A stretch of 46,661 bases of DNA from Candidatus Nanohalarchaeota archaeon (GTDB lineage: Archaea > EX4484-52 > B79-G9), in NCBI GenBank assembly GCA_003660865.1, contig QMVA01000001.1, positions 1-46,661 on the forward strand, given 5' to 3'. Of the stretch, positions 1-46,661 are shown piece by piece (position 1 is the first letter of the stretch; each line of letters opens with the position of its first letter). The notes beneath the pieces are model-generated. The model did no database searches. It was not told the origin of the DNA and saw nothing but the letters and a program-made list of their open reading frames with translations. Both the position numbers and the translations under genes were made by a program.

Positions 1-17
1 AATCTGCGATTTTTAGG

Positions 18-162
18 ATTGCGGAATTGGTACCCAATTCCTAATTTCGCAATGTAGGAAATCGGTACGATTTGCGAAATTTTGAAAATTTGTACCAAAT
101 TTCCAATTTTCGAAATTCGAAATAGGTGAACATTTCGAAAATCCAGGAAATCTTCGATTTCC
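18..162. repeat. Cluster of short AT-rich palindromes that could form hairpins (6-8 bp arms, 3-nt centres)
   Basis: Read directly: ggaattgg-tac-ccaattcc (23-41), aaatcg-gta-cgattt (59-73), aaatttg-tac-caaattt (86-102), ggaaatc-ttc-gatttcc (146-162). There are also ttcgaa-type palindromes near 108-122 and 133-143. No ORF covers this region. Confidence 0.6.
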
Positions 163-262
163 CCGGATAGATTAACGTCTCTTGGTTTTAGGTTAAATTT
201 GTCCATTTAGTAACGATATTAACTATAGTGTTAGATTTAGCTTAAATACTCTTCTGATAGAA

Positions 263-727
263 TTATTCTAATATGAATATTTCGGCTGTGTCCCCAATGT
301 TAATGTTGTGCTTTTCTGCGTATCTTCTGTTGACTTCGAGGACGTATCTGGAATTTGTTTCTGGGCCGTATGTGGGACATGCGGGGGTGTTGCAGGGTTT
401 TGCTTCTTTTTGGATGTAGATGATTTTGCTGTTGGCGTCCATCCAGATGATGTCAAGAGGTATCAAGGTGTTTTTCATCCAGAACCTGTGTGTGTCGTCG
501 TTTTTGAAGATGAAGAGCATGCCGCATGATTCGCAGAGTTCGGTTCGGTGCATCAGTCCTGTGGTGATTTCCTTTGGTGTTGTTGCGAGTTCGATTTCTA
601 TGCAGGTGTTTTCGAAGCATATTGTGTCCTGGTTTTGTCTTTGTGCGGCGGTTAGGAATAAGATGGTGAATCCTACGATTATTAGTGCGTAGATTGTTCT
701 TTTGATTGGGGCTTTTTTGTTTTTCAT
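263..727 (-). CDS. DUF192 (COG1430) family protein with N-terminal membrane/signal segment
   Basis: 154-aa ORF. It has a hydrophobic N-terminus followed by the GLMHR...GMLFIF...FWMKNTLIPLDIIWMD pattern typical of DUF192. A TATA-like tttaaata (minus strand, about 750-757) lies about 25 nt upstream of the ATG. Confidence 0.8.
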   Translation of the reverse strand: MKNKKAPIKRTIYALIIVGFTILFLTAAQRQNQDTICFENTCIEIELATTPKEITTGLMHRTELCESCGMLFIFKNDDTHRFWMKNTLIPLDIIWMDANSKIIYIQKEAKPCNTPACPTYGPETNSRYVLEVNRRYAEKHNINIGDTAEIFILE

Positions 728-770
728 ACGATTTGTTTTTGGTGTCGTTATTTAAATTCCTATCTTCTGA

Positions 771-878
771 TGTGTCCCCAACATATTTAATCTGTGGGGT
801 GCAAGAATGTATTATGCATGTTGCGCGTAATCTTTGGGTTCATAATGATAGACTTCGAATTATCTTGCAAGATGGTAC
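771..878 (+). repeat. Copy A of a 108/109-bp diverged direct repeat: duplicate of the acetyltransferase promoter plus first codons
   Basis: Hand alignment to 2135-2243 gives 24 mismatches and 1 gap over 109 columns (about 77% identity). It contains aacatatttaa (TATA-like) and an ATG at 814. It overlaps the last 19 nt of the ATPase CDS on the other strand. Confidence 0.8.
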
Positions 879-2029
879 TTGTCCATGACAAATTCCTTAA
901 AACCGATAATCTTGACATTGTACATTGAAGAAAGCTCATCGAGTAAATCATCTTGTTTCTTGTTTTTATCGTCAGTGTATTTACACTCAATAATATTCCT
1001 GCCAAACACAAAATCAAGTTCAACTGAATCTTTCATGTAATACATGGGGTTTTTATCTTTTATCCTCAAAAACACGATGTTTTCAAATAAAGATCCTGTG
1101 TCCTTAAATCCTGCTAGTACATTTCTTATGCCTGTGTCAGAAAAATACACTTTTCTCGGCGCAGCCATTCGCTCATTAAGACTACCATGCTTGCCAATCA
1201 TATAGACAAGATAGGTATCTTCAAAATAAGATAAATACCTACGCACACTATCTACAGATATCTTGAGGATGTTCGCAAGCTTATTGTATGTCAATCTTTT
1301 GCCGACTCTTTCTGAAAGAAGCTTAAGCAAATTAAAAACTATGGTCTTATCTTTAATATTATGGTAAGCTATTATATCTTTATAGACAATACTTTCAACA
1401 AGCTCTTTAAGATAGTCAATGTCCGGTTCCAATACATACTCGGGCATGCCTCCATTTTTTAGATAATCATCAAAATATGTTTTCATAAGCGCATAATCGT
1501 ACTTTTTTACTTTTATTTTCCTGAATTGAAGAAATTCCTGAAAATCCAGAGGCATGACTTCGATTGTCTTTGTTCTCCCTGTGAGGAATGCTTTTTTGTC
1601 TTTCAGTACAGAAGCAGACGAAGAGGATATAATTATCTTAAGATTCGTCATATCATAGAGGTTTTTAATCTCCTGCTGAAAGTTCTTTTTGTATGTGACT
1701 TCGTCAAGAAATAGGTATGCTTTGTCATCAATTGGAATCTTCTTCATTTCCCTGTAAGTTTCAATGATATCTTTGATAGTGTGGTTTTCGAACTCAAAAT
1801 TATCAAGAGATGCGTAGAACACTTTTTTTGCAGGCACTTTTTTGAGAAGTTCAGTAATTGTCTGTTTAATGAGTGTTGTTTTTCCTACTCTTCTGATGCC
1901 TGTAATGATGATAACATTTTTGCGGTCAATATCTTCGATTATTTTGTCAAGATATTTAGGTCTCTGTATTGCACTAAAATCGTAAGTGTCAAACCACCAA
2001 GGATTATATTGCTCAAGTACTTCTTTCAT
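860..2029 (-). CDS. AAA+ ATPase, COG1373 / DUF4143-type
   Basis: 389-aa ORF with Walker A GIRRVGKTT and Walker B YLFLDEV. The C-terminal half fits the DUF4143 architecture as I remember it. A TATA-like tatttaaata lies about 25 nt upstream of the ATG. The gene is visibly more AT-rich than its neighbours. Confidence 0.85.
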   Translation of the reverse strand: MKEVLEQYNPWWFDTYDFSAIQRPKYLDKIIEDIDRKNVIIITGIRRVGKTTLIKQTITELLKKVPAKKVFYASLDNFEFENHTIKDIIETYREMKKIPIDDKAYLFLDEVTYKKNFQQEIKNLYDMTNLKIIISSSSASVLKDKKAFLTGRTKTIEVMPLDFQEFLQFRKIKVKKYDYALMKTYFDDYLKNGGMPEYVLEPDIDYLKELVESIVYKDIIAYHNIKDKTIVFNLLKLLSERVGKRLTYNKLANILKISVDSVRRYLSYFEDTYLVYMIGKHGSLNERMAAPRKVYFSDTGIRNVLAGFKDTGSLFENIVFLRIKDKNPMYYMKDSVELDFVFGRNIIECKYTDDKNKKQDDLLDELSSMYNVKIIGFKEFVMDKYHLAR

Positions 2030-2134
2030 GGTGTAATTATAGTTGGTTTATATTTAAATAGTTTACGATGGTATCGACAACAAATAGGTGGTTGTTTACG
2101 AGGGTAACGTAAACAATTCCATACGGGCGATAAA

Positions 2135-2243
2135 TGTGCTCCTAACATATTTAACCTGCTGGGCGCAAGAATATGCTATGCATGCTACGCGCAATCTCCA
2201 CATTCATAAGACCAGTACTTCGAATTCTCTTACAAGATGGTAC
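2135..2243 (+). repeat. Copy B of the 108/109-bp direct repeat (functional promoter plus 5' end of the acetyltransferase gene)
   Basis: Aligns to 771-878 (see copy A). It contains TATA atatttaa (2147-2154) and the ATG at 2178. Confidence 0.8.
2147..2154 (+). promoter_or_regulatory. TATA box for a leaderless acetyltransferase transcript
   Basis: atatttaa is centred about 28 nt upstream of ATG 2178. This spacing recurs at other genes in the window (for example 20234, 21129, 33149). Confidence 0.5.
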
Positions 2244-2663
2244 AGGGTTAAAAGTCCGTTCAGGGTTGTGTTTAATTTTTTCGTGATATATTCTGTCAGG
2301 TATTGTCCTTCGCTTGCGCTTAAAAGGGTGCTTCTTCGCGCGACAGGCATGAAAGTCGGTGCGAATACGTCGATTGCGCTTTCTGTAACTTTTGATATAT
2401 TCTTTCCTGAGCTTATAGAAATCGGTGAGAATTGCATAATTGGTTATAATGCAACGATACTTGCGCATGAGTTTCTTATTGATGAATACCGTACAGGCAG
2501 GGTGAATATTGGGGATAATGTGATGATTGGCGCAAATACAACTGTGCTTGCCGGTGTGACGATTGGGGATAATGCGCAGGTGTCTGCGATGACGCTTGTG
2601 AATAAGGATGTTTTGAAAAATGCGAAAGTGGGTGGGGTTCCATTAAGAAGTATTTCGAAATAA
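2178..2663 (+). CDS. Hexapeptide-repeat (left-handed beta-helix) acyl/acetyltransferase, WcaF/LacA-like
   Basis: Hexapeptide repeats are present (IGENCIIGYNATI, IGDNVMIGANTTV, IGDNAQVSAMTLV). The N-terminal LLRATGMKVG resembles WcaF-type LLRLFGAKIG. The start was set at ATG 2178 on promoter geometry; the track ORF begins at 2088 and GTG 2268 is also possible. Confidence 0.8.
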   Translation: MHATRNLHIHKTSTSNSLTRWYRVKSPFRVVFNFFVIYSVRYCPSLALKRVLLRATGMKVGANTSIALSVTFDIFFPELIEIGENCIIGYNATILAHEFLIDEYRTGRVNIGDNVMIGANTTVLAGVTIGDNAQVSAMTLVNKDVLKNAKVGGVPLRSISK

Positions 2664-2689
2664 TTGCCAGAAATGCGCTTTGCCTGAAA

Positions 2690-3205
2690 ATGTTGATTTT
2701 TGTAAATATAGTGGGGACTTTGTTTGGGTTCTGGTATTACAAGTTCCAGCTTGCGTCTACGCCGCTTGTGAAACTTGTTTTTGTGCCTGATTGTCCTATT
2801 TATACGCTGCTTTTCGCGTGCTTTCTTGTGCTTCATTTCATGGGGAAGAAGAGTGCTATACTTGCGACTGTGACTTTTATCGGACTTGTTAAATATGGGT
2901 TTTGGACCGTGCTTGTGATATCGCTGTATTGTGAATACTATGCTGCAAGCGATTTGTTTTTGTATGTGGTGCTATTCATTTTGCATATAGGGATGATTGC
3001 GCAGGCGTATGTTATCCCGCAAATATCGGGGTTTTCTAAAGATGCGCTGATGATTGCGCTTGTCTGGTTTCTTGCAAATGATGTCATGGATTACTTTTTT
3101 GGTACTGCGCCGTACCTGCCAGATTACATGTATCATAATCTTCTTTTTGTTGAAAGTACTTTAATGACAATAATCTTAGTGATATATTCAAGGAAATCTA
3201 TGTGA
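2690..3205 (+). CDS. DUF1405-like polytopic membrane protein
   Basis: 171-aa ORF with about 5 hydrophobic helices. The patterns NIVGTLFGFWYY and FVPDCPIYTLLFA recall DUF1405. The family assignment is from memory only. Confidence 0.6.
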   Translation: MLIFVNIVGTLFGFWYYKFQLASTPLVKLVFVPDCPIYTLLFACFLVLHFMGKKSAILATVTFIGLVKYGFWTVLVISLYCEYYAASDLFLYVVLFILHIGMIAQAYVIPQISGFSKDALMIALVWFLANDVMDYFFGTAPYLPDYMYHNLLFVESTLMTIILVIYSRKSM

Positions 3206-4062
3206 TGTATATGGACTGGTTCGTACTTTCACTTATTGGTATGGTTCTTTATGGAATCCAGAATTTCATATACAAAGTTGTTGCAGAGAAAAGGCTGAAT
3301 TCCGGTCTTGTGCTGTTGACAAGTTTTGTTACCGGTGCGATTCTTTCGGGGGTAGTCCTTTGTTTTTCTTTTAAATCGCAGGATAACTATTCTGTGATAT
3401 TTGCGTTTGCGGTTTTTCAGGCATCATTTTATCTCATATCGCGCTATGTCAAGATCGAATCGTTCAAATATATACCTGCGGTAGTGGCTTTGCCTATATC
3501 CCGTGTCCATTTTGCACTTACGGCACTGCTTGGGATAATCATATTGAATGAGCCATATAAGTCATATACTGTGCTTGGAATATTTCTCTTTTTGGGTGTG
3601 GTATTTATTTTGTCTAAAGGGTCTCATGTGAAAGATATAAGAGAATCGAATTTCAGGTCCGGGTTTGCATTGGCAATAGCGACTGCGTTTTTTACTACGA
3701 TATCAGAGTTTATGGTGAAAATCGCGGCAGTGCAGTATGATGTGAATCTGTTTATGTTCATGAGTTATGTCTGGCTTACGATTCCTTCCCATATCCTCAA
3801 TCGGAGGCTTAGTGACGAGAGAGATGACAGGAGAGTTGCGGTTATGTCCGGTGTTTTGATTGGGCTTTTTAATTTTGCTTCGTTTTTTACGGTTATGTGT
3901 GCACTCAAAGCAGGTCCTGCTTCTGTGATATTTCCTGTTATCGGGCTGAATATGCTGATTACTATTTTTCTTACGGTGATAATATATCATGAAAAGGTAA
4001 CTTATCAGAGGTTGGCTGCTCTCGTTCTTTCAATTGTTGCAATCATCCTGTTAAGGCAATAA
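3205..4062 (+). CDS. EamA/DMT-superfamily transporter
   Basis: About 285 aa with roughly 10 predicted TM helices in two similar halves. The ATG overlaps the preceding TGA (tGATG), suggesting translational coupling. The track starts at GTG 3202. Confidence 0.7.
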   Translation: MYMDWFVLSLIGMVLYGIQNFIYKVVAEKRLNSGLVLLTSFVTGAILSGVVLCFSFKSQDNYSVIFAFAVFQASFYLISRYVKIESFKYIPAVVALPISRVHFALTALLGIIILNEPYKSYTVLGIFLFLGVVFILSKGSHVKDIRESNFRSGFALAIATAFFTTISEFMVKIAAVQYDVNLFMFMSYVWLTIPSHILNRRLSDERDDRRVAVMSGVLIGLFNFASFFTVMCALKAGPASVIFPVIGLNMLITIFLTVIIYHEKVTYQRLAALVLSIVAIILLRQ

Positions 4063-4108
4063 GGGTTGTCTGTAAATCTATTTATACGACCTCGTTCAAA
4101 GAAAAGTT

Positions 4109-4507
4109 ATGAGTAATACGATTCCGAAAGCCCAGTCCGGTCTGGAACTGATGATGCTTATTTCATATTCGTTGCTTGTGTTTTCAGTGATTTACATCGT
4201 ATTCCTCCAGAGCAGTTTCACTACGATTAAGGAAAAAAGAGTTATGGAGTCACAGAAACTTGTGGAGATGATAGGATATGAGATAGATATTGCAACAAGT
4301 ATGGGTACTGGTTATTCAAAAAATGTGACTCTTTCTGATACGATATTGGGGGAGACATATAATGTAATTGTAGTTAGTAATCTTGTCATTGTGAATTCGT
4401 CACAAAGTTATACGGCCTCTATAATCACGTCGAATATAACAGGAACAATCCTGCCTGGTGACAATAGGATAGAAAACAGGGATGGTCAGATATATGCAAA
4501 TTTGTAA
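4109..4507 (+). CDS. Type IV pilin-like protein with class III signal peptide
   Basis: The N-terminus is MSNTIPKA/QSGLELMMLISYSLLVFSVIYIVF: K-A at -2/-1, Glu at +5, then a hydrophobic helix. This is the prepilin-peptidase substrate architecture. Confidence 0.75.
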   Translation: MSNTIPKAQSGLELMMLISYSLLVFSVIYIVFLQSSFTTIKEKRVMESQKLVEMIGYEIDIATSMGTGYSKNVTLSDTILGETYNVIVVSNLVIVNSSQSYTASIITSNITGTILPGDNRIENRDGQIYANL

Positions 4508-4508
4508 G

Positions 4509-5645
4509 ATGAGAAAAAGTCAGGTGTTGAGTCCTGATTTTACAATGAGCTTGGTAATATTTACGGCGATATTATTTTTGAGTTATACTGTATGGAATAC
4601 ATCGCAAGAGAAATCGATGCGGTTTTATGATACTGAACAGATGCAAAAGAAAGCGTTATATGTATCAGATATACTTCTGAATACGCCGGGTATTCCGCCG
4701 GACTGGAATACATCCAATGTACAGATGGCGGGCTTTAGAAATGTCGATTCAAGCACTTTGGACAGCGACAAACTGATTAATTTCAGACTGCTTGAATATA
4801 ATCGTTCGAAAGAAGTTCTTGGTCTCCGGTCGTATGATTATTGTATAAACATCACAGATCCGGAGGGTATGCTGCTGAAGTTGGATGGTGTCGTGACGGG
4901 TACTGCGGCAGTTTTCGCGACAGGCACCGATGATAACATAATAAAGGACTTTCTGGAAAATTACCAGAATGATTGGGATTACTACTGGGCAAGACCAGGT
5001 GCTGTGCCATCAAATAACGCTACTCATGTTTATCAGGATCCAAATCAAAATGACTTATTTGACGTACTAATCGACAATATCTCAAGTTATAACACAATAA
5101 TTATTGAAGGTATAAACGCATTGACAGTAACGGCAGCAGACGAAGTAAAAATACAAAATTTCGTTAGCGTTGGCGGGACATTTATAGATATCCAGGACGA
5201 TCATTTTGCGCAGCTTATTAAACACTTTGCGAATGTACCTGACGGAGAAAGTGCTGACAATTCAGATGAAATAGGAACAGCTATCAAAAAAGATATACTG
5301 CTTCCTGAGAAGGACGTTGGTGAGACAGTTACTTTTGAAACAGCAAAATTCAGATTCAATATGTCTGAAGTAGACAAGGCAATTGTGGAAAGCGATGGGC
5401 ATGCAGGGTATTGCATAGTATGCCTCTGGTACTACGGCAGCGGAAAGATATATTATTTGCCTGATGGGAGCAAAGACAACACTAAAGCCCCAGTTGATGG
5501 CATGGATTTTGATGGGATAGAGCTAATATATGGGAATGATGAGACATTACAGGCGGATGATGTCGTGCCAATAAGGCGCCTCATAACTATAGCTGGTGGG
5601 CAGGTTCCCAAAATAGGTTTAATGAATCTCTATATATACAAATAA
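4509..5645 (+). CDS. Pilin-like secreted protein (class III signal peptide) with large C-terminal domain
   Basis: The start was moved to ATG 4509 (MRKS/QVLSPDFTMSLVIFTAILF), directly after the upstream stop. K-S at -2/-1 is followed by a hydrophobic helix. No C-terminal domain was recognised with confidence. Confidence 0.7.
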   Translation: MRKSQVLSPDFTMSLVIFTAILFLSYTVWNTSQEKSMRFYDTEQMQKKALYVSDILLNTPGIPPDWNTSNVQMAGFRNVDSSTLDSDKLINFRLLEYNRSKEVLGLRSYDYCINITDPEGMLLKLDGVVTGTAAVFATGTDDNIIKDFLENYQNDWDYYWARPGAVPSNNATHVYQDPNQNDLFDVLIDNISSYNTIIIEGINALTVTAADEVKIQNFVSVGGTFIDIQDDHFAQLIKHFANVPDGESADNSDEIGTAIKKDILLPEKDVGETVTFETAKFRFNMSEVDKAIVESDGHAGYCIVCLWYYGSGKIYYLPDGSKDNTKAPVDGMDFDGIELIYGNDETLQADDVVPIRRLITIAGGQVPKIGLMNLYIYK

Positions 5646-5648
5646 AGG

Positions 5649-8600
5649 ATGATAAATATGACAGTCCAAAAAAAGGCAATAATGTTTACGACAGATGCTT
5701 TAATAGGGATGTCTCTTTTGATTATTGCCGCAGCAATCATTTTCTCGCAGGATGCTTCCAGAATGCCTTATAGGTATACGTTTGAGCAGGCGAATGTCAT
5801 ATCTGAAGATTTTGTAAGTATGTTGTCATCTATCGAATTCAGCAGTGTAAATGAGACACTTAGAGAATCAATAATCTCTGACACAAATGTGAGTTCAGAT
5901 GACTATGGTGAAGATTTAGTATATATTATTGGCGCGTTGTGGGCAGAGAATTCAACGATATCAATGAGCTATGCAAGACAACTTACACAGGCATATATTG
6001 GTGCGTTGATACCAGTAGGATATAGCTATGGCCTGTTTATTGATGATGAGGAAATATATTCTGATTCCAAGGGGGATTATGGGGTACTTTCAGCATCAAA
6101 GCGCATGATTTCAGGTATCCATGAGGGACTTCCCACGAAAGGAATCTCAACGAGAGTATCAATAAGCAATATCCTCTCGAAAAATACAGCAAAATTCATA
6201 TATTTCGGCGGGTTTGTGGGCGAAGGAAATATCACAAAAATATTCATGCTTCCGGATGCAGTAGGCAGTGTGACTAATGTCTATATTGAAATGGATGCCG
6301 GGACCAATTTCACAATGAGTGTCAACGAAAACTTTGCAGGTACATACACAATGAGCAGTATGGTTCCGATGTATGCAAATAACTGGACAATGCCTTCATC
6401 ATATTATTCACTATTTAGTCCCCGGGAGAACACAATCCAAATCAATTTTACGGACGCGCAAAACAGCTATATTGGTGGCGGATATATTAAAGTCGCGTAC
6501 AATACCTCGCAAATGGATACGACTATGATTGATTTGGATAACGGCAATGTATCGGAAAGGTATGGTTTTCCCGGTATCAATGGTTTCATAAATCTATACT
6601 CATCGTTTTATGTGCCTGGTACTCTTAATTCAATGCGCATCTATCTGCACATTTTCAATCCCTATACGACTTTCTTATATGTAGGCAATACAAGAGTGTA
6701 TCAAAATCAGACAAATCAGACGCAACATATATACATAAATGATACCGCTCTTTCATCCATGCTGAATTATGCATCAATGAGCGAAGCTACGATACCTATT
6801 CGTTTTGGTGTGAAGAATATGACGGGACTGGGCTTTGGAAGTGATGTGGTTGAAGTTACGGATCTTTCCGGGAGTATGGGTACTTTTGATGTGCAGCCAG
6901 GAAATCAGGAACGTATTGCTGTGGCTAAGGTATGTGACAAGGAGTTTGTGGATACAGTTTTGGCTAATGAGGGCCAGAGAGTCGGGCTTATAGCGTATGG
7001 CACAAGTACTGACAACAGCAGGACAGTGTATCTTACAGATAATAATGTGACATTAAAAGCTATGATTGATGGGTATGATCATGATCTGAGTTGGACGTGT
7101 ATCTCCTGTGGTGTGAAAAGCGCAACAGATATGCTTGTGTCAACAATCAATGTAACCACAGTCGTAAACAATGGCACCATATGGTACTATAATGACAGTT
7201 ATCTAAACACAGAACCGCCGGATGACAGTGAAGGACGCAAATGGTATGAATACAATTATACTCTCACTTCCGAATGGGATACAGGAAACGGTGTCTTCGG
7301 TGCAGGATCAGCATCAATGCCTATAACAACGTTACTCACAACAGCAGGAAGCAGTGGAAACCGAACTTATGTTAATCTGTGGGATGATAACATAACTACA
7401 ATTCCTGTCAGTTTTGAGACAGGATATAACTCCACAGCAAATACATATGGTTGGAACATGGGAGACGATGGCTGGGACCACGATTTGCAGGACAATAGTG
7501 GTCCTTATGGATATGATGACAATATTGATTACAATCTTGTGGTCAACGGGATGCTGGAGTTTGATACAAGAACAGGTGCACCTGCACGGAACCGGTGCGC
7601 TGGTTACGATTGCTCCGGAGCATACGGGATTCAGATGGATATAACACCAGAGGCATATAGTATTTTGTCAAGTTCAGGAATGGCAAAACTGTCATTCAAA
7701 TATGAATGGGACGGAAACGATGATCCTTTTTGGAATAGCGACGAAGTCTGGATCAAGGCACGATGGACAAGTCCGACCACAGGTATTCATTATCTTGGAA
7801 GTGAACTTTCCAGCGCAGGAGGCGACACAACTCCAGAAATTGATTTTCGTGACAATCCGAATAATGATATCCCTCTAACAAACACAGTTCACACTATGAC
7901 AAATAGGATTGAAGGTCCCGGGACATACTATCTTGAAATAGGAGGCAAATTATTGGCAAGTTGGTGGTCTGGTTCTAATAAATGGGGCTACTTCAGGTTT
8001 GACGATATTCTTTTGGAAATCAAAAACGGAACAGATACATACTATTTTAGGAAAAATTTTACTATAGATGATGTGAACAAGGTTGGCAGAGGTTTCCTAA
8101 AAGTTGTATCAGATGACATGGCAGATATATACTTGAACGGAGAACTGATAGACGCGGATCCCGGACCAGAACATGATGCAGATTACTGGAATCGTATTGA
8201 GTTTATCGACAGGTCTTATTTCAGGCAAGGAAGCAATGTTTTATCTGCTAAATTATATAACACTATAGGTTCTACGCGATTTGACCTGAAACTTGAAACA
8301 TTCAATAATTCAAGGAACAGGGCAATGTTGATTATGAGCGATGGAGGCGCAAATAGGTGCTTTGGCGCTTGTCCTGAAGGCGCAAAAAAGCAGGCAATAA
8401 ACTTTGCATGTGATGCTTATGAAAATTATGGGATAATATCTCATGCGGTTGGTTTTGGTGTGCCCCCGTCACTTGATGAGGAGACTCTCCAGAGTATTGC
8501 GGATTGCGGACGGGGCATGTATCGCTCAAGCAATAATGCGGATGAGTTAAAACAGATATATCAGGATATCGCAAATGCAATGATAAGCTACACTACCCAA

Positions 8601-9404
8601 AGGTCAAATATTACAGGTGAGTATACAATCACGACACTTTACCCCGATTCGTATATAGAATATAATTATACGCCATCTGTTGATCTTGATTATGGTGAAA
8701 TATCACTTACGTTTGATAGTCTCACGTTTGGTGAAACATCCGGCAACCCAGGTGTGGAAAGCCCAAAAAACGGCTCATACTGGATTCCGCCATCTGTTGA
8801 AGTCATTGATGCAAAAGCAACATCGTATTCTTCAGAGTTCTGGACAAGCATTCTAAACGTGAGAAACGAAACGTCCGGTTGGGTTAATGTATACAACTTA
8901 AGTACGTATGGAGATGATTTTACAAAGTTCGGTGATCCATATATTGTCTTCATGCCTGTATCGCTCATAGGGCAGAACCAGACCAATTATGTGCAGATAA
9001 ATACTGGCACCAATGAAACATATTTCACTGGCGGGTCGCCTGACAGTAAGGTGATATATACTATAAAAATCAAGGGAATTGCGAGTTACGGTGAGATATC
9101 TCCCAAGGCAGACGGGTGTGAATGGGTAGTGGAGCAATACAACGGCAATAACGCTACAATAAAAATTCCATCGGACTATAACGGGACGAAGACTTGCGAG
9201 TTTTCAAGTGCGCAAATAGTCTATGATCATGATGATTCAATAGACAATGCGGCAATCTTACTGCTGCAGCAACTTGATGTGACGGGCGATAACAGAATAG
9301 ATATTGCGATAGACCAGACTAATATCAATATATGTATAATAAAAGTTACAGATATCCCATGGATGTGGGGACCTGCGATTTTGAAACTTGAAATATGGAA
9401 GTAA
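5649..9404 (+). CDS. Giant pilin-like surface protein with a split von Willebrand factor A (vWA) domain
   Basis: The N-terminus is ..QKKA/IMFTTDALIGMSLLIIAAAII (class III-like). A MIDAS DLSGSMG motif sits at D405 (nt 6861). The conserved vWA Asp motif MLIMSDGGAN (D898) sits near nt 8340. I counted about 30 N-x-S/T sequons by eye. An alternative start is ATG 5658, which has better spacing from the aagga Shine-Dalgarno sequence. Confidence 0.8.
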   Translation: MINMTVQKKAIMFTTDALIGMSLLIIAAAIIFSQDASRMPYRYTFEQANVISEDFVSMLSSIEFSSVNETLRESIISDTNVSSDDYGEDLVYIIGALWAENSTISMSYARQLTQAYIGALIPVGYSYGLFIDDEEIYSDSKGDYGVLSASKRMISGIHEGLPTKGISTRVSISNILSKNTAKFIYFGGFVGEGNITKIFMLPDAVGSVTNVYIEMDAGTNFTMSVNENFAGTYTMSSMVPMYANNWTMPSSYYSLFSPRENTIQINFTDAQNSYIGGGYIKVAYNTSQMDTTMIDLDNGNVSERYGFPGINGFINLYSSFYVPGTLNSMRIYLHIFNPYTTFLYVGNTRVYQNQTNQTQHIYINDTALSSMLNYASMSEATIPIRFGVKNMTGLGFGSDVVEVTDLSGSMGTFDVQPGNQERIAVAKVCDKEFVDTVLANEGQRVGLIAYGTSTDNSRTVYLTDNNVTLKAMIDGYDHDLSWTCISCGVKSATDMLVSTINVTTVVNNGTIWYYNDSYLNTEPPDDSEGRKWYEYNYTLTSEWDTGNGVFGAGSASMPITTLLTTAGSSGNRTYVNLWDDNITTIPVSFETGYNSTANTYGWNMGDDGWDHDLQDNSGPYGYDDNIDYNLVVNGMLEFDTRTGAPARNRCAGYDCSGAYGIQMDITPEAYSILSSSGMAKLSFKYEWDGNDDPFWNSDEVWIKARWTSPTTGIHYLGSELSSAGGDTTPEIDFRDNPNNDIPLTNTVHTMTNRIEGPGTYYLEIGGKLLASWWSGSNKWGYFRFDDILLEIKNGTDTYYFRKNFTIDDVNKVGRGFLKVVSDDMADIYLNGELIDADPGPEHDADYWNRIEFIDRSYFRQGSNVLSAKLYNTIGSTRFDLKLETFNNSRNRAMLIMSDGGANRCFGACPEGAKKQAINFACDAYENYGIISHAVGFGVPPSLDEETLQSIADCGRGMYRSSNNADELKQIYQDIANAMISYTTQRSNITGEYTITTLYPDSYIEYNYTPSVDLDYGEISLTFDSLTFGETSGNPGVESPKNGSYWIPPSVEVIDAKATSYSSEFWTSILNVRNETSGWVNVYNLSTYGDDFTKFGDPYIVFMPVSLIGQNQTNYVQINTGTNETYFTGGSPDSKVIYTIKIKGIASYGEISPKADGCEWVVEQYNGNNATIKIPSDYNGTKTCEFSSAQIVYDHDDSIDNAAILLLQQLDVTGDNRIDIAIDQTNINICIIKVTDIPWMWGPAILKLEIWK

Positions 9405-9408
9405 TTAT

Positions 9409-10515
9409 ATGCCTAAAGGATTTGCTTATACTCTGTTTGTGCTGACAGTAACATTATCGTTAGTTACGATGATAAGCATACATGCATCATCTGAAAATAC
9501 TATTGAAACACCATCGAGAATCAGGAGCAGTCTGTTGTTAACTGTCTTGAATGATATAAATGATGACCTCTCGAGAAGTTCATATATCGCAACTAAAAGA
9601 GCAATCTTAAGTTTAGTTGACTATATGGTAACTAATGGAACATTTATTAATGATACGGAGTCTGCTATATTTTATGCGAGTACAACCGGAGAGTATAATG
9701 GATCAGCACTTTCATTAATGGAAAACACAACAATCAATGACTGGACTGTGTCAATACAGGATATACTGGGTAAAATGGGTGTAGAAGGTACGGTTACTCT
9801 TGAAAGCTACACAATCAGGCAGAGGGACTTATACAATATCGAGCTTGCAACGGTCTATGAGTTGGATATTTATGATCCTATCTCTACAATTCGCATGAAA
9901 AGGAATACAACGCAAAATGTGACGATTGATTATAATTCTTTTGAGGATCCTCTTAACACTGTCAAGAGTAACCTGCTGTTTTCAACGGCATATCTGATGT
10001 GCAACATGTCCGGAGCATACGGCAAGGCGCTGGTGTCGGAAACAAATGCAACGAACTGGACTGTCGGGAGAGTATTTAAGTCAACTGGTCCGGGTGATAT
10101 TGTTTCGTTGTCGAGTAGCGTGAGGGCTGGAAGAATACTTATTACGCACAATATCTCAAGCTATGCACTGTCTGACATAGAGGAGTTTAAAGGCGTGATA
10201 TCTGAAACATCCGACGACCTCGCAGGTGTTACGATACCAAAAATCATAGGGACAGGCGATGCTTGTTCTAATACTGATGGGTCTTATATCGCGGCGATGA
10301 GTACAGAGATAGATAGATGGATAAATAGTATCATGACGTCTCAAGGAACTACATGTTTCATTGAACATGAATTAGGACCTACGTTCTTTGATCGCATGGA
10401 GGGAAATATAACGTATGGCAGATATAGCGGACCTGGAATTGCAACGTTTATAGACCCTACTATCCTGCCGAAAAACCCGCAAAAAGAACTTGATTTTGTA
10501 TACTGGAGCCCGTAG
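9409..10515 (+). CDS. Pilin-like secreted protein (class III signal peptide)
   Basis: The start was set at ATG 9409 (MPKG/FAYTLFVLTVTLSLVTMI): K-G at -2/-1, Phe at +1, then a hydrophobic helix. Many N-x-S/T sequons are present. The track ORF starts at 9388, inside the previous gene. Confidence 0.7.
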   Translation: MPKGFAYTLFVLTVTLSLVTMISIHASSENTIETPSRIRSSLLLTVLNDINDDLSRSSYIATKRAILSLVDYMVTNGTFINDTESAIFYASTTGEYNGSALSLMENTTINDWTVSIQDILGKMGVEGTVTLESYTIRQRDLYNIELATVYELDIYDPISTIRMKRNTTQNVTIDYNSFEDPLNTVKSNLLFSTAYLMCNMSGAYGKALVSETNATNWTVGRVFKSTGPGDIVSLSSSVRAGRILITHNISSYALSDIEEFKGVISETSDDLAGVTIPKIIGTGDACSNTDGSYIAAMSTEIDRWINSIMTSQGTTCFIEHELGPTFFDRMEGNITYGRYSGPGIATFIDPTILPKNPQKELDFVYWSP

Positions 10516-10519
10516 TGGA

Positions 10520-13141
10520 CTATTCAATAATTACTGGCGCGTTTTTGTCCCGATTAAACATCTCAAAGTACAATCCTTTTATCTTTTCGAGTTCCTGTCT
10601 TAAGACTTCACTTTCATTCTGGACAGCGCGCATTTTTCTTTCCAACATGTCGCTTGTCATGCCGTTTCCGGATTGAATCATCTCAATTTTCTCTGTGAGA
10701 TTCTTAAGTTTCTCATCATACATTTTTTTATTATCATTTGAGTTCGCGCCTGATTTTTCTTCTTTTTTTGCGTAGTTTTCCAGTATTGTTTTGACGTCGT
10801 CAGCAAGTTCTGTTTTTGTATCTTTCAGCAAAATTATGTCGCTTTCAATCTGTGAAAGCCGCTCTACAATTGGGTTGACTGTGGTTTTAATTTTTTCATG
10901 AGCACTTTTGCTGACTTCGAGATGTCTCTGTTCAAGTTTCCTGTTCAAAAGTGCGACTGATTTTGCAATCTTATTCTGGTTCGATACATGGGGCATGAGT
11001 TTATTGTCAAAGAGATCCTCTACTTCTGAATAGTTTACTTTCTTTTCGGATTTCTTTATGTTGTTCTTCAATTCGTTAATGTCGCTTAATATTTTTGCCT
11101 TGAACTCAGCAAATTCCTCGTAATTGTGTGATTCACTTTTGCTTTTTCCTGTTTTCTTTGATGTGTCTGAGATATATTTCTTCAGAGGAAGCAACTTTGC
11201 GTTGAATTCATTTCTTAAGGTATACATCAAGACTTTCTGTTTCAGTGTCTCGTTTTTGACTTTTGATTTAATGTCAGTACTTAATGTGTTAATATTCTCA
11301 ACAACATCCGATAGTTCGGCGGTGACAGTTTTGTTGACTGCGCTATCAACATCATGCGTTATCCTATCTTTCACATAATCTTTATTATTTGCAACATGGT
11401 TTTCGATATCAGTAATCCTTTTCTCTGTCCTGTTATGTACCTGATACAACTTAGATACATTTTCTTTCAGTACTGGAATGTACTTTATATAATCTGCGCC
11501 ATTAGAGTTCCGTGAATCCAACTTACGGGATAACTTTTTCTCTACGGATTGCATACTTGCTATCATGTTGTCAATATCGCTGAAGCGGCCCTCAAATTCA
11601 TTGCTTTTGCTCTTCAACTTATTCAGCAGTTTAGTTGTATGGTCGAGTGTATTCAATCTTTTTTTCTGGTCCTCGATACTCTCTGAAAACTGCTCAACTT
11701 CTGCTTTTATTTCGTCGAGCAGTTTGACCTTTTTAGCGAGTTTTGAATTTTTCCTGTTGCATGCGGTAATATCATCTGATAATTTGTCCAGTTCTTCGGA
11801 GGAAGCGCGGGAATGCTCAAGATTTTCAATCTTTTTTTTCATTTCGTTTAGTATTCCTAATTGATTGTTCATTGAGTTCAGTTTCAGTTTATCAGCCGCG
11901 TCCTGTTCGCGAATCCTCCTGAGTTCTGTTTTTGTCTCTTCGAGCAGTTTGACCTTTTCGGCGAGCTTTGAATTTTTCGTGTTGCATGCGGTAATGTCAT
12001 CTGATAATTTGTCCAGTTCTTCGGAGGAAGCGCGGGAATGCTCAAGATTTTCAATCTTCTTTTTCATATCGTTTAGTATTCCTAACTGATTGTTCATTGA
12101 GTTCAGTTTCAGCTTATCGGCCGCGTCCTGTTCACGAATCCTCCTGAGTTCTGTTTTTGTTTTGTCGAGCAGTTTAATCTTTTCTTCGAGTTCGCCTGTA
12201 TTCTTTTTGCATCCTGCGATTTCATTCGTCAACTTGTCGATTTCTTCTTTGTTTGTATCCAGAAGACTACGGGCAATGTCCTGTTTCATGTGCCTTATCT
12301 TTGAATCGAGAACAGTCACAAGTTTTTTATCCATTACCCTGAAGCCATCAACAATTTTCGCCTGCTCGCCAAGTTGCCGAAGTGTTTTTTCGTTGTTCTC
12401 ACTAATCCTTGATTCAAATTCTTTTGCACCTTTTCTTGATGCCTTAACAAGACTTTCTACTTTATCAACTACATCTTTCAGGGTTGCGATTTCTGCCTTA
12501 ACAGCATCAATTTCTGCTTTATCAAGGCTTCCATTTGAACCAGTTCGGGTTGAAAGCATTGATTTGAATTTATTGTCTCTTTTTTCAAGGTCGCTTTTTA
12601 TGGTGGAAACAAATTTCCTGAATTCTGTATCTATATTGTTATATTTGCGCTCAAGGTCAATCATCTTTGAGGCATTGTTTTTTGGACTCTGATTTTCTGC
12701 TATTTTTTTAATTGAATCAAGTTCTGATTTAAGGGATGAGATGCTTTTCTCAAAATTTGTTGTGTCTCTTTTCGCATCCGGGGCTGTAATCTTTGTGCTT
12801 ATCATCTTTATGGCGCCGGAGAGTAATTTCATTTTGCCTTGAAGAGTTTCCATGTCGTCTGTGAGTTTAAGGATTTCGTCCTGGGCCTGTATTGTCTCTA
12901 GTTTTGTGATTAACTCAAGATCTTCCATCTCGCGCAGTTTTTCCTGAATCTGTGCAAGTCTTGCCAGTGACTCTTTTAAATCTTTTATCTCACTTGTTGC
13001 TTTGATGCTCTCTTTCAGTTTGTCCAGAGAGTTTTCTAAGATAATAACCTTTTTTTCAATTTCAATCTCGACACTCTTTTTCTGAATATCTAATGGCATC
13101 TTCTCTGCTACAGATTTTGATGAATTCCTGCTTGTGAACAT
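10520..13141 (-). CDS. 873-aa coiled-coil protein with internal 75-aa tandem repeats
   Basis: The composition is rich in K/E/L heptad-like sequence throughout, with no TM segment and no enzymatic motif. The repeat ...KLNSMNNQLGILN(D/E)MKKKIENLEHSRASSEELDKLSDDITACN... occurs at least twice, nearly identically. Confidence 0.8.
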   Translation of the reverse strand: MFTSRNSSKSVAEKMPLDIQKKSVEIEIEKKVIILENSLDKLKESIKATSEIKDLKESLARLAQIQEKLREMEDLELITKLETIQAQDEILKLTDDMETLQGKMKLLSGAIKMISTKITAPDAKRDTTNFEKSISSLKSELDSIKKIAENQSPKNNASKMIDLERKYNNIDTEFRKFVSTIKSDLEKRDNKFKSMLSTRTGSNGSLDKAEIDAVKAEIATLKDVVDKVESLVKASRKGAKEFESRISENNEKTLRQLGEQAKIVDGFRVMDKKLVTVLDSKIRHMKQDIARSLLDTNKEEIDKLTNEIAGCKKNTGELEEKIKLLDKTKTELRRIREQDAADKLKLNSMNNQLGILNDMKKKIENLEHSRASSEELDKLSDDITACNTKNSKLAEKVKLLEETKTELRRIREQDAADKLKLNSMNNQLGILNEMKKKIENLEHSRASSEELDKLSDDITACNRKNSKLAKKVKLLDEIKAEVEQFSESIEDQKKRLNTLDHTTKLLNKLKSKSNEFEGRFSDIDNMIASMQSVEKKLSRKLDSRNSNGADYIKYIPVLKENVSKLYQVHNRTEKRITDIENHVANNKDYVKDRITHDVDSAVNKTVTAELSDVVENINTLSTDIKSKVKNETLKQKVLMYTLRNEFNAKLLPLKKYISDTSKKTGKSKSESHNYEEFAEFKAKILSDINELKNNIKKSEKKVNYSEVEDLFDNKLMPHVSNQNKIAKSVALLNRKLEQRHLEVSKSAHEKIKTTVNPIVERLSQIESDIILLKDTKTELADDVKTILENYAKKEEKSGANSNDNKKMYDEKLKNLTEKIEMIQSGNGMTSDMLERKMRAVQNESEVLRQELEKIKGLYFEMFNRDKNAPVIIE
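11712..12250. repeat. 225-bp in-frame tandem repeat inside the coiled-coil gene (about 2 near-identical copies plus a diverged third)
   Basis: Plus-strand shadow ORFs restart with identical MFIEFSFSLSAASCSRILLSSVFV at 11865 and 12090 (period 225). Direct comparison of 11715-11945 with 11940-12170 shows only a few mismatches. Confidence 0.9.
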
Positions 13142-13530
13142 TACATTCCTCTCTCAAATTATACTGCTTTTCTTATCTGTGTATGTTGTCAAAGCCACAT
13201 ATATTACCTGTGCATGTACCTTTGTCACATAGGTTCAAGGCAAATTGATTTTTGTTGAACGTTGCTCCTCGTTATGTTTTGACTTGACTATGTTGTATTA
13301 ACGGTGATTCATATAGAATAATGACGTTCTATATATAAATAATTTATCTGAGTCAATATCGAAAAATAAGGATTGTATAGTTGAAGAGATTCGTTTTAAG
13401 TATAGACCCGTGCTAAGAATTATCTTCTATTTTTTCTTCTTGGAACAATCGCCATTAATAAAGGTTTCTGAAACATAACTTATCAGTAATAAAACGTATA
13501 GCTGTCCTCAAAGTAAGGAGTTGCATTTCG

Positions 13531-14856
13531 ATGTCATGGACAAAAATTTCTGGATTTAAAAAGGATATTATACATAAAAAAACGAGCATTGCACTTATAG
13601 GATTAGGGTATGTAGGACTGCCACTTGCCATGACTTTTGCTAAGAAAGGGTTTAATGTGTATGGTTATGATGTTGACAAGGCTAAAATACAATCCTTAAA
13701 ACGCAGGGAAAATTATCTTGAAAGCGAAGTGTGGATGACAAAGGTACTCAGGAAATCGCAGACATTTTGCCCTTCGGTGGATGTTGAAAATTCAGGTATT
13801 CACGACATAATTATTGTTGCAGTTCCCACTCCTGCTGATCCGGTGACTAAACGGCCAGTTTATGACTATATAGAGTCTTCGGCGAGAGCTGTTGGCGCGA
13901 ATCTGAAAAAGGGCAGTCTTGTCATTCTTGAGTCAACAGTAGGGCCTGGCACAACAGAGGGGCTGTTCAGAAAAATTATTGAGTCTGTGTCGGGCTTAAG
14001 GGTCGGGCATGACTTTGGCCTTGGCTATTCACCGGAGCGTGTCAACCCGGGCGATGAAGAGCACAGGATAGAAAACATCCCGAAAGTCGTGAGCGGCATA
14101 GATGATGCGAGTGCTTGTGCTTGTGCCTGTATCTACAGCCAAATCGTTCCTTCAGTCTATAAGACACCGACAATAAAAGAAGCAGAACTCACCAAACTTC
14201 TTGAAAATATCCAGAGAGATGTGAATATTGCTCTTGTAAATGAATTCGCAAAAATCTGCGATATACTCGACGCAGATGTCACAAAAGTTATCGAGGCTGC
14301 CTCTACAAAATGGAACTTTTACAGTGTCTTGCCCGGATGCGGTGTAGGTGGTCATTGCCTTCCTGATGACCCGTGGTTTCTCATGCATGAGCTCGAAAAA
14401 AAGGGATATACTTCGGAGTTGATTAAAACAGCAAGAAAAACAAATGATGAAATGCCTGCATATACGGCGCGCAAGGTGAATCTGCTTCTTGGCGGAAAAC
14501 CAAATGGTGCGAAGATAGCGATACTTGGTCTCGCATACAAAAACGATTCGTCGGATGTGCGGAACACCCCGGCGAAAGCGATTGTTGATGAAATAAAGAA
14601 TATTGGCTATACAAATCTCATAGCTCATGACCCGTATGTCAGTAAAGTAGAGTGGATAGAGACAGATACTTTTGAGAATACAATAAAAGACGCGGAACTT
14701 ATAATTGCCACAACATCTCACAAATGCATAAAGAGCATGTCTGCGACTGACCTGAGAAGGCTCGCGCCCCAGACATCAGTGATTGACGGCAGGAACATGT
14801 TCGACAAGAGTCAATTCCTGAAAATGCATATAAAATATGCAGGGATCGGGCGGTGA
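13531..14856 (+). CDS. UDP-sugar 6-dehydrogenase family (UDP-ManNAc/UDP-glucose dehydrogenase-like)
   Basis: 441 aa with an N-terminal Rossmann motif IALIGLGYVGLPLA, a catalytic-Cys region GVGGHCLPDDP, and a C-terminal UDP-binding domain pattern. Confidence 0.9.
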   Translation: MSWTKISGFKKDIIHKKTSIALIGLGYVGLPLAMTFAKKGFNVYGYDVDKAKIQSLKRRENYLESEVWMTKVLRKSQTFCPSVDVENSGIHDIIIVAVPTPADPVTKRPVYDYIESSARAVGANLKKGSLVILESTVGPGTTEGLFRKIIESVSGLRVGHDFGLGYSPERVNPGDEEHRIENIPKVVSGIDDASACACACIYSQIVPSVYKTPTIKEAELTKLLENIQRDVNIALVNEFAKICDILDADVTKVIEAASTKWNFYSVLPGCGVGGHCLPDDPWFLMHELEKKGYTSELIKTARKTNDEMPAYTARKVNLLLGGKPNGAKIAILGLAYKNDSSDVRNTPAKAIVDEIKNIGYTNLIAHDPYVSKVEWIETDTFENTIKDAELIIATTSHKCIKSMSATDLRRLAPQTSVIDGRNMFDKSQFLKMHIKYAGIGR

Positions 14857-14862
14857 TGAGAT

Positions 14863-16155
14863 ATGGGATTGCCAATATTAGTACCTGTCATCGGATCACA
14901 AATCATTTTCGGGGCTTTTGCAAAACTCAAAAAGAAACCGTATGTTCTGCCTGCTAAGTGTGATTATAAGCCGACTATCTGTGTTGTGATTCCTGCAAAA
15001 AACGAAGGTCTGCGTATTCAGTATGCTTTGGCGTCACTTGAAATGCAGACGTATCCTGTTGAGAAAGTATATGTGATTGACGACGGTTCAGAAGACAATA
15101 CAATTGAAGTAGTGCGAAAAATGAATATTCTGATGAAGGACACTGAGATTGAACTATATGGCCATAAGAGGTCACACGGCAAAACACCGGGCGTAAAGTT
15201 TGCAACAAGAACAGCAACCACAGATAAAATAATGGTACTTGATGCAGATACAATACTTTCAGATCCGCACTACATTGAAAAAATCGTGAGGGCACACTCG
15301 GATCCAAAAACAGGGTGCAGTTATGGTGCAGTTACGCCGTTCTCAAGGAAAGAGCAGCTAAAAACGCTGTTTGAGATGCTTCTAACAAAACATTATCCAG
15401 TCTCAAGAGAACTTATCATGCAATACAAAAACAAAGTGAAAATGCGCCCTGTTGATAAAATAAAATATTATCTACTTCGCTGGCCAGTTGAGAGATATCG
15501 TGAAGCACTGTACCTTACGGACCAGTACTTTTCGAAGGACAGCGCACTACGCGTCTATGGTACGACACTTTTTCCTATAGGATGTGGGGTGCTGTATGAC
15601 AGGAAACTTCTAAAGAGCCAATTCGATATCTATGAGAGTACACTTGGCGACAATCTTACGACGTCAGAAGATATATTCATTGGATTTTCACTTGTGAATG
15701 AAGGCTACAAGAACGTACAAATAGCAGACGCAAAAATGATAAGTGCTGAGCCGCGCGTTGACAGGCTGCCAAGACAGCTTTTCTTATGGACATCTTCATT
15801 TTTCCAAAGTGCCTACTACTTCAGAAATATGACATTTGCCCTGAAACGCAAAAACAACAGACCTGCTGTTGGCTGGGTAATACTTCCGCCTATCTTTGAA
15901 AAAATTACATATCCTCTGGCCCTTGCGTATCTTGTCTGGTTTGATTACTGGTATGCTCTTCTTACACTTATGATAGAGTTCATAGCATATATGGCTATAT
16001 TGCGGATGTCTGACCCAAAAATGTCCAAAATGCACTTTTTTAAAATATGTGTTGTGGCACTTCCGCTTCGTGTTGTCAACCTGTTCCTGGACATATATGT
16101 GACATTTCGCTTTGTAATTGACCTTATAATCGGACGGAGGAATTGGAGAAAATGA
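14863..16155 (+). CDS. Membrane-integrated family 2 glycosyltransferase, processive-synthase type
   Basis: Contains VVIPAKNE...VIDDGSEDNT, DAD, a TED-like TSEDIF motif, and RQLFLW in the position of Q(Q/R)xRW. Hydrophobic helices flank the catalytic domain. Confidence 0.85.
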   Translation: MGLPILVPVIGSQIIFGAFAKLKKKPYVLPAKCDYKPTICVVIPAKNEGLRIQYALASLEMQTYPVEKVYVIDDGSEDNTIEVVRKMNILMKDTEIELYGHKRSHGKTPGVKFATRTATTDKIMVLDADTILSDPHYIEKIVRAHSDPKTGCSYGAVTPFSRKEQLKTLFEMLLTKHYPVSRELIMQYKNKVKMRPVDKIKYYLLRWPVERYREALYLTDQYFSKDSALRVYGTTLFPIGCGVLYDRKLLKSQFDIYESTLGDNLTTSEDIFIGFSLVNEGYKNVQIADAKMISAEPRVDRLPRQLFLWTSSFFQSAYYFRNMTFALKRKNNRPAVGWVILPPIFEKITYPLALAYLVWFDYWYALLTLMIEFIAYMAILRMSDPKMSKMHFFKICVVALPLRVVNLFLDIYVTFRFVIDLIIGRRNWRK

Positions 16156-17144
16156 ACTCAACAATGAAAGAGAAAATACTGGTGACCGGTGGAGCCGGAT
16201 TTATCGGAACCCATGTAGTACAGAAACTGCTGGAGGAAAAGGATGATGTTCACATTGTTATTCTTGACAATTTTTCTGTTGGTAAGGCAGACCGCTTCAT
16301 GCCGTTCTGTACAGGTACAAAGAGGCTTGATATAGTTAAGGGTGATGTGCGGGATGAAAAAATTCTGGATAAAGTACTGTCAGGTACAAATATTGTCTAT
16401 CATCTTGCGGCTGTTGTCGGTGTTGATCGCGTGATATCTATGCCGGAAGAAACATGGGATGTTGAGGTTAATGGTACGAAAATGCTCATTGAAAAATGTA
16501 TTTATCATAAAGTAAAGCGTTTCTTTCTGGCGTCGTCTTCAGAGTGCTATGGCAAGTACTCTTCTCATAGTCTGCCTATGAAAGAAAGTGATTCTATAAT
16601 GCCAAATACAAACTATGGAAAGGCAAAGTACGAGTGTGAAAAGATATGTGAACAATACAATCGTGAAGGCAGGATTAGCTGCGTGGCTGCAAGGTATTTT
16701 AATGTATATGGCAAGTTCCAGAGTTTCAATGGCTATGTGATTCCTAATATGGTGATGCAGGCTCTCAATAATGAGCCGATTAAAATATACGGGCATGGCG
16801 ACCAGCTGCGTGATTTTATGTATATAGATGATACGGTTGATGCTACAATAAAACTTATAGAGAGTGAGCTTACCGGAGTATATAATATTGGTTCCGGTAA
16901 GTGTACGAGTATCAAAAATATTGCTGAAACGATAATAAAACTTACTGGTTCTGATTCGATGATAACGCATGTGCCGATAAGACGTCCTACTGATATAGAG
17001 AGCAAACTAAGTGATAATTCGAAAATCAGAAAATCAACTAACTGGAAGATCGGGCATGATATAAACACAGGACTCAAAGAGACAATCAATAGCTATAGGA
17101 GGTATTTGAATGAATGTAATTGCAATATGCGCACATCCGGATGA
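16152..17144 (+). CDS. NAD-dependent epimerase/dehydratase (extended SDR, UDP-glucuronate decarboxylase-like)
   Basis: Contains GGAGFIG, SSSECYG and YGKAKYECE (YxxxK). The ATG at 16152 overlaps the upstream TGA (ATGA) and lies 11 nt after a GGAGG. The track uses TTG 16143. Confidence 0.9.
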   Translation: MNSTMKEKILVTGGAGFIGTHVVQKLLEEKDDVHIVILDNFSVGKADRFMPFCTGTKRLDIVKGDVRDEKILDKVLSGTNIVYHLAAVVGVDRVISMPEETWDVEVNGTKMLIEKCIYHKVKRFFLASSSECYGKYSSHSLPMKESDSIMPNTNYGKAKYECEKICEQYNREGRISCVAARYFNVYGKFQSFNGYVIPNMVMQALNNEPIKIYGHGDQLRDFMYIDDTVDATIKLIESELTGVYNIGSGKCTSIKNIAETIIKLTGSDSMITHVPIRRPTDIESKLSDNSKIRKSTNWKIGHDINTGLKETINSYRRYLNECNCNMRTSG

Positions 17145-17766
17145 TATAGAAATCAACTGTGCAGGTACCTTGCTAAAGCACGTTGCACAGGGCGATAAGG
17201 TTGTGATGGTATCTGTGTCCGATGGCGGAACAACAAACTATGAGCGTGAAATTGTCAGAAGCAGTGAGACGGCAGTGTCTGAAGCCAAGAAGGCAGCATT
17301 GATTATTGGAGCAAAGCTGTATGTGCTCAATTATAAGGCGCTTGACATACCCTACAACCACGAAATAATTTCGGAGCTTGAATCACTTATTACCAAGCAT
17401 GACATTGATATAGTCTATACACACTGGCATAGTCATACGAATCAGGATCATAGAAGGGTAAGCAGGTCTGTTCTCGCGGCTGCAAGATGTGTCAATAGGG
17501 TGCTCATGTGGGAAGAGGGAATACCGCATTCTTTGTGCTTTTCCGGATTCAATCCCCAGTTGTATGTAGATGTAACAGAACATATGGACAAAAAAATAGA
17601 GGCTATTCGCGCTCATGAATCGCAGGTTGAGAAATATGCTGAGGATATAGTAGATGCGATTACAGCGCGCGCAAGGTACAGGGGATACCAGATGCGTGTG
17701 AGGTATGCTGAGTGTTTTGAGGTAAGTAAGCTTACAAATGAGGGATTTTCTGAAAAAAGATTGTGA
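17110..17766 (+). CDS. PIG-L / LmbE-family N-acetylglucosaminyl deacetylase
   Basis: The N-terminal AHPDDIE motif and a downstream H..H..DH zinc-site-like motif (HWHSHTNQDH) are the hallmarks of the PIG-L/LmbE/BshB/MshB family. Confidence 0.85.
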   Translation: MNVIAICAHPDDIEINCAGTLLKHVAQGDKVVMVSVSDGGTTNYEREIVRSSETAVSEAKKAALIIGAKLYVLNYKALDIPYNHEIISELESLITKHDIDIVYTHWHSHTNQDHRRVSRSVLAAARCVNRVLMWEEGIPHSLCFSGFNPQLYVDVTEHMDKKIEAIRAHESQVEKYAEDIVDAITARARYRGYQMRVRYAECFEVSKLTNEGFSEKRL

Positions 17767-17770
17767 TGCT

Positions 17771-19396
17771 ATGGATATGTGTTCAATGACTTCTGCGTAC
17801 AGGACAGTAGACCAACTGACAGATGCAGTATATGGGTCATATCTAAATGTCAAGAAAAGAGAGGATTCGGATCCTGCGTGGAAGAAAAGAGTGTTTGCAA
17901 ACAGGAAGAAACTTGCGCAGCACATTGAGAAGTTTCATAAGGTTTCAGGTGCACTTACTCCCGCGGTTCAGCAGGGGCTTGATGTCCTGCGCAGAAAAAA
18001 GGACTGTATATTCCTGATGACCGCACACCAGACAAATTTCATGCCGTATTCAGGAGTCATGAGGAAGACCACGCTTATGCATGCTGTAGCAGAGAAACTG
18101 GAAAATATATCTGATATCGATGTGGTTGAATTTTATGGTATAGCCAACCAGGATATTGCGTCGTCATGGCCATGGCTGAAAATGACTCAACTGCCAAGTA
18201 TCTTTCATAAGAATGGTATTTTTGAGTTGTCGTATCCGTTGAAGAAAGAGTATGAGAAGAAAATTCATGCTGCGGTTTCGAAGCCTGCATGGTCAGATAT
18301 CGCGAAATGGAGGCGTGATGCAGAGGAGTGGATGAAACTCAGCATGAACTTAATCGAGAGTTATGGGTATACTATCTCTTCTGAAAACAAAAAAAAACTA
18401 TATTGCAACTACAAAAAGTTTACAAATATTATCAATTGTTCAAATGAATCTGCGCGCAATTTTGCGGAATTCAATGCAATCATGATCTCAAAAATAGTAA
18501 ACAATCACTTCGGCTATGGTACTCTTTTTTCTCTTTTCACAGACTGCCAACAGGTTTTCGATAAAGAGTTCCTGTATTTGCTTGAAAACCACGGGAAATA
18601 TCACACTTATCTTAATAGTGTCAAGGGAACGAGAGATGCGAGAGCAGTTGCTCCTTTCTGGTACCATTGCGAATGTCTTGGCAAAGTCGAACTTGAGATT
18701 GCACGAGGGAAAGATGCACTTGAATTGTCAGGCAGGTGTCCTGCGTGTGGTAAGATGCATGTGTTCCAGCTTAATGAAGGTAAAGTGTCCCGAGACTTTG
18801 CAAAAATCTTAAAGAATATATCTGCAAGGGCGAGGCCAATGACGCTTGTGTTTTTTGAAGGGCTTGGGGTGAACATGTATGTTGGAGGCGCACTTGCAGG
18901 CAAATGCTACCTGAATGATGCAAAATATATTGCAGATAGGATGCATCTGAACTTTCCGCCTATCGCTATATGGCGCCCGAAGGAAAAGTACAAAGGGCTT
19001 GCCCAGTTATCATGTGAACTGTATAAAAAAAGCGCATGTGGTGACCCTAGTCTGGAGGAAACTATCAAGTATGTCGAAGGTGAGATAAATTCAGTGAATA
19101 ATCGGATGGGTGTAATTGATGCACTTATAAGAAATGCGACTTCAGAGCATGAGCGCAACAGGATGATTGCAGAAAAAAACAGTATCCGGAAACGTCATGA
19201 CTTGAGAGCGCTCACAAAGGAGTTGTCTTCCTTAAAAAAGATCAGTGGTGCAGAATCGGTAATTCCATCAATAATGGATTATGCGATAAACATAGGACTT
19301 AAAAGCACATGTGATCAATGGCGTAGTCATTTGATTGACAATGGGAGTTTGACAGAGGATGTAAATCTTGATTCGATATTAGAGACAAAGAGGTAA
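17771..19396 (+). CDS. BshC-like (UPF0747/DUF2317-type) putative amide ligase with inserted zinc ribbon
   Basis: By-eye alignment to B. subtilis BshC as I remember it gives three matches. LMTAHQTNFMPYSGVMRKT..AVAEKL...VEFYGIANQD matches VVGGQQAGLLTGPLYTIHKI..VLAK..IFWVAGEDHD. GGALAGKCYLNDAKYIADRMHLNFPPIAIWRP matches GPGEINYWGELKQAFAVMGFKMPPVMPR. The C-terminal PSIMDYAINIGL matches RIWNIMYYLNRYG. The start was set at ATG 17771, just after the upstream stop. Confidence 0.6.
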   Translation: MDMCSMTSAYRTVDQLTDAVYGSYLNVKKREDSDPAWKKRVFANRKKLAQHIEKFHKVSGALTPAVQQGLDVLRRKKDCIFLMTAHQTNFMPYSGVMRKTTLMHAVAEKLENISDIDVVEFYGIANQDIASSWPWLKMTQLPSIFHKNGIFELSYPLKKEYEKKIHAAVSKPAWSDIAKWRRDAEEWMKLSMNLIESYGYTISSENKKKLYCNYKKFTNIINCSNESARNFAEFNAIMISKIVNNHFGYGTLFSLFTDCQQVFDKEFLYLLENHGKYHTYLNSVKGTRDARAVAPFWYHCECLGKVELEIARGKDALELSGRCPACGKMHVFQLNEGKVSRDFAKILKNISARARPMTLVFFEGLGVNMYVGGALAGKCYLNDAKYIADRMHLNFPPIAIWRPKEKYKGLAQLSCELYKKSACGDPSLEETIKYVEGEINSVNNRMGVIDALIRNATSEHERNRMIAEKNSIRKRHDLRALTKELSSLKKISGAESVIPSIMDYAINIGLKSTCDQWRSHLIDNGSLTEDVNLDSILETKR

Positions 19397-19401
19397 TAGA
19401 T

Positions 19402-20025
19402 ATGACACATAATGAATTTGTGATAGAAAATTATAATAAATGGATTGACAAGAATCCCGGTATAGGTATCATGGGTTATGGCAGTGAGCAGTCGCAGGAT
19501 ATACGTTTCGGGACACTATTCAAAGCAGGCGATATGGCAGGAAAGACAATACTTGATGTCGGGTGCGGGAGAGGTGACTTTGCTGCAAAATTAGTGAGGA
19601 GCGGGGTAAAGTACAAGAGATATCTTGGTATAGATATAGTTCCGCAAATGATTGATATTGCAAAAAAAGCAAATTCTTCTGAGAATGTGGAGTTTAGAGT
19701 ACTTGATATTTTGGCTTGCAGTGAAAAATTGTCTTTTGATTATGTTATCATGTGCGGTCCGCTGAATCTTCGGACCCCGCATACAGAAGAGACTGCAAAA
19801 AAGCTGATAAGGAAGGCGTATGAGATAGCAAAAATTGGTGTTGCTTTCAATATGACGAGTATTTTGGGTGATGAGGATAAGAAGACAGATCATACATACT
19901 ATTTTGACCCGTTTGATGTTTTGCGGTTCTGCGCAGGGATGACGAGGAACCTCTGGTTTGACCATACATATCTTCCGCATGATTTTACGGTTTTTATGTA
20001 TCGTAAAGGGGAGTATGAATTGTGA
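19402..20025 (+). CDS. Class I SAM-dependent methyltransferase
   Basis: Motif I ILDVGCGRGDF is present, with an acidic motif II LGIDI downstream. The protein is 207 aa. Confidence 0.85.
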   Translation: MTHNEFVIENYNKWIDKNPGIGIMGYGSEQSQDIRFGTLFKAGDMAGKTILDVGCGRGDFAAKLVRSGVKYKRYLGIDIVPQMIDIAKKANSSENVEFRVLDILACSEKLSFDYVIMCGPLNLRTPHTEETAKKLIRKAYEIAKIGVAFNMTSILGDEDKKTDHTYYFDPFDVLRFCAGMTRNLWFDHTYLPHDFTVFMYRKGEYEL

Positions 20026-20087
20026 GGACTTAGGTAATGCGGTGCACAAAACAGAATATATGGGAAGTGCGAATCATCTGGTTTCAA

Positions 20088-20140
20088 ACGCTAAAGATTT
20101 TGCTGTCCTCAATGCCTTGAGCGATACGGCAAAATCGCGT
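20088..20140. ncRNA. Candidate structured element, copy 1 (53-nt extended hairpin)
   Basis: acgc/gcgt closes the structure. The middle stem gattttgctgt pairs with acggcaaaatc (one G-U). The inner stem is ctcaa-tgcc-ttgag. The 5' strand ttcaaacgctaaagatt is identical to that at 25877-25893. Strand and function are unknown. Confidence 0.4.
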
Positions 20141-20233
20141 GATTACTATTGGTTTTGATGGTACTTTATTGGTTATGTTGTTGTTTGGGCAAAGATAGTA
20201 ACTATTTATAATATTTCTGAAATAATAAACAGC

Positions 20234-20953
20234 ATGAATACCAGATTTCTTGAGGATGCCGGCTTGACAGAAAATGAGTCTAAGGTATATCTTGCGCTTC
20301 TTCGCACTGGTTCGGCTACAGCAGGTGAGATTACAGAGAAAAGCGGGGTACACAGGCGCAATGTTTATGATGCTATCGAGCGCCTGAAGGAGAAGGAACT
20401 TGTGAGCGGGCTTGAGCAAAATAATAAGAAATATTTTCATCCCAGTGATCCTGAAGAGCTTGTGAATATTCTTAAGAAGAGGCAGAGGAATATAGAGACA
20501 ATAATACCGGATCTCAAAAGGCTCTATGAAAGCCCTGAAACGAAAGAGATTGTGCAGTTGTTTCATGGTGATGTTGGCTTAAAAGCGATTATGGAGATGC
20601 AGGTAGAAGATAATCACGATGTTTTTGTTCTTGCGAGTAGGGATTCAATCGCAGAGATGCTCAGGTTCACTTATCCAGAATATGTAAAGGAGAGGGTAGA
20701 GAAAAATATCTGGATACATTTTATCTTCAATTCATTCGAGGGTGGAAAAACAGTGTCGTCTGCTCCTCTATCAAAAGTGAGGTACTTCCCGAAAGAACAT
20801 TCAGTGCCGTCGACTTTCATGGTGTGGGGTAATAAATCTGCTATAATGCTGTTTACAGAGAATAATCCGGTAATAATGCTTTTCAATAATGAAAGAATTG
20901 CAAAGGATGTCATGGATTATTTTAATCTGATATGGGAGATAGCTATCCGATAA
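20234..20953 (+). CDS. TrmB-family transcriptional regulator
   Basis: The N-terminal winged helix-turn-helix LTENESKVYLALLRTGSATAGEITEKSGVHRRNVYDAIERLKEKELV is typical of TrmB. TATA ctatttataa lies about 25 nt upstream, suggesting a leaderless transcript. Confidence 0.85.
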   Translation: MNTRFLEDAGLTENESKVYLALLRTGSATAGEITEKSGVHRRNVYDAIERLKEKELVSGLEQNNKKYFHPSDPEELVNILKKRQRNIETIIPDLKRLYESPETKEIVQLFHGDVGLKAIMEMQVEDNHDVFVLASRDSIAEMLRFTYPEYVKERVEKNIWIHFIFNSFEGGKTVSSAPLSKVRYFPKEHSVPSTFMVWGNKSAIMLFTENNPVIMLFNNERIAKDVMDYFNLIWEIAIR

Positions 20954-20992
20954 AATACATATATGTATATGTGCAATACATTGAGTGACATA

Positions 20993-21039
20993 GTCAATCC
21001 AACAATGATTGACCTTTATGTTGGATTGCTATATCATGG
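20993..21039 (+). repeat. 47-nt hairpin element, copy 1
   Basis: The sequence is gtcaatccaacaatgattgacctttatgttggattgctatatcatgg. It has 10-bp arms caatccaaca/tgttggattg and an alternative 6-bp stem gtcaat/attgac. It matches the reverse complement of 33697-33743 at 44 of 47 positions. Confidence 0.75.
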
Positions 21040-21128
21040 GCACTGTCCTAATTAACGAATGTACTCGGAGTATGCAAAAAACTGTGAACATAAATAATTT
21101 ATATACTTCCTGTCCCAATATTTTTTCT

Positions 21129-22433
21129 ATGAAAGTTCTCAAAGATGCGACAGTTTTTGTAGATAATGTGCTGAAAAAGAGGGACATCGGCATAGAAGGA
21201 GAGAAAATAGTAAAGATTGAAAAAAACCTTCACGGAGATGAGATAGACTGTACTGGCCTTGTTATTCTCCCCGGTGCAATAGATATTCATGTCCATTTTC
21301 GTGATTTCAGGGAAAAGCGTAAAGAAGATTGGTTCTCTGGCTCAAGAGCCGCAGCAAAAGGCGGTGTGACGACTGTATTTGATATGGTAAATAATGACCC
21401 ACCAATCACGACATATGAAAGGCTCATGAAAAAAAAACGAATCGCAAAAAAAAGTGTAGTGAATTATGGTCTTTATTTCGGTCTCGGACCGGGAAACCTG
21501 GGTGACTTAAATGATGTTGCGCCTCATGTTTGTGGGTTTAAGCTTCATATGTGCAAAACCACGGGCGATCTGCTTCTGACAGACCCTGTGCTCCAGAAGA
21601 AATCATTTGAAGCAGTAAAAAAAACAGGGAAGGTAATAGTAGTCCATGCAGAAGACCAGAAGACACTAGATATGGCAGAGGGCATACACAAAAAGAGATG
21701 CGATTTTCTTGCTCACGCAGACTCAAGACCGCGCCTTGCAGAGTCCCGCGCAGTAGCATACGCAATAGCATGCGCAAAAGAAACAGGCGCGAAAACGCAT
21801 CTTACGCATATCTCAACGGGGCTTGCCCTTACACAGATAAGAAGAGCAAAACAGAGAGACGCTATGGATATCACATGCGATACGACTCTCACATACATGT
21901 TTTTCACGCGTGACAATCTTGAGGAGATGGGCGCTTTCTGCAAGATGAACCCGCCTGTGAGAACAAAAGAAGATCTTGTTTCAGTCTGGGAATCAATAAA
22001 ATACAATATCATAGACATAATCTCAACAGACCATGCCCCGCACACAATAAAGGAAAAAGAGGGCGAGGACTTCAAAACCGTTCCGGCAGGAATACCCGGA
22101 GTAGAGATGAGACTCCCGCTCCTTCTTGATGCAGTAAACAAAAACATGCTAACACTTGAAACGCTTGTAAAAACATGCTGCACAAACCCGGCAAGGCGCT
22201 TCAACCTGAAAGGGAGGGGTGAAATAAAAGAAGGCAACTACGCGGATCTGGTGGCTGTCAATATGGATCTCAGAAAAGACGTAAAAAGGGAAGAGCAGGT
22301 CACTAAATGCGGATGGTCGCCGTATGAGGGAATGAGCTTAAAAGGCTGGCCGATAAAGACTTTTGTCAATGGGAATCTTGTGTACAATTTCGGGAAGTTG
22401 TATCATAATCAGGGGAAAGACCTTTTTGAATAA
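21129..22433 (+). CDS. pyrC: Dihydroorotase
   Basis: Contains IDIHVHFRDF, AAAKGGVTTVFDM and STDHAPH, the amidohydrolase metal ligands in the class I DHOase pattern. The start was moved to ATG 21129 (MKVLKDATVF), which has an AT-rich TATA about 25-35 nt upstream. The track ORF begins at 21009. Confidence 0.85.
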   Translation: MKVLKDATVFVDNVLKKRDIGIEGEKIVKIEKNLHGDEIDCTGLVILPGAIDIHVHFRDFREKRKEDWFSGSRAAAKGGVTTVFDMVNNDPPITTYERLMKKKRIAKKSVVNYGLYFGLGPGNLGDLNDVAPHVCGFKLHMCKTTGDLLLTDPVLQKKSFEAVKKTGKVIVVHAEDQKTLDMAEGIHKKRCDFLAHADSRPRLAESRAVAYAIACAKETGAKTHLTHISTGLALTQIRRAKQRDAMDITCDTTLTYMFFTRDNLEEMGAFCKMNPPVRTKEDLVSVWESIKYNIIDIISTDHAPHTIKEKEGEDFKTVPAGIPGVEMRLPLLLDAVNKNMLTLETLVKTCCTNPARRFNLKGRGEIKEGNYADLVAVNMDLRKDVKREEQVTKCGWSPYEGMSLKGWPIKTFVNGNLVYNFGKLYHNQGKDLFE

Positions 22434-22439
22434 CAAAAA

Positions 22440-23474
22440 GTGAAAGATATAACTGAAAACAAAAGCAACATCATCAAAAAAAAAGAGAACAGTAAAGAAT
22501 ATAACTCTCTTATTTCCTCTATAGGCATCCTTTTAGAAGATGCAAGAAAAAAAGTTTACATGCAGGTTAATCAAATCCTTGTCAAGACATATTGGGAAAT
22601 CGGAAAAAATATTGTTGAATTCGAACAGAAAGGAAAAGAAAGAGCAGAATATGGCACTAAGTTATTTGAGACATTAGCAAAGGATTTGAGACAGAAATAC
22701 GGAAAAGGATTTAGTAGAAGTAATGTAATCTATATGAGAGTGTTCTATTTCAAGTATCCAAAAAGTCAGACACTGTCTGACCAATTGACATGGAGTCACT
22801 ATATAGAGCTTCTGATGGTTGGTGATGACCTTGAACGTTCATTTTATGAAAAACAGTACATCAAAGAAAGATGGTCTGTAAGAGAACTTAAATGACAGAA
22901 AAATTCTTTGCTCTTCGAGAGAATTTCTATGAATAAAGATACGGTAAGCGTTTTGGAACTGGCTCAAAAAGGGTACACTATCAAGAAAGCAGAAGATTTG
23001 ATAAAAGACCCCTATGTGTTGGAGTTCTTGGGAATTTCTGAAAATCGAGCATATTCTGAAAAAGAACTGGAGCAAAGCATAATTGACAATTTACAAAATT
23101 TTTTGCTGGAATTAGGAAAAGGTTTCACTTTCGTTGCCAGACAATTTAGAATTAGCCTGGGAAACAGGCATTACTATGTTGATTTAGTATTCTACCATAG
23201 AATCCTGAAATGCTTCGTGTTAATTGATTTGAAAATAGGTGAAGTAACTCATGCTGATGTTGGTCAGATGAACATGTACCTGAATTATTTCAGAAAAGAA
23301 GAGATGACGAAAGAAGATAATGAGCCTGTTGGAATTATACTTGCCAAAGAAAAAGAAACAATTGTTGTGGAGTATGCCTTAGGTGGATTATCTAACAAGT
23401 TGTTTGTATCGAAGTATAAACTATACCTACCAAGCAAAGAAGAGCTGGAAAAAGAAGTAGAAAGACTGATTTAG
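22440..23474 (+). pseudogene. DUF1016 / YhcG-like PD-(D/E)XK nuclease gene interrupted by one in-frame TGA
   Basis: The two track ORFs (22440-22895 and 22908-23474) are in the same frame. Reading through gives ...WSVRELK*QKNSLLFERISMNKD..., which is contiguous with the usual DUF1016 WSVRELerqi.s.LfER motif. The C-terminal half carries the nuclease-core pattern YYVDLVFYH...LIDLKIGE. Confidence 0.7.
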
Positions 23475-23570
23475 CCAGTAAACTCCCAAACCATTTTCAG
23501 GTAAACCTGCAAACAGAGCAGAAAAACAAGCAAAGAAAAGCATTTACAACAAAACAGGACATATCAAAAA

Positions 23571-24368
23571 GTGAAAAAAATGAACATAACAGACGCAATG
23601 ATACTTGGCATAATACAGGGTGTCTTTGAATGGCTGCCTGTGAGCAGTGAAGGTATGACTTCAATTTATCTGCTGGCGAGAGATTATACGCTGCAGGAGG
23701 CAATTTCCATATCAATCTGGCTGCATACAGGAACGCTTCTTGTAGCAGCCATCTATTTCAGAAAGGATTTGAAAGCCATACTAAAAAGCCTCCCGAGCTA
23801 TCTTAAAAAGAGACCTACACCAGCAACATCAATCATAACATTTTTGATTATCTCAACTGCATGTACCGGGATAGTCGGTCTGCTGATATTAATATACAGT
23901 CTGGATAAGCTAAACTTTAGCGGCGCTCATGCAACAGCATTCATAGGTATCCTTCTCGTCATCACTGGAATCCTCCAGAAAAATATGCGAAATAACCAGA
24001 AAGAAAAAAAACTAACTGTTGCAGATGGCATTATTGTGGGGATTATGCAGGGATTTTCTGCGATGCCCGGTCTCTCAAGGTCCGGACTTACAACAGCAGG
24101 GCTAATATTTCGAAAACACAATGCAGAAGAATCATTGAGGTTGAGTTTTCTTATGAGTATCCCGGCAGTCTTTGCAGCAGAAGCCGGACTTGGACTTATG
24201 GATAAAATTGTGGTTGATGCGAATTCTCTGGTTGCAATTGCAATATCTTTTGTCACAGGGTACGTGACTATTGGAGCGTTAATCAAGTTCGCGCAAAAAG
24301 TGCGTTTCTGGAAGTTTTGTGTATTGCTTGGAATCCTGAGTATTGTGCCGTATATCCTGACTTTGTGA
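23571..24368 (+). CDS. uppP: Undecaprenyl-diphosphate phosphatase (UppP/BacA family)
   Basis: Contains GVFEWLPVSSEGM (the EflPvSSsgH-like motif) and PGLSRSG, with about 8 TM helices. An ATG at 23580 is an alternative to GTG 23571. Confidence 0.85.
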   Translation: MKKMNITDAMILGIIQGVFEWLPVSSEGMTSIYLLARDYTLQEAISISIWLHTGTLLVAAIYFRKDLKAILKSLPSYLKKRPTPATSIITFLIISTACTGIVGLLILIYSLDKLNFSGAHATAFIGILLVITGILQKNMRNNQKEKKLTVADGIIVGIMQGFSAMPGLSRSGLTTAGLIFRKHNAEESLRLSFLMSIPAVFAAEAGLGLMDKIVVDANSLVAIAISFVTGYVTIGALIKFAQKVRFWKFCVLLGILSIVPYILTL

Positions 24369-24487
24369 ACATTGTAATTCATAGAATCTGTATGGGATTG
24401 GGGGTGGTGATTCCAGTCTTTTGATTGGTTGGTCTATTGTGTTGCGATTAGAAAAAGATAAATAACTCCACTTCTAATGAATATTCT

Positions 24488-25243
24488 ATGATAGATGCAC
24501 ATTGCCACCTTGAGCAGAAAGACTACAACAAGGACAGGGATGAAGTCATCGCAAGATGCCGGGAAAAAATGGATGCTGTAGTTACTTCGTGTGCTTATCC
24601 AGATGATTTTGATTTGACGATTTCACTTAAAAAACAATATCCTGACTTTATTTATGTCTGTGTGGGTATTCATCCAGAATATATAAAAGAATTAAAGCAG
24701 GAGCAAAAAGACGAGCTGATAGAAAAGATAAAAGGCAATAAGGACTTGATATCCGGGATAGGTGAGGTCGGTCTTGACTATTACTGGATAAAAGAGGAAG
24801 ATTTTAGGGAGAGGCAAAAGCAGATGTTTAAGGAATTTATAGGTCTTGCGAAAGAGTTGAATAAACCAATAGTAATCCATTCCCGTGATGCGCATGAGGA
24901 TACGCTTGACATTCTTGAGGAGGCAAAGGCAGAACGTGTGCTTCTTCATCTCTGGGGCGCAAATCAACTGGTTGGGCGGATAATTGAAAACAGATGGAAT
25001 GTGTCTTTTGGTCCCATACTTCTTCGTTCAAAAAAGCACAAAAAAATATGCCGCGATATGCCATTGGATAAGATTATGCTTGAGACGGATTCTCCGTGGT
25101 TTGGGGAGAACGGACAGAGAAACGAGCCGACAAGCGTCGAAAAAGTGATAGAGAGGATTGCAAAGATAAAAAAGCTTGAAGCGAATGAAGTTGATATAGC
25201 CACAACACAGAATGCAAAAAAATTCTTTGGGATAGGTGGCTGA
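24488..25243 (+). CDS. TatD-family metal-dependent hydrolase
   Basis: Contains MIDAHCHL, GEVGLDYYW, IHSRDA and ETDSPW, the TatD signature blocks. Confidence 0.9.
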   Translation: MIDAHCHLEQKDYNKDRDEVIARCREKMDAVVTSCAYPDDFDLTISLKKQYPDFIYVCVGIHPEYIKELKQEQKDELIEKIKGNKDLISGIGEVGLDYYWIKEEDFRERQKQMFKEFIGLAKELNKPIVIHSRDAHEDTLDILEEAKAERVLLHLWGANQLVGRIIENRWNVSFGPILLRSKKHKKICRDMPLDKIMLETDSPWFGENGQRNEPTSVEKVIERIAKIKKLEANEVDIATTQNAKKFFGIGG

Positions 25244-25246
25244 AAC

Positions 25247-25768
25247 TTATTTTCTCAAAATCGCAGGATAAGCATACTTCGCGTACTTTGCGATATGTCC
25301 TGCTTTATCCAGATCAAAGAACAACCTGCTGTCAATATATGCCACATGCTGCATCGCGTGCATACCCCGGAAAGCCCGACCAATAAACGGTACTGCCTCA
25401 AAACACCTCAATGTTTTCAGAAGCGGCAGCACAAACAAGATATCGATTGTTCTTCGCCTTAGAAAATGCCTGTATTGTCCATGGTGAAGATATTTATCAA
25501 GACCAATGTCAAGAAGAAACACTAAAAGAATAAATTTGTCTGCCAAGTGAATAATATTTTCCTGCAAAGGGTTCAGGGGAAGCGCTATCTCACATACCAA
25601 AAGCAAAAGGATAACAAGCGACAGGTACGGAATATTATACTTAAGAACATAGCGAATCTTATCAACTTTCAAAGAACACCCGCAAAATTCGCAAACCTTC
25701 TCGCTGACATGAAGCGACATACCGCAGTTAGAACACTCAAAAATAGATTTATGAATACGTTTGTGCAT
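25247..25768 (-). CDS. Zinc-ribbon membrane protein with an ion-transport (S1-S4)-like segment
   Basis: An N-terminal CSNCG...CEFCG zinc ribbon is followed by 3-4 hydrophobic helices. RRRTIDILFVLPLLKTLR resembles the S3/S4 region of voltage-sensor/ion_trans proteins. The functional call is weak. Confidence 0.45.
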   Translation of the reverse strand: MHKRIHKSIFECSNCGMSLHVSEKVCEFCGCSLKVDKIRYVLKYNIPYLSLVILLLLVCEIALPLNPLQENIIHLADKFILLVFLLDIGLDKYLHHGQYRHFLRRRTIDILFVLPLLKTLRCFEAVPFIGRAFRGMHAMQHVAYIDSRLFFDLDKAGHIAKYAKYAYPAILRK

Positions 25769-25881
25769 TGTCTCATCTCCCAGAGAAACATATTATCGCG
25801 TTTGTAGAATATATATTTATGGTTCTGTCTTTAGAAAGGTACTGGACAGATATGTTTTGGTAAAAATTTGGTTGTGTTCAA

Positions 25882-26005
25882 ACGCTAAAGATTCTGCCAC
25901 TCTATTGAGTGGCGGCATGCGGAATCTTTGCGTGTCAACAACCTTTGGTGATATGTGTGGAGCATGTGAGCATGTCGCCAGTCTATTGACTGGTGGTTGT
26001 TGACA
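25882..26005. ncRNA. Candidate structured element, copy 2 (52-nt hairpin) plus a second adjacent stem-loop domain
   Basis: Domain 1 (25882-25933) has acgc/gcgt closing, aaagattc/gaatcttt, and gccactc-tatt-gagtggc. Domain 2 has an 11-bp stem tgtcaacaacc (25933-25943) paired with ggttgttgaca (25995-26005), enclosing cgccagtc-tatt-gactggtg. Confidence 0.4.
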
Positions 26006-26011
26006 TATCGG

Positions 26012-26803
26012 CTAATATTTTTGAGTAGCTCTTTTCACCGCCTCTTTCATCTCCCGGACAAACTTGCCAATCTCATCAACTATCTTCTTTTTGTCATCCA
26101 GATTCTTCTCAATAATCCTGACAATGGCGCTGCCGACAATTACTCCATCAGCTCCTGCGGTAACAATCTTTTGCGCGTGCGCTGGTTCAGAAACCCCGAA
26201 ACCCACAAGAACCGGAACGTCAGTCTTCTCCGTGACCTTTCGGACAAGGTCCAATGTATCGTGTGAAACTCCCTTTCGCGCGCCGGTAACCCCAAGTATA
26301 GACACAAGATATATGTACCCGGACACGTTTTTCAAAATCAGAGATATTCGCTCATAAGTAGTAGTCTGTGAAATAATGAATACAGTATCAACCCCGTGAT
26401 TCCTTGCAGCATCCAAGAAAGGTCCTGCCTCCTCAATAGGAACATCAGCTACAAGCACATAATCAACACCTGCATTGTGCGCATCAGCATAAAAGTTGTC
26501 AATTCCCCGGCGGTGAACAAGGTTAGAATAAATCAACAGACTAATCGGTATCCTGGAATACTTTCTTATCTCCTGAATCATCCTGAAGGACGAATCAACA
26601 CAGGCGTCATTATCAAGCGCCCTTTTGTCTGCAAGCTGTATGGTGGGGCCGTCAGCGACAGGGTCAGAAAATGCAAACCCCAGCTCAAGCATGTCAGCCC
26701 CTTCATCAATCATCTTCATGATGATCTTTTTGGAAGTGTCATAATCCGGATCCCCGACAACTACAAAAGGAACAAATATCTTCCTTTTACCAAACACATT
26801 CAT
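26012..26803 (-). CDS. trpA: Tryptophan synthase alpha chain
   Basis: 263 aa with [17 protein letters not shown] and GFGVS motifs. Its start overlaps the trpB stop by 4 nt. Confidence 0.95.
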
Positions 26804-27966
26804 TTCATCACCCTCATCACATGTTCCATATCCTTATCCCCTCTTCCCGAGAGATTCACAATAATAATGTCCTCTTTTTTCATCTTCTTTGCAACTTTGA
26901 GAGCATAAGCAACCGCATGTGCAGATTCAAGCGCAGGAATAATTCCCTCTAAAAGAGAAAGTTCCTTAAATGCAGATAACGCTTCCTTATCAGTGATGCC
27001 TACATACTCTACACGCCCTGCATCCTTAAGCGCACTATGCTCGGGACCCACACCGGGATAATCAAGTCCTGCTGAAATCGAATATGCCTCATTGATCTGT
27101 CCGTCTTTATCCTGCAATATATAGGAAAGCGATCCATGCAATATGCCGGGTTCACCCCTGCACAAAGATGCGCCATGTTTATTTGTATCCATCCCAAGTC
27201 CTGCTGCCTCAACACCATAAAGTTTTACGTCATCTGACAGGAACTTAAAAAACATCCCGATTGAATTCGACCCGCCGCCGACGCACGCAACAATAGCATC
27301 TGGCAGTCTGCCTTCAACATCCATAATCTGCTTTTTGGTCTCCTCACCGATGACCCTCTGGAAATCGCGTACAATCATAGGATATGGATGCGGTCCCACA
27401 ACAGACCCAAGTACATAATATGTATCCCGGACATTAGCAATCCAGTCGCGCAGTGCCTCATTTACAGCATCCTTAAGGGTACCTGCACCGGATGCTACCG
27501 GAACCACTTCTGCGCCGCACAATTTCATGCGAAAAACATTCAGCTTCTGGCGCTCAATATCCAGAGTACCCATAAAGATGTAGGTCCTGATGCCAAGCAA
27601 TGCCCCAACAGCCGCAGTTGCAACACCGTGCTGCCCGGCGCCCGTTTCTGCAATCAGGCGCGTCTTGCCCATATACTTTGCCAAAAGCCCCTGGCCAAGA
27701 GTATTGTTTATCTTATGTGCCCCTGTATGGACCAAATCCTCCCGCTTAAGATAAATCCTACAGCCATACTTGCACGATAAATTCCCTGCGAAATAGAGTG
27801 GCGTAGGCCGTCCGGCATAATTTTCAAGAAGTCCATGCAATTCCTTTTTAAAGCCTTTATCATCCTTTAATTTAACATACGCGCGCTCAAGCTCTTCAAG
27901 CGCAGGCATGAGCGTCTCAGGCACAAACATGCCCCCGTATTTTCCGAATCTTGTATCTATCTTCAT
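26800..27966 (-). CDS. trpB: Tryptophan synthase beta chain
   Basis: 388 aa with the PLP-lysine region HTGAHKINN and GGGSN. Confidence 0.97.
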
Positions 27967-28592
27967 AAGTAATCCCTCTTTGTAATCTCTATAAACTTCT
28001 TCATCTTATCATGGTCTTTCCTACCGGGCGCTGACTCAATACCACTGGAACAATCCACTGCATACGGCCTGACTGTCTCAATAGCAGATCTGGCATTGTC
28101 GATGTTCATCCCGCCTGAAAGCACAATGGGCTTTTCAAAAGAAAATCCGCTAAGCACACTCCAGTCAAAGACATCCCCTGTCCCACCGGCAATATCTTTC
28201 TTATAAGTATCAAAAAGAATCGCATTAATATAAGGCTCATATCGCTTAACCTGCAATAGGCTGGACTTGTCCTTTATTCTGAATGCTTTGATGACATTAC
28301 AGAACTGCGCACAGTACTCACCTGACTCATTGCCGTGAAACTGCAGGGCAGTCAGCCCGCAATAAGAGTGGATCTCGCGCACGACATCTTCCTTTTCATC
28401 CACAAACACCCCGACTTTCGCAACAAAAGGCGGAAGATATCTTATAATTTCCTTTGCTGTATCCTTATGTATACAGCGCGGACTTTTTTTATAGAATATG
28501 AAGCCGAGTGCATCAGCCCCAAGCTCAATTGCCTTTATCGCATCTTCTAGATTCGTTATCCCGCAAATCTTAATTCTTATCATAAAAATCAC
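27963..28592 (-). CDS. trpF: Phosphoribosylanthranilate isomerase
   Basis: IKICGIT and LQFHGNE motifs are present, about 205 aa. An alternative start is ATG 28583. Confidence 0.9.
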
Positions 28593-29367
28593 TTAGCTCT
28601 TTTAGTTTTTCTTCTATATCTCCTTTCATAATCGTGGTGCCTACAAGCACAGCATCAATATCTGCCTTTTGTAAAAATACTATATCTTCCTTTGCCATTA
28701 TCCCGCTCTCACTAACAATGACTACACCAGAAGGTATCTGTTTCGATAGTTCAATAGTGGTATTCAAATTGATTGTCATTGTCTTCAGGTCCCTGTTGTT
28801 TATGCCTATAATGTCTGCGCCTGAGCGGATAGCAATATCCAGTTCATCTCTGTCATGTGCTTCAACAAGACAATCCATACCCAATCCTTTTGCAATATTG
28901 ATGAAAGTTTTCAGTTTTGCCTTATCAAGTATAGACACTATCAATAATACGGCATCTGCGCCGTAATATCGCGATTCATATATCTGGTACTCATTAATTA
29001 TGAAATCCTTCCTGAGTACAGGCAAGCTTGTATTTTCTTTTGCAAGAGACAAATACTTCAAAGAGCCGCTAAAATATACATTATCAGTCAGTACTGATAC
29101 TGCACTTGCATGTTTATCATAAAGTTTCAGTATCCTCAATACCTCATCATCACCTGCATCTCTTATCTTACCTGACGCTGGAGACGCGAATTTCAATTCT
29201 GCAATAAGTTTCGGTGACGGGGTGCCGTCCCGTATTACTGCCTGCCTGAATCTTCCGTCGCTCTTTTTGATTCCGCCAATAAATGACACAAGAGGTATAT
29301 CTACTCTTCGCTGCTCAACTTCATTTTTCTTATTTTCTATAATTTCAGAAATAATATCAGTTCGCAT
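28570..29367 (-). CDS. trpC: Indole-3-glycerol-phosphate synthase
   Basis: Contains IAELKFASPASG, LRKDFI and IGINNRDL motifs. Confidence 0.95.
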   Translation of the reverse strand: MRTDIISEIIENKKNEVEQRRVDIPLVSFIGGIKKSDGRFRQAVIRDGTPSPKLIAELKFASPASGKIRDAGDDEVLRILKLYDKHASAVSVLTDNVYFSGSLKYLSLAKENTSLPVLRKDFIINEYQIYESRYYGADAVLLIVSILDKAKLKTFINIAKGLGMDCLVEAHDRDELDIAIRSGADIIGINNRDLKTMTINLNTTIELSKQIPSGVVIVSESGIMAKEDIVFLQKADIDAVLVGTTIMKGDIEEKLKELSDFYDKN

Positions 29368-30367
29368 TTGTAATCTCCTTCAGTTTCTCAAGTGCCTGTA
29401 GCGCTTTTGTGCTCTCTATTGATTTTATCGCAAGAGGCAGTGCATCTTTTATTGTATCTGCACCGCCACTGGCTGCGATTGCAGCTGCAGCATTCAATAT
29501 CGTTATGTCATATTTCGGACCTTTTTGGTTGTTCAGAATATCAAGTGTGATCTTTGCATTTTCCTCTGGTGTTCCGCCAATAATTTTTGAGATATTTACA
29601 GTGTCAATTCCAAAATCCTCTGGTCTGACAGTATATGTGCTTATTTTACTGTCTCTTAATTCAGTGATTCTCGTTTCCCCGCAGATGCTTATCTCGTCGA
29701 GTGGATAGCCGTGAACAATATATGCGCGCTTTGTACCAACGTTCAGAAGCACTTTTGCAAGCGGTTCTGTAAGGCCAGGATCATAGACGCCGATGAGTTG
29801 CGCTTTTGCCCAGGCAGGATTTGTGAGCGGTCCGATAATATTAAATATTGTCCTTATGCCTATCTCTTTTCGCGGGCCTATTGCGTATTTCATTGCTGAG
29901 TGAAAATGCGGTGCGAATAAAAACCCGATATTTGCATCCTCTATGCATTTTGTGACAGTTTCCGGTGAAACATCAATCCTGACACCAAGAGAAGAGAGCA
30001 CATCACAAGACCCGCTTTTGCTTGAGACAGACCTGTTCCCGTGCTTGGCGACAGGGATGCCTGCACCGGCAACCACGAAGGCTGCTGTGGTTGAGATGTT
30101 GAATGTGCCTGTGCTGTCTGCCCCTGTACCGCATGTATCGACAAGCATGTCCATTTTCGGTGCAATTTTAAGTGCTTTCTCTCTCATGACGTGGACAGCG
30201 CCTGTTATCTCATCTATTGTCTCACCTTTCATGCGAAGCGCGCACAGAAAACATGCAATCTGCGCATCAGTTGCACCGCCGTTCATTATCTGCATAAAAA
30301 CATCTACTGTTTCCTTTTCAGAAAGATTCCTGCCATCCACAACTTTGGATATTGCCTGCTTTATCAT
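29357..30367 (-). CDS. trpD: Anthranilate phosphoribosyltransferase
   Basis: Contains VDTCGTGADSTGTFNIST and KHGNRSVSSKSGS motifs. Confidence 0.95.
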   Translation of the reverse strand: MIKQAISKVVDGRNLSEKETVDVFMQIMNGGATDAQIACFLCALRMKGETIDEITGAVHVMREKALKIAPKMDMLVDTCGTGADSTGTFNISTTAAFVVAGAGIPVAKHGNRSVSSKSGSCDVLSSLGVRIDVSPETVTKCIEDANIGFLFAPHFHSAMKYAIGPRKEIGIRTIFNIIGPLTNPAWAKAQLIGVYDPGLTEPLAKVLLNVGTKRAYIVHGYPLDEISICGETRITELRDSKISTYTVRPEDFGIDTVNISKIIGGTPEENAKITLDILNNQKGPKYDITILNAAAAIAASGGADTIKDALPLAIKSIESTKALQALEKLKEITNAN

Positions 30368-30960
30368 AGTTTATCACCTTTTACAATTGAGATCATATTC
30401 TCGATCATCTTTCCGCCGACAGGCGTAAGTATCGACTCAGGATGAAATTGTACACCCTCAACCATATATTTCTTGTGGCGCACTCCCATCACAACACCGC
30501 TTTCAGTCTTTGAGGTAATCTCAAGGCACGCCGGCAGATCCAAAGCAGCAAGCGAATGATACCTGCCGCAGGCAAACGGGCACTCAATCTCCTTATACAG
30601 TGTCTTGTTGTCGTGAAATACAAGCGAAGTCTTGCCGTGCAGGGTCTCATCTGCTACACCTACTTTTCCGCCGAATGCTTCAACAATCGCCTGGTGCCCA
30701 AGACATATCCCAAACACAGGGATCTTCCCGCAGTATTTTTTGATGATATCAATGCATATGCCTGCATCACCGGGCGCTCCCGGTCCCGGAGAGATTACAA
30801 TCTGTTTTGCATTGTGTTTCTGTATCACATCATCAATGTGCTCTATGGAAACATCATTCCTGTAGGTGATCACATCATGTCCCCTTTTCTCAAACTCATC
30901 CACCAGATTATAGGTGAATGAATCAAAATTATCAATCAACAGGATTTTCATATTCCACAC
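30364..30960 (-). CDS. trpG: Anthranilate synthase component II (glutamine amidotransferase)
   Basis: Contains ILLIDNFDSFTYNL, the catalytic GICLGHQ, and FHPES. An alternative start is ATG 30951. Confidence 0.95.
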   Translation of the reverse strand: MWNMKILLIDNFDSFTYNLVDEFEKRGHDVITYRNDVSIEHIDDVIQKHNAKQIVISPGPGAPGDAGICIDIIKKYCGKIPVFGICLGHQAIVEAFGGKVGVADETLHGKTSLVFHDNKTLYKEIECPFACGRYHSLAALDLPACLEITSKTESGVVMGVRHKKYMVEGVQFHPESILTPVGGKMIENMISIVKGDKL

Positions 30961-32554
30961 CGCCAGTCATCTCAATTGCCGAAAGGCACGCCTTAGCTTT
31001 TTTTACAGTTTCCTCAAACTCTTTTTCAGGTACAGAATCATAGACAATACCTGCCCCTGAGCGAATATAGGCTGCATCTCCCTTTATCTGCATGGACCTG
31101 ATAATGATAGTGGAATCAAAATCCCCGTGAGGCGTAAGATAAGCAACGACCCCGCCGTAATAACAGCGCTTATTCTTCTCTGCCTCCCGTATAAGTTCCA
31201 TTGCCCGGATCTTCGGGGCGCCTGTAAGTGTGCCCATATTCATGGACGTGAGATACGCATGAAGCGCATCCATATCATCTCTCAAAATCCCGCTCACATT
31301 AGACACAATATGCTGGACATGAGAATACTTTTCAACAATGAAGGGTTCATCGACAATGCGCGTACCTGGTTTCGATACCCTTGCAATGTCATTTCGTGCG
31401 AGATCGACAAGCATCACATGCTCAGATACCTCTTTTCGGTCAAGTTTCAGCTCTATCTCGTACTTCGCGTCAAGATCTGCGTCTATTTTTCCATCTGCGA
31501 TGCCTCTTGGGCGCGTACCTGCAATTGGCCGTATCTCTACCTTTTTTTCTTTTTCACCTTCGACACGCAGCGCCATCTCTGGTGAGGCGCCAAGAAGAAC
31601 TGAATCACTGAAATAGATATAAAACATGTAGGGAGAGGGGTTCAGGCGCCTAAGGGTGCGGTATATGTCAAGGGGTTCGGCATTGTATTCTGTTATTATG
31701 GTGCGTGACGGTACTGCCTGGAATATGTCTCCACATCTGATATGTTCTTTTAGCTTATTCACGATACCTGTGAATTTTTCTTTTGATATGTCGCTGTGGA
31801 TATGGACTTTCTTTTTTCTGTAATTGCGCGGCTTTGGGACAGATTGTTCCATTACCTGTATATACTTGTCGATTGTCTTTTTGCACTTCAGGAGAACATC
31901 TGAATTATCTTTGTCGACGAGTGCGTTCGCAATAAGATAAGTGATATCATTCTTGTGGTCGAAAACAAAGAGGTTATCTGCAAAATACATCTCATAGTCC
32001 GGTGTCTTCAGGATGTCGTGCCTGTTTTTTGGAAGGTCTTCAAACTGGTCAATAAAATCATAGGATATGGCTCCAAGCAGGCCCCCGTAGAAAGTTAGAG
32101 GTTTTGCAGTGGGCTTGAACCTGTATGCGATAGCGCGTAAGATATCGACATGTGTCTTTTGGTTTAGGCGCTCTCTTTCAGAAAGGTTCTTATCATGTTT
32201 TGGTTTCAGTGTCCCGGTGATCTGTGTCTTTTCATATCTTATGGAGTCGCAAAAAGACAGGTCATCCTTTATCAATTTGAGAAACTTTTCTCCTGTCTCA
32301 TTGAATGCTGTAATCCCGAAATGGGTATCTTTCCCGGATACTTTTAGGCACGGTGCGGCAGTCCCCATGCTGAACTGCGCATACTTGGCAGATACAGATG
32401 CAGACTCAAGAAGCAGGCAATGCGGATTGCGCCCGTAATCAGAAAGCTTGGCAAAGAATTCTACAGGGCACTTAAGTCCTTTTACGACTTTATAGATCGG
32501 AATAATCTCTCCTGGTTTTGCAGATGCAAGATTTTCCGCGCCAAAGATATCCAC
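30932..32554 (-). CDS. trpE: Anthranilate synthase component I
   Basis: 540 aa with chorismate-binding motifs (NPSPYMFY, GTLTGAPK, YGGVVAY). The start is GTG, preceded by GGTGA about 9 nt upstream. Confidence 0.93.
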   Translation of the reverse strand: MDIFGAENLASAKPGEIIPIYKVVKGLKCPVEFFAKLSDYGRNPHCLLLESASVSAKYAQFSMGTAAPCLKVSGKDTHFGITAFNETGEKFLKLIKDDLSFCDSIRYEKTQITGTLKPKHDKNLSERERLNQKTHVDILRAIAYRFKPTAKPLTFYGGLLGAISYDFIDQFEDLPKNRHDILKTPDYEMYFADNLFVFDHKNDITYLIANALVDKDNSDVLLKCKKTIDKYIQVMEQSVPKPRNYRKKKVHIHSDISKEKFTGIVNKLKEHIRCGDIFQAVPSRTIITEYNAEPLDIYRTLRRLNPSPYMFYIYFSDSVLLGASPEMALRVEGEKEKKVEIRPIAGTRPRGIADGKIDADLDAKYEIELKLDRKEVSEHVMLVDLARNDIARVSKPGTRIVDEPFIVEKYSHVQHIVSNVSGILRDDMDALHAYLTSMNMGTLTGAPKIRAMELIREAEKNKRCYYGGVVAYLTPHGDFDSTIIIRSMQIKGDAAYIRSGAGIVYDSVPEKEFEETVKKAKACLSAIEMTGGVEYENPVD

Positions 32555-32591
32555 CCATAATTTTCACCATAATTCGTATTGGATGGATATC

Positions 32592-32603
32592 TTTATATAT
32601 TTA
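32592..32603 (-). promoter_or_regulatory. Probable TATA box of the trp operon
   Basis: The minus strand reads aaatatataaag about 40-50 nt upstream of the trpE GTG. This would give a short 5' UTR carrying the GGTGA Shine-Dalgarno sequence. Confidence 0.45.
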
Positions 32604-32858
32604 GGGGTTGCGGGTGTTGTTTTTTGGGTGGGGCTCGCGCTAAATGGGCAGTAGTTTGGTACATATCATTGGGTTTATGGGCGCCAGAAAAGTAAGACTA
32701 AAGAAAGAAAACATTGATAACTAAGAATAAGAAAATCTACAGGTTCCGAACAAAGCGTTTCCAATCCATCGGCATCACAAATCACCTAAATGTAACTGTT
32801 GATTGGCGCCTAAAATATATAAGGCTTTCGGAAGCATCGGCATGAAAATAATAAAGTT

Positions 32859-32996
32859 GTGAGCAAACAAGCACGTGAATCGCAAAAGAAGGCAGAGCGG
32901 ATAATCAACAACCTTAAAGAAAAAACAGGGCGCATTCCCCTAAAAACCAAGCCGGAAAAAGAATTCATCCTGATAGCAAAAAAAAATCGAAAATAA
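32859..32996 (+). CDS. Possible 45-aa lysine-rich small protein (GTG start)
   Basis: My own translation gives (M)SKQARESQKKAERIINNLKEKTGRIPLKTKPEKEFILIAKKNRK*. TATA aaatatataa (32813-32822) lies about 40 nt upstream. A nested hairpin at 32995-33030 follows the stop immediately. The ORF is below the track's size cut-off. Confidence 0.3.
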   Translation: MSKQARESQKKAERIINNLKEKTGRIPLKTKPEKEFILIAKKNRK

Positions 32997-33148
32997 AGAC
33001 GGGCTGAAACAGCCCTTTGTAAGCGTCTTTGACCTTGAAGACATCATAAAGACCAGAGACTGAACAACCCCATTCATTTCACTGGCGCCAACAAAAAAGT
33101 ACCTATGCGAAACTGTAAATAACTTCAACTACTAGAGAAGTAATTACT

Positions 33149-33496
33149 ATGAAACCCAACAAAAAAACAATATACTATGGAATTACAATTCTCACAGTAA
33201 TAATCGTCTTACTAATCGCGCATTCAATATTCTTCAAATGTTCGATTCCATACGCTGTTTCCTGCTATTATCAAGATTCCAGTGAAACAAAAAATATCTC
33301 TTGCATATCTGACAAAGATTGTTCTGTTGAAAATATGAACTCCTTTTGCATCCCGGGACGTCCCACTCTCCTAAAGTGTGGCAGTTCCAAATATTATTGC
33401 GATAATGGGTATTGCAAAGGATGCGACTGTATTGGCCAAAGTTATGATATCAGCAAAAGACAGAATGGAGTGTATGAGAAACGCGATGAGAGATAA
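33149..33496 (+). CDS. Small cysteine-rich membrane-anchored/secreted protein
   Basis: 115 aa with an N-terminal TM segment (YYGITILTVIIVLLIAHSIFF) followed by 11 Cys (CDNGYCKGCDC). No family was recognised. Confidence 0.6.
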   Translation: MKPNKKTIYYGITILTVIIVLLIAHSIFFKCSIPYAVSCYYQDSSETKNISCISDKDCSVENMNSFCIPGRPTLLKCGSSKYYCDNGYCKGCDCIGQSYDISKRQNGVYEKRDER

Positions 33497-33696
33497 CCAA
33501 ATCCAATAAGTTTAATATATTCTATATGATCATGAAGAAAAAGTTGATGATGACCATTGCAATTTTAGTTGTTATTATATTGCTGTTTGTTTTACTATAG
33601 TCAATCGTCAAATTATAGACCAAATCGATTTCATATAAATCAATATCGATTGACTGTTTTGAAGTGGATATTCTTCAAAGGCTTGGAACGTAAGTT

Positions 33697-33743
33697 CCAT
33701 GATATGGCAATCCAACACAAAGGTCAATTATTGTTGGATTGAC
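33697..33743 (-). repeat. 47-nt hairpin element, copy 2 (inverted orientation)
   Basis: The reverse complement is gtcaatccaacaataattgacctttgtgttggattgccatatcatgg. It differs from copy 1 at 3 positions. Confidence 0.75.
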
Positions 33744-33834
33744 TATATCTGTTTTTCTTTTGCCTGATTTTTTATTAGCTTGCGGGAATTATACTCGGTT
33801 CTCAATGAGGAACATACTTGGAAGATTCTATACT

Positions 33835-34662
33835 TCACACACCATTAATAATATTGCTAATTTCATTAACTACGTCTGTTGCAAACAGGCTCTCGCCATG
33901 AATTGCTGCGGCAGCATCTCCTGCAGTTCCGCATATATATGCTCCTGCAACTGCAGCGTCAAAGGCGCTGATTCCCCGTGCAAGGAGCGCTCCACAGATG
34001 CCGGCAAGGACGTCTCCTGTTCCTCCCGTAGTCATGTACGCGTTGCCTGTCTTGTTCAAAATAGTTCTTTTGCCATCAGAGATGATGTCCCTATTTCCTT
34101 TAAGCAGGATAACAGCGCCAAATTGTTTTGAGGCTTTTTCGACCTCTTTTACTTTGTCTTTTTTCTTACTCAGGTCGATGCCAGTTAACTCAAGGAACTC
34201 ATGGATGTGTGCGGTTATGATGAAACGATTGTCGTTTCCTTTCCATTGGTATTTCTTTATGGCGCAAATTGCATCGGCGTCAATCACGCACGGCAGTTTT
34301 ATTCTTTTCATAAGATCTGCGACGGCTCGAAGTACAATACCTTCTGTTGTCAGGCCGGGACCAATGACGATTGCAGAAGAGCGCAAAGATAACCGTGTGA
34401 GCAAGTCGATATGCTCACAATTCAATATGTCTCCCTCTAAGGGTACAGTAATCAGGCATGGTGAAAAAGATGCGACAATATCAGCAGCTCTTTTTGGAGC
34501 AGCTACAATGCAGATGTCACAGCCGGAATTAAGGGATGCAAGTGCCGAGAGCGCTGGCGCTCCAGTGTACATATTGCTGCCGCCTACAATAAGGAGCTTC
34601 CCGAAATCTCCTTTCTTAGAGTCTTTTGGGCGTTTTTTGAAAATATCCTTAATAAGATTCAT
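33835..34662 (-). CDS. nnrD: ADP/ATP-dependent NAD(P)H-hydrate dehydratase (YjeF C-terminal domain family)
   Basis: Contains KGDFGKLLIVGGS, YTGAPALSALASLNSGCD and GGTGDVLAG. The start was moved to ATG 34662 (MNLIKDIF), because the track's 57-aa N-terminal extension looks non-coding. Confidence 0.85.
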   Translation of the reverse strand: MNLIKDIFKKRPKDSKKGDFGKLLIVGGSNMYTGAPALSALASLNSGCDICIVAAPKRAADIVASFSPCLITVPLEGDILNCEHIDLLTRLSLRSSAIVIGPGLTTEGIVLRAVADLMKRIKLPCVIDADAICAIKKYQWKGNDNRFIITAHIHEFLELTGIDLSKKKDKVKEVEKASKQFGAVILLKGNRDIISDGKRTILNKTGNAYMTTGGTGDVLAGICGALLARGISAFDAAVAGAYICGTAGDAAAAIHGESLFATDVVNEISNIINGV

Positions 34663-34701
34663 AGTAAATATATTGTGGTAAAAGAATAAATATGTGATAG
34701 T

Positions 34702-35061
34702 ATGCAAATCAAAAATAGGACAAGAAACAAGACAATAACAGTGATGCACGCAAAAAATCCTTTGGCGCTCACAAGAGGTCTGATGTTCAAAAGTACAGGA
34801 AATATGCTTATGGAATTTCCTATAAGTGCGAGGCACGGCATCTGGATGCTTTTCATGCGCTATCCATTGGACCTTATATTTATAGGCAAGGAAAAAAAAA
34901 TAACTGAAATCAAAAAAAATATATCTCCGCTAACACTTAATCCCAAAACATGGAAAATATACTATCCGGGAAAGAAAGCAAAATATGTGCTTGAACTGGA
35001 TGCAGGCGAGGCGCACGATTTCGATTCAGGTGTTGGTGATGTGCTTGAATTCCATAAATAA
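34702..35061 (+). CDS. DUF192 family protein (second paralog in the window)
   Basis: Shows the RGLMF...GIWMLFMRYPLDLIF...YVLEL pattern. An alternative start is ATG 34744. Confidence 0.7.
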   Translation: MQIKNRTRNKTITVMHAKNPLALTRGLMFKSTGNMLMEFPISARHGIWMLFMRYPLDLIFIGKEKKITEIKKNISPLTLNPKTWKIYYPGKKAKYVLELDAGEAHDFDSGVGDVLEFHK

Positions 35062-35138
35062 TAGGTAAAAAAACCAAAGTCAACCGACAAACATTTAAAA
35101 CTGTACAGGAAAAACAAAACAAACAACAAAAAACACAA

Positions 35139-35215
35139 GGGGCCTTAGGGTAGTTTGGTTATCCTTTGAGCTTTGGGAGCTTAGGACCCCGGTTCAAATC
35201 CGGGAGGCCCCACCA
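35139..35215 (+). tRNA. tRNA-Pro (anticodon UGG) with genomically encoded CCA
   Basis: Folded by hand. The acceptor stem is ggggcct/aggcccc. The anticodon stem is tgagc/gctta with loop ttTGGga. The T arm is cccgg-ttcaaat-ccggg. The discriminator is a, followed by cca. TATA-like catttaaaac lies about 35-45 nt upstream. Confidence 0.9.
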
Positions 35216-35457
35216 TATTTCTATATTCTCAACACTACAGAAACAAAACGCATGTAAAAATGTTAAACGAATACGACTACTTCATAAACATCTTATACAA
35301 ATAAAGGTTATGAGCATGAACAATAAACTCAAATGGTGCAAGAACCAGAAAAACGGGCTAAAGTAAATAGTGCCCAAAAAGACTTTGTCTGGGAAACCAG
35401 GACTATTTTGGGCAAAAGAAGGAGCATAAATGCATAAGATGCATGGCGCAAAGAATA

Positions 35458-35565
35458 TCAACACATAAGCACTTTGCTGAATGCGCCCTTAACCTCATGA
35501 TCCCTCTGCTTCCTTGATACCGCGCGGAACCAAAAATTCAATGGACTTTCCGGATTTCTTTTCAT
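35458..35565 (-). CDS. Possible 35-aa small protein with a strong Shine-Dalgarno sequence
   Basis: The translation is MKRNPESPLNFWFRAVSRKQRDHEVKGAFSKVLMC*. AGGAGGTG (minus strand, 35571-35578) lies 5 nt upstream of the ATG. No homolog was recognised. Confidence 0.3.
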   Translation of the reverse strand: MKRNPESPLNFWFRAVSRKQRDHEVKGAFSKVLMC

Positions 35566-35718
35566 AACAACACCTCCTTGTGATATATCTAAGAATAAGA
35601 ATAAGAACAGCGTAATATAAACCTTGTCAATACATACCTTGCCGATAGAGTCCAAATTTCGTGATAATCCGACATATTTAAAAATAATTGACCATCAATA
35701 TAATTGGACGTGATTCTA

Positions 35719-36453
35719 ATGATAAAAACAGGAAAAATAGAGAAAAAAATAACGGGCAAACTGGAAGAAGACAACATTCTTCATTTTACTGTTATTGACC
35801 CAACAGATTATGACAATAGTTTAGTCTGTGATGAGATTGTGAAGAAGGCAAGCGGCTTCGGAACAGATGCTATCCTCTTGAGGCCGTCACTTGGAGTGTC
35901 TCCGCTTACAATCAGCAAGTGCGCCCGTGAAATCAAGACATGCACAGATCTGCCTGTCCTTCTCCTTCCGACAAACGTCTGCGATATCACAGAAGGAATT
36001 GATGCACTATTATTTGTCACCCTCCTGAACTCAAGAAACATCTACTGGATGGTAGGCGCACAAGCTCTCGGCGCCCCGATTGTGAAAATGATGGGTATTG
36101 AGACAATACCCACTGCATATCTTGTAATAGAGCCAGGCGCCACACTCTCATGGATTGGTGATGTCAAGCCAATACCAAAAGATAATTCCCGCCTTGCAGC
36201 TATGCATGCACTTGGCGGTGAATATTTTGGCATGAGGTACCTGTACCTTGAAACCGGTGCAAAAAGTGAGACTCAGGTGCCTGTTGAGATGCTTCGGGAG
36301 ATATCAAAAATGTCAGATATAACTATAATCACAGAAATTCACGGCGCAACAAAAGAGCGTATAGAATCGACAGTGAATGCAGGCGCCAGAATCATAGTCA
36401 CAGAATATCGTGATGACCTCAAGTCAGTCATCTCGGTAATCAAAAACAGATAG
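35719..36453 (+). CDS. Divergent GGGP synthase (PcrB-family) paralog lacking the glycine-rich phosphate-binding motifs
   Basis: It aligns along its whole length with the neighbouring GGGPS (LLNSRNIYWMVGAQ, IPTAYLVIEPG, YFGMRYLYLE). However, it has LRPSLG for LGGSIG, LLPTN for LFPGN, ETGAKSE for ESGSGAP, and ITEIHGAT for IAGGVKT. ATG 35719 was preferred over TTG 35704. Confidence 0.7.
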   Translation: MIKTGKIEKKITGKLEEDNILHFTVIDPTDYDNSLVCDEIVKKASGFGTDAILLRPSLGVSPLTISKCAREIKTCTDLPVLLLPTNVCDITEGIDALLFVTLLNSRNIYWMVGAQALGAPIVKMMGIETIPTAYLVIEPGATLSWIGDVKPIPKDNSRLAAMHALGGEYFGMRYLYLETGAKSETQVPVEMLREISKMSDITIITEIHGATKERIESTVNAGARIIVTEYRDDLKSVISVIKNR

Positions 36454-36464
36454 TAATATTTGGA

Positions 36465-37226
36465 CTATCTTTTCAAATGAATAGCATCCGCAAACTTTTT
36501 GATGCGCGTAAGGGGATCCTTGGAGTCCTCTATTTTTGTGCCTACATGGATACAGTTTGCTCCTGCACGGATAAGTTCGCCTGCCTGTGCAGGTGTCTTC
36601 ACACCGCCGGCAATCACAATGTTGATATCCACATTCTTTTTTACAGCAGAGACTAATTGCTTGGGTACAGGCTGTGGCGCCCCGGACCCGGACTCAAGAA
36701 TAGCAAATCTCATACCCATATACTGTGCAGCCATAGCATAAATAACCGCAAGATCAGGCTTGATCTTCGGAAGAAGCCTTGACTCACCAACCCACCCCAC
36801 AGTCTGGCCCGGCTCAAAAACAAGATATGCAGTAGGAATCGGCTCCACATCATACTTCTTTATAGTCGATGCACTCAGAATCTGCGCACCGGCAATCCAG
36901 TAAGGATTCTTAGAATTCAAAAGGCTCATAAAGTAAATTGAATCAGCGTATTTTGTGACATTGCCGATATTTCCCGGGAAGAGGTGAAGCGGAACGTCTA
37001 CATTTTCCTTTATCTGTTTTGTGATATTGTCAAGGAACTGACCTTGCGCACCGATTGAGCCTCCAAGCATGATGACATCAGCGCCGCCTTCACACAGGTC
37101 TTTTGCCAGGTTGACTGCGCTATCCGGAGTGTGCTTAATTGGGTCAGGATCGATCAGGCCCATAAACACACCTGAACCGCTTTCGATAATATCATTAATG
37201 TGCTTCTCTGTTTTTCCGATTTTCAT
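36465..37226 (-). CDS. Geranylgeranylglyceryl phosphate (GGGP) synthase
   Basis: A canonical PcrB/GGGPS pattern is present: GADVIMLGGS, LFPGN, LLNSKNPYWIAGAQ, ILESGSGAP, VIAGGVKT. Confidence 0.9.
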   Translation of the reverse strand: MKIGKTEKHINDIIESGSGVFMGLIDPDPIKHTPDSAVNLAKDLCEGGADVIMLGGSIGAQGQFLDNITKQIKENVDVPLHLFPGNIGNVTKYADSIYFMSLLNSKNPYWIAGAQILSASTIKKYDVEPIPTAYLVFEPGQTVGWVGESRLLPKIKPDLAVIYAMAAQYMGMRFAILESGSGAPQPVPKQLVSAVKKNVDINIVIAGGVKTPAQAGELIRAGANCIHVGTKIEDSKDPLTRIKKFADAIHLKR

Positions 37227-37278
37227 AACAATTATTGCTACTTTAAAATATTTAAATGTGTTAATCGAATTGAGATGT

Positions 37279-38100
37279 ATGAATGCTTACTTTAGTATAA
37301 TAAGGCCAAATGTCTGCTTTCTTGCAGTTTTCGGGGTTCTCGTCGGGGTGATATTATCATTTGCACGCAGTCCTGCCATAATCCTGATAGCCCTGCTTGC
37401 GGCGTTTTTAATATGCGCCGGTGGAAATGTCATCAATGACTATTATGATTACGAAATCGATAAAATCAATAAACCTAAAAGGCCGCTGCCATCCGGCAAA
37501 ATAGCTCCTAAGAAAGCCGCAGCATATTACCTTGTGTTAAGTGCGACTGGTGTCGCTCTTGCTCTTCTTGTAAGTCCTGCATTCTTCTGGATTGCTGTTT
37601 TTAACTTCACGATATCGACGCTATACGCATGGAAGCTAAAGAAAATTGCGATAATCGGTAATATTGCAGACTCATTCCTTGCAGCAGTTACCTTTCTTTC
37701 GGGCGCATTAATAGGCATGGGTTTTTTGGATTTGTTGAATTCGCCGGTTTTGATACTGGCAGGTGTTGCTTTTCTTACTACTATGGGACGCGAGATATAC
37801 AAAGATATTGAGGATATTAAGGGGGATGAATCACTTGGCGCGAGGACACTGCCAATAATTGTGGGGGGTGCGGTGTCAATGACCTTTGCACGTATCCTTG
37901 TATTTTCGGGTGCGATAAGCGCAACCGTGCCTTATGTCTACCATGTATTCGGAATCAGTTACATAATATCAGTAATTCCATGCATTACAGTGCTCCTCTA
38001 CTCAATAATGTTAAAAGATCCAAAAAAAGCGCAAAAAACAGTGAAGGTTGGGATGTTTCTTGGGATATTTGCGTTTCTTGTGGGTGTGCTTATAGGATGA
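37279..38100 (+). CDS. UbiA-family prenyltransferase, probable digeranylgeranylglyceryl phosphate (DGGGP) synthase
   Basis: Contains NVINDYYDYEIDKINKPKRPLPSG (NxxxDxxxD) and a second Asp-rich motif YKDIEDIKGD, with about 8 TM helices. The start was set at ATG 37279. The track's extension to 37069 is antisense to the GGGPS gene. Confidence 0.85.
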   Translation: MNAYFSIIRPNVCFLAVFGVLVGVILSFARSPAIILIALLAAFLICAGGNVINDYYDYEIDKINKPKRPLPSGKIAPKKAAAYYLVLSATGVALALLVSPAFFWIAVFNFTISTLYAWKLKKIAIIGNIADSFLAAVTFLSGALIGMGFLDLLNSPVLILAGVAFLTTMGREIYKDIEDIKGDESLGARTLPIIVGGAVSMTFARILVFSGAISATVPYVYHVFGISYIISVIPCITVLLYSIMLKDPKKAQKTVKVGMFLGIFAFLVGVLIG

Positions 38101-38104
38101 TACT

Positions 38105-39040
38105 ATGAAAATATTGATTACAGGTGGCAGCGGGTTTTTTGGTAGTCGCCTTGTGAAAAAATTGCTTTTGGCGGGGCATAGTGTGATTGTTTACTCGCGT
38201 CATGAATCTCGCGATGTTAAAGGGATGGGTGCAGAGCAGGTCATTGGGGATGTGTTGGATGAGGATAAATTAATTTCTGCTTTTGAAAGGGTGGATGTAG
38301 TATACCACATGGCAGCAAATCTCGATGAAAGCAACCCAGAAATGTACAAACAAAACATAGAGACCACAAAAAATGTAATATGCGCATGCAAAAAAAACAA
38401 AGTCAAGCGGCTTATATTCACAAGTTCAATAGGCGTCCTAGGATACACAAAAACACCAGCAACAGAAGACATGTCCTACAACCCGACCACTGTCTATGAA
38501 AAAAGCAAAGCTGGATGCGAAAAGCTGATAAAGGAATCCGGGATGACGTATACTATTGCGAGGATAACTATAGTCTATGGAGCGAATAAGTTCTGGGGGC
38601 AGATATTTGATGCTGCAAAGAAAGGTTATCCTGTAATTGGTTCTGGGAGTAATTGGTGGCATCTGGTATATGTTGATGATGTCGTTGACGCGTTACATCT
38701 CATGCTGAAAGGCAAAGCGGAAAATCAGATATATCACATCGCGGACAATGACCCGCACACATATCTTGAAACATATAAAATAATATCCGGGACCATCGAC
38801 GTACCGGAGCCGAAGAAACATGTTCCTGTTGTTCTTGTGAAGGCCATGGCACTAATCCACGAAACAAAATGCACAGTTTTAAAACAAAAACCAGATGTAA
38901 CAAAGATGCGCTCAAGCATAGATCGACTGATAAGGAACAGGATAGTAAGCATCAAAAAAGCAAAAAAAGAACTGGGCTACGACCCAAAATACGACCTCAA
39001 AACCGGCATGAAAAAGACATACGAATGCCTGAGAGAATAA
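38105..39040 (+). CDS. NAD(P)-dependent epimerase/dehydratase-family SDR
   Basis: Contains ILITGGSGFFG and YEKSKAGCE (YxxxK). The substrate is unknown. Confidence 0.85.
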   Translation: MKILITGGSGFFGSRLVKKLLLAGHSVIVYSRHESRDVKGMGAEQVIGDVLDEDKLISAFERVDVVYHMAANLDESNPEMYKQNIETTKNVICACKKNKVKRLIFTSSIGVLGYTKTPATEDMSYNPTTVYEKSKAGCEKLIKESGMTYTIARITIVYGANKFWGQIFDAAKKGYPVIGSGSNWWHLVYVDDVVDALHLMLKGKAENQIYHIADNDPHTYLETYKIISGTIDVPEPKKHVPVVLVKAMALIHETKCTVLKQKPDVTKMRSSIDRLIRNRIVSIKKAKKELGYDPKYDLKTGMKKTYECLRE

Positions 39041-39083
39041 CAAGTGCTTCAAGTATTTAAATCTCCACAAAAAAGGAGAGTCC

Positions 39084-39728
39084 ATGATAATACCCTATGA
39101 ATTTATAGGCAAAGTTGCTGTCTACTTCTCCCTCATAATCTTTCTAATACTGCTAATAGCCATGGGTCTCGGCGCATATTCATTCAAAAAAAAGAAAATA
39201 ATCTTCCCAAACGTCGTATTATTCATACTCGATCTGCTATATTCCCCTGCAAAACAGATATGCAGGATATTTTCGATTCGAAGTACTATCATAGATGAAA
39301 TCCAGATAGAGATTAGAAATGCAGTTAATTTGGATAAGTTTATAGCGCAAAAGAAAGATAAGGCATTGATTGGGCCACAGTGCATGAGACATCCTGAATG
39401 CAAGGCCCGTTGCGATCCGATAAGAGGGTATAAATGTCTTGGCTGCGGCAAATGTGACTACACCTTTATAAAAAAGGCATGTGATAAATATGGATATAAA
39501 TTGTATATCATACCTGGCGGGAGTTTCGTTAAGAAAATCATGAAAGTGGATAAGCCAAAAGTTGCATTTGGTATTGCCTGTTTCAATGAGCTGAATGAGT
39601 CCATGCGTGATCTTTCGCCAATTGTCCCTGTACAGGGCGTACCGCTTACAAGGGACGGATGCTTTAATACAGCAGTAAATGTAGATGATGTGGTTGAGAA
39701 GATGAGGTTGTGTTCTGATGATGTATGA
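39084..39728 (+). CDS. DUF116 (COG1852) cysteine-rich membrane protein, paralog 1
   Basis: An N-terminal TM helix is followed by GPQCMRHPECKARCD...YKCLGCGKCDY...GIACFNEL...GVPLTRDGCFNT, the conserved-Cys pattern of DUF116. Confidence 0.8.
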   Translation: MIIPYEFIGKVAVYFSLIIFLILLIAMGLGAYSFKKKKIIFPNVVLFILDLLYSPAKQICRIFSIRSTIIDEIQIEIRNAVNLDKFIAQKKDKALIGPQCMRHPECKARCDPIRGYKCLGCGKCDYTFIKKACDKYGYKLYIIPGGSFVKKIMKVDKPKVAFGIACFNELNESMRDLSPIVPVQGVPLTRDGCFNTAVNVDDVVEKMRLCSDDV

Positions 39729-40344
39729 ACTGCTGGGAAAGATTATTGTTTACTGTGTGTGGATTGCTGTAGTTTTGGTGACATTGTCTCTGTTTGTTGG
39801 ATATATTGCACTGAAGAGAAGAGTGGTACTTTATTCCTTTTCTGCAGATGTTCTTGATTTTTTCTATATGCCCTTAAAAACAATTTATGCGAGGTTTGGA
39901 AATACGAAGAAACTTGATGCGATTATGGTTGGGCTGAAGAATATGACGAGCGAGGAGAAGTATGCGGAAACCAAGAATAGGATACTTCTTGCGCCGCATT
40001 GCATGAGATCGCTTGACTGTCCTGCATATAGCGCGCGGGACGGGATACAATGCAAATCATGCGGCAAATGCGTGTTTACTGACATCAAAAAAACAGCAGA
40101 GGATTTGGGTATCAGATTGTATATTCTTACTGGCTCTTCCGCTGTTAAATACGTTGTAAAGCGCGATAAGTTTGATGGCATATTGCTGCTTGCATGTGAT
40201 TATGAGCTGAATAAGGTGATGCGGTCACTTGCGCCCCTGGATGTCCCAGTATACGGCGTCCCCCTGACAAAAGACGGCTGCTACAACACAGAAGCGGATG
40301 TAGAAGCGCTTTACAGCGCAATGAAGATGGGACTAAATAAGTAA
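39718..40344 (+). CDS. DUF116 (COG1852) cysteine-rich membrane protein, paralog 2
   Basis: Has the same architecture: APHCMRSLDCPAY...IQCKSCGKCVF...LLACDYEL...GVPLTKDGCYNT. It overlaps paralog 1 by 11 nt. Confidence 0.8.
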   Translation: MMYELLGKIIVYCVWIAVVLVTLSLFVGYIALKRRVVLYSFSADVLDFFYMPLKTIYARFGNTKKLDAIMVGLKNMTSEEKYAETKNRILLAPHCMRSLDCPAYSARDGIQCKSCGKCVFTDIKKTAEDLGIRLYILTGSSAVKYVVKRDKFDGILLLACDYELNKVMRSLAPLDVPVYGVPLTKDGCYNTEADVEALYSAMKMGLNK

Positions 40345-40374
40345 TAACTTTTGTTGATAAAATGAGATTCTTTT

Positions 40375-41079
40375 TTATTTTTTCGCAATAAAAACACCAT
40401 ATGTTGCAATATTGTCCTTATCAGAGAATAATCTCTTCTGATTAAGACACATTATTGTATTATCATGAATGCATTTTGGTACTAATCTAAAAAGGTACAT
40501 TAATAAGGTAAGTAAATATCCGAATAAACCTAACCTATATATTCTATTTCTTGTTTTTCTTATTGATTTAAAATTATCATAATATTTGATATTCTTAAAA
40601 CCTGCTTTTTTTAAATCTTTAAAGAATTTTTTTTTGGTAGATAGATTAGGTAAATCCCATCCAACCAAACAGCTCTTTAATACTTGATTTTCCTTTTTAT
40701 TAAGATTTTCTCTTACAAGAAAACCATCTGAAATCACCAGAATTCCATTGTTTTTTAATAATCTATATGCTTCAATAAGAAAATCTAAACTGTTTTTTGT
40801 ATAGCAAATACTTTCGATTCCGTATATTTTAGTAAATGACTTATCTTTGAAATCAGTCTTCGTATAATCTTGTTGAGAAAAAGTAATATTATTTAGTCCA
40901 ATTATATTTGCTTTCTTCCTCACTCTTATCAATTGCCTCTTTGACAAAGTAATACCAATAATCTTTGCATTGTATCGTTTTCCGATAAATAGACCTGTTC
41001 CACCGATACCACAACCAGCGTCAAGAATTATATCTTTGTCGTTAAGATCCAAACATTTAACGACAAATTTATTAGACAC
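40375..41079 (-). CDS. Class I SAM-dependent methyltransferase (Methyltransf_11-like), AT-rich, probably acquired
   Basis: Motif I ILDAGCGIGGTG is present. In a 100-nt sample I counted about 27 G+C, against about 37 or more in the adjacent DUF116 gene. The gene is flanked by a duplicated DUF116 3' end. Confidence 0.8.
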   Translation of the reverse strand: MSNKFVVKCLDLNDKDIILDAGCGIGGTGLFIGKRYNAKIIGITLSKRQLIRVRKKANIIGLNNITFSQQDYTKTDFKDKSFTKIYGIESICYTKNSLDFLIEAYRLLKNNGILVISDGFLVRENLNKKENQVLKSCLVGWDLPNLSTKKKFFKDLKKAGFKNIKYYDNFKSIRKTRNRIYRLGLFGYLLTLLMYLFRLVPKCIHDNTIMCLNQKRLFSDKDNIATYGVFIAKK

Positions 41080-41239
41080 GACTGATTTTTTGGGAATTGA
41101 TATTTATATTTTGATTGGGCTACATATTGCATGAAACGCTACTAATTCTCAAAAAATCACCAAAAAAAAACAACATCATGTTCGCATCCATCAACTTATC
41201 TAAAAACACAAAAACAGAATAATTTGACAGCATACTACA

Positions 41240-41358
41240 GCTTGCATGCTCTTATGAATTACACATCCCTGTATACGGCGTCCCGCCTGACAAAAGATGG
41301 CTGTTATAATACCAACGGGCTGGAATCGCCGTATAGTGCAATGAAAATGGGACTCTAG
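41240..41358 (+). pseudogene. Degenerate duplicate of the 3' end of the DUF116 gene
   Basis: gcttgcatg..tatga..cc.gtatacggcgtccc.cctgacaaaaga.ggctg.ta.aa...gcaatgaa.atgggact aligns with 40188-40335. It carries an internal deletion of about 30 nt and a 1-nt insertion that breaks the frame. It ends at TAG 41356-41358, directly abutting the GGR stop codon. Confidence 0.8.
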
Positions 41359-42375
41359 TTACGCGAAGAATTTAAGAAAAATCTCTCTGCCCAAACGAGT
41401 TCTTAAACCAACACCCAAAAATTCAAATAATATAGGTCCGATATGTTCTTGTTCCAGAAAGGGTAATACGGATTCCTGCAATCTTTTGTGTTTCAATAAT
41501 TTTGAGATGTCTTTGTTATAGTCATAATTTTTATCAATAATTGATTGTGCAGCAATTTGCCCGGAAAGTATTGCAGAATAAATTCCTTCTCCACTAAATC
41601 CAAATGCAAGTCCTGCGGCATCACCAACCAAAAATATGTTGCCGAACTTAAATCCCTGATAATCATAATTGATTGTCGCAGCCTGAAATTCTGCACCTTT
41701 TAAGTCAATGCCCCTTTTTTTGCACCATGAATCAAGTTTCTTGCGCAGTTTTGGAATATTCTTTGTTCCTAATTTTGCGCACGTTCCAACTGAAAACGTA
41801 TTTTTATACGGAAATATCCACACATATCCTGAGCCAAATATTTTGTGGTCAAAACAACCCATAGCGTAGTTACTCTCTTGATTTACAATATATTGTATTC
41901 CAATGTCTATTTTATTCGTAGGCACGTTCAGATATTTTCTTACTGTGGAGATACTGCCGTCTGCACCAATAAGATAATCATATTTTATCTTTTTGCCAGA
42001 ATAGACAACATACTCCTTTGTAACTGACGTGACCCTGCTACTTGTTCTGATGGCTACACCATTATCTGTAGCCTTATTTTTCATGTAAGTGCCGAGAACT
42101 GCTCTGTCTATAGTATATCCTACAGTCTTATTATATTTTACAACAATATTATGGTGTGATCTAAGTAAACGAAAAGAATTGAAACTGCGCTCAAAAAGAT
42201 TTACAGGAATTCTAAGCTTTTTACATTTTAAACTTATACCTCCGGCGCATACCTTCGGACCCACAACATCATTCTTCTCAAGAACCAGAACATCCTTTCC
42301 TGCGCCTGCAAGAACTTCGGCTGCTTTCAGTCCCGCAGGACCCGCCCCGACAATCACAACATCATGTTTTTCCAT
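41359..42375 (-). CDS. Geranylgeranyl reductase family FAD-dependent oxidoreductase
   Basis: The dinucleotide-binding motif is HDVVIVGAGPAGLKAAEVLAGAGKDVLVLEK, with LIGADG and GDAAG downstream. The protein is 338 aa. Confidence 0.85.
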   Translation of the reverse strand: MEKHDVVIVGAGPAGLKAAEVLAGAGKDVLVLEKNDVVGPKVCAGGISLKCKKLRIPVNLFERSFNSFRLLRSHHNIVVKYNKTVGYTIDRAVLGTYMKNKATDNGVAIRTSSRVTSVTKEYVVYSGKKIKYDYLIGADGSISTVRKYLNVPTNKIDIGIQYIVNQESNYAMGCFDHKIFGSGYVWIFPYKNTFSVGTCAKLGTKNIPKLRKKLDSWCKKRGIDLKGAEFQAATINYDYQGFKFGNIFLVGDAAGLAFGFSGEGIYSAILSGQIAAQSIIDKNYDYNKDISKLLKHKRLQESVLPFLEQEHIGPILFEFLGVGLRTRLGREIFLKFFA

Positions 42376-42424
42376 TATACCATTTTGGCAATCAATATTT
42401 ATATTTCAGACTCCTATTTGTAGT

Positions 42425-42889
42425 ATGCAGCGCTATTTCCTCTCAAAAAAGGTCACGAAGAAAATCAATAGTATGTTTCCGTCTGTGGATATATCCAAGA
42501 GTACTAAGGTGGAGTATGTAAAGGACGAGGATGTTGAGGTTATATTTATGGATGATGTGCTGTCGTTTTTCTATACCGGCAAGAAGCTTTTTCCTGCGCT
42601 TAAGTTTGTTCATGGGAAAGAGGATGATTTCAAGAAGATTACAGTTGATATGGGTGCTGTGAAATTTGTCTGTTCCGGTGCGGATGTCATGAGACCAGGT
42701 GTAACACATATAGATGAGAATGTTTTGAAGGACGATACTGTGATTGTTGTTGATGAGAAAAATGGCAAGGCGCTTTGTGTGGGTATAGCGCTTGAAGATG
42801 CGGATGAAATGAATAAGATGAAGCTGGGCAAGGCAGTAAAGAGCGTTCACTTTGTGGGCGATAAGATATGGAATTATAGTGTTGATTAG
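42425..42889 (+). CDS. PUA-domain RNA-binding protein
   Basis: Contains the GADVMRPGV and VVDEKNGKALCVGIA pattern of PUA domains. The start was set at ATG 42425. The track's longer ORF (from 42089) runs antisense through the GGR gene. Confidence 0.8.
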   Translation: MQRYFLSKKVTKKINSMFPSVDISKSTKVEYVKDEDVEVIFMDDVLSFFYTGKKLFPALKFVHGKEDDFKKITVDMGAVKFVCSGADVMRPGVTHIDENVLKDDTVIVVDEKNGKALCVGIALEDADEMNKMKLGKAVKSVHFVGDKIWNYSVD

Positions 42890-42904
42890 AATAAGGGTGA
42901 TATC

Positions 42905-43282
42905 ATGCCAGAAAAAGCCGCAAAAAAACAAAACAAAATCATCGAAAACATATCCAAAAAAACAATCGGAAAAAGCGCAGACACAGTCGCAGACTACATA
43001 GACCTCTTATCGCAGATGATTTCAGAATACCTGAACCAGAGATATAAGATTGAAAGGAAAGTCGAAGATATAAAGAGCGCGGCAATACAGATACTGTTTC
43101 TTTTCAAAAGAGAATTTGTGAAGACAATACTTGAGACGCTTTTTTTGGTTACAGGGATATTTGCGCTAATAGGCGGAGTCGTCATGTTGATGTCAAGATA
43201 CATTCCACTGGATATTCTCCTTATCGGCTATGGATTCATTGTAACTCTTGCGGTTCTTTTGAGAATGAAGCTCAAAGTGTAG
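42905..43282 (+). CDS. Hypothetical membrane protein
   Basis: 125 aa with a charged N-terminal half and two C-terminal TM helices. No family was recognised. Confidence 0.6.
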   Translation: MPEKAAKKQNKIIENISKKTIGKSADTVADYIDLLSQMISEYLNQRYKIERKVEDIKSAAIQILFLFKREFVKTILETLFLVTGIFALIGGVVMLMSRYIPLDILLIGYGFIVTLAVLLRMKLKV

Positions 43283-43288
43283 GATACT

Positions 43289-44584
43289 TTATTCAATTAG
43301 TTCCTTATGGAGCATGTTCAGGAGGGCGTATGTCCGGTCGTTTTCCTTTATCCCGAAATATATTGCGGCGCTTTGCCTGTCGTGGGATATAAACTCGATC
43401 TCGATATTCTTATCTACAAGGCACTTTGAAATCCTGTTCATGACTTTTGGATTATCTTCGACTTCTTCGCCTACGATTGCTATGGTGTGTACTTTTAGCT
43501 GTCTTATCTCGCCGAATTCCTGAAGATTGTCTTTTGTGTCTCTGATATTTGTTGTGGTATAACCGATAATCGGGTTGCCAGACATGACAATATCCACATC
43601 GTTCTTGATTGATGCAAATACTTTTGCAAGGAAGCCCTCGGTTCCGATCATTGCAGGGTTGTGGATGGATGTATGTGTCTGATTGATCATGGTGATGCAC
43701 TTGATGCCTTTAGTCTTTGCCAGAGGCACAATCCGTGTGCCTTTGTGTGCAGGATTAAAGGTATTTTTGATAATTACAGGGATGTTTGAGGTCTTGAGTG
43801 GGTCAAGAATCTTTGGATATATTATTTTTGCCCCGTGACCTGCCATTTCCTCTGCTTCGGAGTAAGATATTTCGTCTACTGTTCTTGCGTTTTTTACGAT
43901 TCTTGGATCTGCTGTAAGTATTCCGTTCTGGTCACTGTATATTATAATCTCATCTGCGCCTATTGCCTCGCCGATAAGGGTCGCAGTCTGGTCAGATCCT
44001 CCACGGATCATGCAGGTTATTTTTCCGTTCTCGTTTGCGATGAATCCTTCTGTAACTGCAATCCTGCCTGATTTTATTGTCTTTTTTATCAGTTCTGATG
44101 ATTCTGTTATCTTTTGGAAATGCGGGTTCGTGTTAATGAAGTGTATAATGTTTCCTGCGTCCACATAAGAGATGTCAAGTTTCTGGTCACAGAGCAGGTA
44201 ATACATTATCTGCACAGACATTCTCTCTCCGAAGCATTCCAGGGGGTATTTCGGGTCATTGAGATGTTTTTCAATTTCGAGAATGATGTGCTCTATATCT
44301 TTTTTTGCTTCTTTCCTGTATCTTTTACTTTGGATGCATTCATTAATCAGATCTATGTGCCGCTTCCTTAATCTGCATAGGATTTTCTCCTTTTTGTTTG
44401 AGGTTTTCAGTTCTATAAGCTCATCAGTAACTTTGCCATGTTGCGGGGTTGCTCCGAGTGCAGAAACAACAATGCATAATTTGTCATCCTTATGGTTACT
44501 GATGATCTTGACTACGTTGAGAATTGCATCTTTACTCGCGACAGAAGTTCCCCCGAATTTCATGACAAGTGTCTTTTTGCTCAT
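43289..44584 (-). CDS. Aspartate kinase
   Basis: Begins LVMKFGGTSVAS, contains VVSALG and a GGSD-type motif (RGGSDQTA), and has an ACT-like C-terminal region. Confidence 0.9.
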   Translation of the reverse strand: MSKKTLVMKFGGTSVASKDAILNVVKIISNHKDDKLCIVVSALGATPQHGKVTDELIELKTSNKKEKILCRLRKRHIDLINECIQSKRYRKEAKKDIEHIILEIEKHLNDPKYPLECFGERMSVQIMYYLLCDQKLDISYVDAGNIIHFINTNPHFQKITESSELIKKTIKSGRIAVTEGFIANENGKITCMIRGGSDQTATLIGEAIGADEIIIYSDQNGILTADPRIVKNARTVDEISYSEAEEMAGHGAKIIYPKILDPLKTSNIPVIIKNTFNPAHKGTRIVPLAKTKGIKCITMINQTHTSIHNPAMIGTEGFLAKVFASIKNDVDIVMSGNPIIGYTTTNIRDTKDNLQEFGEIRQLKVHTIAIVGEEVEDNPKVMNRISKCLVDKNIEIEFISHDRQSAAIYFGIKENDRTYALLNMLHKELIE

Positions 44585-44588
44585 GATA

Positions 44589-46274
44589 TCACTTTTCCAG
44601 TGTAGTAAGTATCATGGCAGTTTTCTTTTGGCCAATCATTTTTATGAGTGATGTGAGTTTCGGTCCGTGTTCCTTATTCAGAAGGGCAAGATAAGCTGCC
44701 TTGTAGAACTCTCTCGGTGCAATGCCGGTTTCGCTTACTGTTTTCCTGATAAGTTCCATGTATTCATCTTCTGTATGTTCTCTTTTCTGTGATAGTTTAT
44801 TTCTGAATATCAAAAGCGCTGAAACTTCTGCTTTTTTGAGTTTATTTGCCGGAGCGGACTTGTTTACAATGAATTTGTATTCGTCTGGCGCGAATTCCTT
44901 TGTCCATTTCTTTGCGTAGTTCAGGCGCTCTGTAATGTATTTTCTGTTCATGGCTGAAATGGATTTGTTGATATGTCCTGTCTTTTCCAGGGTCTCTATT
45001 GCAGATTCCACGTTTCCTGTGATCTGTACAAGGGTTGCTGCATAGGTGAATGGAATCTGTGTTGGCATGGTCTTTTTGATAGGGTCCACATGTGAGAGTT
45101 CATATACGCGCTTTTCGTGCCTGGCCTCTTTTTCATTTGGGATGTGTTCTTTGTTGTAGTATATGCGCTCTGTCCTGTCGTAGGATTCGTATAGGAGTAT
45201 TATCTTGTTGGTTCCTATGGGGTCGAAGTCGATTACTGCATGCGGGCGCGTTTTTACGAGAAGATACCGAAGAAGGCTTGCGGGTGCGTAGTCGCTCATG
45301 CCAACAAAGCTTACACCCATGCCTTTTGATGTGCTCATTTTCTTTCCGCCTATTGTGAAGAATTCGTATGCTTTCCCGATTTCTTTTCTTGTTGAGGGGT
45401 ATGGCGGCGGGTAGTTAAATATTTCGTCGCTTATTGCGATTGCCACGCTTCTTGAGCCGCCGTAGGTGAAGTGGTCTTTGCCTGCTGTTTCTACTGCGAC
45501 GCCGATTGTCGGCCATTTTGCTGCCCATTCTACTTTCCACGGGAATTTGCCGTTTCCGTTGTAGGGGCTGATTTCGCCCTTGTGACCGCAGCCTTTTGCC
45601 CAGTCTACAAGGTTGGGTTCGCAGCGATATTTTATGATTTCGCGTTTCTGGTCCCATTCATAGGCGTAGGTTGTGCCTATTTTGCCGCATTTTTCGCATA
45701 TCGGGTTGAATGGGAGTCTTTTTGTCCCGTTTGAGCCTTTGCGTGAGAATCTGCTGTAGATTTCCTGTATCTTATCTGCATTATCAAGCGCAATCTTGAT
45801 AGTCCTGTTAAACAATCCTTTGTCATAAGCTTTGCCTGTGCTTTGAATCTCTGCCTCAATTCCGTATTCTTCGAATTTTTGGGTGCATTGCGAAAAATAG
45901 AGGCTTGCAAAGCTTTCGTATCCTTTTTCTGGGGAAGGAATGTTTCTAAATGGCATCCCGAGGTATTTTTTGTAGGTTGCAGGAAGGTCTTTGTTCATCT
46001 TGTCGAACGGGTCGATGTCGTCTGAGGATAGTATGAATTTTGCTTTCATCCCTTTGTCGCGCATTGCTTTTGCTATGCTGTCATGTATTATCCAGCCTCT
46101 TCCTGCGCCGATGTGGATTTTTCCTGATGGGGTTTTTTCGTCGTAGACTATGTAGCCTTTTTGTTTTACTGTCTTTTTCAGGATTGGGTCTTGTTGTGCG
46201 CGATTGCGCACGATCTCTGCAATATTATCTGCCCAGTGTATATCCTTTCTTGGATTAGTCTTTTGTTGTGTCAT
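44589..46274 (-). CDS. lysS: Lysine--tRNA ligase, class I (archaeal type)
   Basis: 561 aa with an N-terminal HWAD, a HIGH-like HIGAGRG, a KMSKS-like KMSTSKG, and a Cys cluster CEKCGK...C..C in the insertion. This is the class I LysRS architecture. Confidence 0.9.
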   Translation of the reverse strand: MTQQKTNPRKDIHWADNIAEIVRNRAQQDPILKKTVKQKGYIVYDEKTPSGKIHIGAGRGWIIHDSIAKAMRDKGMKAKFILSSDDIDPFDKMNKDLPATYKKYLGMPFRNIPSPEKGYESFASLYFSQCTQKFEEYGIEAEIQSTGKAYDKGLFNRTIKIALDNADKIQEIYSRFSRKGSNGTKRLPFNPICEKCGKIGTTYAYEWDQKREIIKYRCEPNLVDWAKGCGHKGEISPYNGNGKFPWKVEWAAKWPTIGVAVETAGKDHFTYGGSRSVAIAISDEIFNYPPPYPSTRKEIGKAYEFFTIGGKKMSTSKGMGVSFVGMSDYAPASLLRYLLVKTRPHAVIDFDPIGTNKIILLYESYDRTERIYYNKEHIPNEKEARHEKRVYELSHVDPIKKTMPTQIPFTYAATLVQITGNVESAIETLEKTGHINKSISAMNRKYITERLNYAKKWTKEFAPDEYKFIVNKSAPANKLKKAEVSALLIFRNKLSQKREHTEDEYMELIRKTVSETGIAPREFYKAAYLALLNKEHGPKLTSLIKMIGQKKTAMILTTLEK

Positions 46275-46565
46275 CTTATCGCCATTTTGCGTTTTAATGT
46301 TACATTTTCTTTTCCAACTTTATTAAATTTAGGATTGAGATATCACGTTGACCATTGAAAATGCGCAAAAACTCACTAAAACGTAGTAAAAAACAATAGC
46401 TTTAAATACTTTTGCATGTATATAGTATCTCCGAATGATTGAGTCTTTTACATCTCAATGCCTTAAACTGAGTCATAGAATTTTATTGAAACTCGTTTAA
46501 GAGCAAGTAATTGCTCAATAGTCTATCAAAAAAGAATCGTACTTGTTTAGCAAATAATAATCGAC

Positions 46566-46661
46566 ATGCTGAAGCAATACGAATTTAACCAAATTCCTGA
46601 AAAAGCAGACAAAACAACAACATCCGCACCAATAATTTTATGTAAAAATAATGCGGGTTGT
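46566..46661 (+). CDS. Possible 5' end of a CDS running off the window
   Basis: The ATG at 46566 opens MLKQYEFNQIPEKADKTTTSAPIILCKNNAGC..., which stays open to the window end. The fragment is too short to identify. Confidence 0.3.
   Translation, partial: MLKQYEFNQIPEKADKTTTSAPIILCKNNAGC

Follow-up and report, generated by a model that had tools for sequence, protein, structure and literature searches.

The prediction that minor pilins are associated with a large tip adhesin in archaeal type IV pilus (T4P) loci dates from 2016 (Makarova 2016, PMC4858521). On pili, vWA domains with a MIDAS are typically adhesins (Raynaud 2021, PMC8179133). It is also established that the substrate-binding proteins of the Sulfolobus bindosome bear class III signals (discussed in 10.64898/2026.04.22.720090). 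The locus addressed here lies in a stretch of 46,661 nt from Candidatus Nanohalarchaeota archaeon (contig QMVA01000001.1, assembly GCA_003660865.1), hereafter the window. It includes four genes, ORF1 to ORF4 (families F1 to F4), that probably constitute a conserved type IV pilin-like (class III signal) module of an Epd/Tad-like archaeal pilus, widespread in DPANN-type archaea. Most likely, this module is the minor-pilin and vWA adhesin part of the pilus, unlinked here from its machinery.

Organization of the locus

The four adjacent plus-strand ORFs and their sizes, as given by an earlier reading made from the sequence alone (the sequence-only reading), were retrieved unchanged on recheck (Table 1), with intergenic gaps of 1, 3 and 4 nt. 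ORF2 has an alternative ATG upstream, at 4482, and the database call of ORF3 starts at M4 (position 5658). The opposite strand of the four-gene region carries only short ORFs (70–98 aa). A TATA-like box, read directly from the sequence and starting 28 nt 5' of the ORF1 ATG, is a possible archaeal operon promoter.

Table 1. Coordinates of the features of the window
Feature	Position	Strand	Description
DUF192 (COG1430) protein	263..727	-	N-terminal membrane segment
TATA-like box	4081..4086	+	TTTATA
ORF1 (F1 family)	4109..4507	+	132 aa, small pilin-like protein
ORF2 (F2 family)	4509..5645	+	378 aa
ORF3 (F3 family)	5649..9404	+	1251 aa
ORF3 residues 1-34	5649..5750	+	leader M(INM)TVQKKA, then IMFTTDALIG (D+6), hydrophobic helix
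ORF3 residues 35-397	5751..6839	+	helical and beta-rich N-terminal region, family-defining
ORF3 residues 398-496	6840..7136	+	vWA first half; MIDAS D405-x-S407-x-S409 (6861-6875), T483 (7095-7097)
ORF3 residues 497-887	7137..8309	+	variable beta-sandwich insert within vWA domain
ORF3 residues 888-980	8310..8588	+	vWA second half; MIDAS D898 (8340-8342)
ORF3 residues 981-1251	8589..9404	+	conserved C-terminal beta domains; conserved W-G-P...W tail at end
ORF4 (F4 family)	9409..10515	+	368 aa
873-aa coiled-coil protein	10520..13141	-	convergent with ORF4; without TM segment

N-terminal signals

All four proteins begin with a short basic leader ending in a [KR][GAS] pair (before the slash), followed by about 20 hydrophobic residues: MSNTIPKA/QSGLE for ORF1, MRKS/QVLSPD for ORF2, MINMTVQKKA/IMFTTD for ORF3 and MPKG/FAYTLF for ORF4, exactly as quoted in the sequence-only reading. 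A rule that asks for a [KR][GAS] pair among the first 60 residues and then a 19-aa core of mean Kyte-Doolittle hydropathy above 1.5 flags 81–95% of the members of F1 to F4 versus 6% of the background, made up of ORFs of 150 aa or more from the same loci (61/978, i.e. 6.2%). Given this background rate, the chance that all four ORFs of the window pass is about 1.5e-5.

Furthermore, what follows the [KR][GAS] pair is a motif particular to each family. In F1, Q+1 and E+5 are found in 56 of 60 members; ORF1, whose predicted mature start is QSGLELMML, has them as Q9 and E13, invariant in 20 aligned relatives. F2 retains Q+1 (40/45 members) and D+6 (41/45), ORF2 reading QVLSPDF with F at +7, and F3 retains D+6 (65/70) within KK[GA]/[FIV]xF[TS]xDAxxA, where A+10 occurs in 60 of 70 members. 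F4 has none of these residues (KK[GAS]/[FVI]F[YF]T) and the hydrophobic helix of ORF4 is devoid of acidic residues. As a plain signal anchor would not need family-specific residues, a class III nature of these N-termini is favoured. Nevertheless, F3 and F4 could still bear plain signal anchors because their motifs lack the Q/E signature.

The Glu at +5 of ORF1, which the sequence-only reading likened to that of bacterial type IV pilins, is indeed present, but it is better read as part of the archaeal Q-x-x-x-E class III motif (Pfam PF04021). The F1 motif is identical to that of the putative major/small pilins (KGQAAMEFLMTYGW) whose genes accompany the machinery in complete loci, and hhalign relates F1 to the putative major-pilin family over the N-terminal 31 residues (96.6% probability). 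An F1 paralog in locus L017 matches Class_IIIsignal (PF04021, E = 4e-4) and an F1 relative in L003 falls just below the Pfam DUF7266 cut-off (26.6 versus 27.6 bits). Pfam and NCBIfam assign none of the four proteins of the window to the pilins, and the F1 and F4 profiles give no significant match against solved pilins and archaellins. For ORF4, however, the AF2 model is confident over residues 1-180 (helix 2-76, two short helices, three-stranded sheet 126-174), and its ~75-residue N-terminal helix with a small antiparallel sheet after it corresponds to the generic pilin layout.

Between families, similarity detected by hhalign is limited to the N-terminal ~30–100 residues, as is usual among type IV pilins; the F3 N-terminus, for example, scores 87.5% against F4 and 77% against F2. 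Hydrophobic composition possibly inflates such N-terminal similarity scores.

A conserved module, linked to pilus machinery in some relatives

Relatives of ORF3 were found in 408 stretches of species-representative genomes, and 80 of these loci, nearly all from MAGs of uncultured archaea and mostly with DPANN labels, were retrieved. The co-occurrence of the four families in other genomes, set as a test by the sequence-only reading, is directly observed: of the 54 loci with enough flank, 35 have the ORF3 relative surrounded by relatives of the three other genes, arranged as in the window. The conserved order is F1-(F1)-F2-F3-F4 and the loci come from several archaeal phylum-level labels. F2, which has a short (~170–190 aa) and a long (~370–400 aa) form, occurs in 39 of the 58 loci whose upstream flank is available. 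The ORF3 family is accompanied most constantly by the ORF4 family: F4 follows F3 in 53 of the 70 loci whose downstream flank is available, is present without F1 and F2 in 6 loci with adequate flanks, and takes part in tandem F3-F4 duplications in L026 and L048.

In 24 loci, a T2SSE ATPase of the FlaI/TadA type and two T2SSF platform genes, usually together with pilin genes, lie at most 10 kb from the module. The commonest gene order is F4, a wHTH/coiled-coil protein, the ATPase, platform half 1, platform half 2 and the pilins, which are of the QxxxE type. The ATPase obtains its top scores with FlaI/TadA models. One platform gene aligns to the N half of ArlJ/FlaJ and the other to its C half. 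In L001, which carries a 79%-identical relative, a 156-aa pilin of the major-pilin type is encoded 7 kb upstream of F3 (E = 2e-34). As the same gene set adjoins a type IV pilus motor in relatives, the module appears as the accessory/adhesin part of a pilus rather than as a wholly new system; the synteny and the T4P linkage thus support the minor-pilin and tip-adhesin interpretation of the sequence-only reading.

Pfam scans of the window covered most ORFs of at least 100 aa, among them every long one that overlaps no other, and detected neither T2SSE nor T2SSF nor Peptidase_A24, which bears out the absence of ATPase, platform and peptidase noted earlier; nor was an A24 peptidase detected in the 10-kb flanks of the related loci. 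The missing machinery is a property of this lineage and not of the module.

ORF3, a large vWA/MIDAS protein

The 1251-aa protein does harbour the vWA/MIDAS domain announced by the sequence-only reading, with a complete MIDAS and a domain split by a ~390-aa insert. All five MIDAS residues (D405, S407, S409, T483, D898) are invariant in 20 homologs; in a 46-sequence alignment, four remain so and S407 is conserved to at least 90%. Pfam finds no vWA match in ORF3 itself, because the insert splits the domain. Homologs carry PF00092/PF13519, and the F3 profile matches vWA structures in two pieces, including 4rck and Mfa5 (6tnj). The AF2 model and Foldseek search that had been suggested relate the vWA domain to pilus adhesive proteins, S. 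sanguinis PilB (7b7p, prob 1.0) and Mfa5, as well as to ITIH1 and a BatA-like protein.

The insert varies within the family. The 839-aa relative P0081 aligns contiguously to ORF3 residues 8-496 and 888-1250, whereas P0011 carries ~760 aa at the same vWA site and has the Pfam domains DUF2341 and Laminin_G_3. In the AF2 model, the ORF3 insert consists of beta-rich domains. Foldseek also returned sugar-binding-like beta-sandwiches of GH2, BcsB, reelin and Cry type, matches that probably map to the beta-rich regions of the model.

The family-defining residues 35-397, modelled by AF2 with pLDDT mostly of 80-94, have no Pfam match even at E <= 10. A phmmer search with residues 1-400 gave 582 clusters at 50% identity (480 with E <= 1e-10), the match beginning in the first ~15 residues in nearly all matches listed. 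The C-terminal domains (981-1251) are supported by conserved columns, AF2 secondary structure and retention in the short relative.

Neighbouring genes and putative glycosylation

Homologs of the 873-aa coiled-coil protein adjoin the module in the same position in seven loci (L001, L002, L005, L006, L007, L009 and L035) and lie just upstream of F1 in L003 and L037. This protein, devoid of any hydrophobic segment, displays a 75-aa internal duplication and a shared C-terminal P[VI]II[DE] tail; the L003 homolog resembles a DUF7310 coiled-coil region. From synteny, it probably serves the module of this lineage as a cytoplasmic accessory. In 9 related loci a DUF192 gene comes immediately after F4, and in window-type loci one lies 3.5-4.9 kb upstream; its product is possibly another accessory, a weak link drawn from association.

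The neighbouring glycan-synthesis cluster was correctly placed by the sequence-only reading: beginning at 13531, 3.0 kb past ORF4, it encodes a UDP-sugar dehydrogenase, a GT2, an epimerase, a PIG-L deacetylase, an unknown 552-aa protein and a methyltransferase. The claimed density of N-glycosylation sequons holds for ORF2, ORF3 and ORF4 (1.85, 2.72 and 2.99 N-X-S/T per 100 aa; z = 2.4, 4.7 and 3.3 versus composition-matched shuffles) but not for ORF1, whose excess is not significant (z = 0.9); among 29 further proteins of the window that were tested, the median is ~0.5 per 100 aa (range 0-2.1). The enrichment in ORF2-4 fits extracellular exposure.

Alternative explanations

The four proteins might instead form a membrane-tethered, glycosylated adhesin complex independent of any pilus, with uncleaved signal anchors (type II topology) that never enter a filament, the T4P linkage elsewhere reflecting only a shared cell-surface regulon. 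This explanation, which we consider unlikely, is favoured by the absence of machinery and peptidase from the window, by the lack of a Q/E signature in F3 and F4 and by the nearest sequence-level vWA matches, which are membrane-anchored Bat-type proteins (PRK13685, 4rck, 4jdu). Moreover, in 12 loci, mostly labelled Aenigmatarchaeota or 'uncultured archaeon', the ORF3 relative stands alone, without F1, F2, F4 or machinery nearby, so that an ORF3-type protein can exist outside a pilus locus. The suggested Foldseek search with the ORF4 model also returned no significant match and no pilin. However, the leaders are uniformly short, basic and ended by G/A/S, the F1 motif is that of the pilins of complete loci, a passive anchor hardly explains the buried Asp that is nearly invariant at +6 in F2 and F3, and in many loci the module lies directly upstream of the ATPase and platform genes on the same strand.

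A somewhat less likely alternative is a short pseudopilus or bindosome-like envelope structure that would be assembled by a T4P-type system for substrate capture (e.g. glycans, DNA) rather than a long adhesive pilus. Besides the class III signals shared with bindosome proteins and the sugar-binding-type beta-sandwiches among the ORF3 matches, it draws on the central domain of ORF2, weakly similar to the trimerisation (GATase1-like) domain of GH42 beta-galactosidases (F2 profile versus PDB 4oif residues 464-612, E = 1e-3; the L017 homolog matches Pfam Glyco_hydro_42M, E = 0.005). An F1 paralog and the ATPase also match the bindosome models BasB and BasE, but weakly and far below cut-offs; neither an ABC transporter nor a substrate-binding protein is linked to the module, complete loci have dedicated genes for small pilins of the major-pilin type, and a vWA MIDAS on pili is typically that of an adhesin (PMC8179133).

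Finally, a Bat-like (BatA/BatB) or MoxR-associated vWA membrane system unrelated to pili is very improbable: Bat-type proteins are the top NCBIfam and PDB sequence matches of the ORF3 vWA part, but ORF3 is four times as long as Bat proteins with an unrelated family-defining N-terminal 400 aa, its synteny is with T4P genes, and a MoxR ATPase, a DUF58 protein or a TPR Bat partner is neither seen in the window nor recurrent among the loci.

Proposed mechanism and comparison with known systems

For the minor-pilin and adhesin module, we infer leader cleavage, filament incorporation, a tip position for ORF3 and a ligand, as follows. The N-terminal hydrophobic helix would insert each of ORF1-4 into the membrane, and a prepilin peptidase encoded elsewhere would cut the 4-10-residue basic leader after [KR][GAS]. 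Joined through their N-terminal helices, the four proteins might form a priming or accessory complex, below which the FlaI/TadA-type ATPase and the split platform would extend the major pilin (Q-A-A-M-E-F type). ORF3, with ORF4 as its presumed obligate partner, would be carried by the filament, its tip being the most plausible place; there, the MIDAS metal site of the vWA domain and the inserted beta-sandwich module may bind a ligand on a surface or another cell. In this lineage, where the module is separated from the motor genes, the motor would have to act in trans.

The ORF3 vWA domain structurally resembles those of the S. sanguinis pilin PilB and of Mfa5, both adhesive vWA proteins of pili. 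The sequence-only reading had considered that the whole could be an undescribed archaeal pilus-tip or adhesion complex; since the combination of minor pilins and a tip adhesin was already proposed in 2016 (PMC4858521), what is undescribed is only this particular vWA-bearing family.

Organisation of the operon and N-terminal motifs of its products

The four tandem plus-strand genes ORF1 to ORF4, whose products belong to families F1 to F4 respectively, probably supply the minor pilins and the adhesin of an archaeal type IV pilus (T4P) of Epd/Tad-like kind, whose machinery would be encoded elsewhere in the genome. As the sequence-only reading had described them, they are consecutive and nearly abut (gaps of 1, 3 and 4 nt), and the N-termini that it quoted proved identical when the sequence was read again. 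The opposite strand carries only short ORFs, and a TTTATA box found upstream of ORF1 is their putative promoter.

Features of the window, of three related loci and of the ORF3 protein (nucleotide positions in the window unless a locus is named; residue positions for ORF3 regions, from the AF2 model)
Feature	Position	Strand	Remarks
DUF192 (COG1430) genes	263-727; 34702-35061	-; +	one of the two with an N-terminal membrane segment
Hexapeptide acetyltransferase, DUF1405 protein (LhaT-like), EamA transporter	2088-4062	+	directly upstream of the operon
TTTATA box	4081-4086		first base 28 nt upstream of the ORF1 ATG
ORF1	4109-4507	+	132 aa
ORF2	4509-5645	+	378 aa; alternative upstream ATG at 4482 adds 9 residues
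ORF3	5649-9404	+	1251 aa; database call begins at M4
ORF4	9409-10515	+	368 aa
Coiled-coil protein	10520-13141	-	873 aa; convergent with ORF4; no TM segment
DUF1016_N ORF	22440-22895	+	
YhcG_C PDDEXK nuclease domain ORF	22908-23474	+	
Complete trp operon	26012-32554	-	
Two convergent PcrB-family genes and UbiA prenyltransferase	35704-38100		
Second class III-like set, locus L020	14999-20352	-	opposite strand, just after the F1-F4/DUF192 module
Second class III-like set, locus L034	10563-15903	-	as in L020
Second class III-like set, locus L010			as in L020
ORF3, hydrophobic helix	residues 15-33		
ORF3, helical region	residues 39-120		
ORF3, beta-rich region	residues 128-390		
ORF3, vWA elements	residues 398-515		alternating beta/alpha
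ORF3, beta-rich stretch	to about residue 890		
ORF3, vWA elements	residues 890-980		alternating beta/alpha
ORF3, beta domains	residues 1000-1175		

The class III signal architecture that had been ascribed to all four proteins was recovered. Indeed, each of them begins with a short basic leader ending with [KR]-[G/A/S] followed by about 20 hydrophobic residues, and satisfies a FlaFind-like rule (our own rule and not FlaFind: [KR][GAS] within the first 60 residues, then a 19-residue core with a mean hydropathy above 1.5) that flags 61 of 978 background ORFs from the same loci (6.2%). At this rate, four consecutive matches are expected about 1.5e-5 of the time. Most members of each family are also positive (F1, 60/74; F2, 45/55; F3, 70/80; F4, 53/56).

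When the sequences are anchored on the [KR][GAS] pair, +1 being the residue that follows it, F1 displays Q+1 (56/60), E+5 (56/60) and F/Y+6, a form identical to that of the putative major pilins of related loci (Q+1 and E+5, each in 27/28). This Q+1/E+5 signature is absent from ORF3 and ORF4, and ORF2 has Q+1 with D+6 instead. The F2 motif comprises Q+1 (40/45), W+3, D+6 (41/45) and F+7, the F3 motif is [FIV]-x-F-[TS]-x-D+6 (D in 65/70) with A+7 and A+10 (60/70), and the F4 motif, [FVI]-F-[YF]-T, is devoid of any acidic residue. The Q+1/E+5 criterion corresponds to the Q-x-S-x-E-F of Pfam Class_IIIsignal (PF04021), typical of EppA-type substrates. PF04021 gave no score with ORF1 even at E <= 10, though Q+1/E+5 is invariant in the F1 alignment, and matched an F1 paralog of the related locus L017 below its cut-off (E = 4e-4, 20.7 bits versus 23.7). 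An F1 relative in locus L003 falls just short of the cut-off of DUF7266, a haloarchaeal family.

Profile-profile comparison of the N-terminal segment gave 96.6% for F1 versus the major pilin, 87.5% for F3 versus F4, 77% for F2 versus F3 and 56% for F1 versus F2, scores that could be inflated by hydrophobic composition. All similarity between families disappears after removal of the first 28 mature residues; such a restriction to the N-terminal segment is typical of pilins. As an iterated ORF1 profile drifted into ORF3 relatives through this common segment, the F1 counts come from round 0 only. When the four window proteins and sub-segments of ORF3 were searched against Pfam and NCBIfam, with the threshold relaxed as far as E <= 10, the sole useful match was a weak Bat-like vWA fragment; no TadE-like or Tad N-terminal Pfam domain was found in ORF1 to ORF4 at E <= 10.

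ORF3, a pilin-like protein carrying an interrupted vWA domain

The vWA/MIDAS domain noticed in the 1251-aa protein stands up to examination, since the MIDAS residues D405-x-S407-x-S409, T483 and D898 show no variation across 20 homologs. In a larger alignment of 46 sequences, S407 is conserved in at least 90% of them and the four other residues are still invariant. Pfam VWA models match ORF3 homologs and miss the domain in ORF3 itself because an insert interrupts it. Indeed, BLASTP against P0081, an 839-aa relative, aligns ORF3 residues 8-496 and 888-1250 with contiguous P0081 sequence; therefore, residues ~497-887 constitute an insert within the vWA domain. Depending on the family member, this insert is absent, about 390 aa or about 760 aa long. 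The ~760-aa insert of the relative P0011 lies at the same site as in ORF3, this protein carrying Pfam DUF2341 and Laminin_G_3 domains, and the insert of P0042 differs partly from that of ORF3. DUF2341 was found only in some relatives (P0011, P0034 and P0070), and no segment of ORF3 matches it in Pfam.

An AF2 model of residues 1-1200, based on the 46-sequence alignment (mean pLDDT 78.3), gave the regions listed in the table. Foldseek comparison of this model with the PDB retrieved vWA domains of ITIH1 (E = 5e-7), of the Streptococcus sanguinis pilin PilB (7b7p; probability 1.0, E = 5.8e-5), of the Porphyromonas gingivalis protein Mfa5 (1e-4) and of a BatA-like protein (1.4e-4), together with many beta-sandwich domains of sugar-binding type (GH2 enzymes, BcsB, reelin, Cry toxins). 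By sequence, the F3 family profile matches 4rck and Mfa5.

The partner proteins

Foldseek comparison of predicted models, informative for ORF3, gave no such result for ORF4: nothing fell below E = 1e-3 and no pilin was retrieved. In the ORF4 model, built from 49 sequences (mean pLDDT 59), confidence is limited to residues 1-180 (pLDDT about 85-92), and the C-terminal half is unreliable. Within the confident part, a long helix (2-76) is predicted to be followed by two short ones and then by a sheet of three antiparallel strands (126-174), which is the generic layout of a pilin. A word-based homolog search with ORF4 alone found only nine close relatives; the wider F4 set was therefore taken from a profile built on locus sequences. 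The F4 profile retrieved nothing significant among PDB sequences.

The F2 family includes short (~170-190 aa) and long (~370-400 aa) forms. The central domain of the long form shows a weak likeness to the trimerisation domain of GH42, which is GATase1-like (profile E = 1e-3; Pfam E = 0.005 for the L017 homolog). The NCBI-derived call of ORF2, P0193, has 342 aa, i.e. 36 residues less than the 378-aa ORF, presumably because a downstream start was chosen, with loss of the leader and hydrophobic segment; such miscalled starts would presumably help to explain why proteins of this kind have been missed in pilin annotation. The F1 relatives form two subfamilies, of which the window holds one. The F1 profile found nothing significant among PDB sequences, an archaellin N-terminus at E = 0.5 being no evidence. 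There is no Pfam family for F2, F4 or the N-domain of ORF3.

Family size and conservation of the module

Hundreds of ORF3 relatives (840-1760 aa) were found, mostly in MAGs labelled Woese-, Aenigmat-, Nanohal-, Nano-, Alti- or Micrarchaeota, and a scan of one genome per GTDB species detected 408 stretches encoding such a relative. The 400 N-terminal residues of ORF3, which exclude the vWA domain, retrieved 582 clusters at 50% identity (480 at E <= 1e-10), and nearly all the matches listed begin within the first ~15 residues of the target. The adhesin family thus amounts to several hundred clusters at 50% identity.

ORFs were called in 84 loci and compared using phmmer and hmmsearch, 54 of these loci being informative in that the ORF3 relative has sufficient flanking sequence on either side. 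In 35 of these 54 loci it is surrounded by relatives of all three other genes, ORF1, ORF2 and ORF4, in the conserved order F1-(second F1 paralog)-F2-F3-F4, and the co-occurrence expected of the four families across archaeal genomes is thereby borne out. Six other informative loci have F4 without F1 and F2. Furthermore, F4 follows F3 in 53 of the 70 loci with a downstream flank, and tandem F3-F4 duplications are found in L026 and L048, so that the core unit seems to be the F3-F4 pair.

F3 occurs without F1, F2 and F4 in 12/54 loci, mostly labelled Aenigmatarchaeota or "uncultured archaeon". Some of these loci (L004 from an Aenigmatarchaeota genome, L045 and L060 labelled "uncultured archaeon", and similar ones) encode a ~375-aa and a ~206-aa protein on the opposite strand, ~0.1-2 kb upstream of F3. 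As the ~375-aa protein of L004 has AAA and faint Vps4_C Pfam matches, this pair may be ESCRT-like. In some Woesearchaeota-type loci, four more proteins whose N-termini are class III-like form a second set, accompanied by a ~905-aa protein that has a bacterial TSP3 repeat.

Association with T4P machinery and alternative explanations

In 24 related loci, a gene encoding a T2SSE ATPase and two genes encoding T2SSF platform proteins lie within 10 kb of the module, usually directly downstream and on the same strand. The commonest one-strand layout comprises, in this order, F4, a ~381-aa winged-helix/coiled-coil protein, a ~550-aa ATPase, platform proteins of ~271 aa and ~430-515 aa, and one or two putative pilins of 150-185 aa that start with K-G-Q-A-A-M-E-F-L-M-T-Y-G-W. 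In L017, Pfam matches reach 1.6e-33 for T2SSE and ~1e-15, twice, for T2SSF. Among NCBIfam models, FlaI/TadA are the nearest to the linked ATPase, below every cut-off, and the two platform genes align to the N and C halves of ArlJ/FlaJ, so that the platform is split. L001, a 79%-identical relative of the window, has a gene 7 kb upstream of F3 for a 156-aa pilin that belongs to the major-pilin family (E = 2e-34); in the window, the corresponding position falls past the left edge.

The window itself is devoid of assembly machinery, as had been noticed: Pfam scans of most ORFs of at least 100 aa, including all the long non-overlapping ones, detected no T2SSE, T2SSF or A24 prepilin peptidase. No A24 peptidase (including EppA) was found in the 10-kb flanks of the related loci either. 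The search among multi-TM ORFs of these flanks yielded only SPP/presenilin, M50, EamA and MFS proteins, the GxGD candidates being SPP/presenilin or M50 proteases. In many archaea, the prepilin peptidase is encoded apart from the pilin genes; therefore, its absence from the flanks is uninformative rather than negative. An archaellum was also considered and rejected, the related loci lacking archaellin, FlaH and FlaF/G-type genes.

The absence of machinery from the window and the loci with a lone F3 would suit a pilus-independent complex in which the adhesin is simply anchored in the membrane. Type IV pilins carry a near-invariant acidic residue buried in their hydrophobic segment (E5 in bacteria). 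By this analogy, the near-invariant acidic residue of F1 to F3 would be pilin-like, and a passive anchor would have no need of one. The membrane-anchored complex appears unlikely. The adhesin may nevertheless work without a pilus in the lineage of the window and in Aenigmatarchaeota-type genomes, where the machinery is not nearby. That the proteins build a short pseudopilus or a bindosome-like structure is rather improbable. A Bat/MoxR-type system can be dismissed almost entirely, as ORF3 shares only its vWA domain with Bat (BatA/BatB)-MoxR systems and the partner genes are missing (no MoxR or DUF58 gene in the window and none recurring in related loci).

In the favoured reading, that of a minor-pilin and adhesin module of a T4P, the leaders would be removed after [KR][GAS] and the four proteins would assemble through their N-terminal helices. 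The major pilin would then be extended beneath this assembly, and the vWA/MIDAS adhesin would be displayed with its inserted module. These steps are drawn by analogy with bacterial minor-pilin/PilY1 complexes and S. sanguinis PilB (PMC8179133).

Candidate accessory genes and genomic context

The 873-aa coiled-coil protein encoded next to ORF4 includes a near-exact tandem duplication of 75 aa (residues about 326-400 and 401-475). In nine other loci, a homolog of this protein is encoded beside the module, and the L003 homolog has the same P[VI]II[DE] tail at its C-terminus. Coiled-coil proteins are also encoded in some haloarchaeal T4P loci (Makarova 2016, PMC4858521). A DUF192 gene directly follows F4 in nine loci (L011, L012, L014, L020, L022, L028, L030, L032 and L034). 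In window-type loci, including the window (first DUF192 gene in the table), it is located 3.5-4.9 kb upstream on the opposite strand. DUF192 proteins may be an unrecognised accessory of these pilus loci.

The high density of N-X-S/T sequons attributed to the four proteins holds for ORF2 to ORF4 (1.85-2.99 per 100 aa, z = 2.4-4.7 versus shuffles) but falls short of significance for ORF1; the 29 other proteins of the window that were compared have a median near 0.5 per 100 aa (range 0-2.1). The glycan cluster reported near the operon does begin 3.0 kb downstream of ORF4. The hexapeptide acetyltransferase encoded directly upstream of the operon resembles heptaprenylglyceryl-phosphate O-acetyltransferase with a score below the cut-off. 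The three-gene set to which it belongs, kept at least partly in the close relatives L001, L009 and L035, may be a lipid or lipoprotein modification cassette.

The window is archaeal, as indicated by two PcrB/GGGP-synthase-family genes, a UbiA prenyltransferase, TrmB, a class I LysRS, a full trp operon and one tRNA-Pro. The nearest MAGs are labelled inconsistently (Nanohalarchaeota, Aenigmarchaeota, Methanosarcinales or plain "archaeon"), and the host is treated here as an uncultivated DPANN-type lineage, without commitment to a phylum. Typical reduced DPANN genomes lack a biosynthetic capacity such as that of the trp operon, which lies here near the PcrB-family and UbiA genes; the nearest MAGs bear DPANN labels, albeit conflicting ones. 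The adjacent DUF1016_N and YhcG_C ORFs are halves of one YhcG-type nuclease, probably reflecting a disrupted gene or a sequencing frameshift. A viral origin of the module was set aside, its flanks consisting of housekeeping genes.

Novelty and possible significance

For clade 1 archaeal T4P loci, a minimum of five minor pilins of class III has been predicted, along with large "PilY-like" tip adhesins that carry DUF2341 (PMC4858521). The suggestion of an undescribed pilus-tip or adhesion complex is therefore sustained for the vWA-bearing family and not for the general scheme, and the result is incremental rather than surprising. The only vWA proteins discussed by Makarova 2016 (PMC4858521) are cytoplasmic ArnB-type regulators and bacterial TadG, and a 2022 study of Nanohaloarchaeota found Tad-like clusters in which "no pilins were annotated" (PMC9563170). 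As the four window proteins match no Pfam family and the names given in databases are "hypothetical" or "VWA domain-containing", the vWA-bearing pilin-like family and its conserved partners have been left unannotated. The pilins and the adhesin of such loci would be accounted for by the four co-occurring families together with the candidate major-pilin family.

Most DPANN archaea are tiny episymbionts whose attachment to their host is poorly understood. It is conceivable, if somewhat doubtful, that the module is a DPANN-wide unannotated pilus-tip attachment cassette, in which the exchangeable ligand-binding vWA insert and the F3-F4 duplications set the host or surface specificity of the episymbiont. 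If true, DPANN Tad-like pili would thereby gain their "missing pilins and adhesins", and host specificity could be approached through sequence.

Comparison with known systems

Epd-type pili (clade 1 or "system 1"), known from Methanococcus, Methanobacteriales and Thermococcales (PMC4858521; preprint 10.64898/2026.04.22.720090), have also been placed in DPANN archaea and are thought to be ancestral to bacterial Tad pili (preprint 10.64898/2026.04.22.720090). Like them, the related loci encode a FlaI/TadA-type ATPase, a split platform, Q-x-x-x-E pilins, several other proteins with class III signals and a single predicted adhesin of very large size; DUF2341 occurs in some ORF3 relatives. Unlike in Epd-type loci, the large protein has at its core a MIDAS vWA domain into which a module is inserted, an architecture described in neither PMC4858521 nor the preprint, no EppA-type peptidase was found in the related loci, and ORF3 lacks DUF2341. 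From the sequences, the split platform and the Q-x-x-x-E pilins would match clade 1/system 1, but a pair of platform genes may occur in subsystems 4A and 4B as well (preprint 10.64898/2026.04.22.720090).

Like TadE/TadF/TadG, the module associates small pseudopilins with a vWA protein having an N-terminal hydrophobic segment, and the split platform recalls TadB/TadC. However, no Tad/TadE-like Pfam match was obtained at E <= 10, and sizes and extra domains differ. TadG has been proposed as a membrane anchor (Makarova 2016, PMC4858521, citing earlier work). Mfa5 (6tnj), a fimbrial tip adhesin of the type V pili of P. gingivalis, shares the vWA domain (profile E = 1e-4; Foldseek 26% identity, rmsd 2.8 A over 111 columns) but lacks a class III signal, and type V assembly, by protease-mediated strand exchange, is unrelated.

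In the FimU-PilVWX-PilY1 and GspHIJK priming complexes, as here, about four pilin-like proteins are encoded with one large adhesin. By analogy, the predicted role of the module would be the priming of assembly, and its final place would be the tip. GspK and PilX are devoid of the conserved acidic residue, and F4 resembles them in this respect. The likeness to bacterial minor-pilin and PilY1/PilC modules that had been put forward thus applies to organisation but not to sequence, no homology being detected. Bacterial PilY1, which ends in a C-terminal beta-propeller, does not belong to the pilins; ORF3, by contrast, has its own pilin-like N-terminus, and no PilY1 structure is among its top 50 Foldseek matches.

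S. sanguinis PilB is a type IV pilin made of two modules, one of them a vWA/MIDAS module for adhesion (Raynaud 2021, PMC8179133). In ORF3, too, the N-terminus is of class III type and precedes a vWA domain whose MIDAS is intact, which follows the logic of a pilin-anchored adhesin. PilB is, however, bacterial and far smaller (solved chain of 420 residues in 7b7p), without detectable sequence homology with ORF3 outside the vWA domain; ORF3 has an additional N-domain of ~360 aa, its vWA domain contains an insert of ~390 aa, and its C-terminal beta domains span ~270 aa. Its design, in which a pilin-like N-terminus and a conserved N-domain precede a MIDAS vWA domain with a swappable insert, parallels the way in which modular pilins are built in Gram-positive bacteria and offers candidate determinants of host recognition that can be tested.

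Follow-up and report, generated by a model that had tools for sequence, protein, structure and literature searches.

The window (the whole 46,661-nucleotide stretch of DNA analyzed here) contains a same-strand cluster of six genes, encoding a UDP-sugar dehydrogenase, a membrane family-2 glycosyltransferase (GT2), an SDR epimerase/dehydratase, a PIG-L/LmbE deacetylase, a 541-aa protein that we call X, and a SAM methyltransferase, in which X is a distant relative of BshC. The deacetylase and X probably act as a pair that replaces the N-acetyl group of a sugar with an amino acid or another acid, and we read the whole cluster as an aminosugar re-acylation pathway, giving the stepwise form proposed below a probability of roughly 0.55. 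Many archaea pair an aminosugar deacetylase gene with such a distant BshC relative carrying a Cys4 ribbon of zinc-ribbon type, and we know of no earlier characterization of the pathway and of no biochemical activity for any member of the X clade.

Organization of the gene cluster

The features of the region, all on the plus strand, are as follows.

13531..14856, +, UDP-sugar 6-dehydrogenase (UDP-GlcNAc/UDP-ManNAc dehydrogenase type), first gene of the cluster
14863..16155, +, family-2 glycosyltransferase, membrane-embedded, 430 aa (PF00535, E = 4.8e-21; PF13641, E = 2.1e-15)
16143..17144, +, SDR-type NAD-dependent sugar epimerase/dehydratase (PF01370, E = 5.2e-56; PF16363, E = 4.8e-57)
17110..17766, +, PIG-L/LmbE (CE14) zinc-dependent N-deacetylase, 218 aa (PF02585, AHPDD motif)
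17771..19396, +, X, BshC-like putative amide ligase with a class I aminoacyl-tRNA synthetase fold, 541 aa (predicted structure, family profiles)
18026..18037, +, HQTN motif of X (H86 Q87 T88 N89), at the position of the BshC GQQAG motif
18668..18748, +, Cys4 ribbon of X (C300, C302 ... C323, C326), on beta-hairpins
18998..19258, +, C-terminal long-helix (coiled-coil-like) region of X, residues ~410 to 496 (AlphaFold helices)
19402..20025, +, class I SAM-dependent small-molecule methyltransferase, 207 aa (several Pfam methyltransferase models, E ~1e-14)
20234..20953, +, TrmB-family (sugar-sensing type) transcription regulator (PF01978, E = 4.3e-18), 209 nt downstream

A preliminary description of this DNA had placed a PIG-L/LmbE deacetylase, X, and a SAM methyltransferase in succession, 4 and 5 nt apart, and its coordinates and spacing are exact. 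The deacetylase open reading frame opens with MNVIAICAHPDDIEINCAG and its TGA stop ends at 17766, after which come TGCT and then the start codon of X, an ATG at 17771; the end of X (19396) and the start of the methyltransferase (19402) leave a 5-nt gap. If translation began instead at an ATG farther upstream, at 17738, the protein would be 552 aa long. Upstream, the GT2 gene starts 6 nt past the end of the dehydrogenase gene, and the SDR gene overlaps its neighbors on both sides.

The dehydrogenase matches all three Pfam UDPG_MGDP_dh domains and TIGR03026 (E = 5.5e-115), shows weaker similarity to archaeal UDP-ManNAc dehydrogenase and TviB models, and is syntenic in seven related loci (L001, L002, L007, L008, and L010 to L012). 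The SDR protein matches dTDP-glucose dehydratase, GalE, and TviC models only below cut-off. The glycosyltransferase is a GT2 and not a GT4, as had been stated, and no BshA-like GT4 was found in the cluster; the enzyme has hydrophobic segments at residues 1 to 19, 362 to 380, 393 to 411, and 405 to 423, a degenerate QxxRW motif (RQLFLW), and partial similarity to PgaC/IcaA, NodC, and HpnI models. No transmembrane segment is predicted in the PIG-L protein or in X, and both are predicted to be cytoplasmic, in contrast to the membrane-embedded GT2. Whether the TrmB-type regulator belongs to the module is uncertain, and none was found beside X in two related loci, L001 and L002.

The deacetylase

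The assignment of the deacetylase to its family was borne out by PF02585 (E = 1.7e-20; 74.3 bits against a cut-off of 28.2; profile positions 2 to 128 of 129), which it matches above threshold in common with other CE14 enzymes, along with the conserved AHPDD and His motifs. Judged by its sequence, the protein retains the metal-binding and catalytic motifs, with AHPDD at residues 8 to 12 and QDHR aligned with the PDHR of a solved diacetylchitobiose deacetylase. Its best NCBIfam model is BshB1 (E = 3.6e-24; 85.7 bits, under the cut-off of 182.5), and it stays under the equivalog cut-offs of the BshB1, BshB2, and MshB models.

The nearest solved structures are archaeal (Thermococcales) diacetylchitobiose deacetylases (E = 3e-19), followed by Bacillus cereus BcZBP (2IXD, E = 2.5e-13). 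Together with the sugar-type regulator downstream, the Thermococcales match would suit a catabolic pair, in which PIG-L serves chitin or GlcNAc use as a diacetylchitobiose-type deacetylase and X acts in salvage. We consider this very improbable, since the operon and its relatives are biosynthetic in content (UDP-sugar dehydrogenase, glycosyltransferases, epimerase, NTP-transferase, aminotransferase) and no glucosaminidase, sugar kinase, or ABC sugar transporter is recurrent near X.

Kinship of X with BshC

The preliminary description had likened X to BshC by eye. X itself has no NCBIfam match at E <= 0.01 and no Pfam match at E <= 10, so that the direct PF10079 search suggested in that description gives no match; the likeness is nevertheless real when traced through relatives, profiles, and structure. 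Relatives with 33 to 36% identity to X do match BshC models, PF10079 being matched by 13 of 26 X family members (best E = 6.5e-11) and TIGR03998 (BshC) by 12 of the 26 (best E = 1.3e-8), and these matching relatives align to X at E values of 1e-78 to 1e-96 over 92 to 99% of its length. When the X family profile is compared with the PDB, the best match is BshC 4WBD (E = 0.019), and hhalign of the X family against BshC gives E = 0.0011 over 302 columns in a single register, with a weak probability of 19.9%. This register pairs HQxN with GQQAG, ISARARP with VVTRP, YVGGxxGKxY with IAGPGEINYW, and FPPIA with MPPVM (X and BshC, respectively). By way of these intermediates and profiles, the sequences show superfamily-level homology of X to BshC.

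The AlphaFold model of X (pLDDT 90.7, pTM 0.88) has Bacillus subtilis BshC 4WBD as its best Foldseek match in the PDB (E = 8.5e-14, probability 1.00), covering the full length over 583 columns with a TM score of 0.58. Three separate BshC-like blocks had been described in X. The first two, with HQ for QQ and with GG..G..Y...PP, reappear in the hhalign alignment, whereas only the AlphaFold model shows the C-terminal coiled coil, as helices 410 to 423, 428 to 454, 459 to 476, and 478 to 496, and this long-helix region is missing in the P0027 to P0031 clade. [quoted passage not shown] The predicted structure of X has the BshC fold, with a Rossmann core, connecting-peptide inserts, and a C-terminal coiled coil. 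The second-best Foldseek match is the class I LysRS (1IRX, E = 3e-6), which is consistent with adenylate-forming chemistry in X.

The preliminary description hinged on a significant match of X to BshC in profile or structure searches and on the two genes being neighbors in another archaeal genome, and both were found. Any view of BshC-like proteins as new to archaea needs softening, as 39 archaeal InterPro BshC hits, mostly from Asgard archaea, were already noted in a 2020 review (PMC7278568); bacillithiol (BSH) was undetected in archaea at that date (PMC7278568).

A distinct archaeal clade

The X clade is distinct from BshC and almost exclusively archaeal. Where BshC has GGQQAG, X reads AHQTN, with the second Q as the sole residue in common, and the X residues are near-invariant in 144 unbiased family representatives (H86 in 142, Q87 in 141, N89 in 136). 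X also carries a Cys4 ribbon with the pattern PFWYHCxC...GxCxxC, surrounded by predicted strands E293 to E335 in the AlphaFold model, each Cys being present in 143 or 144 of the 144 representatives; the BshC segment aligned to it, ANLFYEYEDERFLIEK..., is cysteine-free. This cysteine-rich insert resembles the zinc knuckles that some class I synthetases carry in their connective-peptide domains. We rejected X as a BshC equivalog because both BshC models failed directly, GQQAG is altered, the Cys4 ribbon is extra, and the BshA partner is missing.

X might instead have the BshC fold and not be a ligase, for example transferring nucleotidyl or, in a tRNA-dependent way, aminoacyl groups, or serving as a carrier or scaffold; it would then share a pathway with PIG-L but carry out other chemistry. 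According to a 2015 review, BshC ligase activity had yet to be demonstrated in vitro, which leaves the analogy resting on Bacillus genetics, and the open active site of BshC hints at a missing partner or cofactor (PMC4360819). In addition, HIGH is missing from X and KMSKS appears to be, the BshC signature motif is altered, and a tRNA synthetase is the second-best fold match. We still hold a non-ligase role to be unlikely: bshC mutants lack bacillithiol and complementation with bshC restores its production (PMC4360819), H86, Q87, N89, and K99 (near-invariant) and R353 (mostly conserved) cluster in the Rossmann core of X as a catalytic site would, and Pfam detects no aminoacyl-tRNA synthetase or anticodon-binding-type domain.

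Conservation of the deacetylase-X pair

The two genes are conserved neighbors across several archaeal phyla. Of the 40 loci that have at least 3 kb of flank on each side, 31 have a PIG-L gene no more than 5 kb from X (51/82 when all loci are counted), a pairing that spans Bathyarchaeia, Methanomethylicus, Methanomicrobia/Halobacteriota, Nitrososphaerales, and an Asgard MAG. It occurs in at least three gene orders, with PIG-L either on the strand of X, upstream or downstream of it, or downstream on the opposite strand. Several genomes have a second X paralogue without a nearby PIG-L. In the window's own clade the order of six genes is conserved at 60 to 76% identity, and the deacetylase-X-methyltransferase triad is found throughout; in another lineage it takes the form of an X-methyltransferase fusion flanked by PIG-L and GT2, as in locus L091 (PIG-L, fusion, GT2, in that order). 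Locus L089 has PIG-L, X, and then a transmembrane GT2 with QxxRW, and the Bathyarchaeia core consists of a soluble 230-aa GT2 lacking a transmembrane segment, PIG-L, and X.

Across clades, X has as neighbors UDP-sugar dehydrogenase, SDR, MocA oxidoreductase, DegT aminotransferase, GlmU-like NTP-transferase, PelF-like GT4, GHL13, and DUF2334. From one clade to another, the glycosyltransferases found with X are not orthologs (a 430-aa transmembrane GT2, a 230-aa soluble GT2, a 451-aa QxxRW GT2, and GT4s) and so give no basis for inferring the acceptor.

Amino-acid-amidated uronic acids occur in archaeal glycans, an example being ManNAcA6Thr of Methanococcus N-glycans, and X could in the same manner amidate the C6 carboxylate of a hexuronic acid with an amino acid or amine, with PIG-L acting independently on the 2-acetamido group. 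A UDP-HexNAc 6-dehydrogenase is the first gene of the operon and recurs near X in loci L014, L018, and L077 and some Nitrososphaerales loci, and the MocA and DegT neighbors point to the diamino-uronic-acid chemistry typical of such glycans. However, most loci, the Bathyarchaeia and L089 cores among them, are without the dehydrogenase, the consistent partner being PIG-L, and BshC, the only experimentally anchored relative, uses an amine acceptor, which makes C6 amidation quite improbable.

The methyltransferase

The cluster methyltransferase (AlphaFold pLDDT 93.1) has XrdM, ToxA, ChlM, DhpI, and CypM as its best Foldseek matches, and the fusion protein P0030 has a C-terminal domain sharing 35% identity with it (E = 5e-30). 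It is a member of a ~209-aa family that also occurs in bacterial glycan clusters, and homologues with 33 to 42% identity directly follow other candidate ligation genes in sugar clusters (PIG-L/WbqC/methyltransferase; ATP-grasp/methyltransferase beside NeuB).

The other product to be weighed is an archaeal thiol of low molecular weight, akin to bacillithiol or mycothiol: a GlcNAc glycoside of a small acceptor, built by a glycosyltransferase, would be deacetylated by PIG-L, X would add cysteine, and the methyltransferase would N-methylate it. The deacetylase, ligase, and methyltransferase parallel BshB, BshC, and NmbA (PMC12719100), BshC is the sole strong structural relative of X, BshB1 is the deacetylase's best NCBIfam model, and the soluble Bathyarchaeia GT2 is compatible with a small-molecule acceptor. 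On the other hand, the window has an integral-membrane GT2, a UDP-sugar dehydrogenase, and an epimerase/dehydratase, and known thiol pathways need neither of the latter two enzymes; no bacilliredoxin, YpdA-type reductase, or S-transferase was found among recurrent X neighbors; and the four invariant Cys of X, judging from sequence, resemble a closed structural Cys4 site rather than the substrate-thiolate zinc of CysRS/MshC. NmbA (9RI2) is likewise not among the PDB sequence hits or top 50 Foldseek hits of the methyltransferase, although 9RI2 is possibly outside the libraries. We consider a thiol product possible but doubtful, and for the window's clade we favor a membrane- or surface-associated glycoconjugate.

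Proposed pathway

Under the re-acylation reading, the most likely course is deacetylation of a HexNAc glycoside, then amide ligation, then methylation. The dehydrogenase and SDR enzyme would tailor UDP-HexNAc, possibly to a HexNAc-uronic acid, and the membrane GT2 would move the tailored sugar onto an acceptor at the cytoplasmic membrane face; this acceptor could be a growing polymer or else a lipid or polyprenyl phosphate. PIG-L, as a soluble enzyme, would strip the N-acetyl group to leave a free amine, and X, through its class I aminoacyl-tRNA synthetase-type Rossmann core, would activate a carboxylate, most likely that of an amino acid, and form an amide bond to this amine. By analogy with NmbA, the methyltransferase would then methylate the newly added group, on either N or O. 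A cytoplasmic deacetylase and ligase sit awkwardly, however, alongside a processive, exporting synthase. Deacetylation followed by ATP-dependent amino acid addition had been suggested before; the BshC match and the gene pairing behind it stand, and from them we infer, by analogy, each chemical step, the order of steps, the ATP dependence, the substrates, and the location of the product.

Comparison with known systems

In bacillithiol and mycothiol synthesis, an LmbE deacetylase (BshB, MshB) is paired with a class-I-aminoacyl-tRNA-synthetase-like Cys ligase (BshC, MshC), and NmbA methylates the product (PMC7278568, PMC4360819, PMC12719100). BshB/BshC is likewise an LmbE/PIG-L deacetylase with a ~540-aa protein of Rossmann core, connecting-peptide inserts, and C-terminal helical coiled coil, and the Q of the QQ motif, R-P, G-x-G...Y, and PP are in register with X, at only 12% identity. 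The X gene adjoins its deacetylase gene, whereas Bacillus bshC is unlinked (PMC4360819), and the partners of X are GT2s or non-BshA GT4s in a sugar-nucleotide tailoring context, as opposed to BshA. NmbA, the N-methyl-bacillithiol synthase that N-methylates the bacillithiol cysteine (PMC12719100), is also a SAM methyltransferase of class I whose step comes after that of the ligase, and the window's methyltransferase adjoins X and is fused to it elsewhere, but neither sequence nor fold hits support orthology of the two.

MshB/MshC follows the same logic, with an LmbE-family deacetylase and then a class-I-fold, ATP-dependent ligase adding an amino acid to the GlcN amine. MshC is a CysRS paralogue; it has no sequence match to X and only a marginal Foldseek match (3C8Z, 8HFM; E = 0.073 to 0.23), and therefore lies on a different fold branch. 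Class I aminoacyl-tRNA synthetases (LysRS 1IRX, MetRS, CysRS) resemble X in their Rossmann-fold catalytic core, but X has HQTN in place of HIGH, and with the canonical HIGH missing, and KMSKS apparently so, its ATP use is not assured; no sequence similarity was detected between X and the window's own class I LysRS.

The PIG-L/WbqC (PF08889)/methyltransferase triads of the bacterial-type polysaccharide clusters L092 and L094 share the methyltransferase family (41 to 42% identity), which there follows PIG-L and a small uncharacterized protein, with UDP-sugar dehydrogenase and MocA oxidoreductase nearby. WbqC (~215 aa) has no significant similarity to X, the sole match being 26 non-significant columns at the GG-K-Y motif. 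Like PIG-L of the GPI pathway, the cluster deacetylase may work on a membrane-bound GlcNAc glycoside on the cytoplasmic side.

Gene organization of the cluster

Six plus-strand genes occupy positions 13531-20025 of the window, with gaps of at most 6 nt or overlaps of up to 35 nt, and an AT-rich, TATA-like stretch lies upstream of 13531.

Genes of the six-gene cluster
13531-14856, +, UDP-sugar 6-dehydrogenase
14863-16155, +, family-2 glycosyltransferase (GT2), 430 aa
16143-17144, +, SDR epimerase/dehydratase
17110-17766, +, PIG-L/LmbE deacetylase
17771-19396, +, X, a BshC-like putative amide ligase, 541 aa
19402-20025, +, class I SAM methyltransferase (MT), 207 aa

The short spacings noted in the preliminary description are exact: the PIG-L stop codon ends at 17766 and is followed by four bases (TGCT) before the start of X at 17771, and the stop codon of X ends at 19396, with MT starting at 19402. 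By a simple hydropathy scan, the GT2 has four hydrophobic segments, whereas the deacetylase, X, and MT have none.

The deacetylase, whose N-terminus reads MNVIAICAHPDDIE, matches PF02585 with 74.3 bits (cut-off, 28.2), and its best NCBIfam model is BshB1, at 85.7 bits and thus under the equivalog cut-off of 182.5. Among solved structures it is closest to archaeal diacetylchitobiose deacetylases (E = 3e-19) and to B. cereus BcZBP (E = 2.5e-13), and its AHPDD and DH motifs align with theirs; a catabolic role as a chitobiose deacetylase was rejected because of the gene context.

Directly upstream of the cluster, 4482-13141 holds four large ORFs with no Pfam match (387, 1251, and 375 aa on the plus strand; 873 aa on the minus strand). 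At L002, one of the genomic loci compared, three large genes are similarly placed upstream of the cluster, with a weak VWA match on the largest as their sole domain signal.

Relationship of X to BshC

Searched singly, X returns only noise, both against Pfam and NCBIfam at up to E ≤ 10 (CCDC-167, DUF5517, SLX1_C) and by phmmer against PDB sequences (CasD, E about 1). We found 31 homologues of X among 5.8 billion proteins: the closer ones (57-76% identity) are without Pfam annotation, and those at 33-36% identity, which cover 92-99% of X with E values of 1e-78 to 1e-96, are annotated as PF10079. When the members of a 26-sequence family alignment were scanned singly, 13 matched PF10079 (best E = 6.5e-11) and 12 matched the TIGR03998 BshC model (best E = 1.3e-8), and the top match of the alignment profile among PDB sequences was B. 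subtilis BshC, 4WBD (E = 0.019, over the N-terminal 110 residues).

The AlphaFold2 model of X, built with the same alignment as input, has a mean pLDDT of 90.7 and a pTM of 0.88. Foldseek against the PDB places 4WBD first (E = 8.5e-14, probability 1.00), with a TM-score of 0.58 in both directions over 583 aligned columns at 12% identity. Second is the class I lysyl-tRNA synthetase 1IRX (E = 3e-6), and MetRS, CysRS, and MshC all have E values above 0.007. The X family profile shows no sequence similarity to the window's own class I LysRS. With respect to the class I aminoacyl-tRNA synthetases, X counts as being without the HIGH and KMSKS motifs, and it keeps a histidine at the HIGH-equivalent position.

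A 110-aa BshC fragment used as a query retrieved truncated proteins only, and residues 28-541 of 4WBD were pieced together from frameshifted Bacillus loci and the PDB alignment. Two Bacillus-group assemblies (L087, 3001-4548; L088, 3001-4682) carry bshC broken into at least three frames, probably by sequencing or assembly frameshifts, and such frameshifted genes would account for the abundance of short "BshC" fragments among database proteins.

Aligned by hhalign, the X family and BshC share a single register over 302 columns (E = 0.0011) with a probability of 19.9%, a low value that is probably due to the BshC profile holding two sequences only. In this register AHQ(T/P)N pairs with GGQQAG, ISARARP with VVTRP, YVGGxxGKxYL with IAGPGEINYW, and FPPIA with MPPVM. 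Three blocks of BshC similarity had been proposed by eye: the first two, an N-terminal QQ-type motif and a central block, fall within this register, and the C-terminal coiled coil of the third is seen in the AlphaFold model only. Given the low hhalign probability, the case for homology is carried mainly by the fold match and the transitive model matches, on the basis of which X is assigned to the BshC superfamily. It is not a BshC equivalog: the curated models do not match it, its signature motif differs, it has an additional Cys4 ribbon, and BshA is missing.

Conserved motifs and distribution of the X clade

With HMMER, 1.84 billion representative proteins were searched exhaustively, which gave 526 clusters at E ≤ 1e-3, of which 205 reach E ≤ 1e-30. 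Of the representatives listed, 144 are 450 aa or longer; in these, H86 is conserved in 142, Q87 in 141, and N89 in 136, and the cysteines C300, C302, C323, and C326 (PFWYHCxC...GxCxxC) are present in 143 to 144. In the X model these four cysteines sit on beta-hairpins (E293-E335), whereas the aligned segment of BshC is without cysteines; we read them as a putative structural Cys4 zinc ribbon.

Across 185,579 species-representative genomes we observe 170 relatives of X. The 80 of these that were retrieved are all labelled archaeal MAGs, with one exception, and comprise Bathyarchaeia, Methanomethylicus, Nitrososphaerales, members of Methanomicrobia, Halobacteriota, or Methanobacteriota from peat, one Asgard MAG (Borrarchaeum), and the window's own clade, labelled "Nanohalarchaeota," Methanosarcinales, or "archaeon." The exception is an X-bearing contig labelled "Candidatus Acidiferrales bacterium" (L023). 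Its flanking genes group with those of the Euryarchaeota loci L026 and L027, so it is probably archaeal and mis-binned, not a bacterial carrier of X.

The window, an NCBI MAG contig, is certainly archaeal, and its Candidatus Nanohalarchaeota label is doubtful because the gene content is atypical of DPANN archaea. Positions 21009-46274 encode a complete-looking trp operon (26012-32554, minus strand), pyrC, aspartate kinase, and class I LysRS, as well as two PcrB/GGGP-synthase paralogues, a UbiA prenyltransferase, and a geranylgeranyl-reductase-like flavoprotein (genes other than trp in 35704-38100, 41359-42375, and 43289-46274). The two PcrB-family (GGGP synthase-like) genes (35704-36453, plus; 36465-37226, minus) are convergent and 12 nt apart, and the second overlaps the predicted start of the UbiA prenyltransferase ORF (37069-38100). 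Elsewhere on the contig, DUF1016_N and YhcG PDDEXK nuclease domains, normally found in one protein, lie in adjoining same-strand ORFs 12 nt apart (22440-22895 and 22908-23474), which suggests a split or frameshifted gene.

Linkage of X to the deacetylase

The six-gene order is kept in relatives at 60-76% identity. More widely, of the 40 loci with 3 kb or more of flanking sequence on each side, 31 have a PIG-L homologue no farther than 5 kb from X; for all 82 loci the figure is 51. Both are lower bounds because detection was by BLAST with the window's PIG-L. PIG-L genes are usually few per genome, and chance proximity to X would be roughly 1% (an estimate, not a computed value). PIG-L lies directly upstream of X on the same strand in the window's clade, Bathyarchaeia, Methanomethylicus, and one Nitrososphaera clade, and directly downstream on the same strand in Methanomicrobia and at L014. 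Several Nitrososphaeraceae clades have it on the opposite strand, about 1.1 kb downstream, and the Asgard MAG has it about 2.9 kb upstream. Such repeated rearrangement with proximity retained is a classic signature of functional coupling and argues for one between PIG-L and X.

In several MAGs of Bathyarchaeia and of the peat Methanomicrobia type, X occurs as two paralogues, one adjoining PIG-L and the other not (second copies L021, L041, L042, L047, L050, and L070 versus L016, L030, L029, L040, L032, and L035 of the same MAGs); at L021, the copy without PIG-L adjoins GT4 and GNAT genes. The glycosyltransferase partner also varies between clades, being a 430-aa transmembrane GT2 in the window, a 230-aa soluble GT2 in Bathyarchaeia, a 451-aa transmembrane GT2 with a canonical QxxRW motif at L089, and PelF-like or ordinary GT4s elsewhere. 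The other recurrent neighbors were all classed as sugar-nucleotide or polysaccharide genes: SDR epimerases, UDP-sugar dehydrogenase, MocA oxidoreductase, DegT aminotransferase, GlmU-like nucleotidyltransferase, hexapeptide acyltransferases, GHL13, DUF2334, ATP-grasp ligases with a PHP phosphoesterase, and radical SAM proteins. No thiol-redox gene recurs in the 6-10 kb flanks of the loci compared.

At L065 and L072, two ATP-grasp genes (ATPgrasp_Ter/PylC-like) and a PHP-domain gene flank X, with PIG-L on the opposite strand; the opposite-strand arrangement is also seen at the Nitrososphaeraceae loci L060-L061, L071, L074, and L078-L079. The genes beside X at these two loci hint that more than one acid may be ligated onto the product.

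The methyltransferase

As a separate gene after X, MT is found in the window's clade only. Another lineage has the two in one protein: P0030, of 718 aa, is X with a C-terminal MT domain that is 35% identical to the window's MT (E = 5e-30), and the fusion gene has PIG-L upstream and GT2 downstream. The fusion and its flanking genes are Rosetta-stone evidence that GT2, PIG-L, X, and MT form one module.

The MT family is broader than the X family, and homologues at 33-42% identity directly follow another candidate ligation gene in other sugar clusters: UDP-sugar dehydrogenase/PIG-L/WbqC/MT/MocA at L092 (3661-5630), a GT4 cluster with PIG-L and WbqC before MT at L094 (1996-5630), and NeuB/CMP-transferase/DegT/ATP-grasp/MT in a nonulosonic-acid cluster at L093 (3803-5633). 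WbqC (PF08889) thus occupies the place of X beside PIG-L and MT and may be its functional stand-in. A closer relationship, with WbqC as a miniature relative of X, is a lead at most, as the two share only 26 non-significant columns (E = 0.11) over the GG-K-Y motif; our searches found no PDB relative of WbqC and no usable literature on it.

The structures matched by the AlphaFold model of MT (pLDDT, 93.1) are small-molecule methyltransferases, N-specific as well as O-specific (XrdM, ToxA, ChlM, DhpI, CypM). Sequence and structure matches are mixed in this respect and do not assign either specificity. NmbA is absent from the top matches of both the PDB sequence search and the structure search.

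Proposed pathway and comparison with known systems

In bacillithiol (BshB/BshC) and mycothiol (MshB/MshC) synthesis, an LmbE-family deacetylase frees the amino group of a GlcNAc glycoside and an enzyme of the class-I-aaRS fold joins cysteine to it; in Chlorobi and many other bacteria NmbA N-methylates that cysteine (PMC7278568, PMC4360819, PMC12719100). The logic shared with these pathways leads us to propose four steps for the archaeal module, each by analogy: glycosyl transfer would be followed by de-N-acetylation by PIG-L, X would form an amide between the freed amine and a carboxylate, probably that of an amino acid, and a methylation would complete the product.

For the window's clade we favor a membrane- or surface-associated product, because the GT2 is an integral-membrane protein, the dehydrogenase and epimerase point to a HexNAc-uronic acid, the sister locus L014 has exopolysaccharide-type neighbors, and members of the MT family tend to sit in glycan clusters. 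A soluble thiol is possible, especially for the minimal Bathyarchaeia core. In its fullest form, the thiol reading would have PIG-L, X, a glycosyltransferase, and sometimes MT make a new cysteinyl-aminosugar thiol, which would parallel bacillithiol or N-methyl-bacillithiol in archaea and serve as the chief low-molecular-weight redox buffer of Bathyarchaeia, soil ammonia-oxidizing Nitrososphaerales, peat methanogens, and some Asgard archaea; we consider this unlikely, at about one chance in six. No usable literature was found on the Methanococcus threonine-attaching enzyme or on thaumarchaeal mycothiol genes.

The product would be a new class of surface- or lipid-linked glycans bearing N-aminoacyl and possibly N-methyl groups, or else the first archaeal thiol of the bacillithiol kind. 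In either case a gap in the biochemistry of the archaeal cell envelope or of archaeal redox control would be closed, and thousands of genes now listed as "hypothetical protein" could be annotated. About 170 archaeal species-level genomes carry the clade, among them environmentally dominant groups (Bathyarchaeia, Nitrososphaerales, and peat methanogens), and its nearly constant linkage to the deacetylase marks an uncharacterized, widespread archaeal pathway.

A BLAST-based study of 2025 detected the complete bacillithiol pathway in no archaeon, and in the literature searched we found no description of the Cys4/HQxN clade, its PIG-L linkage (in Bathyarchaeia, Nitrososphaerales, and methanogen-related and Asgard archaea), or the MT fusion. 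The anatomy of the module is well established, and its function is suggested by analogy. According to a 2015 review, BshC was then the sole bacillithiol-synthesis enzyme whose activity had not been reconstituted in vitro (PMC4360819). The X clade, with its aaRS-like features, offers new material for this problem: under the thiol reading, the histidine at the HIGH-equivalent position and the putative Cys4 zinc ribbon could make X a tractable homologue for revealing BshC-type cysteine ligation. Compared with bacillithiol and mycothiol synthesis, the archaeal module would apply the same logic through a different branch of the BshC fold.
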